Notes: generated by a model from the letters alone, not told the origin. A stretch of DNA of 64,000 bases from Hypanus sabinus (GCF_030144855.1 NC_082714.1:109616001-109680000), one strand, 5' to 3'. Counted from the first letter of the stretch, positions 1-64,000 are shown. Numbers and translations are program-made.

Positions 1-29
1 TCTGCAGATTTTCTTTTGTTTCTGCTACA

Positions 30-2360
30 GATCCCCATAACTACCCAGAGCAATTTAAACCTGCTCTTTACCAAAGATGACCACGTAATCTAAATACGTC
101 CTTCATTTCAGATTATCCAATGTAATCAGAACAGATTCTTTGTCATGAATCACCCAGGATAATCAGAAGCAGCTCATTTCTTCATCGTCCATGATAAATT
201 GAATCTGCAAATTACTGACAATCAAACTAGATTGATGCTAGCTATCCAGGATTCTCTAAATCTGCATAGTCTGAATCTACTGTTCAAATCTGCTGCTCTT
301 TAACAATATTTACCCAGGATAAGATGAACCTGTATTTAACCACCACTTACTAAGGATAGTATGAACTTTTTATTCCTGCTTACTCAAGATAATCTGAAAC
401 TTTACAACTTTGCGTCTTTAGGATGAGATTATCTTTACCACTGAATGCCCAGAGTAAGCACCACCTTCTAAATCACTGATTTCCCTGAGTAATCGGACCC
501 TGTCTTTTTACCAGATACATCGAACAATCTGAATTTATGACCAATGTTTATGATGAATATGTTTGGATAAACTTAAATTATTCTTTACTCATGAATATTC
601 AGAATAATCTGAACAGGCTTGTTATCACTGATGCACAAGTTATGAACTTATTCCTCAACAGTATAGCAACCTGAATGTGTTCATTACTGACATTCGGGAT
701 AAGCAGAACCTGTTGAATACCATTGCCTATCCAGAATATTCTGAGTCTGTTCAACTACAAGGAATAATTCAATCATGTTCTTTCCTACCAATTATCCCAA
801 ATGATCTTTATCTGATGTTCACCACTAATTACCCATAATTGCAACCTACTCCTTAACAGCAAATTACACATGATAAAATGAACCATGTTACACCAATAAT
901 TGCCTGAACTAACCCAGAGCTGATGACATTGCCCACCGCATTCTGTGCGCTACTATTGTGCTAAATGGGACAGACTCAGAACAGACTTGGCACACCAAAA
1001 CTGGGTCATCCACAAGCTCTGCGGACTCCACCAGCAACAGAAACACACACCACTGCTCTCTGTAATAGCGGGGCCTGATATACCTGTACCACTAATATCA
1101 AACCTTTTTATCTACAAATTTGCAAGTATACACTAAAATTGAACTGTTTAAAATCTGTTTATTAGGGATATTTTAATATAATTACAGCTCATTGCACAGT
1201 ATAATAGGAACCTGCTCTTTGAAACTGATTGCCCTCAATAATCTGAATCTGCTTGTTACCAAAGCAACCTGAATATTCTTCACCACTGTTTTTACCATGG
1301 ATAATCAAAAAGATCACACCACTGCCCAACTGAATCTACACACTACTGAATAGCCAGGATAATCTGAATGTACATTGCTCTGATAATTACCCACAATAAT
1401 TATTGCCACTGATTACAGGATAAAGTGAGCCTGTTGTTTAATGCTGTTTGCCAAGATTTATTGTATCCATTCATTTCCCCTGATTATCCAGGATGTTCTG
1501 AATTAGTCGTCTACCACTGGTTATCAGGTAATCTGCATCTGGATCTACACTTCAATTTTAATAACCAGGATAGCCCAATTTGCTACTAATGATCATGCTA
1601 AATAATCATAATCGGCTTTTATCTCTGATTTCTCTGGAAAATCTGAACCAATGAATATTCACAATCAACAGAATCTTTACTGCTGTATACCACAGATCAT
1701 CTGCAACTAGATTTTACCATTCATTATTTAGTGGCTACAGTGTTTTTTAACTGTGGGTGAAAAAAAAGCTCTTCCTGTTTAAACTGTTCATTAGTATTGA
1801 AAGGCCATGATCATCTAAACATCTTCATTACTACTGATAATCCAGGATAAACCTAAATGACTTCCCCCCCCCCCCCCCCCGATTCATCTGAACATCAATG
1901 CCCAGGATAACCTGAAACTTGATCTTTGCTCCTGATTAAACCCACTCCTTACCACTAATTATCCTGGATCATCTGAACCTGCTATTTACCATATGGGTTT
2001 CTCAGAATCATTGCAATTTACTTGTTGCATTTTTTTCCCACTGATTACACAGGATAATCAAAATCAGATTTTCTAACTGGTAATTGCTGAGGACAATTTT
2101 AAGATTTCCACTGACTGATTTGTATAAATTTAATATTGGCCATTACCGCTGATCCTCCAGGATAATCTGAGCTTTCTTCACTTCTGATCATGAAGTTTAT
2201 CTGAACTTGCTCGTTCCCACTAAGTCTGCTCTTTATCACTGATTATGCAGGATAATAGAAGCTATTTTTACCTCTTATAATCCTGAATATAATGAGCCTA
2301 TTCTTCTCAATAATTACCAAGGATAATCTTGGTATTTTTGCAACTGATTACTCAGCCCCA
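30..2360. repeat. Highly degenerate ~36-37 bp tandem array, approximate consensus GATTA(C/T)CCAGGATAATCTGAACCTGCTCTTTACCACT
   Basis: CCAGGATAATC-like cores recur about 35-37 nt apart (GGAT-like sites at 317/354, 1454/1491, 1808/1845, 2250/2285/2321). No long ORF on either strand. Confidence 0.8.
940..1085 (+). mobile_element. Old LINE ORF2 fragment interrupting the tandem array
   Basis: YYCAKWDRLRTDLAHQNW resembles the post-endonuclease linker of chondrichthyan LINEs (recalled, not searched). The 37-bp periodicity breaks here. Confidence 0.5.
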
Positions 2361-3727
2361 TCATATTAGTGCAATTGTACTGTATTGTACATTTCTTCCT
2401 ATTATAGATGTCCATTCTGAATAATTGATTTTTCATAAACATAATTTCAGTCTAGCCTCTTCTGTTATTCCCCATTATACCTTGCAAACATTTTCCAAAT
2501 GCTGTTTATATTTTTGACTTATTCAGATCACAAAGCCACATGATTCACTGCCATCCTGTGGATGTCATATGTCATATATGACAGATAAGCCATTAGGCCT
2601 TATTGTTTGGCTTCTGTTTTTACCACTCTAAAACATATCTCTAAATAGCAATGGAAAAAATCATGAGTTATTCTCAAATTACAGTGGTTTTAAATTGTCC
2701 CAATGTTATCCAGTAAGTGCTGGCTTGATCCCTTATGGAAACAGGCATTTAGGCGGTTTACAACACATTTGTCCTCTGTGTGCTTTAAGCATGCGTATAA
2801 CTTTCTACAGATGGGTTGTCAACATATGTCCCTGTCTAGGTCTGTGTGTTTTCATGAATCTACATGCAAGAATAATTGATGTACGTATGCACATATTGAT
2901 AAGCAGGCAAGCTATTTTAGGAATACAATGCTTTGTTAAGTTTGTCCTAAGTATAAAAAAGGCCTTGTAGAGAGGAACAAATGAAGACATTGATAAGTGA
3001 CATTCTCATTGTGTGCATTCCTGAGGCACCGAGCCAGGTTTGGTAAATTACAAATGATAGGCAGTCCTTTGCCTGGTATTCACGGCTAGAATTGAAAAGG
3101 ACAGCAAGGGCGGATTATGTGCTGTTTCTCAAGGTTCACTTAAGAGCACAGGAACAAATTTAGTTTCGATAATACAGTACTGGCAGTCCAGCTGACCACT
3201 TTCATCTATTTTTATTTTACTTCTATATCTTTATTTTAAAAATTCTTTCTCATCTAAAGCCACCAAATTGTTCAGTGCCCTGAATTAGCTGTTCCACAGT
3301 TATTCTGTTTACAATTCAGAGAATCAGAAACTAGATGCCTTTACTTCATGCCAAGCTGCGTGTGCATACATGCCTATGTGCATGTGTGTGTATACACATA
3401 AGCAATATTTATGTAAATAGCTTTACACAAAACATAAAATCTATTTATTTCCTCTAACTTCAATTTCTTCCCTGTGATCCATACCAACATGGGAGCCTTT
3501 AGTTTTGGACAAAACAAAATCTTTTATTTAAAACCATATTTATTATAAAAGGTTCAGGTGGAATGTACAAACACAATACTGTTTCATCTCTCAATAAAGT
3601 CAATTTTGAGAACTTCTTTGACTCAAATTAAATAGTTTATTAAAAATAAATAAATAAATAAATAAATGGATAGACAGGTACTATTAAAATATGTCACTAT
3701 TGGTTTATTTAGGATGTGTTGAATCAA

Positions 3728-4696
3728 CACTGGTACACCTCAGGGATGTGTGCTTAGCCCACTGCTCTACTCTCTGTATACACATGACTGTGTGGCCAGG
3801 CATAGCTCAAATGCCATCTATAAATTTGCTGACTTTACAACCATTGTTGGTAGAATCTCAGGTGGTGACGAGAGGATGTACAGGAGTGAGATATGCCAAC
3901 AAGTGGAGTGGTGCCACAGCAACCTGGCACTCAACGTCAGTAAGATGAAAGAGCTGATTGTGGACTTCGGGAAGGGTAAGACAAAGAAACACATACTAAT
4001 CCTCAGAGGGATCAGAAGTGGAGAGAGTGAGCAGTTTCAAGTTCCTGGGTGCCAATATCTCTGAGGATCTAACCTGGTCCCAACATATCAATGTAGTTAT
4101 AAAGAAGGCAAGCCAGCGGGTATACTTTATTAAGAGTTTGAAGTGATTTATCATGTCAACAAGTACACTCAAAAACTTCTATAGTTGTACTGTGATGAGC
4201 ATTCTGACAGGCTGCATCACTGTCTGGTATCGAGGGGCTACTGCACAGGACCGAAAGAAGCTGAAGAAGATTGTAAATCTAGTCAGTTCTATCTTGGGTA
4301 CTAGCCTACAAAGTACCCAGGACATCTTCTGGGAGCGGTGTCTCAGAAAGGCAGCGTCCATTAGTAAGGACCCGCAGAACCCAGGGCATGCCCTTTTCTC
4401 ACTGTTACCATCAGGTAGGAGGTACAGAAGCCTGAAGGCACACACTCAGTGATTCAGGAACAGCTTCTTCCCCTCTGCAATCCAATTCCTAAATAGACGA
4501 TGAACCCTTGGACACTACCTCACTTTTATTTAATATACAGAAATTTTGTTTTTGCATGTTTTTTTTTAAATATGCATTATTGATTTACTTGTTTATTATC
4601 AATTTTTTTAAATTCATTTTTTCTCTGCTAGATTATATATTGCATTGAACTGCTGCTGCTAAGTTAGCAAATTTCACGTCACATGCCGGTGATAAT
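3728..4696 (+). mobile_element. 5'-truncated Rex1/Babar-type LINE (RT C-terminus + 3' UTR)
   Basis: LSPLLYSLYTHDC...IYKFADF, KMKELIVDF and HALFSLLPSGRRYRSL motifs, with frameshifts and stops. Confidence 0.88.
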
Positions 4697-5909
4697 CTTT
4701 TGGCTTCTATTTTATCTTAGTTATATTTAATAAGTTAAAAAATAAATTAAGAAAATGAAAACTCCATAGACATGGACCTGATGACACTAAACCATTCATG
4801 GAATTACTTCAGGTTTGTGAAGTAATTGAAACAAAGTGGTCTGAAGAAATGCTCCATGTTGGTGTTAGTGGTTCATGAGGATCGTGAAGTGGTTCAGCAT
4901 AGAACACACTCATCTCGCCCACTGGACCCATGCCAGATCTTTCTAGGACCAATTGACTTAGACTTTTTTTTTGCTCTTTTCATATACCCTTCTTGATCTT
5001 TTCTCCAAATAGTCACTCATTTATTTTAAAAGGTGACAATTGAGTCCACCTCAACTTAGGACACTGACTAAGGCCAAAGTTCTGGTCTGACTGACATTTT
5101 TGAGACCAACTGTGCACTGAAATAATGAATATCCCTTGTCAGGGCCTACTCCCAAGTCACTGCATCTTGATAAATCTACTCATGAACCGTACCCTCACAT
5201 TTAAGTTAAATTCACGTGTATACCAAAGAGCATTACCCAAAGTATGATACCGTCAAATGGGATTAAAATACCATACCACAGTGGGGAAATGTCTCATTCC
5301 AAAGTCTCAAATAAGATTATATGTAACTGTGACTGTGGAAAACTCTTCCTCAACCTTCTTGAAGAATCTATAATCATTTACACAGTTGATCACACTATTC
5401 TCCTATGATAACCTGGCTGGGGTGGGTTCACTGTTTCATTTCCTGCCTATCTAGGCATAGCTGAGGAATCAGCAGCATTTTTATTTCTTGCACCCTTCAA
5501 AGACATATTCCTGGCCCTTTCCTCAATTCTCATGTGCATATTACATATGGTGATTTCCCTCCTGAAATAGAACAAGTTCCAAATGTAATAATCAGACTCT
5601 ACCCTTAGTCTCCACTATAATGCTGTTCTATATTCAGAAAGTTCCTTCTTAAGAATCGATTTTAAGACGGTGCATAGCCCCAAACATGCTCATTATTGGA
5701 TGTAATAATACAATATGCTGCCATTGTGTACAATATTTCCAGCACTGAGTCTATATAATTAATCATAAGTGCCAGGGAAAGGCAAGGATGAAAATTCTGA
5801 AACCCATCAGTTATCAGTTTGAATATTCTATGAGCTTGTGTGTGAATATGAATTCATCCTGTTGATTTTTGATTTAACATATAAGATAAGCCAAAACTGA
5901 GTGAGTTAT

Positions 5910-6350
5910 CACAATCATGTTTATTATCAGTCTGATATAATGTGAGATCTGGTGTTTTGCAACTGCAGCACTGAGCAAAGACATAAAATTACTATAAATT
6001 ACAAAATGAATACAGTACAAAATCAAATGAAGTAATGAGGCACTGATCATGGACTATTCCGAAATCTGATGTCAGGGCATAAGACACTGAAGTTGAATCA
6101 CTGAGTGCGGGCCTTCAGGCTCCTGTACCGCTCTCCTGACAACAGTAGCAAGAAAAGTGCAAGTCCCAGCTGGTGAGGGTCCTTAGTGATGGATGCAATC
6201 TTCTCGAAGCACTGTCTCTTGAAGATGTCCTCGAAGGAAGGGAGGCTGTGCCCAGGATGGAGCTGGCAGAGTCTATAACTCACTCTCATGATCCTGTGCA
6301 TTGGAGGCTTTATATCAGACTGTGATACACTCAGTCAGAATGCTCCCTTC
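5910..6350 (-). mobile_element. Rex1/Babar-type LINE 3' fragment
   Basis: ASITKDPHQLGLALFLLLLSGERYRSLKART on the minus strand; 3' UTR like the other copies. Confidence 0.8.
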
Positions 6351-6699
6351 CTCCCAGCAAGTGCTGAGAAGGCAAACTAATGTGATTAATCCTGATCAAT
6401 GCAAATCAAAAATATGCATTTAAATAAACAACAACTCTCAGTGCATTTTGAACGCTGAAGAAGCATTCACATACCGTTAGGATGGGGAGCTCTATGCTTA
6501 ACCTCTTGCCATTCCACATGTATCCTAAACCATTCTCTGTCCTATCGCACTAGGAATGACAGGATTAGTGACGTGATTTGTAATCAAGGATGGCATCCAA
6601 AAAGTAATGCACCCCTGCTATACTACAATAGTGAAGAATCTTAATACTTTATAAACCATTATTACATACAATTAATGGCTACATAGGAGGAAAAGCTGC

Positions 6700-7915
6700 A
6701 CTTGCCATATCCACTGCAATTTGCCTATTGCCACAACAGGAATACAGCAGATGCAATCTCACTGGCCCTTCACTTGGCATTGTATCATCTGGGCAATAGC
6801 AATACTTACATCAGGCTTCTGTTTATTGATTACAGCTCAGCATTTAACACTCATACCCTCAGTACTAATCAACAAGCTTCAAATCCTGGGCCTCTGTACC
6901 TCCCTCTGCAACTGGATCCTTGACCTCCTCAACAGGAGATTAAATCCATGTAGATCAGAAGTAACATTTCCTTCTCTCTGACAGTCAACACTAGTGCAAC
7001 TCGAGGATGTGTCTCAGCCCACTGCTCTCTTCTCTCTTACACCTATGATTGTGTAACAAGGCACAGCTCAAACACCATCTATAAATTTGCCAAAGACGCA
7101 ACTATTGGCAGGATTTCAGATGGTAACGTGGAGGCATACAGGAGGGAGATGGATCAGCTGGTTGAGTGGTGTCACAATAACAACCTTGCACTCAATGTCA
7201 GCAAACCCAAGGAATTGATTGTGGGCTTCAAGAAGGGGAAGTCAGAGAACACACACCAGTCTTTGTCAAGAGATCAGTAGAGAAAAAGGTGAGCAGTTTT
7301 AAGTTCCTAGGCGTCAACATCTCTGAAGATCTATACTATTAATGCTATTACAAGGAAGGCACAATAGCGGGTATATTTCATTAGGAGTTTGAGGAGACTA
7401 AGTATTCACCAAAGACTCTTGCAAATTTTAGAAGATGTACCATGGAAAGAATCCTAACTGAGTGCATCACTGTCTGGTATGGAGGGACCACGGATCAGAA
7501 AAAGGATGCAGAAAGCTGCACACTCAGCAACCCTCATCATGGCAAGTAGCCTCCCCAGCACTGACGACATCTTCAGATGGCAATGCCTTAAAAATGCTAC
7601 ATCTATCAGTAACCCAGGGCATGCCCTCTCCTCTTTGCTACCAACGAAAAGAATGTACAGGACCCAGAAGACTCACACACTCATCATTTTAGGAACAGCT
7701 TCTTCCCCTCCACCATCAAATTTCTGAATGGACAAATTACCCATGTACATTATTTATCTATTGTGGGTTTTTTTAGCTCTTCGTTTGCACTACTTATTTA
7801 ATTTAATTTTTATATATTTATTATAATGTGTCATTTTTATTATTATGTATTGCTGCTGCAAACAAATCTCACAACATTCGTACGCCATTGATATTAAACC
7901 TAATTCTGATTCTAA
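6700..7915 (+). mobile_element. Decayed Rex1/Babar-type LINE fragment
   Basis: PLQFAY...TADAI...[17 protein letters not shown] motifs; ends aaacctaattctgattct. Confidence 0.88.
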
Positions 7916-8467
7916 ATTTACACTATCGTACAGTATAGCACCATATTTCCAAAGTAACTTTATACATCTCAGAGGACTGGGATATTACTGAGAATCAGCA
8001 CCTTTCACAGAATCAGTCATTTGCTATGTAAAAATATACTGTATAACTACAACATTCTATGACATATTTAAGAGAAATGCTGGGTGCAAATACATATTGA
8101 AGTTAGTATAGTCAGTGATACAGCACATTGCATGCTCCTTTTTCACGGTTGTAGATAAAGAGAAATAATTCAAATGGCTAGTCTCTCTTGACATCATTGA
8201 AGGAGGTAGAAATGAAACAATGCCATGAGGTTCATCTACATGGGCTGTTAATGAGTCAAAACACGCCAAAACCAAATTCACAGCAATGAAGCAATGAGAT
8301 ATGGGCAAGATGTAAGATCAATAATGGATACATTTATCCAGAAAGCCAATGGTTCCAAACGTTTCCTAAAATTAGGCCCTAAGATGTGGTATCATCAGAT
8401 TAAATTTAAGGAACAATTTCATGAACAGCCTCTATACACATGAACTTTCCTGATACAAGATGCTGAC

Positions 8468-8600
8468 CCAGTCCTGATGAAGGGTCTCAGCCTGAAACGT
8501 CGACTGTTTACTCATTTTCATAGATGCTGCCTGGCCTGCTGAGTTCCTCCAGCATTTTGTGTGTGTTGCTTGGATTTCCAGCATCTGCAGATTTGCTCTT
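8468..8600 (+). mobile_element. Penelope-like element terminal repeat (pLTR) fragment
   Basis: Shared motif tagatgctgcctggcctgctgagttcctccagcattttgtgtgtgttgc...catctgcaga preceded by a hammerhead motif. Related copies at 9535, 13370, 30145, 39925, 40940 and 41730. Confidence 0.75.
8469..8506 (+). ncRNA. Minimal type I hammerhead ribozyme with intact core
   Basis: Stem I CAGTC (8469-73) / GACTG (8502-06); CTGATGA (8474-80); stem II AGG/CCT; GAAAC (8494-98); GTC cleavage triplet (8499-8501); palindromic ACGT at stem III. Confidence 0.8.
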
Positions 8601-9289
8601 ATTTGTTACAAGCAGCTGAATGTTGTATTAGCCTCGCATGATAAATAGTCATTGTATCCAGTCTGCAAGAACCAAAGGGAATTTTGGAGTAACCAAAAGG
8701 GCGATGGATTAATGTTAATATTGATTTTGCAAATCTGCTTCTAGTAATCATTTGCTTTTGATTGTCGATGCCGACGGAAAGTATCATATTATTGAAAGTG
8801 TCAGTTCACCATACCAAAGCTTGATCATGTCTTTCCACTGTTTTGTGTCCCACAACGAGTTTGAATAATACAGTATTGATATAGACAGCAAAATCATTGG
8901 CCACATGCCAATGTTGAAGTAGAAAAAGAGTACCGTAGTTCATGCCAAAGGGAAAAGAAATAAGTTTGCCAGATGTTATGAAACCACCTAGCAATGACAC
9001 ATTCAAAATAAATGCCAACTCTATTATTTATTTATATTTTTCACAATATATGTACACGTGACCTCCAGAGATATATCCATAAGAAAGGAGATTGTCATCT
9101 ATCTTGGAAATTACATCAGAACATATTGAGAAAAACAAAAAAACAGAGGCTTCCAGTAACTTTTCTAGATACATTCCCTTACTCTCCTCTTGTAAGAAAA
9201 AATTTACTCAGTTGTTCAAGATTTTGAAGCATCTGCCATGACAGCAATATATTTTGTTTGAGTATGCTCCTGTGAATAGCCTTGGGATG

Positions 9290-9493
9290 TGAAGCACCAT
9301 CAATAACTCTAGGAGATGGGAGGCAAACGATAGGCTTTTATTAGCTGCAAGAAACGACCATGCAACATCCTGGAGACTGAGGGAGGAGCAGTGCCTCCAA
9401 TCGCCTTTATACAGGGGTCTGTGGGAGGAGCCACAGGAGCAGTCAGCAGGGGGGGGGGGGGCGTGTCCAGACAGGTATATGTAGTTTACCACA
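9290..9493 (-). mobile_element. Solo LTR (204 bp), TSD GGATG
   Basis: TG...CA ends; GGATG at 9285-89 and 9494-98; TATAAAG and AATAAA on the minus strand; related to 43463 and 47228. Confidence 0.9.
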
Positions 9494-9534
9494 GGATGTT
9501 TGACTATATCCAGGGTAATACCAAAGGAACACTC

Positions 9535-9778
9535 CAAAAAAATGCTGGAGGAACTCAGCAGGTCTGAGAGCCTTTATGGAAAGAAATGAACAGTCAATAT
9601 TTCTGAGCAAGACCTTTCACCAGGACTGGAAAGGAAGGAAAGGAAAGGGGCAAAAGCCAAAATAACAAAGTAGGGGAGAGGAAGGTGTTCAAGCAGATAG
9701 GTGATAGGTGAGGCTTGGTGAGGGAGAAGGTGCTTTTGTGTGTTGTTCAGGATTTCCAGCATCTGCAGAATCTCTTAA
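9535..9778 (-). mobile_element. Penelope-like pLTR remnant with inverted ends and a degenerate hammerhead (9591-9628, -)
   Basis: aatgctggaggaactcagcagg at the left end and inverted ggatttccagcatctgcaga at the right end; reverse complement reads cagtcCTGGTGAaaggtcttgctcaGAAATattgactg. Confidence 0.65.
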
Positions 9779-11034
9779 GTCTCTGATTTACTGCATAAAC
9801 ATGTATTTTTGTCTTGACCTCTTGTCCATTTTGCCTTATCCTTCGACATAAGCCTGCAGAGTTTTGAAAATGCAACATGCATAGAATTTATATAAACACA
9901 GCATACCTACTGAATCAGGGGCAGATTACTGTTATCTTCACCAAATTGGGCTGAGAAGAGCAGGATATAACGTGGGCCTTTCACCATTAAGCATGTAGTC
10001 GACCTGCATAACGATAACAGTGTCAGAATAATTATTGATTAGGGTTGGGATTGGTCCGTTGAAACCTCATGTGCCACCAAATCAAAGTGAAGACTGGACT
10101 GATCGATAGAGGGATTTTCAGAACTTACTAGTGGGTTCTCGACTGAGAAGAAAACTGAACTGAGGGAAATAAAACTGGTCTCCAAACAACAGGGATTCTG
10201 GGCAGACAGCCCAGGAATGAACACCAACCGATGGCGGCCCCAGTGGGTCGAGCACAGCCACTAGAAACAGCGTGAAGGACTGGAAGCCACGGGGCATCAG
10301 AGCATGGAACAGGGACCAGAGATGGATTTGGATTGTCAGAGTGGGGGAACTTGCGAGCTGCGAGGGAGGGTGGTTCGTGTTGGGGAGAGAAAGGAACTGA
10401 AGATTATTGGGGGGGTGATCGCAGAAGGGGCTACTTGAGGGGATGAGGTAGATTATGAGGTAAATTACTAAATGGAATTGGGATGGTTGGTGTTGGGGAG
10501 AGGAAGGTACCAAAGGTAGGGCTGTGATTGATTGCATAATGGGCTAGCTGAGGAGATGAGGAGCCTATGTAGTTAACTTGTGAATGGAGTTATGGGGTAG
10601 TGTGATGGGGAGGGGGAGGGAAGGGGGTAATGAGGGGATGCAGATAATTAGTGGATGGAGTGACTGCCTCAGGGAAAGAGGGGGCATGCAGATGGAAGGT
10701 AGAAATAGGAAGGAAGGGATTGCTAGGAATATGGAGAAGCAAGTGTTGGAGGAGAAGATTAGAATCAAATTAGGGCTAGAAGCTGTCAGGAGCCAGGAAC
10801 TTCGGATGTCTGGAGGTAGAAGAGGAGAATGGGCCTGTCCTAATTGGGAGGTGGAGACGTGAGAGGGCGTCCACAAAATGTGTTAGAAATTTTGGCTAAG
10901 TGAAGATAAATGGAAAGAATACACAAGCAGAAAGAACAGGACATCTGTCAGCGGAGCTGCAGCTCACTATAAATGAGGTACAATTGTGAGGGCATTGTGG
11001 TGATATATGAAAATCTCATTACTACTGACAATTA

Positions 11035-11632
11035 ATACTTCATTAGGAGTTTGAAGCGATTTGTCATGTCAACAAATACGCTGAAAAACTTCTATAATTG
11101 TACCATGGAGAGCATTCTGACAGGCTGCATCACTGTCCAGTATGGAGGGGCCACTCACAGGACCGAAAGAAGCTGCAGAGGATTGTAAATTTAGTCAGCT
11201 CCATCTTGGGTACTAGCCTACAAAGTACCCAGGACACCTTCAGGGAGCGGTGTCTCAGAAAGGCAGCGTCCATTATCAAGGACCTCCAGCACCCAGGGCA
11301 TGCCCTTTTCTCACTGTTACCATCAGTTAGGAGGTACAGAAACCTGAAGGCACACACTCAGTGATTCAGGAACAGCTTCTTTCCCTCTGCCATCCGATTC
11401 CTAAATGGACATTGAAGCTTTGGACACTACCTCACTTTTTTAATATACAGTATTTCTGTTTTTGCACATTTTTAATAATCGATTCAATATACGTAATTGA
11501 TTTACTCATTTATTTATTATGTTTTATTTTATTTTTTCTCTCTCTCTGCTAGATTATGTATTGCATTGAACTGCTGCTGCTAAGTTAACAAATTTCACAT
11601 CACATGCCGGTGATAATAAACCTGATTCTGAT
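11035..11632 (+). mobile_element. Rex1/Babar-type LINE 3' fragment, near-identical to 4125-4696
   Basis: ERCLRKAASIIKDLQHPGHALFSLLPS; tail aataaacctgattctga. Confidence 0.88.
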
Positions 11633-12659
11633 ACTCAGATCTTCACCTACACTATTGTATTGCACACTGGTGAGGCAGCCACTTCCCCAAGCCCTTGTTT
11701 ATGTTACTCAGCAATAACATGAAGTGTTGGAATACTGAAATAAATAATCATACCTTCTAAATGAATCTACTTCCTCAACTGTTGTCTAAAGCTGCTAAAA
11801 GCTTTGCATTTACTGTACATTCGTCTTTATCAGAATCATCTCATGAAATACCATCCTGGCCGGACTCCTCACAGTTATAATCAGCTTATAAAACAGTCAT
11901 ATGAAATAGGGGAGAAATAAACCATATGGTATCTTAAGCCTCCTCTGCCATTCAATAAGATCATGCTGATTAAATTTTTTTTAAACCTGGAGATACTAGA
12001 AATCAGAAATGAAAGTGGGAAATGTTGGAAAGGTAACATACCAAAAAGATAAACAAGAACTCACATCCTTCATCAGTTGATCGATCTGTCTTGTTCCCAA
12101 CTGCATTTTCCTCATTCTTTTCCCATAACCTTTGACTTGCTCTCATAGACGAGAAATCTGACCACAGTTGTCTCAAATACATTCAGTATTCAAGCATCAA
12201 AGTATTCAAGTTTCAAAGGTTCTCAGTCCTGCTTTATGAAGATATTTATCCTCCCCTCCCTTCTTGCTGTAGATTCCACCACAAACAGGAAACACAACCT
12301 AGCCACTCAATTGATCAGGAGCCACAAATTTCTTCCTTAAATCGCGAGACCCTTTAAATTCGAAGCAAGTTTTTCCATTTTTACTCTCCATTGCTTTTGC
12401 AATAGAGGCTGCCATTCCATTTTCCTCACCAATTACTCGATGAACTTACATGCTTTTGTGCTTCACGTATGAGGGTACCTCTGTGAAACTGCATTCTGTA
12501 GTCTCTCTTCATATAATCACTCTTCAAGTTTTCTGTTTCTCCTAACTGTGGATATTGCTACAATTCCCCACATTATACGCCACCTACATTTTTTTTGCCA
12601 AATTACTCTGTCGATATGTATCCTATTTTTGAAGGTTCTTCACTTTCACCATAAATGGA

Positions 12660-12945
12660 TGTCATGGTGGTTTGCGTGACACTATTGCAGCTTGGAGTGT
12701 TGGACTTGGGAATTCAATTCACTCATCTTCTGTAAGAAGCCTCTACGTCTTCCTTGCAAAATGTTTTTGGGTTTTCCCAGGGGCTCTACTTTCCTCCTAC
12801 AGTCCAAAGGCATACCGACTAAGTTAAATGGCCATTGCAAATTGTCCCATGATTAGGTTAGGGTTAAATCAGGGTTGTCTGGGATTGCTGGGGCAGCACA
12901 GCTAGATGGGCCTATTCCATGCTGCATGGCTAAAATAAAATTAAA
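12660..12945 (+). mobile_element. SINE (HE1/V-SINE-like), degenerate
   Basis: Core tgggttttcccaggggctctactttcctcctacagtccaaag...ttgtcccatgattagg, shared with copies at 14650, 16390 and 19645. Confidence 0.6.
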
Positions 12946-13369
12946 AAGAAAGTAAATGGCTTTCTGATGTATCTTTGTATTATCAGCAATTGCATACAAC
13001 ATATTTGGTCCCTTCTTGTAAGCAATTCTATAGATTGTAAATTGTTGAGGCTATTGATGGCTCTCACAATTCATTTGCCAACTAAAAAATAATTTATTCA
13101 ACTTGTTTGGATATTTTTCTTTGGCTCCTCTTCCACACCAATGTATTCCTCCCAATGCCATGAACTCTTTTATAGTAGCCTATTATATGGATCCATACAA
13201 AAAACCTTCTGAAATTTCAGATTCACTATATATACTGGTTCCCTTTTATCCATCCTTCTTGTTATAATATTAAAGCACTTTCAATAAGTTTATCAAATTT
13301 CCCCTTCACAAAACCAGTTGATTCTGCCCATCATAAATATCAGTGATCTACAGATGGTGGAAGTCCAGA

Positions 13370-13475
13370 GTTACATGCGCACAAAATAATGGAGCAACTC
13401 AGCAGATCAGACAGCATCTACAGAGAGGAATAAACAGTCAATGTTTCAGGCAGAGACCCGTCATCAGGACTGGAG
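13370..13475 (-). mobile_element. Penelope-like pLTR fragment with hammerhead motif (13435-13472)
   Basis: Reverse complement cagtcCTGATGAcgggtctctgcctGAAACattgactg; the GTC triplet has decayed to ATT, consistent with CpG loss. Confidence 0.7.
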
Positions 13476-13567
13476 TAACCTCTTCTGCACTCTCTCCACG
13501 ATTTCCACACGTTCTTTCTGTAGTGTAACAACTGCAATAGCACAATGTGGCTTAACCGAGGTTTTGC

Positions 13568-13957
13568 GCTCAGTGGCCATTTTATCAGGTAACTCTTGTC
13601 CGTGTTGTATGTCCAAGGGTGTTCTTCTACACACCACTGTTTTAGCACATGGTTACTTCAGTTACTGTCGCCTTCCCAGTCAACTTTAACCAGTCTGGCC
13701 ATTCTCCTCTGACCTCTCTCATTACCAAAGTGCTTCGTCCACAAAGCTGCTGCTTACGGGAACTTTTTTTTTGTTTATTGCACCATCCTCTGTAAACTCC
13801 AGAGGCTGTTGTGAGTGAAATTCCCAGGAGAGCAGCAGTTTCTGGGATACTCAAAGCACCCTGTCTGGCACTAACAATCATTCCACAGTTAAAATCATTT
13901 AGATCACATTTCTTACCCATTCTGCTGTTTGGTTGGAATAACAACTGAACCTCTTGA
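13568..13957 (-). mobile_element. Tc1-family transposon remnant (N-terminal HTH of transposase)
   Basis: MGKKCDLNDFNCGMIVSARQGALSIPETAALLGIS; ctcagtggccattttatcaggta terminal-like motif. A second fragment lies at ~15515-15650. Confidence 0.8.
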
Positions 13958-14649
13958 TCTGTTATTTAGACCAAATATCTTTATTCCCTTGGCTACCTTG
14001 TGTATACTGGTGCAACATGACCACCTAACTTCTATGGTCTGGCCGATGAAGACATATGCATTGTCATTCTATCAACTTGTGTTGACACCTTCAGGGAGTT
14101 GTGGACATACTCCGTGTACATCTCCTGTGTGCCATTAATCTCCCAAAGTACAGTACCTCACATTCGTTTGAATAAAACCCCATCTGTCATTACAATGCTC
14201 AAAATTACCAACTGATCTATATACCGTTGAATCCTTTGACAACCTTCCTAACTGTCCACAATTCCAGTTTGTACGTTCTCTGCAAACTTACCAGTCAGGC
14301 TATTTTCATTTTCATGCAGGTCATATCTATGATAATAACACCATTCTATTTCAAAGTTCAAAGTAAATTAATTATCAAAGTACGTATATGTCAACATATA
14401 CTATTTTCTATACTATAGACAGCCTATAAGATTATATAATATATGCTATATTATATGCTATAGATATTATTTTCTCGCAAGCATTCACAGAAGGTACAAA
14501 GAAAAGCAATAGAATCAATGAAAACTACACACAAACCAAGATAGACAACCAATATACAAAAGACAATCTGTGCAAATACAAAATATTTACAATAAATAAA
14601 TAAATAAACTTTCTCATAACCCAGAGAGTTTACAGGTTGGAAATGACTC

Positions 14650-14950
14650 AAAGATTTAAAGGTTAACTTTGTTTGTCATATGTACATTGAAACATACCGT
14701 AAAATACATCAGTTGTGTCAATTACCAATATGATACGAGGATGTGCTGGGGGCAGCCTGCAAATATCACTATGCTTCTGGCACCATCATAGCATGCCCAC
14801 CTCTTACTAACCTGTACGTCTCTGGAGTGTGGGAAGAAACTGAAGCATCCACAGAAAACACACACAGCCACAGGGAGAACGTATGAACTCCTTACAATGG
14901 CACGATTTCAGCCCCAGTCACTGGTGCTTAAAGCTTCAGCTAGCTGCTAA
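14650..14950 (-). mobile_element. SINE, degenerate
   Basis: gtacgtctctggagtgtgggaagaaactgaagcatcc core in reverse orientation. Confidence 0.55.
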
Positions 14951-16697
14951 ATTTTTGTGTGTAGCAATGAATCAAGTTCCACATGGCAGAAAATAGGGGC
15001 CTAGAGCCCTGCAACAGCTGGCAAAGCCATCCTACCAATTTTCCAAACACTCTGTCATATGTATGGACTATACATTAGTCAAACACTCATAAGTGGAGGA
15101 GGACCTGTATAAAATGGCTTGGGATTCCCTTTATTTGTATTTGTCAAAGACATTTGATAACCATAAAACCATAACAACTAGGAGCAGAATTGGACCATTT
15201 GGCCCATTGAATCTGCTCCATCATTCCACCATGGCTGATATATTAACCCACTCAATCCCATTCTCCCCTTACTAACCAAGAACCTATCAACCTCCACTTT
15301 AAATATGCCCTATGGCTTAGCCTCCACCGCCATCTGTGGCATTGAATTCTATGCATTCAGCACCCTCTGGCAAATGAAATTCCTGCCCATCTCTGTTCTG
15401 ACAATGGGCCAAATGGCCTAAATCTGCTTCTATGTCTTATGGTCTTTGTCTTCAGAGACTGTGCCCTGTGGTCCTAGACTCCTCTACTATTGGAAACTTT
15501 CTCTCAACATGTTTTTGCCCACAGAATTGCGGCTCACTGGATGTTTTCTGTTTCTCACAACGTTCTCTGTAAACTCGAGAGACTGTTGAGCATGAAAATC
15601 TAGAGGATCAGCAGTTTCTGAGATGTTCCATCCACCACTTCTGGCACTAATTTCTTCCTTTCCGCATCATACACACCAAATTATTACTCATACTCATCAT
15701 ACACAAATTCTCATGTTACACTTCAATGTTTTATCTTTTTACCGTACTCGTATAACAACTTCCCCCCGTCCTATTTCTGTTACAATCAATAACCACCCTC
15801 CAGTCCAAGCAGCAGTAGCTACCAAATTGTGCAGTCCAATTATCTGAACTCTACAATTCAGCTACAGTTCTTCATTTGAACAACCTATCCTAATATTTAG
15901 GATTTTATCTCTGTACTGCAGTTCTGAAAAAATATGAGCACACATATCAACCCTCTCCCACTGGTAAAAAAATGGGCCCAATACCATTTAACAGTTCTAT
16001 CTACATGAAAATGTGGGGTAATTGGAGGCAATCATATGTACAGCCTAATGATGAACAGATTCTCAAATGTCGAACCATGAAACCATGTTATTATTGTTAA
16101 AACTGTGTTTGCTTTCATGTCATTTTGAATCCAAATATGAATTGTTCCAAATATGAATACAAATATCAAAGGCAGAACCTGAAATACAAGCATTAAAAAT
16201 TTTGACGTGTTTTTTGAAAGCACAGAATTCTTGAAATTACCATCTCGGGAAATGACGAGTACCTGTAAGATGTTTTTTTAAGAACCTGAGAAGTCACTTA
16301 ATAATAATTAAGGCATAGAATGTCATTAAAATTCAGTTGCATTGCAGGGAACAAACATCAGGTTTTTATAACTGCAGTGGCATGCCAGTAAGTGCTGCCA
16401 TCTCACAGAGCCGCAAGCCCAGGTTGCTTCTGACTTCCTGTCCACACTGTGTGGAGCTTGCACGTAACTATGGGTGTTCCAGTTTCGTCCACACCCCGGA
16501 TATTTGCTGGTATGATGATTGCCCATTCTAAATTACCCCTCAATGTAGATAAGTGGCAAAATAAATAAAGGACGGCAGGGTTGATGGGCATACATGAGAG
16601 AGGTTTCAGTTGAATATCTTGATTTGTAATGGGATTTCTACAAAACAGCATGATGCCGTTGTTAAATAATTGAAAGAAAATACAGCAACACCTAGAC

Positions 16698-16777
16698 CAG
16701 AAGCTCCCAACCTGAGGTCCATGGACCCCTCGGTTAATGGTGGGAGTCCTTGGCATAAAAAGGGTGGGGAACCCCTG
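16698..16777. mobile_element. hAT (Charlie-like) MITE
   Basis: Imperfect TIRs cagaagctcccaac / gtggggaacccctg; 8-bp TSD-like ACCTAGAC / TCCTAGAT (6 of 8 match). Confidence 0.65.
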
Positions 16778-17359
16778 TCCTAGATCCTTTGTTGACTGTT
16801 GATCAGTTTCTAGAGATGATGACGCTGGAGGTTTCGAAATAGTAGAAGAATGGGGAACTCTAGAAACTTTTTTGGATTTTCTTGCTTATCCAAGCATTTA
16901 TAAAATCCAGAAATTGCTGTTGGTTTTCTTTAGTGTAATGATAAGCATTGACCATCCCAATTGCTGTTGAATGTAGTATATGTGCCAATTTACGGAATTG
17001 CTTGACTGAGCCAAATTGTGGGTGCAGGGCAATTTACATGCACCAATGTACAGTGAGCATCAATAAGTTCCCTCTCAGATGGAGCATGTTGCCTTGAGCT
17101 CACTACTGACCTAATGTTGGACCTACTACTGACCTTGCCACCCCAAATGGTCTATCCTGTGTGTTGGATATTATGCATCACCACTCACAGACCAACCCTT
17201 CCCATGTTCATTGCTGATCCCTCCATTTTTGCTTCCAGAACACCTCTATCATGCTTTTGGACCGCCAGATCCATTTCTGATGTTCAACTTCACGCCAGTG
17301 CTATAGATTTCATCTTCAATCAGTTGTGACATTAGTTAAAGCCAATGGAGCTTGCTTAC

Positions 17360-18243
17360 TCAGATTCAGATTCAGTTTATTGTCATTTAGAAACCACAAA
17401 TGCAATGCAGTTAAAAAATGAGACAATGTTCCTCCAGAATGATATCACAAAAGCATATGACAAAACAGACTACACCAGAAAATCCACATAATGTTTGGCA
17501 ATCCCCAATCCAGAGTCTGGAGAGGCTGCTGTGTATTAATATCGCGCTACCGTCTTAGCGCGTACTCCAGAAAGGAGCTCCAAATCCACCAGACAAAACA
17601 AGACCAAAAACTAAAGCTACAAGACCTGCACAAAACCACACAGTTACAACATACAGTTACAACAGTGCAAACAATAGCATAATTGATAAAAAAAACAGAC
17701 CATGGGCACAGTAAAAAATAGTCCAAAGATGTTAAAGGACTATAAGTTCAAAAGAAATCACCACACAGTTTCCACAAGTCCCCAGGGTCCCGACAGACTC
17801 GCCATCCCATGCCGGCGGCAGAAGGGAATACCCCCACTATGGACTTCCAAGGCGCCGCCTGACTCAGCCCCACAGACGCAGCACACACCGAAAGTGACCT
17901 GACCACAGCGGACTCCGAGTCCATCGAACCTCCGAGCCGACAACCATCCCCTCCGGCACAGCTTCTCTGAGCATCATCCTCTGCCGAGCGTATTAAGATG
18001 GCCCCGCCAACGGCCATCGGCAACGCGACCCCGAGGACTGGGGGCCTGTTCTTCCCAGCAGAGTCCCGGACCTCACAGCAGCAGTAGCAATGAAGAAGGC
18101 CTTCCTGGAGATTTCCAGATGTTCCTCCGTGCTCCCACATCCGTTTTCAATTGATTATGATTGTGCATGGCACCCCACTTCACAAATAACAAATAATCAG
18201 CTCCGGAGTGGCTGCTGCAAGCTGCGTTGCGCCGCCATCTTGG
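17360..18243 (-). mobile_element. Young non-autonomous retroelement (~880 bp)
   Basis: Minus strand starts CCAAGATGGCGGC, is CpG-rich, has no RT ORF, and ends AATAAA + (CTGAAT)n tail. Confidence 0.7.
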
Positions 18244-18789
18244 AAATCCACAGATACTCTGTTAGCATCCACAGATTACAACCCAAAGTTTTCAAGCTTT
18301 GCTTTAAAACATGTTCAGACTTTGCAACATGGAGCAGCAAATTTCCACACATTGTACATTGTTGCAAAGGGAGCAGCCTTCAGAAAATGATTTGTGAAAG
18401 GATTCTGGAAATTTTCTAAGAGAAGTGTTTTCCTAAATTGAAGTCTTCAGTAATGGGGGGTACAATTATTAATCATTATTTCATGTTATTTCTCATTGCA
18501 AGTTCCAGACCATGGCAGTCTGTATCATAGGTGAATACTTTACCACTGAGCTAGGCTGACATTTTGAGACAGCACAAAAAACTCTATTACTTCACTGAAC
18601 CACAAGAGGTATAGAGCCAATGACTGTAAGTGTCAAGTAGTTCAGTCAGAGTATGTTTTCAAGAAAGAGGACAATAACATTACATGCTTATAAGTATCTC
18701 ACTGTCAATCCATAACACGACTCACCAAGAACCCACAGAATTAGACAAGGAGTACTTTATTAAAAGGAAGAACGAACTATTGGCGACAA

Positions 18790-21550
18790 AATAGCGCTAC
18801 ATGGTGTCAGCAGCTTGAATGTGTTCTGTTGACTTTAGAAATGATTTGCTTAGAGCACTGGCTTCTTTTAAAGAAACTTTACATGATCACTGTAAGACAA
18901 AGAGATCATATGGTAATGGCTTAAAGAGGCAAATTTGGATTCATCTGCTACATCAAGATGCCAACTGGTATGTAACTCTTTACTACACAGCTATAATTCC
19001 GCAGAGAGAGCTCAAGGTGGATGTATAGCTAACTATCCAGAAATACCAAACTTGCTTTAGTTCCAGTATTGCAGATGGACTCAACAAGTAGTACCATCTT
19101 TATGAATTGGCAATTGTGTTTGAAGGAACAGAAAGTCAGTGGGGAAATACTATTGAGAGCTAAATAAAAGTGAGCAATCATCAGGAAATTCTTCAAAATA
19201 TGTTCCAGTAGCTGTCAAACAAAATCCAAAATTTAAGCTTGAAAGCAGGACAGAAACAGAGATATCCATGCCAGTAGATATTCTTATCCTTTGAATAAAG
19301 AAGTTACTTTTTGTGGACAAGCCAAACAAATAGGAAGTCTCTTTGGATCCAGATAGTGTGAATGAAGTGGTGACGAAGAATATTCATTGGATGAAGACAC
19401 TTGAATATCCCTAGTCAGATCTGAGCAAAGAATATATCTTCAGTCGACAGCATGCCATGAATGGCCATGTGGTGAGATCTAATTTCTACCAACTTTTTTG
19501 AAGATATTTACAGCTGCATATGCAACTGGAGAGCAACACAATACACACAATTTTCACAAAGTTTATCAGATTCTTGGAGGACTTGTTGGCATTATGTTCT
19601 TGCCTTTGAAGAAGAACTGACCAATGCAGTGGGAGAAATGGTCTGTTTATTTATTTAGCAATATAGGGTGGAGTCAGCCCTTTGTGCCATGAGGCCCCAT
19701 CAACTTCACAACTCCAGTTAATCCTAACCTCAACACGGGACAATTTACAATGACCAATTAACCTACCGTCTACATCTTTGGACTGTGGGAGGAAAGCGGA
19801 GCACCCAGGGAAAACCCATGCATTCCACAGGGAGGATGTACAGAGACTTCTTACAGAACAGTGCTGGAATTGAACTCTGAACTCTGGAATGCCCCAAGCT
19901 GCAATGGTGTTGCACTAACCACTATATTACAGTGGCAACTATGACAGAAAGATCAGAGACTTAATTGTTAACTGCAGAGAAGTGATCAAAGTGCACATGC
20001 ATAACTAAGTTTTAGATTGAAAGACATTATTGTCATGTATTTTCCAGTCACCACAGAGGAGCTTAAGCTGGATCCAACAAAGGTAATGGGAGTAATGGAA
20101 ATACCAATCCCAACCCAACAAATGTTTCTAGGAATCGGTGGTTCTTTAATCTGTCAACTTTTTAAGTGAGTACTTTTGAAGGAGGTGTGTGAGCCATTGA
20201 AAAACCAAAAGAGGCAGTTAGACCTGGAGAAGAGAAAGATTGCAGTCACACAGTTAGGTCAAGTGAATAGGCTTCAGGGTCTGCCATTGCAAAGCCGTTG
20301 ATTAAATTTGTGACAATGACCCACAGCAAGGTACTTCACTTAATAAACAACTACAAGAACTGCAGATAGCAATTATGAAAGGCTATCAGCATGACACAGT
20401 CTTGCCCCTTCTATGTTCAAGATAGGCTCAACACATCCAGGAGCCTAGTTTTCAGAGGTGAAAGAGTATCGGTGCTCAAATCAATGGAGGGAGAAATGCT
20501 AGACTAGTACGTCTGGAAGTAAATGACTTTGTCAGGAAAACTCGTGGATTATTGCAAAGTAGAAGTAAAAGACGACACAAAATTGTAACACATACAAACC
20601 TATGTAGACAAAGCAACAAGGGAAATGTGTTCTAGAACATGAAGCAGTAGCTAGACATGGACATAGATTGCAGCAGTTCACTTAATGACTGATGGCAAGA
20701 ACTACGGTGACAATTAGTTATTTTTCCAACATCCGCAAAATGGACTTGCCTCTGTCCATCACCATTCATAAGGTGAAGGCTCAGGCTGACCAAATATTAT
20801 ATTCCGTATGAGTTTGAGACAGTGATCTACAATATATTGCAGATGAGTTTTCCAGGTTTGTGACTATGCTGGAATTGGATCATTACTACAACCTCAAAAC
20901 AGAATCCACAAATCCAACAGAAAAGCTGATGATTCTGTGAAGACAGCTTTTGCTTCTGAGAAAGGCCAAAGAAGCACACACAGATCATAGCTCTGACTCA
21001 TTGGCAGGATTAATTTCCACTTCAGTCTAGAAACTGAGGATTCGCTGGACCAGGACAACCCTGCCAACAGATGCAAGATTGCTGAAACCTAAAATTCCAA
21101 GAGGACTAAGCATTCAGGGAAGAGGGAGAAGGAAATGTTAGATTTCTATTACAGCTGGATAGCTGAGCAGATGTCATACCAGCTATGATATGAATCCAAC
21201 TAGACTGCCAACAAGTAAAATAATTAGAAAGTTACAGTCATTAGATAGTTGCTACAACTAAATTCTAGAAGATAAAGATCAAGAAAGCATTTATGTAGCA
21301 CAGGATTGGGCTTTCTCTGGAAAAAGATTGAGGAGAATGAAGCCAATGATAGAAGATGCATGGTAATCCTGGCTGTGGAACAAGAGATCCTTAACCCAAC
21401 AAGTCAAAAAAAGCATCAGTCATTGAAGGCGTATTTGGGAGAGCAATTTGAACTATTTGTACTGAAGAAGATGTCGCTGGATTTTATAGAAATTTTATAC
21501 AGTAAGCGCAGTGATTTGTTTTAAGAAATAATTTAAATTGCAAAGAGACT
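18790..21550 (+). mobile_element. Heavily decayed Gypsy-type LTR retrotransposon internal region (approximate limits)
   Basis: tggtgtcag PBS-like start; remnants such as MEIPIPT..MFLG (RT-RH linker), DGKNY...YFSN, and an NPQ-SNRKADDSVKTA integrase-like motif; many stops and frameshifts. Confidence 0.55.
19645..19935 (-). mobile_element. SINE inserted in the Gypsy relic
   Basis: ggacaatttacaatgaccaattaaccta...tctttggactgtgggaggaaagcggagcaccc...gaattgaactc; (TTTA)n tail. Confidence 0.7.
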
Positions 21551-21929
21551 ATGGTCCATAAATGTGTTTAGATTCATTGAAGCGGTATTGATATACAGTA
21601 GATTCCACTGTACAGCATGCTGAAATCAGAACACTTGCAATAGGATTTAAGGGATGGGTTGCCATCTGGTGCCATCTCATGGTAGTACAGCAGTTGTTGG
21701 TATCAAATAGTTAGAGATCAGAAGTCAATCCCACTGAAATCTTGCAAATAGCTCAAAGACTCCATATAACATGACTCGTGAAAGTATCAAAGTGTATTGT
21801 ATTATTGGTGACAATATTGCAGAATAAATATCAGGCCATTGTATAAAGTTACAAGCTCATTCAAAGCTTCTCCCACCACCACCTTCCCAATGCATCCCTG
21901 CATTTAACAAAATCAAGCGTGCTTAACTG

Positions 21930-22330
21930 TTAGCACTTCTCCTTCTTGAGTTAGTAGATATGATTCACGTCTTACACCAGAGTGCAAAATTGGAATTCAA
22001 AGTAATTAGAGTCTCAAAGTAATCTCACTTAAGTACTTTAGAGTGCTCTACTATCAGATCTATCTTTCAGAAGAGATGTTAAGTCAAAGTCTGTATCACA
22101 TGTAAGGAACACATGTCATCATTGGGAAAAACAGGCCAATATTTATTCTTCTATCTCCTCATTAAAGCAGATAATCATGCTATTTATTTCATTGCTATGT
22201 TTGGGACTTTCCTATACAAAACTTAGCTACTACGTTTCCTTTGTTCAACAAAGACTTCCTTCAAAAACAATCTACTTGACCATGAAATACTCTGGCAAGT
22301 CCACCTGTGTAAAAGTCCCTAAAGCTGTAG
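21930..22330 (+). mobile_element. Ancient Deu-domain SINE (SacSINE1/AmnSINE-like)
   Basis: Degenerate match to the recalled consensus (agagtgctctactatcaga...ctttcagaagagatgttaa...ggccaatatttat). A reverse copy lies at ~61985-62370. Confidence 0.5.
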
Positions 22331-22599
22331 TGATGTCTGATCAAACAGTACTCCAAAATCCCCACTGATATTAATAACAATAGGTATTTAATGTAATAAG
22401 ACTTCTGAGGTGTTTCACAAGAGCATTAACATTTTCAGAAGATATTAAAACAGTGATCAAAACCTTGGTCAAACAGGTTAGTTTCAAAGGGTATCTTAGA
22501 GGGAATAATGTAAGGGGAGAGCTTTAAGGAGAAATTTGCAGAATTTTGGATCTTGCTAGAGTGACTAAGATCACCTGAGCCTGCTGTATTTGAGAATAT

Positions 22600-22990
22600 A
22601 TGTTGCCGAAATTCTCATTGAAGCCTCTGATATCTCCAGGTCTGACTATTCCACCACACTCCTTGCTGACCTCCTATAGCCTATTCTCCATAAGTTTGAG
22701 GTCATCCAACAAGTCTGCCTATGTTGAATCCAATTTATTGATTTTTCCTGTGATTTCCAACCTTCAATGACTTCTGGTAAACCAGTACTCTGCTTTTAAA
22801 ATGCACATCCTTGTTCTCAATCCCTTAATCACTCTTGCCAGTTTCTATATTAATCTCTATCTGTATAACCCTCCAAGATATCTGCACTCCTCCTGTTCTA
22901 CACCCATGTGCATCTCTAATTGTTCCAGATTCTAACTGTAATTGTGTCTATAGCTACAAAGGTCCTAAGCTCAGGATGACTGACAAATAA
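22600..22990 (+). mobile_element. Old L2-like LINE 3' fragment
   Basis: tccaggtctgactattcc...ctccttgctgacctcc...gaggtcatccaa resembles SRLDYSNALLAGLP..KLELIQN. Confidence 0.45.
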
Positions 22991-23366
22991 TGGAAGGGCT
23001 TTTTCCTTCCTTGTTTCATTTAAGTCTGGGAAGTATTTATTCCAGTCTTGGTAACTTCACTTTCAAAGATGCTAAACCTTAACACATTTTTGTCTATGTT
23101 TATCCAATCCTCACAATTTTCACAGTCCTCCTGTCAGGAAATGTAGAGGAGGTTTGAGCCAAAACCAGAGCAGTGGAGACAATTTAGCAGTAAACAATAA
23201 TTTATTAATAAACTGCAAAATAACAAAATAAATCTGGGTCAGTAGTTATGCCTTGAGGTGGAAGAATGTAACCCAGGATGGAAGTTACAGGGGTATAGGA
23301 CTGACTTACAGTACAAAGGGTTTTCGAGGAGATGTTGAAGGACTAAACAAGATATTGAGTATAAGA

Positions 23367-23716
23367 TCTGTGTATAAGATGATGAGGGGCATTGATAGCC
23401 AAAGGATTTTTCCCAGGGCTGACATGAGGGGGCATAGTTTAAAGGTGCTTGGAAACAGGTATCTAGGGGATGTCAGGGGTAAATTTTTCACACAGAGAGT
23501 GGTGAGCGTGTGGAATGGGCTGCCAGCAGCGGTGGTGGAAGCAGATACAATAGGGTCTTTTAAGAGCCTCTTAAGTAGGTACATGGAGCTTAAAAAAGTA
23601 GAGGGCTATGCACTAGGCTAATTTTAGGCAGTTTCTAGAGTAGGTTACATGGGTGGCATAACATTGTGGGCCAAAGGGCCTGTAATGTGCTGTAAATTTC
23701 TATGCTCTATGTTCTA
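23367..23716 (+). mobile_element. CR1 LINE 3' end nested in the Gypsy element
   Basis: VYKMMRGID..RGHSLKV..FFTQRVVSVWNGLP; (TTCTATG)-type tail. Confidence 0.88.
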
Positions 23717-24814
23717 AATATGCACGACAGACATGGCCTTGGGAGTCCATGGAGAAGATGAGGATGTCATTGAGGTAGATGAACACATACCTGTATAGCT
23801 TATCTTGCTAATGAGGCTTGGAAAATAGTTGGACTGTCGGGAAGTCCAGAAGTATTTGTAGTAGCCAGTGTATGTTATGAACACCATCTTCTACTCATCC
23901 CCCCAGTGGACGTGGATCAGGTCGCATGTGCTTCGCAGATCCAGTTTGGTGACAATCTGGCCCCACAGAGTGTTTCGAATCAAGGGGAGAGAGTAGTTCT
24001 TCATGGTGACTTTGTTGAGTCCATGGTAGGTGATGCAGGGATGGATCATCTTTGACAAAGAAAAATACTACACCAGATGGTCATATGAAGCCAAGCTGGG
24101 GTCTATGAGGCGGCTGGGTGCTGGCTTCCCTTTTACTGAAGGCAATGGCTAAATCATGTTATTCCTGTGTGAGCTTGGTGACGTTGAGGGCTTCCTCCAT
24201 CTCCATGGATTTACAGGGTGAAGTCAATTGAGGCGGCAGGCAGGTGGGTAAACTGAATGCCCAGCTGAAGTGAGGGCCGTAAGTGGAGAGCCAGGGGTAG
24301 CCGAAATGAGAGTGTTTGGTGAGTCAATCAGGACTCACTGTGCTCTCCGATGCTCATGTGCACAGGTGATGCATACACTCTGGTCATCCCAGGCCCCAAT
24401 GGACGTCCGTCAACGGCCACAATGCAGAATGGGTGCAAGACAGGCTTAGTGGGGAGTCCAAGCTGCACACATGGAATCTCTCCAGAAAGTTGCCTACTGT
24501 GCCAGAATCCACCAAAGCCTCCTGTGTGCATATAGACTGAGGAATGGAGGAGAACAGAGAGAGTGAGTCGGGCTATGGCGATGGAATGAGTGGCTGGGGG
24601 AGCTTACCCTCATCTCCACCTGGTGTTGCAGTGTCCCAGATCCACTGGGCATTTGAATGGTGGCTAATCCGCAGCTACACAGTAAGTGCACAAGTTGTTT
24701 CTCTACCAACACTCATGTTCTTGGAGGGGCTTGGTTGCTAAGGGAGCTCTCCCTACCTGCAAGGATTCTGGAGGCTTTGCTGACGAGGGTCCTGGAGCCT
24801 GAGGTGGACTGGCA

Positions 24815-27092
24815 TTCTGGGAATGGGACTGGGAATCCAGGAACGGAACAGGGGTTCTGGTAATGGGACTGGGGTTCTGGGAATGGGATGGGGTTCTAAG
24901 AATGAGACTGGGGTTCCGGTAACCAGATTGGGTTTCTGGGAATGGGACTGGGGTTCTGGGAATGGAATGGGGCTCTAGGAATGGAAACTGGGGTTCTAGT
25001 AATGGGACTGGGGTTCTGGGAATGGAACTGGGGTTCTGGGATTGGGACTGGGGTTCTGGGAATGGGACTGGGGTTCTGGGATTGGAACTGGTACTCTAGG
25101 AATGGAACTGGGGTTCCGGTAACCAGATTGGGTTTCTGGGAATGGCACTGGGGTTCTGGGAATGGAATGGGGTTCTAGGATTGGGAACTGGGGTTCTGGG
25201 AATGGAACTGGGGTTCTGGGATTGGGACTGGGGTTCTGGGAATGGGACAAGAGTTCCGGTAACCAGATTGGGTTTCTGGGAATGGGACTGGGCTTCTGGG
25301 AATGGGATAGGGTTCTAGGAATGAGACTGAGGTTCTGGGAATGGGACTGGGGTTCTGGGATTGGAACTAGGGTTCTAGGAATGGGACTGAGGTTCTGGTA
25401 ACCATATTGGGTTTCTGGGAATGGGACTGGGGTTCTGGAAATGGAATGGGGTTCTAGGAATGGGAACTGGGGTTCTGGAATTGGGACTGGGGTTCTGGGA
25501 ATGGGACTGGGGTTCCGGTAACCAGATTGGGTTTCTGGGAATGGGACTGGGGTTCTGGGAATGGAATGGGGCTCTAGGAATGGAAACTGGGGTTCTGGGA
25601 ATGGAACTGGGGTTCTGGGATTGGGACTGGGGTTCTGGGAATGGGACAAGAGTTCCGGTAACCAGATTGGGTTTCTGGGAATGGGACTGGGCTTCTGGGA
25701 ATGGGATAGGGTTCTAGGAATGAGACTGAGGTTCTGGGAATGGGACTGGGGTTCTGGGATTGGAACTAGGGTTCTGGTAATGGGACTGGGGTTCTGGGAA
25801 TGGGATGGGGTTCTAAGAATGAGACTGGGGTTCCGGTAACCAGATTGGGTTTCTGGGAATGGGACTGGGGTTCTGGGAATGGAATGGGGCTCTAGGAATG
25901 GAAACTGGGGTTCTAGTAATGGGACTGGGGTTCTGGGAATGGGACTGGGGTTCTGGGATTGGAACTGGTACTCTAGGAATGGAACTGGGGTTCCGGTAAC
26001 CAGATTGGGTTTCTGGGAATGGCACTGGGGTTCTGGGAATGGAATGGGGTTCTAGGATTGGGAACTGGGGTTCTGGGAATGGAACTGGGGTTCTGGGATT
26101 GGGACTGGGGTTCTGGGAATGGGACAAGAGTTCCGGTAACCAGATTGGGTTTCTGGGAATGGGACTGGGCTTCTGGGAATGGGATAGGGTTCTAGGAATG
26201 AGACTGAGGTTCTGGGAATGGGACTGGGGTTCTGGGATTGGAACTAGGGTTCTAGGAATGGGACTGAGGTTCTGGTAACCATATTGGGTTTCTGGGAATG
26301 GGACTGGGGTTCTGGAAATGGAATGGGGTTCTAGGATTGGGAACTGGGGTTCTGGGATTGGGACTGGGGTTCTGGGATTGGAACTGGGGTTCTAGGAATG
26401 GGACTGGGGTTCTGGTAACCATATTGGGTTTCTGGGAATGGGACTGGGGTTCTGGAAATGGAATGGGGTTCTAGGAATGGGAACTGGGGTTCTGGAATTG
26501 GGACTGGGGTTCTGGGAATGGGACTGGGGTTCCGGTAACCAGATTGGGTTTCTGGAAATGGGACTGGGCTTCTGGGAATGGGATAGGGTTCTAGGAATGA
26601 GACTGGGGTTCTGGGAATGGGACTGGGGTTCTGGTAACCAGATTGGGTTTCTGAGAATGGGACTGGGGTTCCGGTAACCAGATTGGGTTTCTGGGAATGG
26701 GACTGGGGTTCTGGGAATGGGACTGGGGTTCTGGTAACCAGATTGGGTTTCTGAGAATGGGACTGGGGTTCTGGGATTGGAACTGGTGTTCTAGGAATGG
26801 GTTGGGGTTCTGGTAACCAGATTGGGTTTCTAGGAATGAGACTGGGGTTCTGGGAATGGGACTGGGGTTCTGGTAACCAGATTGGGTTTCTGGGAATGGG
26901 ACTGGGGTTCTGGGAATGGGACTGGGGTTCTGGTAACCAGATTGGGTTTCTGAGAATGGGACTGGGGTTCCGGTAACCAGATTGGGTTTCTGGGAATGGG
27001 ACCGGGGTTCTGGGATTGGAACTGGTGTTCTAGGAATGGGTTGGGGTTCTGGTAACCAGATTGGGTTTCTAGGAATGAGACTGGGGTTCTGG
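24815..27092. repeat. G-rich 19-20 bp minisatellite (CTGGGAATGGGACTGGGGTT)n, roughly 115 units, with higher-order duplications
   Basis: Directly visible. Variant marker GGGACAAGAGTTCCGG recurs at 25244, 25643 and 26121. Confidence 0.97.
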
Positions 27093-28279
27093 CTGATGAT
27101 CTGAAGGGTTATTCCATAAGATGTTTGTCAATATGGAGGGCCAAAGTGATGGAACCTTCGAGGTTGAGGGGCATCTCCCAGGTATACGGTTCATCTTTCA
27201 AGTGCTCTGAGAGATCATGGTGGTAATCAGCCAGCAGCACTTCCATATCCTGGTTGCTCTCCACCACAAGGGTCCTGAATGCAAGCATGTAGTCCAACAC
27301 CAAGCGTGAGCCTTGATGCAGACAATGTATCTGGTCCAGCTCCCGGATAGTTGAAAACCTGGGTATCCCAGCGGTGAATTCCTCATATTTATTGAAAATG
27401 GCGGTCTTATTGTCCCAGTTAGCAGCAGCCCAGTTCAGAGTTTGCCCAGTCAAGAGACAGCTGATAGTCTCTTGGCTCAGTCTGTAAAATACAGAGATGG
27501 TTGGAGCTCGAAGTGCAAGATGCATCGGTACAGGAAGTTGTGGCATCAGGTCAGGGATCTGTCAAAGTGTTTGGGCTCCAGAACCTGGGGCTCCAACGGA
27601 AGAGACTGACTGGTTCAGGGTTGCTGTATCAAGATGGAGAGTTGGTTGAGAGTGGCAAGGCAGTGGTTTCCTGTTGCTTCTGGACCATATCAACAGGCGA
27701 CTTCCTTTAGGCAAGCAAACTCTGCTGGTCAATCACTAGTTCACCCATCCTCCCCAGAAATGTAGAGGAAGTTCACCAAAAGCAGAGCAGAGGAGAAAAT
27801 TTAGCAGTAAATTATAATTTACTAATAAACTGCAAAATAACAAGCTACAAGGGGCCACAGAACAAGAGAGAAGAGGCACAAAACACAAAATGCAACAGGC
27901 AACAAGGTAACGGAGCCAGATCTAGTGAATTATTTATTTAAGCACTGCCAGTCTGTTTAGTACCTCTTTCTCGTCAATTTTACTCCACTGATTTCACCTA
28001 TCAACCTTGTGTCTTCTTTTTTGTTCAATATTGTTGTAAAGGATCCATTGAATATTTCAGCCTCCTCAATCCATTTACAATTATATGTTTAGTGAAGAAT
28101 TGTGGGGTTTTTATGTTAGTTAATTATCTTTCGTCTTTTTCTATCTTGGCTCCTTATTGCCTTTTCTCATATCCTGTTCAGGTTTTTGACATGCATCGTG
28201 ATTCTTATTTTTATTTATTTATATACCCTCTCTTTCTACCATACATCTAAAAAGCCGAAAAAAAATACACATAATCATC

Positions 28280-28980
28280 TTCGGTTTCAGATTAATGAAG
28301 ATGGTATCATTGACTTGCTTGAATCTCCTGCTTGAAGACTTATCGGACTGGGAAAGTATTTGTTTGAAGAGGAAAAAGAAAGAGAAGTTGAAACCCCCAG
28401 ACCTGAAAAGAGAATCACTACAAAAGGGTTGACAGCGGCTTTGAAGAAATTTGAAGAAGGAAATGTTAGAGGGGTAAGAGCCTAGCTTAAAGGTTCAAAG
28501 GTTCATTTTATTGTCAAAGTATGCATGTACAGTACAACTCTGTTATCCATCTTCTTCAAATAGCTACAAAATACAGAAAATTCACAGGATCATTGAAAGA
28601 AATCAACCTCAGTCCCCACATGAAAGGGAAAAAGAAACAAAACTCACAAACCTCTCCGTCGCACAAAAAAACTTAATGGTTCGCTTAGCAAGATACATTA
28701 AGGGATGTTAAAGACACTTTAGAAGAAAAGAAAAAGCAAATTTTCAATCCTTGTATGGTATGTTTTTTTAAAAGGTCTAAATGAAATCAGAACCAATCAC
28801 CTCTACCTCAGCATCATTTCTAGAACCATTTGCATTTACCAACATCTCTGGAACCAGTTGCATCATGTTCAGTTCTGTGGAAAATAATTACCATACTGAG
28901 TAAGATTTTATGTACATATGGACATATTTCAACTTATGGGCAAAATTGACATATGAAGGTTTGTAGAAGTGGAAGTTATT
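28280..28980 (+). mobile_element. Tigger/pogo transposase C-terminal relic, interrupted by a retroelement tail at ~28487-28670
   Basis: GFQINEDGIIDLLES...EKEREVETPRPEKRITTKGLTAALKKFEEG. Confidence 0.55.
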
Positions 28981-30144
28981 TGTCAAACCATTGACCTATT
29001 TCTGCTCACCTTTGTGAACAAACAAAGCAGATCCTCTCTTATCTGAGAGTTGCCTTCTTCCACTTGTTATGTCCCCATGAACTTCCAGGGGTCTCCACTG
29101 ACTAGAAACTCAGCTGGACCAGTTATGTATAATCTCTGTCTATGAAAGCGTATCAGAAGCTGGGTATCTTGTGGAGACCGATCCCTATTTGCTCCCTGCC
29201 AGCTTCCCACCCCCAAGGTCTTGCCACCATCTACAAGGTACTGTTTAGGAGTATTAGCATCCATTGACATTCCTGGAAGAGTGGAGCATCAGCAACTCCC
29301 AAGAAGGTACAAGGACAGCAATCCTCAACTGGCACCCCACCCATCATCCTAAGAGTTGATTTCCACCACTGCAGATTTACAAAATGCATTGCAGTTCCTC
29401 ACTCAAGCCACTCTACTGGCACTTTCCAAACTGACAAACGTGATTGCCAAAACGGACAAGGCAGCAGGCTCATGGGACATTGCCTCTTGCAGATCTCCCT
29501 CCATCTCCACCATGCCCTGACTTAGAGTAGATTTTCAGTCCTTCATAGTCAGTTTGGAATTTGTAGCAACATGCTGTGTGGGAGCTACCGCAATTCAAGA
29601 AGACCATTCTCTGTGCCTTCCCAAGGGCCATTGAGGATGGATCCTGTATTCAGATGCCCAAAATCATTTTCTTTTGTTGATAGCATACATGATACTTCAA
29701 ATGCAATGCACTAGTGATGAAGAGGATGAATGTTTAAGGCTGAGGAAGGCGTACCAATTAAACAGAGTACTTTGTTCTGCCAGCTGCAACTGCTTCTTCA
29801 TCTTAAAGATATCATCTGGAGATAATCATTGCCTGGAATTCTAGAGCATGAATATCAATGTGATTTAACAGCCCATGCCTGAATATTGTCTTGATTTTGC
29901 TACATGCAGACATAGATTTGCTGAGGCGTTGTATAAAGAATTGACCATTGTGAAAATATCAGCAAACACCCCATTTCTAATTTTACGATGGAAGGAAAGT
30001 TACCAATGAAGTTGAAGATAATTGGGCCCAGGAGTTTCTCTGAGGATTTCCCACACAATATCCAGACACTGGAAAGATTGGTCCCAACAATCATCACCAA
30101 CTCCCCCCCCCCCCCCATCTTTTAAACCTACTCATCTTCTTTTC

Positions 30145-30280
30145 TCCAGTCCTGCCGAAGGGTTCCAGCCTGAAACGTCGAATGGACTTGTTTCCATAGT
30201 TGCTGCCTGGCCTGCTGAGTTCCTCCAGCATTTTGTGTGTGTTGCTCGGATTTCCAACATCTGCAGATTTGCTCTCGTTC
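30145..30280 (+). mobile_element. Penelope-like pLTR fragment with a mutated hammerhead (30147-30184)
   Basis: cagtcCTGCCGAagggttccagcctGAAACGTCgaatg; core CTGATGA is altered. Confidence 0.7.
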
Positions 30281-31299
30281 GTGACAGGAGTGAGGAGAAG
30301 AGTGGTTGAATTTTGAGATTTGTTTACTCTGGAGGGCTGAGGACATTTTGATCATTCAGAACAGAATGACAGAAGTCTGGGTATTAAGGAATCATGGCTG
30401 CCATGAGTATTGTGGGCCAAAGAGCCTGTCCCAGTGTGGCTATGTCACATGATCTGAGTAAACACAATCAGAAGAAAGGAAATGTCTAATCTACAGGACA
30501 AAGAGAAAGTCTGTATCAGGCTTAGATCTTAAACATCGAATGATAAGATATCAGGGAAGGCTAGGCATTCTAATTTCCACCTTCTATTGCCTCCACACCA
30601 AGCTGGCTGATTAAGAAAACAGGTAAAGGTAAAGGTAAAATGTTAAATTGCCATAGTGGTGCAAACAGGTTCATAAGATTTTATTTATGTCGCAGGGCAA
30701 CATGCAATTTGGAATCAGTGTAAATGTTGGTTAAACATTACAATCACAAGCAAATTATAATCAATTCAATCCATCCATTTATGATATTGTTAAGTTGCAA
30801 TCATGAAAAAATGACTGTCATAAGAAAGCGGAGAAAATTGTTGGAATCTTTTGTCAAGTTGGTAAAACTGGCATCAAACTTCTTGATTCAGTAATTCCTA
30901 CATACAACTCACATAAGGGAAGTAGGGTACCCAGTAAATGGAGGGGATATTGATCATCTCGGTTTAGTGGTGACTTGGTACAATCTTTTTCCATGGAGTC
31001 CCTTGCAGCCACACTTGATGCTGTTCTCAGCAGGCGTCTGAACAGATTCATCTCACAGCTTGGGTTATTTATATCACAAGCATTGTGACCTGGTGTGCAG
31101 TTAACTCCTTTCTACAATAAGCTTAGCAGCATACCATGTCTGGCATTGTCTTTTACATAGCAAAATGTACTGCACAAAGTCCCTTGGTTCTCTTTTAGAT
31201 GCAGTAAATATTACTGCTTAGCTATTGGAGACCATAAAACAAAATTGAGATGAGTCAAAGTTTGAGTTTAAAAGTCATTAACATTTTGCTCAATGAAAA

Positions 31300-33597
31300 G
31301 ATGATGTGCAGGCTGCCCTCAAGAGAGTAAATCCAAGGAAGGCATCCAGTCTGGACTGAGTACCTGGCCGAGTACTGAAGAACAACTGGCTGGTATATTC
31401 ATGGATATCTTCAACCTCTCACTCTGGCAGTGCTCCAAGCAGGGTTCAATCGTACCAGTGCCCGAGAAGAGCGTGGTAACTTGTCTCATCGACTACAGCC
31501 CAGTGACGCTTGCATCCACAGTGTTGAAGTATTCTGAGAGACTGGTGTTGAAACATACCAGCTCCTGTCCGAATGGTGACTTGGATCCATTCCAATTCAT
31601 CTACAGATCTACAGCAGATGCTATCTCATTGGCTCTTCAGACGCTCCAAAACATCTAGCCAGCAAAGATGCATACATCAGGATATATTGATGCATATATC
31701 GATTACAGCTCAGCATTTAACACCATCATACCCTCTAAACTAATCAGTAAACTCCAAGACTTGGGCCCCAATACCCCCTTGTGCAAATGGATCCTGGATT
31801 TCCTCATGTGTGGACCCCAGTCAGTTTGGATTGGCAAAAACATCTCCACAATCTCCAACAGCACAGGAGCACCACGGGAATGTGTACTTAGACCCCTGCT
31901 TTGTTCCTGTGATTGTGTGGCTAAGAACAGCTCCAACATCATATACTGCTTGCTGATGATACCACCGTTGTGGGCTGTATCAAAGGTGGTGATGGATCAG
32001 CATACAGGAGGGAGATTGAAAATTTGGCAGAGTGGTGTAATAACAACAACCTCTCACTCAATGTCAATAAAACCAAGGAACTGATTGTAGATTTCAGGAG
32101 AGGGAAACTGGAGGACCACGAGCCAGTAATCATCAGAGGATCAGAGACGGAGAGTATCAGTAACTTTAAATTGCTAGGTGTCACTATCTCAGAGGAACTG
32201 TCCTGGACCCATCATATAAATATTATTGTGAAGGAAGTATGACAGACTCCTTCCTCAGGAGTCTGTGGAGGTTCAGTATGTCATCAAAAATCTTGGCAAA
32301 CAACTGTGTAACAATCTCAAAGCAGTATGGCAGAAGGATCTTGGAAGCGCTATTGAAGATAATGAGTGGTCAAATATTTTATCAAATGTGGGTAGGCATA
32401 TTAGGGAAGCGAGAGGGAAACTTATTCAGTATAAGATAGTACACACATGTTATTGGGCACCAACTAGACTACAAAATAGGGATTGTTGATAATAATTTAT
32501 GCTGGAAATGTAAAAATGAGGTGGACACATACTTTCACATGATTTGGGAGTGTTCCATGGTTCGTCCATTTTGTTGTAAAGTTTTTGATTTGTTGGGGAA
32601 TTGGTCAGGTCCTACACTGCCCTCGTGCCCATGGCTTTGTCTCCTGGGTGATAGGACAATGATACCTAATGTAAACAATGACAAATTTACTACTTTAAAG
32701 GTGGGTCTCATCACAGCTGCAAGAGTTATATTGCAAACCTGGAAAAAATCCAGATGTCCCACTGTGAGGGAATGGACTGAGGAAATGGTTAAGATTTCAT
32801 CATACGAACACATTTTGGGAAGAATTAACAGTGAGGGAAAAGTGCAAGACGTGTGGGATCAATTTTGGTTGTACGTTAATTTAAACTTAAATTAGAAGTT
32901 TTTTTCTGTTTCTTGGTTTTATATGTTTTCCTGTCATGGGATGGCTGTGTAAATATGCTGTACTGTATCTGCTCTATGATATGCTGTGCTACTTTGTAAA
33001 ATAAGAATAAATAATAATAAAAATTTGAATTACAAAAAAAAAACTTCTATAGATGTGTGGTGGAAAGTGTGCAGACTGGCTGCATTATGGCCTGGTATGG
33101 GAACACCAATGCCTTTGAACAGAAAATCCTGATAAAGGTAATGGATTTGGCCCAGTACACCATGGGTAAAGCCCTCCCAACCACTGAGCACATCTACATG
33201 AAACATTGCCATAGAAAAGCAGCGTCAATCTTCAAAGATTCTCTCCGACCAGGCCACGTTCTTTTCTCGCTGCTGCCATCAGGTAGAAGGTACGGTGGCT
33301 CAGGACTCGCACCACCAGGTTCAAGAGCAGTTACTACCCCTCAACCATCAGGCTCTTGAACAAAAGGGGATAGCTACACTCATTTAAGGACCCGATTATA
33401 TTGTTATTTCATGCTTGTTATTTATTGCTGTTTATTTATATCGGCATTTGCATAGCCTGTTTACAGTTAACAGTTCCTGATGTTTACAATTTACAGTTAA
33501 TGTTCTATAAATTTACTAAGCATGCCCGCAGAAAGAGAATCTCAGAATTGTATGTGGTGACATGTACGTACTCTGATAATAAATTTTACTTTGAACT
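31300..33597 (+). mobile_element. Rex1/Babar-type LINE interrupted by an L1 3' fragment
   Basis: [41 protein letters not shown]; sequence resumes cttctatagatgtgtgg after the insert. Confidence 0.88.
32302..33042 (+). mobile_element. L1-clade LINE 3' fragment with poly(A)
   Basis: WQKDLG..EW..IL..KLIQYKIVH, CWKC..DTYFHMIWEC (CCHC finger), AATAAA + A tail. Confidence 0.85.
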
Positions 33598-34159
33598 TCA
33601 AAATATGAATCACATAAAGAATAAAATAAAACATGACAAGTTGTTACCATTCTCTTTGAGCAGCCACCAAGACAAATTAAATCACAATTCATTTTCTATC
33701 CTTTGGTACAATTATAAACCTAGGCATAATGTCAGTTTTATAAAACATTTCCATGTCATATACCAATTACATCATAAAGGCCTTGCTGTCATGCTGATTA
33801 CATGGTATAACCTGTCCTGCCACACAGACTGCAACTTATCATCCGCCCAACCATAAATCCCCATTACACACTGATTATGTCTTACAAGCTAACCCACTGT
33901 CATTCCCACCACACACTGACTGCATCGTAAAGGCTGCTTCTCTGCTTTTCCTGCTACAGCTGAAGAACTTAGTCGATTTTCAAAACAAAACAAAGATTTG
34001 GTCCTGATTCAGCCTGAACTCAATGGTAAGTAATAGCCACAATGTACCTTGAACAGGTGCTAGGGACAAAAAGACAATTCTGATTATCAGTCCCAGGAGC
34101 TGGGTTGGTTTTCTTTGGAGAAGGGAAAACTTGGACGTAAATAACGATTTTACAAATAT

Positions 34160-35765
34160 AGACAGACAGACAGACATCCTTTATTGATCCCGAGGGAAAT
34201 TGGGTTTCATTACAGTCGCACCAACCAAGAATAGTGAAGAAATATAGCAATATAAAACCATAAATAATTAAATAATAATAAGTAAATTATTCTAAGTGGA
34301 AATAAGTCCAGGATCAGCCTATTGGCTCAGGGTGTCTGACACTCCAAGGGAGGAGTTGTAAAGTTTGATGGCCATAGGCAGGAATTACTTCCTATGACAC
34401 TCAGTGTTGCATCTCGGTGGAATGAGTCTCTGGCTGAATGTACTCCTGTGCCTAACCAGTACATTATGGAATGGATGGGAGACATTGTCCAAGATGGCAT
34501 GCAACTTGGACAGCATCCTCTTTTCAGTCACCACCGTCAGAGAGTCCAGTTCCACCCCCACAACATCACTGGCCTTACAAATGAGTTTGTTGATTCTGTT
34601 GGTGTCTGCTACCCTCAGCCTGCTGCCCCAGCACACAACAGCAAACATGATAGCACTGGCCACCACAGCCTCGTAGAACATCCTCACCATCGTCCGGCAG
34701 ATGTTAAAGGACCTCAGTCTCCTCGGGAAATAGAGACAGCTCTGACCCTTCTTGTAGACAGCCTCAGTGTTCTTTGACCAGTCCAGTTTATTGTCAATTC
34801 GTATCCCCAGGTATTTGTAATCCTCCACTATGTCCACACTGACCCCTTGGATGGAAACACAGGTCACCAGTGCCTCAGCCCTCCTCAGGTCCACCACCAG
34901 CTCCTTAGTCTTTTCACATTAAGCTCCAGATGATTCTGCTCACATCATGTGACAAAGTTTCCCACTGTAGCCCTGTACTCAGCCTCATCTCCCTTGCTGA
35001 TGCATCCAACTATGGCAGAGTCATCAGAAAACTTCTGAAGATGTCAAGACTCTGTGCAGTAGTTGAAGTCCGAGGTGTAGATGGTGAAGAGAAAGGGAGA
35101 CAGGACAGTCCCCTGTGGAGCCCCAGTGCTGCTGACCACTCTGTCTGACACACAGTGTTGCAAGCGCACTTACTGTGGTCTGCCAGTCAGGTAATCAATA
35201 ATCCATGAGAGTAGGGAAGCATCCACTGTCAGCTTCTCACCCAGAAGAACAGGGCGGATGGTGTTAAACACACTGGAGAAGTCAAAAAACATGACCCTCA
35301 CAGTGCTCACCGGCTTGTCCAGGTGGGCATAGACACGGTTCAGCAGGTAGACGATGGCATCCTCAACTCCTAGTTGGGGCTGGTAGGCAAACTGGAGGGG
35401 GTCTAAGTGTGGCCTAACCATAGGCCGGAGCTGCTCTAGAACAAGTCTCTCCAGGGTCTTCATGATGTGGGATGTCAATGCCACCGGTCTGTAGTCATTG
35501 GAGCCACTGGGGCGCGGCGTCTTCGGTACAGGAATGAGGCAGGATGTCTTCCACAGCACAGGAACCCTCTGGAGTCTCAGGCTCAGGTTGAAGACATGGT
35601 GAAGTACTCCACACAGCTGGGGGCCACAGGCTTTGAGCACCCTGGGGCTGACACCATCCGGGCCTGCAGCCTTGCTTGGGTGGAGACGTTTCAGCTGTCT
35701 TCTCATCTGTTCAGCCGTGAAGCCCACCGTGGTGGTTTCAGGTGTGGGAGGGGCGTAGTCATGAG
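34160..35765 (-). mobile_element. Relatively young Rex1 LINE, 5'-truncated, (GTCT)n tail
   Basis: Long RT frames: KAAGPDGVSPRVLKAC, DYRPVALTSHIMKTLERL, DPLQFAY, VRVMFFDFSSVFNTI, YKYLGIRIDNKLDW. Confidence 0.93.
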
Positions 35766-37357
35766 AACAGGAATATAAGAGAATTAACAACATTGATCTA
35801 GACAATGTGTTTGTGAAAGTTCTCATTTAAATATCAAGCACAAAAGATATTTGTGAAAAAAATAAATAAGAGTAAGAAATTGCATGATCTTCACTGAGGC
35901 AGCTCTTTGTCAGGTCTCTGCAGGATTTTATACATTACACTGAAATCATCTCTTATTTGTATAAATTTTCAGTTCAATTTGTTGGTAAAGGACAACTATC
36001 TCATCTTAGGAAATAGGGAGGCCAAAACTGTAAACAATGCTTGGTGTTGTCTCATCAAATACAACACAGTTCTATCAAGATTCTTACTCTGCATCCCACA
36101 TACAAAAAAAGGACAACATTCTACTTACTTTCATAATTATTTGCTATTTTTATACACTAATATTCTAGGTTTCATGTCTCGATATGCCAACGTGCAATTG
36201 TCTTTCATCATTTAAATAATATTCTGCTTTCTATTCTTTCTACAAAATTATGAAATCTCGCAATTCTTATAATTGTGATCCATTAGTCATCTCTTTATTC
36301 ATTCATTTAATTTGTTAATCATCATTTTATGGACCTATTATTCCCCTGAAAATATTCCATTTAACTTTTTGCCATCTGCTCAGGAGAATACATTACTTAA
36401 TTTAAGTCATCGCTGAGGCTGCAGCATTGACAACAGATTGCTGACATAAAGATGACATATTTATCTCTACTCTCTGTTTTATGCCTGTGACCAATACTTT
36501 ATCCATGATTACGTATTTTCCTAAACACACAAGTTATTACCTTCTGCAGTAACCTTTATGTGCTCACTATCAGGTGCTTTTTGTAGATCCAAGTACATTG
36601 CAAACAGTTTCTGCTCCCTTTTATCAGTGTTATTTGTTATAGCCTAGAAGAATTCTGCTTGTCATGATGTCTTTCTTAAAGCCTAGTTTACAGCTCCCAA
36701 TATTGTTGTGCTTTCTAAGAGTTGTTATCACTTCCATAAAAGTGGATTCCAGAACAGTCCTAATAAATGGTGTTAATTGCCCTGTAGCTCCTTCCTTTCT
36801 TGAATTAACAACTTTATGATTCTTCTTCAAACAGAACGTGGAGAGTTTTAGGAGATCGCAATTAATGCTTCAGCTTTCCTTGCAACCCCAGAGTGTGGGC
36901 TGTCAAGCTGGGGGAATTTTGTTGGCATTAATCACATTACATTGCCTAATAAATTTTCTCCACAGGTATTGGTGATTGGAAGTTCCTCACTTTTCTTTGC
37001 TCTGTGGTTTTCTGTAATATCTGGAAAGTAATTACCTGCTGCAGTTTGATTAATACAGTTGAAAATAGGTTTATAATGAAAAATACATTTATGTCAATGG
37101 AATGTGACTTCTGAAAACTCCAACACACTATTCTAAAGTTAGTTTAAAAGAATGTGGAAGGATAAAGCAATAACTAAGTAAGAACTGAAAAATAAGAGGG
37201 AATTTACACCTGTAATGAGCAGTAAGAGAGTAATCTTGTTCAATTTAGAGACAAAATTATTTCAATGGGGTGCTTTCATTGTCAACTCATGGATCTCATT
37301 GGTGCAGTGCAAGATTAAACCTCAGTACTGTGACAAAGCCAAATGAGGTCCAAGTTA

Positions 37358-37694
37358 CAGTAGAACTCTGATATTCAGGACCCAGACTAGCAAGTTTTCT
37401 GGTCTATTGGATGCTATCCTATTAGTACACCAACACCCTATTAATTCAGTTTTTTAAGCTATTACAAAGTATTATAATTTTTTTCAGTGAGCCTTATAGG
37501 TTAAAAGGGAGCAAGGGATACAGGGACCCAATGAGAATGAACATGAAAAATGGGGCCCCTATGAGAAGAAGTGACGCTCGTGAACTGGGAACCAGTGAGG
37601 AGAAAAGGAAAAGTTACAAATATCACCTGGTGTATCAGATGCTGAGCCATCAGTACCTTTGAATAGCCAGATGGTGGATTATCAGAGTTTACTC
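37358..37694. mobile_element. Tigger-like MITE
   Basis: TA-flanked TIRs cagtagaactctgat / atcagagtttactc. Confidence 0.55.
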
Positions 37695-37747
37695 TATCCT
37701 GCCTTGACCTGCAATTGACCACAACTGTTCAGTCTGCAGAAGCTGAT

Positions 37748-37992
37748 CCAAATCAGAACCAGGTTTAATATCACCAGTATATGTCATGAAATTTGTTAAC
37801 TTTGCCGCAGAAGATCAATACAGAGCATAATAATAGAGAAAAAAACTATATATTACAGTAAATATATATATAAATAAAAAAGTAGTGAGTTAGTGTTCAT
37901 GGGTTCAATGTCCATTCAGGAATCAGATGATTGAGGGGAAGAAGCTGTTCCTGTATCATTGAATGTGTACTTTCATGCTTAAGTACCTCCTG
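37748..37992 (-). mobile_element. Rex1/Babar-type LINE 3' UTR fragment
   Basis: aatcagaaccaggtttaatatcacc...gggaagaagctgttcctg is the reverse of the 3' end of the 4450-4696 family. Confidence 0.7.
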
Positions 37993-38099
37993 TAACTAGG
38001 CTTCACTAGAGACAAGCAAGGCTATGAAAACCCATAATTCTTTACAACTGGCTCAGTTAGACAAGTTAAGCATTTGGCTTGATTTGAAATGTTCATAAT

Positions 38100-38940
38100 A
38101 TATGCTAATGTTTGGACCCACGCTGATCAAAAAGATGAGGGGCTTTCATAAGAAGGTGGAGATTGTGGATAACTACAAGTCCTTAGATGGTTGATTGTGA
38201 TATTTCATGTTGGACATTTCACTGGAAAGAGAAAAATCTGCTGGTCTGAGGAGCACTGAAAAATACAGAGAGTTCTTTCAGAAGTTGGTAAATGAAAGTC
38301 GTCTCTTTCCTGCCAACAGATCTACAATTCTGTCAAGACTGGTGTGTGGTTTCATCTTCTAAAATTGGCATCAGTAGGTGTAAGCATCTGGTGTTTAAGC
38401 AACCTAAGGATTGTCTACTGTAATCAAATGTGCTAGTTCATCAGACACATATAAGGTAGTTATTGAATGTTGGAAGGTACAACCCAAGAGCTTTCAAGGG
38501 CATCAGGTATCTACCAATGGAATATAAAGTACAACTTAATGCCTGGGTGGACATAAAAATCTACTTGCATTGATTCTGTCATGTCTTTACAAGAGTAAAG
38601 GAATATTTATGGAAACCAGGATAGTGAAGAGATTTGTATTCTCAATAACTGCAGAGTCTGAGTCCATGGAAATAGTTTCATGGTTTCCCTCCAAATGTGA
38701 TATCTTTTATACAGATGATAATCTAGGATTTGTTACTGCTGTGCCAAAAGGACCTCATGTGCAAGTTGGTGAACAGTGAGAATACCATTTAAGAATTTCA
38801 ATCTAAGTACGCTATCAAAGATGACATTAATAATTTAACTTGCGTGTGAAATTATGTGGAGAGCCTGAGGGAATTTACAATCCATTATATTTGAGAGTGG
38901 CTTCTCTGATGAAGAAGATTTTGAAGGTTTCAAAGAAAAC
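38100..38940 (+). mobile_element. Degenerate Tigger/Jerky-like transposase
   Basis: EKSAGLRSTEKYREFFQKLVNES..QIYN..KTG (DDE-start-like) and C-terminal FESGFSDEEDFEGF. Confidence 0.55.
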
Positions 38941-39169
38941 AAAGAGAAGCCAATTAGTGAAATCCTTAAGAGTGATGATGGTGCCAGTGAACGACAGTGA
39001 AACACGAGCAACATTCTCCAAATTGTCCCCAAAACTGTTCCCTTCATTTCTTTTACATAGTCTTTCTATTAAATGGGGCTCTGGTAATGTTGGAGCCTGT
39101 TTGATGGGTGTTTTCAGGCTGGTTGTACAGTCTGGCATTTGCTGTCTCTGAGAAGGCTCCAGGAGATGA

Positions 39170-39805
39170 GCAGCCTCGAGGCCAAGAAGCTTAGAGAAGG
39201 GGTGCAAGCCCACGATCAACTCCATTTCTCGCCGATGTCGACGATTAAAGCATTGAGGAAGATTGAAAACATCAAGGCGAGTGGGAAGGTGAGCCAGTGT
39301 TCAGTACCGTCTATCAGTCTCACACGTGCTGCCGGAGGAAGGCGCCTGCATGTGTCAGTCTCTCTCTCACTGCTCCCGAGGAAGGCCCCTTGCATTCAAA
39401 TAGTCTCTCTCTCTCTCCCTTGATATGTTGGAGGATGGTACTGCAGTTCTGGGTCTGAAGGTTGTGTAATGGACTGTAGTTTCTGGTCACTCCTTTTTCT
39501 GTTGTTATTTTGGGCGACTGAAATAGGGTGACCTGCAGATAATGGGCACTGAGCTGAACGGAATATTGGCTCTTTCAGTTTTGTGTTTTTAATTCTGTGT
39601 TTTCGCATGCTCTTTCTGGTTGCCACTTTTCCATTTGCTTTTTGCGTGTGGGGGTGTTGGTGTACTTGTTGCCATTTGTGGGGGTGTTGTTGTTTTTCCT
39701 TGAATGGGTTCAATGTTTTCTTTGTTTCGTGGCTGTCTGTGGAGAAGATGAATACTAGGGTTGTATACTGCAAAAACACTTTAATAAATGTTCTTAGAAT
39801 CTTCT
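39170..39805 (+). mobile_element. Non-autonomous LINE-derived element (Rex1-like 3' UTR)
   Basis: GT-rich 3' end ttgtttcgtggctgtctgtggagaagatgaat...aataaa, similar to the Rex-type tails in this window. Confidence 0.5.
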
Positions 39806-39924
39806 GAAGCACACACATTAACTTGGAAAAGAAGAAATTGAGAAATGAGTGAATATGTCAGTCACTTTACTTTTATCTGATGATCAATCAACCAATATAT
39901 TAGTCAAATTCTGAGTGAAAAGCA

Positions 39925-40060
39925 AACAAGTGAAAGTCTGCAGATGCTGGTAATCTGAGCAACACACATGAAATGCAGAAGGAACTCAGCAGGTCAGCCA
40001 TCTGTACTGTTTTCCCATAGACGCTGAGCTGCTCCAGCATTTTGTGTGTGCTGCCCTGAG
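39925..40060. mobile_element. Internally deleted fold-back Penelope pLTR pair
   Basis: tctgcagatgctgg...aaatgcagaaggaactcagc followed by its inverse gctgagctgctccagcattttgtgtgtg. Confidence 0.6.
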
Positions 40061-40939
40061 CAAAGAGTTCCATGTACTCTGCACAGAAAGTTATGTGATT
40101 GCATATCAACAGAAACTTAATTCTAGGAAAATGCGGCTGAGTACTTAGGCAATTAGCCATCAAAACTTGCTACAAACTTCTTTGGCAGCGTGTGTGAAAC
40201 TGTCGAGTTCTGCATCAACAACAGAGACAGCGAGTTTGGTACATTCCCCTCCCGAAGCAAAAGGGCATTAGTCCTGTGCACAAACACGGGCTCACTGAGC
40301 TGTGCTATAGCAAAAAGTGAAATTTTAAATTTAAGTATGCAGCAGATTTTAAATTTCATTGAACGGTATTATAATGCCTCAGCACTCCATTACAAAAAAT
40401 GGATTGCAACTCATAGAATATTGCAGAAAACTGTGTTTTGTCTCTTTTATTCTGGAATTTCTAGTATTGTTGATTTTGTAAAAATATACTTGATCCTTAA
40501 CTAACCAGCTTTTTTTAACTCATTGGCCTCTCCTATTCCCTGTGTTTGTTGGATAGTGAAGCTTTTACTGTACATGATCATAAAGTTTAACCAGCATATA
40601 AACCAGGAGTATCCATGACTGTACCTCTTAGAGGGGATATACTCATTGCCTGCAACTGCTGATGGAATTATTCCACATTTCACTCATTTGTGTAGGGAGG
40701 TACCAGTATGGACAATATCAGATGACACAATTTTCCAGTGTTGCCTCAGAAGCCTTGATGGACAAGATGCTCTGCATGTTTTTCATAAATATGGAAGTAA
40801 CTAAGGGCGTGGATGTAATTACAGTAAAGACTGGAAACTACGTAATGAAATCTCATGTCTCAAAACATATGTCTAGCAGCTCAGCAACATGGAGAAGAGC
40901 CTGGGGCTAGTACCATCATGGTTCATTCAAGATAACAAA

Positions 40940-41830
40940 GAATGTTGGAAATATTTAGTAGTGCAGGCAGCATCTGTGAAGAGAGAGAAAAATGGTTAAT
41001 AATTTGGGTTGATAACCTTTTCATTAGAACTGAGAAAGTACAGAGATCAAGTAGTACATCGAGCAAAGAGAACGTCTATGATAAGATGGAGACAGAGATC
41101 GAATGACACAAAGGTAGTAAAGGCTTGTTAATTTTCAACATCTATATCACCTTTGCTTTACAAATATCGAAGATGTTTTATTTCATCCAAAACCAATCTT
41201 CTCAGGTGCCACTTACTCACATCCCCACATTGCTGTGATTTACAATCATGTATCTCTTACTTTGTTATTTCCTCTCCATGGGAATTGAAAAGCTTATTGG
41301 TCAATGCAAGGATGATAATCAGCTTCCAGCTGACTGTCATTTTAATCCTTCATCCCACTCATACTCTGACTTCAATGTTCTTAACCATTCCAATAAAGTC
41401 CAACGTAAGCTCAAGAAACAGCGTCATGCTTTCTGACAAGTCATGTTACAAACCTCAGGACCTAACATTGAATTTTGTAATTTTAGGTAAGCAGCCTTTC
41501 CAGTTTTTATCAGAAACAGTATTTTTCCTCTATCCACTGTTCCCATTTGGTTGCTTTTTAACATCATGCCCAAACAGATACAGTGGAAACTAATAAGCCT
41601 TTACCAACTTCTCTCTGTCAGCACCAGCACCTCCATCACTTCTGTCATTCAGTCCCTTGGTCTTCACCTCATCAGAGACTTTCTCTTTGTTTTCACCTCC
41701 TTTCTCCTTTCACTGCAACTTCAATTTATCCTGGTTCTGATGTAAGGCCACTGAGCTGAAACATTAACTCCATTTCTTTCTTCACGGATACTGCCCGACC
41801 ACCTGAGCATTTCCAGTGCTTTCTACTTCT
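40940..41830 (+). mobile_element. Old Penelope-like element: GIY-YIG endonuclease C-terminus between inverted pLTR remnants
   Basis: QLPADCHFNPSSHSYSDF..VQRKLKKQ..LQTSG.NIEFCNFR* resembles the PLE EN tail; degenerate hammerhead ctgatgtaaggccactgagctgaaac at ~41737-41762. Confidence 0.7.
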
Positions 41831-42066
41831 ATTCCTCTCACCATGATTCTGCTGAAATGTTTTCTCAGAGAGTCAAACACACACACCTCACTCGGAACTA
41901 GTTGCTGGACTCATGAGATTATGCATTCTGACAAACACTCACAGCCAAGAGTTGGCACATCGCTTGCTAAAGGAGTTAGCACAGAAGTGGGATCCACACA
42001 TGACAATTCACTGAGCAGTAGGAAAATGCAGCTCACTACTACAGCAAGGTCACACACGAGTTCTTC

Positions 42067-45000
42067 CCATAGAACCATAGAACATTACAGCGTAGAAACA
42101 GGCCTTTTAGCCCTTCTTGGCTGTACCAAACCATTTTTCTGCCTAGTCCCACTGACCTGCACCTGGCCCATATCCCTCCATACCCCTCTCATCCATGTAC
42201 CTGTCCAAGTTTTTCTTAAATGTTAAAAGTGAGCCCGCATTTACAACTTCATCTGGCAGCTCATTCCACACTCCCACCACTCTCTGTATGAAGAAGCACC
42301 CACAACCCCCCCAGTGTTCCCTTTAAACTTTTCCCCCTTCACCCTTAACCCATGTCCTCTGGTTTTTTTTCTCCCCTAGCCTCAGTGGAAAAAGCCTGCT
42401 TGCATTCACTCTATCTATACCCATCATAATTTTATATACCTCTATCAAATCTCCCCTCATTCTTCTACGCTCCAGGGAATAAAGTCCAAACCTATTCAAC
42501 CTTTCTCTGTAACACAGTTTCTCAAGTCCCGGCAACATCCTTGTAAACCTTCTCTGCACTCTTTCAACCTTATTAATATCCTTCCTGTAATTCGGTGACC
42601 AAAACTGTACACAATACTCCAAATTCAGCCTCACCAATGCTTTATTCAACCTCACCATAATATTCCAACTCTTATACTCAATACTTTGATTTATAAAGGC
42701 CAATGTACCAAAAGCTCTCTTTATGACCCTATCTACCTGTGATGCCACTTTTGGAAATTTTGTATCTGTATTCCCAGATCCCTCTGTTCTGCTGCACTTC
42801 TCAGTGTCCTACCATTTACCTTGTATACTCTACCTTGGTTTGTCCTTCCAAAGTGCAATACCTCACGCTTGTCGGTATTAAACTCCGTCTGCCATTTTTC
42901 AGCCCATTTTTCCAGCTGGTCCAGATCCCTCTGCAAACTTTGAAAACCTTCCTCACCGTCCACTACACCTCCAATCTTTGTATCATCAGCAAATTTGCTG
43001 ATCCAATTTACCAAATTATCATCCAGATCATTGATATAGATGACAAATAACAATGGACCCAGCACTGATCCCTGTGTCACACCACTAGTCACAGGCCTCC
43101 ACTCAGAGAAGCAATCCTCCACTACCACTCTCTGCCTTCTTCCATTGAGCCAATGTCTAATCCAATTTACTATCTCACCATGTATACCTAGCAACTGAAT
43201 CTTCCTAACTAACTTCCCATGTGGGACCTTGTCAAAGGCCTTGCTGAAGTCCATGTAGACAACATCCACTGCCTTCCCTTCATCCACTTTCCTGACAACC
43301 TCCTCGAAAAACTCTTAATAGATTTGTTAAACATGACCTACCACGCACAAAGCCATGTTGATTCTCCCTAGTAAGTCCCTGTCTATCCAAATACTTGTAG
43401 ATACTATCTCTTAGTACTCCTTCCAATAATTTACCTACTGCAGACGTCAAACTTAACGGCCTTGATGCACCATCAATAACTCACTCTGAGATGTAAGGCA
43501 TGATATCAGCTTTTATTGACTGGAAGAAGGAACCAGCAGTGAGTGACCACCATGCTACATTCTGGAGACTGAGAGGCCGGGCTCCGGCCTTGATCGTCTT
43601 TATACTGGGGTCTGTGGGAGGAGCCACAGGAGCAGTCAGCAGGGGGCGTGTCCAGACAGGTATATGTAGTTCACCACAGGCCTATAATTTCCCAGATTAC
43701 TTTTTGAGACTTTTTTAAACAACAGAACAACATGAACTATCCTTCAATCCTCCGGCACTTCACCCATAGATACCGACATTTTAAATATATCTGCCAAGGC
43801 CCCTGAAATTTCAACACTAGTCTCCGTCAAGGTCCGAGGGAATATCCTGTCAGGTCCTGGGGATTTATCTACTCTGATTTGCCTCAAGATAGCAAGCACC
43901 TCCTCCTTTTCAATCTGTATAGGTTCCATGACCTCACTACTTGTTTGTCTCATTTCCATTGACTCCATGCCAGTTTCCTTAGTAAATACAGATGCAAAAA
44001 AACCCATTTAATATCTCCTCCATTTCTTCTGGTTCCGTAAATAGCCGACCACTCTGATCTTCAAGAGGACCAATTTTATCCCTTGCTATCCATTTGCTCT
44101 TAATATACCTGTAGAAGCTCTTCGGATTATCCTTCACCTTGACTGCCAAAGCAACCTCGTGTCTTCTTTTAGCCCTCCTGATTTCTTTCCTAAGTATTTT
44201 TTTGCACTTTTTATACTTCTCAAGTACTTTATTTGCTCCCTGTTTCCTATACATGTCATACATCTCTCTCTTCTTCTTCATCAGAGTTCCAATATCCCTA
44301 GAGAACCAAGGTTCCTTATTCTTATTCACTTTGCCTTTAATCCTGGCAGGAACATACAGACTCTGCACTCTCAAAATTTCTCCTTTGAAGGCCTCTCACT
44401 TACCGACGACATTCTTGCCAGAGAACAACCTGTCCCAATCCACGATTTTTACCAACGTTTGTAGATCCTTTCTCATTTTTTCAAATTTGGCCTTTTTCCA
44501 GTTTAGAACCTGAACCCGAGGACCAGATCTATCTTTATCCATGATTAAGTTGAAACTAATGGTTTTATGATCACTGGAACCAAAGTGTTCCCCTACACAC
44601 CCTTCCATCACCTGTCCTAACTGGTTTCCTAATAGAAGATCTAATATTGCATCCTCTCTAGTCGGTACCTCTATATATTGATTCAGAAAACTTTCCTGAA
44701 CACATTTTACAAACTCTAATCCGTCTAGACCTTTAACAGTATGGGAGTCCCAATCAATATACAGAAAATTAAAATCCTCTACTATCGCAACTTCATGTCT
44801 CCTGCAGTTGTCTGCTATCTCTCTGCAGATTTGCTCCTCCAATTCTCGCTGACTATCGGGTGGTCTATAATATAACTCCATTAATGTGGTCATACCTTTC
44901 CTGTTTCTCAGCTCCACCCATATGGCCTCAGTAGATAAGCCCTCTAATCTGTCCTGCCTGAGCACAACTGTAACATTCTCCCTGACTAGCAATGCCACCC

Positions 45001-45895
45001 TCCCACCCTTCATCCCTCTGCCTCTATCATGTCTGAAACATCGGAACCCTGGAGCTGCCAGCTCTGCCCCTCCTGTAGCCAAGTTTCACTAATGGCTACA
45101 ATGTCATAATTCCATGTGTCAATCCACACCCTCAGCTCGTCAGCCTTCCCCACAATACTCCTCGCATTGAGATAGACACACTTCAGAAGATTATTACCAC
45201 CACACACAACCCTTCTATTTGTGACTTTGCATAAAACTTTAATATCATTTATTTTCACCCCCGCTCCACTACTCTATCACTCTGGTTCCCATCTCCCTGC
45301 AAATCTAGTTTAAACCCCCTTCCCCAATAGCACTAACAAACCTCCCTGCAAGGATATTGGACCCCTTGTAGTTCAGGTGTAACCTGTCTCTCTTGTACAG
45401 GTCCCACCTGCCCCAGAAGAGGTCCCAAAGATCCTGAAACCTGAAACCCTGCCCCCACACCAGTTCCTCAGCCATGTGTTCATCCTCCAGAGCATCCTAC
45501 TCTTACCCTCACTGGCATGTGGCACAGGTAGCAATCCTGAGATTACCACCCTCGAGGTCCTGCTTTTAAACTTCCTACCAAGCCCTCTGCACTCACTCTT
45601 CAGGGCCTCCTCATTCTTTCTACCTACGTTATTGGTACCGATGTGTACCACGACATCTGGCTGCTCACCCTCCCACAGGCATGCTATTTCACACACCTGT
45701 GCAGTCTCGCCTCTTTGCCCTGATCAGTTAAAAAACCGGCTTCTCTCTGAGATGCCTTTACTGCTTCCCTCTCCGCCTCTTGCTTCGATTTAAAAGACCG
45801 TTGAAAAATTCCTCTCCTTTTTAAACCTTTGGCGCGCGCTACATCACACGTCTGCGCAGTCTAGCCTCTTTGACCCGATGAGTTTAAAAAAATCC
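42067..45895 (-). mobile_element. Near full-length CR1 LINE (ORF1 SGNH-esterase part; ORF2 APE + RT), frameshifted, carrying a solo-LTR insertion
   Basis: VVVHIGTNN (esterase), YLNARSI..AISETW, YYRPP, GSSDH (APE), DFSKAFDKVPH, QGSVLGP, KFADDTK (RT); tail (TTCTATGG)n. Confidence 0.95.
43463..43678 (-). mobile_element. Solo LTR (216 bp), TSD GGCCT, inside CR1 ORF2
   Basis: GGCCT at 43458-62 and 43679-83; TG...CA ends. Confidence 0.93.
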
Positions 45896-47227
45896 CCTGC
45901 AGATATAACTGAGGACTGCATGTGCAAGCTGCACAAGATTAAAAGGTGCTTAGATAAATGTTTTCTGGCCTGGCCTGCATGAGATGCCAAGGAAGAAGGA
46001 AGAATCTACATTTGAACAGATCTATGGTCAGACCCTGAAGCTATCTTTCTATAACGGAGGTGGTTGTGTGCTTTAACTCCGTACTCTCACAAAATTCAAA
46101 CCATTATGCATCCCTAATGGTCAGTATCTCAGTAGAAGCCATTCAGTGTTTGAGTCTTCAATAGAAGCTCAAACTCCTACCACCTCAGCTCAGTCTGCAG
46201 CTCTTCACAGCAACAAAAGTGGATGCAACCTAAAGCCAAAGCGGTTTGATGTTTCCATTTAGGACAGAGAGCAAACTCATCCACTCTAAATGAGCAGCCT
46301 TCCAACGGTATGGCTGCAGGCACTAGAGGAATGAATTGGGCTGATGCACAAGAGGGATTAATCAATCACATAATTTTAATTTTAATTAGATGAATGAATA
46401 TGGTTTGAAATAATACTTTGATTGGTTCTTCTATTCATAAATTGTAGTCAAACAGATGCTGAGATGATCAGCATGTGAAAGAAAATTCACTGAGAATGGT
46501 GCAATGAGGAATACATGTCCCATTTCATTCACTGAGTGAATTTGGTAGCAAACCAGCACTCAATCTGTATTCCTGGCATCTCTGAGAAGGTAGCAAAGAG
46601 CTGTCTTCTTGAACCGCTATGTCTGTGGTGAACATACTCCCACAACGCTGTTAAATGAGTTCTAGGATGTTACCAAGTGACAAGGAAGATGAGCTACTGT
46701 TTCCAAAACAAAGGATGATTGGGGCTTAGGAGGTGAAGTTACCTGCATAATGTAAACATGCAATTTGTGTCATCCACTTATCCATGAGTAAAGGCCAAAT
46801 TTCCAAAGCAAACAAATGAATGGTTAAATGGTTATGTGGAATCCTCTTTCATTCATCAATGTTTTGCAGTATTTATTATTCTGAGTTGCTTTCATTATCA
46901 TCGCGAATAGTAAGCACTGATGATGGATACCAATGTGGCAATTACTGCCAAATGCTTCCCTAGTGACCAGTGAATAGATAATTGATCGAAAGGCCAATGG
47001 CCCTGAGCGCAGTAAATAGTTACCTACATTCATACAAAGTCAGTAAAGTTGGCAAATCCCTCTGTCCAAGAAGTCAGCTTTGCCTCTATGAAATCAAAAG
47101 ATTTTTTTTTCTTCAAAGCCTTGGGATCTCACCAATGCGGCAGTCAAGAGCAAATTAACGATTGTTACAAAGATTTGCTGTGGTGAGCTGAGAATGATAC
47201 AGTGGCATTAAGTTGGGAGTCACCGTC

Positions 47228-47452
47228 TGATGCACCATCAATAACTCTCTGGGACGTGAGGAGAGATATCGGCTTTTATTGACTGAAAGAAAGAACAAGC
47301 AGTAGTTGACCACCATACTACATCCTGGAGAATGAGGGCCGGGCTCAGGCCTCAATCGCCTTTATACCGGGGTCTGTGGGAGGAGCCACGGTCAGTGGGA
47401 GGGGCCACATGAGCAGGGGGCGTGTCCAGACAGGTATATGTAGTTCACCACA
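47228..47452 (-). mobile_element. Solo LTR (225 bp), TSD CCGTC
   Basis: CCGTC at 47223-27 and 47453-57; TG...CA ends. Confidence 0.93.
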
Positions 47453-49256
47453 CCGTCAACTTGACTCACATGAATTCCAGACGCAAGAACCTGACCAAAA
47501 GTCATCCTCAAGGCCTTATCTATCTTAGTGATTACAATCTTTAAAAACCTAAGCTAGCAAAGACTTTGCTCATCAGACCAGTCCAGGTACAATATTCTGG
47601 GAGTAGGCTCTTTGTTGATGAATAGCTTTATCTCTTCTTCAAAGACGTCAAACTCTCTCAATATCACCTGTGATGAATTTCTTTAAACCTGTAGTAATGG
47701 GTACCTTCTCGTACTTTCACAGCTGAGATATCCTTTAAATGTTTCCTCTTAATAATACACCTAACCCCTTGGGATCCAATATGTAGGACCCTAGACTGTA
47801 GTCCTTATGCGCAAAGTCTTATAATACCTGCACCAGGCTTCAGTGCATCCTTCAGCATATACTCCTTGCCCTGAAACGTGCCAGTCAGCAGCTTTCAATT
47901 ACAAGTATCTTCTTACACTGCTAGACCAACAAGTCTCAGATAGACCAAAGCACACTTTCACCAGATTGTTGATATTCCAGCAGCAGTTGATGCTTGTCTC
48001 AGTATCACCTCTGAGAATAGCATGTAGATGCAGCTGCTTGTGGTGGATCTCAACAAGGGTTATTGCATCCTGTTCCAGATCTTCTTAACAAGTACACAAA
48101 GAGATGGACAATCATCCACATCACTGCAATCTTGAAGTTAGCATGTGGTGTGAGTGAGGCTCCAGCTATGCGGAAAGGGAAGGCCCCTCTCACTGAGAGC
48201 CCAGTAAGGTCTTACTGCTTGCTTGTGAATTCTAGTGAAATGACATTCTGCAAAATAACATTAAAATCTCAAAAAACTGTTGCACTATTCAGTATGCCAT
48301 CACAGGGCCTGCGGGACTTCTTGTGTAGACTACTTCTTGAGGTCTTGTAGTCAAAACCATTTATATTTTGCAACATTTTCAGAAATTACAGGCAGTGTGG
48401 CAAGGTTCTACCGAATGGAACATTGCATAACAACAATACCAGGCCCATTCTACACAGCACCAAAGACACCTCAGCACACACTGACAACTGTATACTTGAG
48501 TTCTACAAATAACTGATGCAACCATATGTGTTCATCATGTTGAGGGCTATACTGGATACAATTCCCCACTTTGCTCTAGGGTATATCACAATCCATTAGA
48601 TACAAGATATCTTACATCTCCAGATAAAATGGATAATGGCTGCCACAGTACAGGAATGTTACTTGCTCCAAATATACCGGCACAGGGAGTATCTTGTACC
48701 TTATGACCAGATCCATGCCCACCATCCAGAGAGAATACTGCTCCCAGATTCCCAATTTCTATTTTACCTTGCCTATCTTCTCCACCAAAGAGCTATGGAC
48801 TCTGATTTCTATTAGTTTGCTGGGAAACTAACAGGCCATCAGAAATGTCTGACCCTATTTCACAATCAGGGCATTTTCAATCAAAAATAAAGTGATCTGC
48901 TCTAAGTAAAATTAACATCAGATTGCAAACCACTGAAAAAGAAACGTTAAATGATTTCTTGTATCTATATCTGATATGTACATGAATCTGAGACTCTCCC
49001 CGTTACTGATATCCCAGAGTCTCCATAGACCCTGTTGGCTACAATAATGTATTTGATGGTTAAGGTATTTTAATATTGAAGACAATGTCTGAACACTGAA
49101 GTTCTGAGATCAGCAAATGAGATCAGCCTATTAGCTTTAGACAATTTAATTCACATCCAGTTAACATTTCACTTATCAGATGTTTAGCCTTCCAAATAAG
49201 TTAAATATTCATAGATAAAGTAAAAACTCTTTTAACGTAACATTTATAAGTTACAA

Positions 49257-52200
49257 CTTTCTTTCTTTTTCAATCTTTTTATTGAGTTTCATATACAAAA
49301 GAAAATAATAATATAACATTGAATAGGTTATAATACACTAGGCTTGAAATTAAATTAGTAACAAGATATCAATATCTTATTGAGATATCAACAGAGAACA
49401 TCATAAGATAATCAATCAAGCCTATATTAATTGTATATGAAAAAAGGATAATCACAAAAGGGAAAAAAAAAACAAGAAAAAATATGTATTAAAATAAAGC
49501 AATAAACCTTAACTAACATGGGCAATAATAATAGTTTATATATACATGATAGTGTCAAGAACTCTGGAACTCCATACCAAAACAAGGATTAAAAGAAAAA
49601 AGGTCTGGAAGAGGTCAAATTAACTCATATGAAAATGTCGAATAAACGGTCCCCAAATCTCTTCAAATTTAATTGACGGATCAAAAATAGTACTTCTAAT
49701 TTTTTCTAAGCTCAAACAAGAAATAGTTTGAGAGAACCACTGAAACGTGGTAGGAGGGCTTACTTCTTTCCAATTTTGTAATATAGACCTTCTAGCCATT
49801 AGAGTTGCAAACGCAATCATTCGTCTAATCGAAGGGGAAAATTGACTACCATCCTCAATTGGTATACCAAAAATTGCAGTGATAAAATGGGGTTGTAAAT
49901 CAATATTCCAAACTGAGGAAATGATAGCTAATATGTCCTTCCAATAGTTATGTAAGGTGGGACATGACCAAAACATGTGGGTCAATGAAGCAACTTCTGA
50001 GTGACATCTGTCACATTGAGGGTTAATATGGGAGTAGAATCGAGCAAGCTTATCTTTAGACATGTGGGCTCTATGTACCACCTTAAATTGTATTAAAGCA
50101 TGTTTAGCACATATAGAAGAAGAGTTAACCATTTGTAAAATTTTTTCCCATTTTTCTGTTGATATAGTATATTGAAGCTCTTTTTCCCACTCTTGTTTAA
50201 TTCTTCCTGACATTTCTGGTTGTATCTTCATAATCATATTATAAATAAGAGCCACTAAACCCTTCTGACAAGGGTTCAAGGTAAAAATTATATCTAAAAA
50301 ATCCATCGGAGTTGAATTGGGAAAGGATGGTAAAACTTTATATAAAAAGTTTCTGATTTGTAAATACCTAAAAAAATGAGTTTTAGGTAACTTAAATTTG
50401 TTAGAAAGTTGATCAAAAGACATCAGACTACCTTAAAAAAAAAATCACGAAAGCATATTATACCTTTCCTTTTCCATATGCTAAAGGTTTGATCTATTAA
50501 GGAGGGTTTAAAAAAAAAGTTAAATAAGATAGGGCTATCAAGAACAAAATTTCTCAGAGTGAAAAACTTAAGAAATTGAAACCAAATTCGTAATGTGTGT
50601 TTGACAATAGGGTTAGATATTTGTTTATTGAACTTAGCTAAATCAGCGGGAAGGAAAGATCCAAGAACGGAGAATTAAAAAGTATCCTCGTGCATCATTA
50701 CATTCCAAATTTACCCACTGTGGGCATAATGGTGAATCCAAATCATGTTTCCAGTATATTAAGTTTGGAATGTTATTCGCCCAATAGTAAAATCTGAGGT
50801 TAGGTAAAGCTAAACCACCATCTTTTTTTTGGTTTCTGTAACTGTTTTTTACTTAACCTGGGGTTTTTATTTTACCACACAAATGAGGAAATTTTTGAAT
50901 CTATGTTATCAAAAAAAGATTTAGGAATAAAAATTGGTAGAGCTTGAAATAAATATAAAAATTTCGGTAAAACCATCATTTTAATAGCATTAATCCGACC
51001 AACCAATGATAAGGATAAGGGAAACCATCTAGTAGTAAGTTGTTGAATTTGATAAAGCAAAGGTAAAAAATTCAATCTGAATAAATCTTTATGTTTCTTA
51101 GTAGTTTTTATACCTAAATAAGTAAAGTTATCAGTAACAACTTTAAATGGTACCCTGTTGTTCATTAAAGTTTGCGCATTTAAAGGGAATAATTCACTCT
51201 TATTCAAATTTAATTTATAACCAGAAAAGCTACCAAACTGAGCCAACAAGGATAGAATAGCGTGAATAGACCTATCAGGATCAGAAATATATAACAAGTC
51301 ATCAGCATATAGTGATAACTTGTATAACTTCTCATTACGGGTGATACCAAAAATATTAGGTGATTCACAAATAGCAATGGCTAAAGGTTCAAATGCAATA
51401 TTAAATAATAGAGGACTTAAAGGGCAACTTTGTCTTGTACCGCGAGAATTGAAAAGAAGAGGATCTATGATTATTAGTAAGAACAGAAGCAACAGGTTTA
51501 TAATATATTAGTTTAATCCATGATATAAATTTGGAACTAAAATTAAAATTTTTTAACACATTAAATAAGTATGTCCATTCAACTCTATTAAAAGCTTTTT
51601 CAGCATCTAATGATATGACACATTCTGGGGTTCTGGGTGAAGAGGTATAAATTATATTAATCAGTTGTCTAACATTGAAAAAGGAGTACCGATTCTTAAT
51701 AAACCCAGTTTGATCTTCTGAAATAATCTGTGACAGTATCTTTTCTAACCTAATAGCTAAAATTTTATTTGAAAGAATTTGTAAAAATTTGTAAGAATCT
51801 TAGAATCTACATTTAATAGCGATATAGGGCGATAGGATGCACTTAGGGTAGGGTCCTTATCTTTTTTAAGAATTAGGGAAATAGTAGCATCATAGAAAGA
51901 CTGAGGTAATCTCTTCTTAATAAATGCATCATTGAAAATTTCACATAACCATGGGGAAAGCAAGGAAGAAAAAGTTTTTAAAAATTCCATAATATAGCCA
52001 TCAGGGCCTGGGGCTTTCCCTGAGTTCATTGATGAAATAGCCTCTCCTACTTCAGCCACAGAAATAGGAGCATCAAACAAACTCCGATCTTCATCTGTCA
52101 GTTTGGGAATATTTAAATTATTAAAAACATCATCCATCATGGACAGATCGCCATCGGATTCTGATTGATATAAAGATTTATAAAAATCTTGGAAAGTTTT

Positions 52201-52515
52201 ATTAATTTCTTTATGATCAGTAGTCAAATTACCATCTTGTTTACGAATTTTAATAATTTGTCGCTTAGTCGAAATAGCTTTTAATTGGTTAGCTAATAAT
52301 TTACCAGTTCGATCACTATGAATATAAAATTGAGCCCCGGTCTTAATTAATTGATTCTCAATTGAAGAAGATAATAATAAGCTATGTTCCATTTGAAGCT
52401 CAACTCTCTTCTTATAAAGTTCTTTGGTAGGAGTCACGGAGTAAATCTTATCAATTTCTTTAATTTTATCCACCAATATAACTATATCAAGATACCTTTG
52501 TTTTCTTTTACCAGC
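49257..52515 (-). mobile_element. 5'-truncated L1-clade LINE (ORF2 RT + CCHC), frameshifted
   Basis: GKAPGPDG, SYRPISLLNVDSKI, RGTRQSCPLSP, LYADD, YLGI, CDRC..HMFWSC; AATAAA and A-rich tail. Confidence 0.95.
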
Positions 52516-52879
52516 ACAACTTTTCCAGCTTGAATCTAAATTTGCCATTTTACATCTTTCTGATTTTCAAATCACTAATCTAAATATCCCAAATATTTTT
52601 CCTGTAAAATTATGGAATTGATTTATTATCTCATAATAATGTCTTGTCACTTTTCCATAGCACCCTTCTTTCAATGCCACATTTTCAGGTTTTTACACAG
52701 TGGACAAAATGCCATAACTAATTATCTATTTTTCAGGCTCAATTTGTTTTCCAGAAGTAATAGTAAAACGCAAAACTCTCCTTCCAACTTCCACTGTACT
52801 TTTATCAATATATTTAGCCTTGTTCAAGAGGTAGGTCTTCTCTATAATTCTATTTTTTTTAAACCTCCAGGTTTGTTTA

Positions 52880-54305
52880 TTACTTTAGATCACCAGGACA
52901 ATAGTAATATTTGTGTTAAGCTGCTGTTTATTGATTACAGCTCAGCATTCCAGCACAATCATGCCATCAGCTCTAATCAAAAAGGTCCAGAACATTCTAA
53001 TCAATGAGCTCCAAAACCTGGGCCTCTGTACCTCCATCTGCAACTGGATCCTTGACTTCCTCACCGGGAGATCACAGTCTGTGTGGATCAGAAATAACAT
53101 TTCCTTGCTGACAGTGCACACTGGTGCATCTCAAAGATGCATGCTTAGCCCACTGCTCGGCTCTCTCTACACTCATGATTGTGTTGCTAGGCACAGTTCC
53201 AACACCATCTATAAGTGTACCGACAACGTACCTGTTGTTGGCAAATGGTGACGAGGAGGCCTACAGGAGTGAGATAGATCAGCTGGTTGAGTGGTGTCAC
53301 AGCAACAACTTTGAACTTAACATCAGTGTGACCAAGGAATTGATTGTGCACTTCAGGAAGGGGAAGTCGAGGAACACCCACCAGTCCTCATCGAGGGGCC
53401 AGAAGTGGAAGGGTGAACAGTTTCAAGTTCCTGGGTATCAACACCTCTGAGGATCAATCCTGGGCCCAACATATTGATGCAATTATAAAGGAGGCACAAC
53501 AACAGATATATTTCATTAGGAGTTTAAGGAGATTAGGTATGTCACCAAAAACATTTTCTACAGGTGTACCCTGGAGAGCATTCTAACTGGCTGCATCACT
53601 GCCTGGTTTGGAGGGGCCACTGCTTCAGAAAGTTGTAAACTCAACCAGCTCAGTCATGGGCACTGGCTTCTTCAGCATCCAGGATGTTTTCAAAAGCTGA
53701 CCCCCATCACCCAGGACATGCCCCCTTCTCACTGCTACCATCACGGAAGAGGTACAGAGCCTAAAGACATAATCTCAATGTTCTGGGGACAGCTTCTTCC
53801 CATCAGCCATCAGATTTCTTTTTTTAATAATTTTCTTGAGTTTCTACAACACAACTACAAAAAAAATCAACAAAATGGAGATTAATACAGCGCAGAACAA
53901 ATGTGTCTAATATATAATTCATGACAATAAGGAAAAAGCACCCAAAATAAAATCATATAAAGTTAGTATCCTCCCCACCTTCCCACTACAAAACCCCAGG
54001 CCAACCATTTCAATATGTAAAAGAAAAATAATCAGAGCGTTCGACCCCACAGAGCTGTAAATATATATATTAAAAATATATATAATTCCTACTACCAAAA
54101 CGTTTCTTAATGGATAATGAACCCATGTACACTACCTCAGTATTTAACACTTCTCTCTTTGCACTATTCATTTAATTTATGTTTTACATAGTTCTTATTG
54201 TAATTTATCATTATTATTATTATTATTATTGTTATGGCAATGTACTGCTGCTGAAAAACAAAAAAATTCATGACATATGCCAAGGATATCAAACCTGATT
54301 CTGAT
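52880..54305 (+). mobile_element. Rex1/Babar-type LINE with an antisense L1-like 3' UTR insert (~53817-54100)
   Basis: [33 protein letters not shown]; TTTCTT duplicated at the insert edges; tail aaacctgattctga. Confidence 0.85.
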
Positions 54306-54699
54306 ACTTAACAAACTCTCTTTCTGCTATATGGGATTTGAATGCAGTTTTCAGATCAACAGTCTGGCCTTTGGATGCCACTTTAGTAAATTAATTACCT
54401 TGGTACCCTTGACTAAAATCTGAGTATTCACATTTTATTCCTATCTTTGTCAATATCTTCATTTAACCAAAAAAAAACAGCAATTCTGGTATAACTCCTC
54501 TAAAAAAAAATCAATGTTAACCCTCTCCAATTGGTTTATATATTTTTTACATGGTCCACTACTGCCTCTATCTATCAACTCAACAATAAAGTCATTCTTG
54601 TTTTGCAAGACTTTGTCTTGGAAAATCAATTTTGCTACCCTTCCTAGAATGACTAGTTAACTATTTCAACAGAAGTCCCATTGAGGCAAGAACGTTACC

Positions 54700-55095
54700 C
54701 TGCTTGTTAGTGAAGATCATAGGGTATAATACAGAAAAGAAGCAGAAGAGGTTCACCAGGATATGTTGGAGAGCTTTAGCTGTAATGTAAGGTTGTACAG
54801 ACTTATATTGTTTTCTCTGGATGGCCAGAGGCTGAGAGGTGAAATATATAAGATTATGAGAGGCATGATAGATGGAGTCTTTTTCCAGGGTTGGAAATGT
54901 CAAATGTTATAAGATGTAGGTTTAAAGTGAAGGGAGGAGTTTAAAGGAGACTTGAGGCAAGTTCCTTTACACTGAGAGCACTAGATGCCTAGAATATGCT
55001 GTCAGTGAAGATGATAGAAGCACTTAAGGCATTTAATAGACGCATGAATGGACAGGGATACAGACCATGTGCAGGCATATGGGATTAGTTAGACT
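54700..55095 (+). mobile_element. Degenerate CR1 3' fragment
   Basis: gcagaagaggttcaccaggatat...aggctgagaggtg..tataagattatgagaggcat. Confidence 0.75.
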
Positions 55096-56171
55096 GCCAT
55101 CTATGACCTACGCTCAACAGTTGTTCATACATGTTTTTGGTTTCAGTTATTCTTGAAATAATTATGAGAAAATTTTTACTTGGTTTGAATGTTTCCCTGT
55201 CTACTCTTAGCAGCAAATATCGAACTCACCTACATCTAACAGACCAACAAAATGTGTTTCTTAATAAAGATTCTTACTTATACGTTATTATTGGTGATAG
55301 AGCAAGAGACCAGAGAGAAAAGGAATTCAAGAACGTACACATTATTGGAAAAGGAAGATGGAATCCACATTCTCTACTCTGCAGTGAGAGTGTATAAATA
55401 TGACCTCTGAAATGTACTTAATCACCTCAAAGTATTTCATAACTAACTTTGAATGAACTATTTCATCCAGACATGTAGGCTCCTTCCAGCACAAGGAGAG
55501 CCTCTACTGTTCCTGAGAGAGAAACCTTTGCACTAAACTTTTCCCTTACAGGCTTTTTAGAAGTGCAACCTTAATTAGCATATTGTTCATTTGTCAATTC
55601 CACTTATTAAATATCAATTCTGTTCATTAAATATTTAATAATGAGGAATAATTTATCATTGATTGCTAGCACTATACTCTGCAAACTGTGGATATCATCC
55701 TCCAGGTGTGATTACTTTATGGGAAAAGAATATGCAGAGATGAGTATCATTAGTTCTTGATATTGTTGAATGGGTTTATCCCCAGCCCCGCCCCCACACC
55801 TCTTCGACATTCCCTCTCCTCCTTGCCTTCTCCCCTACAATTTTATCAAGGAACTGTGAAAGTTAGGCAAAGTATGTTACAGAAAATATAAGATGCAGAA
55901 GGCAATAATGCTAGCAACAAACAAAAAGGGATAACTCAGGGAAATTGAACAAAACTTTTCATGGAAAAGGGAGAAGCACACTTACAGGCTGCAACTGTAT
56001 TATTGTAATGGGAGCCAAAATTAATTGTGCAGCCACTGGGGAAATGCTTTGAACATTGAGATGAGGCTTGGGACTATTACATGGTAATTAAACATACTTC
56101 AGCACTGGTGTATGAAGGATCATTCACAGTTTCTATTACTGAGAGATGAACCATTGTACTGAACATCTTTC

Positions 56172-56210
56172 ATGACTACTTCCATGAATACAATATATGC
56201 TAATAAACTG
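56172..56210 (+). CDS. Predicted first coding exon (MTTSMNTIYANKL) of the decapeptide-repeat protein gene
   Basis: ATG follows an in-frame TGA (56160-62). 13 codons end at a consensus donor CTG|GTAAGT (phase 0). In frame with acceptor ttcttcag|GAA at 57211/57212. MNTIYANK resembles the repeat unit MNTYAK. Confidence 0.55.
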
Positions 56211-56238
56211 GTAAGTCCCCTGCCAAAAGCTCCATCTC

Positions 56239-56251
56239 GTTCCATGGCAAC
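56239..56251. promoter_or_regulatory. RFX X-box-like motif GTTCCATGGCAAC
   Basis: One base short of the canonical GTTGCCATGGCAAC, with a perfect CCATGGCAAC half; 29 nt into the predicted intron 1. Confidence 0.45.
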
Positions 56252-57211
56252 TCATTCAGTACACGTGTAATCTTTCTGCAATTCAGTAATCTTCATCTCA
56301 CCTTCCTCAGTGTTTTCCAAAACCTCTGCAGAACACACCTCCATTTCCATAGCCCACAACACTTTAATCATGTAAATAACTAACTCTCACAATTTGCAAG
56401 ATTGTCAAAAGCTGAAGGATAAGCTCTCGACCCTATTGCACGCCCAGTAATGCTACAGACCTCTGGAGTTCCAAAGTCAATTGGCTTTCTCTCTGTGCGG
56501 TATGTTATCAACAAGTTTGTCTTTGAACATTGCTTTTCCAGTGATGGCTTCATAGTCGATCTTCTCAACACATTAGTAGGACTGAAGCCTCGATAACTGA
56601 ATGTGTAGATGATTAAGCTATGTGAAAGCAGTATTATTACTGTTACATTATAATTGGCAGACCATTCTTCTACTACATTTGTCTTTTACAAAATCACTAG
56701 CAAAATAAAAATCTGGCCTGTGATTTTCAATTGTTAATTTTAAACAGCAATAAAAGCTTTAACACCTAAAGATGACACCATACTATGAATTTTGTAGCAG
56801 AAACGATAAGGGGTATGGTTAGAATATGATAGAGTGGGGTGAATTTTCAAGTAGAGATAAAAGAGATATATCTGTATCCATTTGGATATTAAAGGTGCTA
56901 TATAAATGTTCATGCTGTTCCTAAAAATAATTTTCAGCAATATATTTTGGTGTAGGAGGGTGGATGGCTGCTTAGTTAGCACATCTGGTAAAACTAACCA
57001 GACGCAAAATGTTGATTTGACCTTTCTTTTGGTTTAAGTATTAGCGACTAGTTTGGTTTATGTTTTACTGCATATTAGACCAAATGGAGGGGGGAGTGTA
57101 TGTTGTAAATTATCTTTATCATTATGCTGTAGCTTATAAAATCATTTGAGTCCTAGGGTATAACAACTCATTAGCAACTTTTCCCTAAATAACAGATGGT
57201 AAATTCTTCAG

Positions 57212-59581
57212 GAATATGAAACATCATCATATCCTATGGGAACCTATACTGCACTTCAATATCCTATGAATACGTATGCTAAAGTTCAGTATCCTGTGAG
57301 GACCTACCCTACATCTCAATATCCTGGAGAGAGCTATGCTATAACTAAATATCCTGTGGGGACATATGCCACATCTCAGTATCCCATGGGTAACTATGGC
57401 AAACCTGAATATCCTATGGGAACCTATGCCACAGCTCGGTATCCTGGAGGAATCTACTCAGATCAGTACTCTGGAGGAGCCTATGCCACATCTAAACCTC
57501 CTGTCGCAATTCATGCCAAAACTCAGTATCCTGTGAGGAACTCTAGTGAAGCTCCATATCTGGCACCCTCCTATGTTGCAAATCAGTATCCTACGAAGAC
57601 TTATGTCATGGGCCAACATCACATGGGCACCTACAATTCAGTTCCTTATCACATTAGAAACTACGTCGCTGGTCACTATCCTCTGACCCACTTTTCACCT
57701 CAGTATGCAGTGAGGAATTACATTGTGGGCCAGAGTCTGCAAAACAGTTTGCAAACCTATCTGTTGCCTATCGACTCTGCAAGGACCGATACCACGGATC
57801 AGCATTCCACAACAAGCCATGATACAGATACAGATGGGAATGTTCAAAGAATCAATAATGCAAGCCAAGATTTTGAAATGATTGACACCATAGATGAGGA
57901 TCTTACAAGGAGTGAGAGTGTAATAGACCAGGATTTTGAAAGGGCTGTTAGTGCTGATCAAGACCTTGAGAGGGTTGACAGCATAGACCAGGATTTTGAA
58001 AGAACTGATTCCACCGACCAGGATACTGAAAGGATTGAGGTTGCAGACCAGGAAGCTATGAGGTACAGCAGTGAAGATCAAGATTCTGTGAGAGGTGTGA
58101 GAGGTGATAGTCTAGAGAGGGATTCGATGAGCTCAGGGCAGTATTCTGAGAGAACTGAAAGCGTAGACCATGATCCTATCAACGTTGACAGCAGGAGCCA
58201 GGATATTTCAAAGATGGACGAAGTCGAGGGCTTCATGGAGACTGAGAGAGCAGGGCTAAATGCTGCAGCGAACAATGGAATAGGCAAGGATGTGGAGAAG
58301 ACAAAAAACACTTCTGGGGGCCCCATGAGGGCATACTTTATACCTAGGTATCTTGTGGATGCCTATGTTGCAGGTCAGTATCCTGCAATGGCCAATAATG
58401 CAGAAGGATACTTTGTACCAGCTTACGCTCCTCATTTTCCTGTGAGAACCTGCATTGTAAACCCAGGTTTTACAAGGGCCTATATGGCGGTTCAGGATCC
58501 AAACTGGACTGATAACTCAGCTCAGGACCTCTCTAAGGTCAGAAGCCCAGAACAGAGTCCTGCAAACACAAAGAGCCCAGAACAAAGTCCTACAAAGTCA
58601 AGAAGCCCAGAACTCATGGCTACAAAAGCAAGAAGCCCAGAACTCATGGCTACAAAAGCAAGAAGCCCAGAACTCATGGCTACAAAAGCAAGAAGCCCAG
58701 AATTCATTCCTACAAAGTCAAGAAGCCCAGAACTCATGCCTACAAAGGCAAGAAGCCCAGAACTCAGTCCTACAAAGGCAAGAAGCCCAGAACTCATGCC
58801 TATAAAAGCAAGAAGCCCAGAACTCATGCCTACAAAGGCAAGAAGCCCAGAACTCAGTCCTACAAAGGCAAGAAGCCCAGAACTCATGCCTATAAAAGCA
58901 AGAAGCCCAGAATTCAGTCCTACAAAAGCAAGAAGCCCAGAATTCATTCCTTCAAAGGCAAGAAGCCCAAAATACAATCCTACAAAAGAAAGAAGCACAG
59001 AACAGCCTCCTGCAAAGGTGAAAAGTCCAGAGCAGGGTCTTACCAGAAGCCTCGAACAGAGTCATGTGAAGAACAGAAGCCCTGCCCAAAATTCTATAAA
59101 GAACAGAAGTCCTGACCAGTATTCTGTAAAGACCAGAAATAGATACCAGAGTTCTGGAAGGACCAGAAGCCCAACCCAAGGTCCTGTGGAGATTAGAGAC
59201 CAAGTCCAGGGCCCTATGAAGAGCAGTACCCCAGGCCAAGATAGCATAACAAGTAAGACAGAAGAACCTGTAGGCACCTATGTAGCAGCTCAGTATCCTG
59301 TAGCAATCCATTTTACAGGTTTGTATCCTTTTAGGAGCTACCTGACATCTCATTATCCTTCAGGTACTTATTTTTCAGATCATGTACCAATGAAATATGT
59401 GACACCTCCATATCCTACAAGAAACTGCGTTACACCTCAATATCCTGTCCAGACCTGTGTGCGATATCCATTGATAAACTGCAGTTCACCACAGTATCCT
59501 GTGAGATCCTACAAAGTCCCAGTATATCCCCTGAAGACCAACGTTGAACCTAAATATCCTGTGAGGTGTGTCAGCCTTTAA
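57212..59581 (+). CDS. Large terminal coding exon of an uncharacterised decapeptide-repeat protein (781 aa from ATG 57236; ~802 aa if spliced to 56172-56210)
   Basis: 2.37-kb stop-free frame in TE-rich DNA. The diverged 30-nt repeats keep frame (length variants are whole codons). No TE motifs. Open upstream to EYETSSYP at 57212. AATAAA at 59673 and 59715. Confidence 0.88.
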   Translation, partial: EYETSSYPMGTYTALQYPMNTYAKVQYPVRTYPTSQYPGESYAITKYPVGTYATSQYPMGNYGKPEYPMGTYATARYPGGIYSDQYSGGAYATSKPPVAIHAKTQYPVRNSSEAPYLAPSYVANQYPTKTYVMGQHHMGTYNSVPYHIRNYVAGHYPLTHFSPQYAVRNYIVGQSLQNSLQTYLLPIDSARTDTTDQHSTTSHDTDTDGNVQRINNASQDFEMIDTIDEDLTRSESVIDQDFERAVSADQDLERVDSIDQDFERTDSTDQDTERIEVADQEAMRYSSEDQDSVRGVRGDSLERDSMSSGQYSERTESVDHDPINVDSRSQDISKMDEVEGFMETERAGLNAAANNGIGKDVEKTKNTSGGPMRAYFIPRYLVDAYVAGQYPAMANNAEGYFVPAYAPHFPVRTCIVNPGFTRAYMAVQDPNWTDNSAQDLSKVRSPEQSPANTKSPEQSPTKSRSPELMATKARSPELMATKARSPELMATKARSPEFIPTKSRSPELMPTKARSPELSPTKARSPELMPIKARSPELMPTKARSPELSPTKARSPELMPIKARSPEFSPTKARSPEFIPSKARSPKYNPTKERSTEQPPAKVKSPEQGLTRSLEQSHVKNRSPAQNSIKNRSPDQYSVKTRNRYQSSGRTRSPTQGPVEIRDQVQGPMKSSTPGQDSITSKTEEPVGTYVAAQYPVAIHFTGLYPFRSYLTSHYPSGTYFSDHVPMKYVTPPYPTRNCVTPQYPVQTCVRYPLINCSSPQYPVRSYKVPVYPLKTNVEPKYPVRCVSL
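58535..58999 (+). repeat. Coding 30-bp minisatellite (TKARSPELMP-type), about 15 units
   Basis: Near-identical tacaaa(a/g)gcaagaagcccagaactcatg(g/c)c units, with a 90-bp triplet duplicated (aa 499-558). Confidence 0.97.
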
Positions 59582-59672
59582 TAGTGGAATCATTGGTCCT
59601 GTATCTGTGGGCATCCGCCCTTAAACAAGCTGCGGCCTTCTATCAGCGTAAAAGTAGACTTAGTGAAAATAG

Positions 59673-59720
59673 AATAAAGCCAGTCATGACCACTCCAACT
59701 GTATCTTTATTTTTAATAAA
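59673..59720 (+). terminator. Two AATAAA polyadenylation signals
   Basis: AATAAA at 59673-78 and 59715-20, about 90 and 135 nt after the stop codon. Confidence 0.6.
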
Positions 59721-61984
59721 TGTTCTGTTCATGAACTTGATGGGTGATAGTACTACCGTTTTGAACATTTCTCTGGTACCTGGGTAAGCATCAACAACTT
59801 CTCAATCAGATAAATTACAGAGGTCTCTTTTAAGATTGTCCCAATAATACAGGTTATGCTAACAATGCTGAAATGGTGTAACATTTTGTTTATTTGTGCA
59901 GTGACAATAGGATTGACACCTTAGTGACAGATTAGGGGAATCCTTTGTTCCACGTTCCCTTAAAGACTGAATTATAACAGTCCAATCTCACTCCACCATG
60001 AAATCTAGAACTAAAATCCCCTGAGCTACCAGCCTGAGCATGGCTGGATACAAATGCAGACCTTCACAACTGATTAATGCACTGTATCTCCTAATACCTT
60101 GTAAATTCTCTCAGAGATTTAAAGTAGGCCTCAAGACCGGCCTCCTCAGATCTGATTATTCTTAAGACTGAGTGCGTGATGTTCACTGTCTTTCTTCGTT
60201 AGTAATTGTTCACAAAATATTTGCATAACAGATGGCATGGAAGACATTGTGTGCCTGTGGTTTCTTATAATTGGTCACTTCAGCTTGGAAGAGGATTAAT
60301 TGAACCTTGGACACAACACCAAAGTAGGGTTTCACCTGAAGTTCCAATTGGGCATTGACAGGACCCAGTGAAAATCAAATATTGTAGATACGCATATTGG
60401 GGTTGGAATAACAAGTAGTGGAAATACATATGGAAATGCACATTCTCTGAAATGATTTAATTCCAAATAAAACAAGATGATGATGTTCCTGTTCATGGGC
60501 TAGAGCCTGTAAAACGTGATGTGATCCCAACATTCAATGGCCTCCTCTTGTTCCTATTACCTATTTCTAAGCTGTGCAACTTGAAAAGATAATGCACTCA
60601 ACTTCCTCCTCATTGTTAATCTGCAGATTTTAGGATAGAAGAATTGAAAAGGTTTGCATTCTCCAACCTTGATTGTTCAGAATAGACTATGACGTCTTCT
60701 GCACAATAAATATATGATAACAATAACAAATGAAATTAATCAAATAATTTTCTCCTTAATTTCTTTGAGTGATGATCTTAATGAGTGATAGACGAGTTTC
60801 AGTTAGTGGCCAGTTCCTGCTACCATTTCTCATGGTCCTGAAAAAGAGTACCTTGAAAAAGTTCAAAGTACATGTACTATCAAAGAATGTATAAGTTACA
60901 CAACCTTGCGATTTATCTTGTTTAACTGCCATCTTGCCAGCATCTTTTCAACTGCCTTGAGTTTAACTGCTAGGATTCAAGAGTCGTACAAAACCCTTGA
61001 TGACCTTCAGTAATAGCATAGTTCTGAAAAACATCTGCTGCTTCGAGCTGTATATTCTCATCATTTGCTTGGGCATCTTTCTCCTCCCACCATTTGCCAT
61101 GTTCAACCTTTGAAGAGCAATATAGAAGACATGATATATGTTGCTATTCTGAAAAGACAATTTTTTTAATGGTTGACCAGCATTAATGTTTCATCCGGGT
61201 TTAACTTAAGACTTAGTGAGTTTGCAACAAATTCCAATAGCCATAATTTTCAATCTAATTCAAGGCATCAAAATCCACTACTAGCTGAGACTCTTCACCA
61301 GATCCTCCAATGCTGCACCTGTTGCTTCAGAAGACTCCAGTGAAAATGCTGCATACTTCACTGAATCTTTAACAATGACTTGATGAACAAGTGAACACTG
61401 TGAATCACCTGGTGCTCCTAGTTACTAGCTATAGATACTGGGGAAAGACTATCAGATCCTTGCTGTGAAAATCATAATACAGCTATTTTCCATAGCAAGT
61501 TCAACAATTTAGAAACAAGGACAGATCATTCAGCTCAATTGTTCTCTTATTTAATTAAATTATTTCAATCTAGACTTAACAAACCAAATTAACAAAAATC
61601 TATCGATCTCAATTTTGAACATATCAATCCACCCAGCATACATAGACTTTTACAGCCTAGATCCTGCTTTTCAGCTTCCAGATTTTCATGCCTTTGTGGG
61701 AAAGAAAGGTGCTGGATCCATTCCAGCGTGGCTAGTCCTTTAAGATCATGATGTTTTAGATTCTGCAACCGAGGAAGAGTTCCTCTAAATCCACTCCAAT
61801 TAAATCTATTATTATTTTGAACTTACTCCCAACACTAATATATCCCTCTTGAAGTGTGCTTCATAAAGCATTCTTCTCTCTTTATTCCAGACCTAATTAA
61901 TAGAAGGCATTGGCCTTTATGTGTTGGTGCACTGGAACAACTGATAAAAAATAGCAATAAGTGCAGACAAGAGGAAGGAGGAAT

Positions 61985-62370
61985 GAATTTGCATTTATTT
62001 TGTGCCTTTATAACCTCAGGACATCCAAAGCAATTTTGAGGTGGAGCCCCATTACAATAAAGAGATTACAGAAAACTTCTCCAAGATCCCATAGCCATCA
62101 ATGAAGTAAATGACCAGATGATATAATATTAGTTGAGATTTAACTATCAGACAACACACACTAAGAACTTATCTGCTCTTTGTCAAATAGTGATATGGGA
62201 TCTTTAATATGCTGGGATATCTTCTCTGAAAAATGGCTCCCTTGAAAATACTGCAATTCCTCAGCTTTGCGGAGGTACCCAGCTGGAATATGTGTTCAGG
62301 TGTCTAGTGTGAAGTTTGAACCCACACTAGCCTATCTCAAAAATACGAGAAACCATTGAACTGAGGGGCC
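61985..62370 (-). mobile_element. Ancient Deu-domain SINE (SacSINE1/AmnSINE-like)
   Basis: ctgctctttgtcaaatagtgatatgggatctttaat...gtttgaacccac is the reverse of the recalled Deu/tRNA-head consensus. Confidence 0.55.
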
Positions 62371-62503
62371 AAAAAAAATTCTTTGATACAAAAAAGGTGC
62401 TGTTGGTGACCTCCTTCTTTTCTATTTCTTTCCAAAGCCTTGCCTGCTTCAGCATCAAAAGCTTTTACATAGAACATTTCTACATTTTTACATGTTGCTG
62501 ATA

Positions 62504-62506
<3 letters not shown>

Positions 62507-62566
<60 letters not shown>
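62507..62566. repeat. (GT)30 microsatellite
   Basis: Directly visible. Confidence 0.99.
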
Positions 62567-62569
<3 letters not shown>

Positions 62570-64000
62570 AATCACAAGTTTAAACCATGTGACCGCCATA
62601 TATGTAAAATGGCCTCCACTGAGGAAACTGGAATAAGATTTCAGTAATATAAAAAATTCAGATGGACGTCTTAGTGCAATCACTGTTAGCGGTAAGGATT
62701 TGAGAAGAGGGCAATTTATTTGAGTGACATTGTGAATTTCTGAAGTACACCCATTAGATCTAGATTACCACAGCTTAAGGCACCAATGTGAGAGCTGGGT
62801 GCTGGGCACAGTGGCAAAAGTACCAAGTGAGAAATTGATTATCCTGGCTGTTAAAATTCCTAAAGTGACTGACCAAAGTAAGGAAGTTTGATGGCGTAGA
62901 CATGATATTGATTTAGCTTGAGGTGTTCAGTAGTCTGCATAATGTCCTCTAATAACTTGATGATAATGATTGTATTTTCCAGTGGCGATTACTTGGTATC
63001 TTCGTTAGAATGCTCTCTGACATTTCAAAACAAAGATCCTGCTCTCGGCTGACTTGGGCTGGTTATTATTAGAAGAGCTGTGGGTAAATGCAAATATTTT
63101 TGGAATTTTGAACAAAAAGATAAATCCTCATGAACTCTCATCATGATTTTACGAAGATGGTTGGATCTGAAAACTCTTAGCAGAGAAAATGCACCAATAT
63201 TCTACGAAAGTAATGGTTGGGAAATACAACCTATTTCTTTCATTTGAGTAACCTGAGTCACAGGAGGGCACTCCTTTGATGCAAATGCTATCAGTTTACT
63301 GATTTTTTACACGGTGATTGGTAATATGGTGCTTCGGCAAGGACAACTCCACTCAGTCCTCTTGCACTCACTTCCTGCCCAAACTGAGTCTGGAGCCAAT
63401 TGTTCTGGACACAGCCCAAATTGAGTGTCAGAAAGCAGGTAGGTGAAACTTAATCATTGTCAGAGTGAGGGACAGTGAAGAAATCCAGGTTGTTAGCATA
63501 TTTGTTTTCACTGAAATGGGACATACTGATTCTTTTTTTGCATTTCACTATAAATACTTGTATCTTATCTATACAAGAGTAGACTATTATTGGTTGAAGA
63601 TTCTGCTGCGAGAGGTCTTTGTGATAAAATAGTGAAATGACCTATTATGTAAATCTGTGGGAAACAAGGAAGTGTAATACCTTGAATACTTGGGAATTGT
63701 CAATGATGTGTTACCAATAGAAATCAGGTGGCTAACTTTTAGAGTTCACGCTGTAAGATGGCCTATATCTGTTCACTGAAAATTTCTTCCATTCAGAGGT
63801 TCCTTTCAATATTTTGCTCTGCTCCATTCTTCTTGTCAGTCATTTAATATCCTCATTCTCCACCATCCACACATTATTTCACTGAAATATTCTACTTTCT
63901 TCACTCAGTTTCTGCACCAAACAATTATCCTCAATAATCTACCTTCATCTCAGTTCATTATGCCTCCTGTCCTTCATTGGCTTCCTGACATTTATTAATG

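Follow-up and report, generated by a model that had tools for sequence, protein, structure and literature searches.

A spliced two-exon stingray gene with a long reading frame of decapeptide block repeats and a putative scaffold product

What kind of gene holds the one long reading frame unrelated to transposable elements in a 64,000-nucleotide stretch of the Hypanus sabinus genome (hereafter the window), and what could its product be for? The initial annotation had placed at 56172-59720 a gene consisting of a single ORF for a protein of about 800 amino acids, the only long ORF of its kind in the 64 kb. We identified a single ORF of 781 codons in a frame that is open for 792 codons from position 57203 (Table 1), by far the longest open frame of the window. 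The runner-up (351 codons) sits in a 20-nt minisatellite, and the remaining ones are fragments of reverse transcriptase or endonuclease genes. Shuffles of the region reach at most 214 open codons, and the coding frame is free of internal stops, whereas the two alternative frames of this strand contain 41 and 44.

Transcription, splicing and a poly(A) signal were all found, as befits a real gene, and the locus is a spliced, polyadenylated, two-exon stingray gene. The ORF first described is thus real but not free-standing: it constitutes exon 2, and a leader exon lies 23 kb upstream. The proposed start at 56172 is wrong, being about 1 kb too far upstream; stops crowd the frame upstream of 57203, and RNA coverage begins at 57196 or 57211. 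The proposed end at 59720 comes near the real transcript end (~59695) without being exact, with RNA contigs ending at 59679 in run X1 (RNA of the same species) and at 59695 in run X2 (RNA of a relative).

Table 1. Positions in the window of the gene, its transcript features and the blocks of its product.
Feature	Position	Strand	Description or basis
Candidate core promoter	33736..33779	+	TATA-like TTTTATAAAA at 33736-33745, ATAAA at 33774-33778; read from sequence
Exon 1, untranslated leader	about 33770/33808..34025	+	RNA depth, junction contig, donor read from sequence
Intron, ~23.2 kb	34026..57195	+	X3 junction contig; minus-strand retroelement fragments inside
Exon 2, entire coding region	57196 or 57212..~59695	+	RNA contig coverage
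CDS, 781 codons and TAA	57236..59581	+	Open frame, no internal stop
Block A, Tyr-Pro decapeptides (xGTYATxQYP)	57236..57739	+	aa 1-168
Block B, acidic decapeptides (S-x-D-Q-D-x-E-R-x-D)	57770..58315	+	aa 179-360
Block A', degenerate Tyr/Phe-Pro units	58316..58534	+	aa 361-433
Block C, basic KARSPELMPT decapeptides	58535..59245	+	aa 434-670
Block A'', Tyr-Pro units with four Cys	59246..59578	+	aa 671-781
Poly(A) signal AATAAA	59673..59678	+	92 nt past the stop codon; RNA contigs end at 59679 and 59695

Exon 1 contains short upstream ORFs only, and its 3' end is an ATG followed by the donor GTAAGT (34026-34031). In the bin 33888-34061 the RNA depth is 5724 in run X3 (organism B, a relative that is ~7% diverged), versus 5 in the DNA run X4. 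The loose end of an X3 contig before 57195 corresponds to 33996-34024 with two mismatches, indicating a direct junction between exons 1 and 2. The most 5' contig of X3 begins at 33808, right after a Nextera adapter. Candidate promoter elements would sit just upstream of the first transcribed bases, and we infer that the true transcription start lies somewhere within 33770-33808. ORFs inside the intron match the Pfam families RVT_1, Exo_endo_phos_2 and zf-RVT, and X1 has no RNA depth just upstream of exon 2.

Exon 2 has two acceptors, cag before 57196, which organism B uses, and ttcttcag before 57212, which Hypanus sabinus uses. Use of the acceptor at 57212 puts the exon-1 ATG in frame and adds M-EYETSSYP to the protein, while in transcripts using 57196 an in-frame TAA (57200-57202) closes the frame. 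Coverage by X1 contigs is confined to 57211-59679, and the match of one of them ends at 57211, with five unaligned letters beyond. Exon 1 was not seen in RNA of Hypanus sabinus, as may be expected from a depth of 2-10 on exon 2. DNA depth in X4 is flat, consistent with a single-copy gene, and neither a paralogue (blastn, tblastn) nor an Rfam family was found in the whole window. Two loose ends in organism B, one after exon 1 and one before exon 2, hint at an extra exon; when sought in the window, including all 57 kb upstream (up to 3 mismatches; blastn-short), neither was found.

Transcripts are present in RNA of the same species (X1) and of a relative (X2, X3). Contig depths in X3 are 3,500-5,700 across exon 2, with both exons in the thousands, while X2, from the same study, has a depth of 25-59; the gene's sequence is absent from X10 and X11, which belong to the same study as X1. 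The RNA level is therefore very high in one sample of a relative, and the RNA is absent from other samples; where we speak below of one cell type, this is a matter of depth differences among a handful of runs. As a side observation, this very abundant mRNA arises within a retroelement desert.

The layout of the protein, A-B-A'-C-A'', and its residue make-up agree with the earlier description. The 87-kDa product is composed of ten-residue repeats with five Cys in total. Block A has 17% Tyr, with 11 YP and a Tyr spacing of five. Block B consists of DQDxER units (net charge -31, pI 4.1), in which D, Q, D and R persist at their positions across synonymous codon changes, and block C is basic (net charge +24, pI 10.7), with 17 RSP and 25 Ser/Thr-Pro sites. 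Block A'' has nine YP and four Cys, and ends in CVSL, a CaaX-like C-terminus. According to Tandem Repeats Finder, block A repeats every 30 nt with 68% matches and block C does so with 87% matches over 15 copies, and the core of C, 13-15 units that are 87% identical, is young. Block A' has a DNA match of 23-24 nt in common with A and A'', and only these three blocks have DNA words in common. One common 30-nt ancestor for A, B and C was considered but has no support from the DNA, as the best cyclic matches (13-14 of 30) are equalled by 6-52% of shuffles.

Consistent with the initial annotation, hydropathy, Pfam, PDB and AlphaFold are all blank with respect to a signal peptide, membrane segment or globular domain. 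No Pfam domain scores above its cut-off and no PDB sequence matches; there is no hydrophobic segment anywhere in the protein, the best 19-residue Kyte-Doolittle mean being 0.77. The N-terminus is hydrophilic (mean hydropathy -0.72 across 30 aa) and has no signal peptide, and the upstream frame is shut by the TAA at 57200-57202. The AlphaFold model has a pLDDT of 34 and no secondary structure, from a single sequence, for which models are often poor anyway; the protein is predicted to be disordered throughout.

The claim that the protein cannot be assigned to a known family also stood up, as an exhaustive search gave only look-alikes of single blocks. The protein has no match in a word index of 5.8 billion proteins, and a HMMER search over 1.84 billion representative proteins returned no homologue: its 209 matches are each to one block of unrelated repeat proteins, including a crayfish SRRM2-like protein, futsch, fungal Sec16 and a hagfish SET-domain protein. 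A feature search of the ESM-Atlas gave low-complexity single-block look-alikes only, and five peptide words of the protein have no match in the published literature. Identity as an SRRM2-like protein was rejected, since in the best match (crayfish, E = 3e-55) the alignment to block C is limited to the SRAQSPKGTP repeat, and the Pfam scan shows no conserved N-terminal cwf21-type domain, which together with RS-dipeptide domains marks SRRM2-like proteins. The hagfish match, with DQSSERVER repeats, is an unrelated insert in a 3492-aa SET-domain protein, and the two best block-A matches are ORFs called across minisatellites on unrelated contigs that have no DNA similarity. In Pfam, block C weakly matches DUF1388 (E = 0.002; 18.2 bits, below the cut-off of 25.9), and there is neither a match to Cornifin or Involucrin nor a Filament or MAP1 domain next to the K/R-S-P repeats. 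SEDC proteins, involucrin, loricrin and SPRR are absent from the named top HMMER matches examined. Outside close ray species, relatives are thus undetectable.

The lack of stops in old repeats had been taken to imply selection on the protein. This holds for the openness of the frame and for a small number of motif positions, but not for most residues. In a simulation of decay, block A stays free of stops with a probability of 0.0025-0.0135 and block B with one of 0.02-0.06; neutral decay would have given the old repeats stops (P about 0.003-0.06 per block), and the reading frame is therefore selected. The motif positions under selection are Tyr, Pro and D-Q-D..R. In organism C, a relative that is 3% diverged, the indels listed in the ORF are all multiples of three (+3, -6, +6), versus -18, +2 and +2 outside the ORF. 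One X2 contig of organism B carries a possible in-frame TAA at codon 573, by which that species or allele would lose the final third of its protein. Selection on residues is not borne out between species, where 8 synonymous and 30 non-synonymous differences (pN/pS 1.05) leave residues nearly free. The exon has diverged by 2.8%, versus 1.4% for nearby non-coding DNA (p = 3e-4), and at least five further species have the sequence at ~95-97% identity. Over the long term the reading frame is maintained while most residues change near-freely and repeat length changes in frame; a product that is dispensable or under weak constraint would likewise give a pN/pS near 1.

With moderate confidence, we regard the locus as a taxonomically restricted stingray gene for a non-secreted, disordered block-repeat protein that is abundant in one tissue or cell state. 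It is best read as a lineage-restricted protein with a structural or scaffold role in one differentiated cell type, closest in kind to the involucrin/SEDC-type cornification proteins, among which it would be placed by analogy. Such a protein would act as bulk material or scaffold, not as an enzyme or ligand. Many weak aromatic contacts could come from the three Tyr-Pro blocks, with their 55 Tyr mostly five residues apart, acidic block B and basic block C may pair within or between chains, and phosphorylation of the Ser/Thr-Pro sites in block C could cancel its charge. The composition makes it reasonable to suppose a structural or condensate scaffold in which phosphorylation might switch a charge block. 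Cross-linking by transglutaminase, as with cornified-envelope precursors, might act in addition: TG2 prefers Q-x-P(-hydrophobic) (PMC2988817, PMC6265872), and as ten Q-Y-P motifs fit this preference and every C unit contains Lys, covalent cross-linking is a concrete option.

SEDC genes have a non-coding exon 1 and one coding exon, with a G|GTAAG donor, and are reported missing from fishes (PMC4245816). Cornification proteins in general lack a fold, are repetitive and of low complexity, and have independent origins (PMC13487633). The stingray gene has the SEDC donor and exon layout, a leader exon 1 followed by an exon 2 with the CDS, with the terminal ATG of exon 1 as a possible start via 57212. 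Like SEDC proteins and involucrin, its product lacks a signal peptide and a fold, and has tandem repeats of roughly ten residues with old degenerate and young homogeneous parts, Gln (Q-x-P) and Lys for transglutaminase, fast length-variable evolution, and high, sample-restricted expression. In contrast to these proteins, there is no sequence similarity, and the chemistry is Tyr-Pro instead of Gln/Glu or Gly/Ser/Cys. Exon 1 is ~220 nt long, versus 60-90 nt from the TATA box in SEDC genes, and whereas SEDC genes are clustered between S100A genes, there are no S100A or other EDC neighbours within the 64 kb here; the 57 kb upstream and 4 kb downstream contain no S100, SFTP or further repeat-protein gene.

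Other low-complexity proteins share single traits with the stingray protein. High-Gly/Tyr KRTAP, cyclostome KRTAPL and amphibian AEDC proteins are, likewise, Tyr-rich, disordered, of low complexity and non-secreted, and have independent origins (PMC13487633). However, KRTAP-type proteins are small (tens to ~200 aa) and encoded by clustered multigene families, whereas the stingray protein, 781 aa long and with three block types of differing chemistry, comes from one gene that lacks a paralogue in the window. Block C has K/R-S-P-E runs like those of neurofilament H/M tails and the K-S-P regions of MAP1B/futsch, and such regions (futsch, SRRM2-like) are its best look-alikes. In neurofilament H/M and MAP1B/futsch, phosphorylation of the K-S-P sites sets charge and spacing. 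The stingray protein, however, has no intermediate-filament rod or microtubule-binding domain, and the likeness is compositional and confined to the repeats. The regular Tyr in a polar, Pro/Ser/Thr/Gln-rich background resembles the prion-like Tyr-'sticker' domains of the FUS family, and the oppositely charged blocks resemble phase-separating block polyampholytes, but unlike the FUS family there is no RNA-binding or folded domain, and Tyr occurs with Pro, not with Gly/Ser. Mussel foot protein 1 and elasmobranch egg-case proteins likewise repeat every ten residues, each unit having two Tyr and Pro, but are secreted with signal peptides, which the stingray protein lacks.

In the structure of its gene, the dynamics of its repeats and the pace of its evolution, the protein resembles involucrin/SEDC- or KRTAP-type terminal-differentiation proteins, probably by convergence. 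Elasmobranch epidermis is not known to cornify, so that the cornification analogy has no known anatomical home. It is quite improbable that stingrays evolved their own bulk terminal-differentiation protein de novo by expansion of 30-nt minisatellites, and that this non-secreted triblock polymer (Tyr-Pro, acidic, basic), cross-linked or coacervated, hardens or fills a specialised cell. The cross-links would be made by transglutaminase on Q-Y-P and Lys, or by Tyr chemistry. If true, this would be a cartilaginous-fish convergent counterpart of involucrin/SEDC and KRTAP-type proteins, described to date from tetrapods and cyclostomes only.

A special case of an abundant non-secreted scaffold is a structural protein specific to sperm or germ cells, for instance in the cytoskeleton of the sperm head or tail, with reproductive selection driving its rapid evolution. 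Repeat genes that are young, evolve fast and are highly expressed most commonly belong to the testis, and the orphan status, the pN/pS of about 1, an exon that outpaces its flanks, the change in repeat length, the Cys in the C-terminal block and the strong expression differences between samples would all suit such a role. We nevertheless consider it unlikely, as Cys is low (five residues) compared to known sperm tail or nuclear proteins, and the sequence has nothing germ-cell-specific.

The same rate of change, together with the lack of homologues, is compatible with a very young gene or proto-gene that arose from 30-nt minisatellites in the retroelement-rich desert and is strongly transcribed with little or no constraint on its product, or acts as RNA. 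The entire ORF consists of units with a 30-nt period, YP decapeptides much like these are encoded fortuitously by other minisatellites, the flanks have diverged less, and a relative has a possible premature stop. Against this, blocks A and B are old (unit identity at most 68%), yet have no stops in 621 'old' codons, whereas the other frames have 6.6% stops; the probability is about 4e-19 at that rate, and 0.0025-0.06 per block as simulated. In addition, motif residues survive synonymous changes, listed indels in the ORF are multiples of three and ~95-97% identity is kept in at least five further species, which makes an unconstrained proto-gene improbable.

A secreted matrix, adhesive or mineral-associated protein, with its signal peptide in a missed exon, is very unlikely. 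It would account for the Tyr/Pro decapeptides, 20 S-x-E motifs (putative secretory-kinase sites) and the unplaced letters that flank the junction in organism B, those after exon 1 including an ATG (AGATGCTTGCG). But the X3 contig joins exon 1 directly to exon 2, the TAA at 57200-57202 in Hypanus sabinus stops read-in from any exon joined at 57196, a splice to 57212 contributes just the exon-1 ATG, the N-terminus is hydrophilic and the unplaced letters are missing from all 57 kb upstream. CaaX boxes seldom have Ser at the second aliphatic position, and although CVSL immediately precedes the stop and fits the CaaX pattern as a sequence, and block C resembles K/R-S-P side-arm repeats (the weak DUF1388 match), this atypical Ser at a2 and the possible organism B stop at codon 573, which would remove CVSL, make it highly unlikely that the protein is a disordered brush tethered by geranylgeranylation to the inner membrane face, with charged blocks as a phospho-regulated spacer like neurofilament side-arms.

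For annotation, the locus illustrates that a very abundant mRNA may come from a retroelement desert; the encoded protein is missing from the two protein collections searched. In materials and condensate research, its natural sticker/acid/sticker/base/sticker layout offers a ready system for studying how block polyampholytes assemble and how phosphorylation controls this. If the product were dispensable, the locus would still be a useful case of a long ORF that is kept open while its residues drift. If instead the product is among the major structural proteins of a ray tissue, the locus would cleanly exemplify how a gene is born from tandem repeats, being a single gene of known exon structure whose three repeat blocks differ in chemistry, and it could be another independent origin of low-complexity proteins that harden or scaffold cells, as in tetrapod skin and the horny teeth of cyclostomes.

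The window contains a 781-codon ORF, in a frame that stays open over 792 codons starting at 57203. The initial annotation had placed the gene at 56172-59720; the ORF is real, but this 5' limit lies about 1 kb too far upstream, with many stops in the same frame before 57203. Chance does not account for the ORF: open frames in shuffles of the region reach at most 214 codons, and the coding frame has 0 internal stops where the two remaining sense frames contain 41 and 44. It had been annotated as the only long ORF in the 64 kb unrelated to transposable elements; the window's other long ORFs are reverse-transcriptase/endonuclease fragments or lie inside a 20-nt minisatellite, which accounts for the GC-rich, strongly G-skewed composition at 24-28 kb and for the long minus-strand ORFs without a Pfam match there.

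Features of the gene and of the surrounding window (nt, window-relative; aa, positions in the ORF product)
Feature	Position	Strand	Remarks
20-nt minisatellite	24806-27092		GGACTGGGGTTCTGGGAATG, ~115 copies, 75% matches
Exon 1	~33770/33808 to 34025		contig start 33808; donor GTAAGT after 34025
Intron			23 kb, packed with retroelement pieces
Non-LTR retroelement fragments	34385-35826, 42733-45085, 49620-52566	minus	RVT_1, Exo_endo_phos_2, zf-RVT, ALKBH8_N-like motif
Exon 2	57196 or 57212 to ~59695
ORF	57236-59581	plus	781 codons + stop
Cys-Val-Ser-Leu C-terminus	59567-59578		CaaX prenylation box pattern
Poly(A) signal	59673-59678		AATAAA
Block A	aa 1-168		17% Tyr, 11 YP
Block B	aa 179-360		net charge -31, pI 4.1, DQDxER units
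Block A'	aa 361-433
Block C	aa 434-670		net charge +24, pI 10.7, 17 RSP, 25 Ser/Thr-Pro
Block A''	aa 671-781		9 YP, 4 Cys

The gene is real and expressed, as shown by transcripts in three RNA runs (X1, apparently from the same species as the window, and X2 and X3, from organism B, a relative about 7% diverged), by splicing of exon 1 to exon 2 and by the AATAAA signal. The RNA contigs end 3' at 59679 and 59695. Just 5' of the ORF are a polypyrimidine tract and two AG acceptors, cag before 57196 and ttcttcag before 57212. The X1 contigs (99-100% identical to the window) span 57211-59679, with no coverage on either side, and the match of the first ends exactly at the 57212 acceptor, with five unaligned letters beyond. 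In one X3 contig, 57195 is preceded by 29 foreign letters that correspond, with two mismatches, to window positions 33996-34024, after which GTAAGT follows. When runs were compared across 31800-37000, depth over 33888-34061 was 5,724 in X3 versus 5 in the DNA run X4. One contig begins at 33808, immediately after a Nextera adapter, with TATA-like sequences 30-70 nt further upstream. Exon 1 terminates in ATG (GTG at that position in organism B). Joined at 57212, the ATG is in frame and adds M-EYETSSYP, extending the Tyr-Pro repeat; with the 57196 acceptor, a TAA at 57200-57202 shuts the frame, and translation must begin at 57236. The N-terminus is hydrophilic with either acceptor.

Expression differs by orders of magnitude among samples: in X3 both exons are covered very highly (contig depth 3,500-5,700 across the exon 2 span), whereas X2, from the same study, reaches 25-59 on parts of exon 2 and X1 only 2-10, and none of the sampled exon words occurred in two further runs from the study of X1. 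The retroelement fragments, which sit inside the intron, are transcribed at moderate summed depth in every RNA run, as multi-copy elements would be; the ALKBH8_N-like motif is frequent in non-LTR retroelements. Organism B contigs run on at window positions 34027 and 57194; the letters following exon 1 are TTGTCACCAAGAGATGCTTGCGAAATTTGG and those preceding exon 2 are AACTAATCTGAGCCTTACTG. Neither is found anywhere in the 64-kb window, and they may represent a species-specific additional 5' exon or divergent unspliced intron. Organism C, a relative about 3% diverged, shows 0 differences in the 296 nt of 33882-34177 (exon 1, its donor and the initial 150 nt of intron), where about 1.4-2.8% is usual nearby; the exon differs by about 8% in organism B, which makes this conservation signal weak.

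Residue make-up, charge and motif counts per block bear out the A-B-A'-C-A'' arrangement of decapeptide-repeat blocks. Successive tyrosines are exactly five residues apart in 33 of 54 gaps, and the 30-nt period (Tandem Repeats Finder) gives 68% matches in block A and 87% matches over 15 copies in block C. The Tyr-Pro blocks A, A' and A'' are related, having 14-24-nt DNA matches in common; no such match was found for the A/B, A/C and B/C pairs. The 30-nt period common to the blocks is real, but comparison of the consensus units gives no support for one ancestral 30-nt unit, the best cyclic match being 13-14 of 30, a value that 6-52% of shuffles reach.

Selection, proposed to act on the protein, is borne out for the reading frame and a small number of motif positions, while the remainder changes fast. 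Blocks A (17 units) and B (18 units) are old, and mutating consensus arrays to 20-30% divergence leaves no stop with a probability of 0.0025-0.0135 and 0.02-0.06, respectively; if stops arose at the 6.6% rate seen off-frame in the old blocks, finding none in 621 codons would have P ~4e-19. Block B preserves its D, Q, D and R positions through synonymous codon changes, and the listed indels in organism C are +3, -6 and +6 within the ORF versus -18, +2 and +2 outside. Most residues, in contrast, are free to change: the 38 differences listed from organism B over codons 573-711 comprise 8 synonymous and 30 non-synonymous ones (pN/pS 1.05), and 7 of the 10 listed for organism C are non-synonymous. 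From organism C, exon 2 diverges by 2.8%, and the unique non-coding DNA that surrounds the two exons by 1.4% (Fisher p = 3e-4). In an X2 contig, a C>A change at 58953 makes codon 573 an in-frame TAA instead of TCA; the site is exactly 31 nt short of the end of the contig and borders the young repeat array, and the rest of its frame is open and repeat-like. This may reflect a genuine truncation, an allelic variant or an assembly artefact where the array ends.

In the protein (87 kDa, pI 8.5, GRAVY -0.86), hydropathy over 19 residues peaks at 0.77, so that it has, as annotated, neither a signal peptide nor a membrane segment; no globular domain is visible either. No Pfam family exceeded its cut-off (DUF1388 alone appeared, at 18.2 versus 25.9 bits required) and no PDB sequence matched. 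The single-sequence AlphaFold model (mean pLDDT 34, secondary structure essentially absent) would agree with disorder, within the limit that such models are often poor. The C-terminus resembles a putative CaaX box.

The protein could likewise not be assigned to a known family. A word-indexed search of 5.8 billion proteins gave no match, and exhaustive HMMER on 1.84 billion representatives gave 209, each pairing one repeat block with an unrelated repeat protein (block C with crayfish SRRM2-like proteins and futsch, block A with Malassezia Sec16 and assorted others, block B with a hagfish protein); the window's own protein is absent from both collections. The hagfish match, a SET-domain protein of 3,492 aa, carries a DQSSERVER insert specific to its lineage and has neither Tyr-Pro nor RSP blocks, and the two nearest block A matches are short minisatellite ORFs in unrelated contigs, without DNA-level similarity. 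We conclude from these searches that no homologue appears detectable outside close relatives. In DNA-sized runs of at least five further species one third of the exon's 31-mers are present (~3% divergence), and X4 depth is flat and single-copy over exon and flanks. The family is new and apparently restricted to stingrays, though of a known kind, the orphan repeat-built disordered proteins.

Terminal-differentiation proteins of the lineage-specific, low-complexity type are the closest kind. Involucrin and other simple epidermal differentiation complex (SEDC) genes have a non-coding exon 1 followed by a single coding exon (PMC4245816), and the same traits are described as having been invented independently in KRTAPs, cyclostome KRTAPLs and amphibian AEDCs (PMC13487633). 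The ray gene is similar in exon structure, lack of signal peptide and fold, old and young repeat arrays and fast evolution. It shows no sequence similarity to SEDC proteins in these searches, however, and the neighbourhood within the 64-kb window contains no S100 or sister genes; we do not file it as a member. The likeness of block C to neurofilament, MAP1B and SRRM2 repeats is compositional only.

The mRNA is abundant and sample-restricted, and its product non-secreted, disordered and repeat-built. Judged from the sequence, the structural scaffold proposed initially is plausible: the protein would serve as bulk material or scaffold, with regular Tyr adjoining Pro providing multivalent weak contacts, complementary charges in blocks B and C, and a block C charge that could be switched through the 25 proline-directed sites. 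Transglutaminase 2 prefers Q-x-P(-hydrophobic) (PMC2988817, PMC6265872); the ten Q-Y-P motifs, followed by Val, Met or Ala in eight, fit this preference and every block C unit contains Lys, so that covalent cross-linking by transglutaminase is possible. Expression in a tissue that builds a specialised structure, or cross-linking or condensation of the protein, would, if true, make the gene of greater interest.
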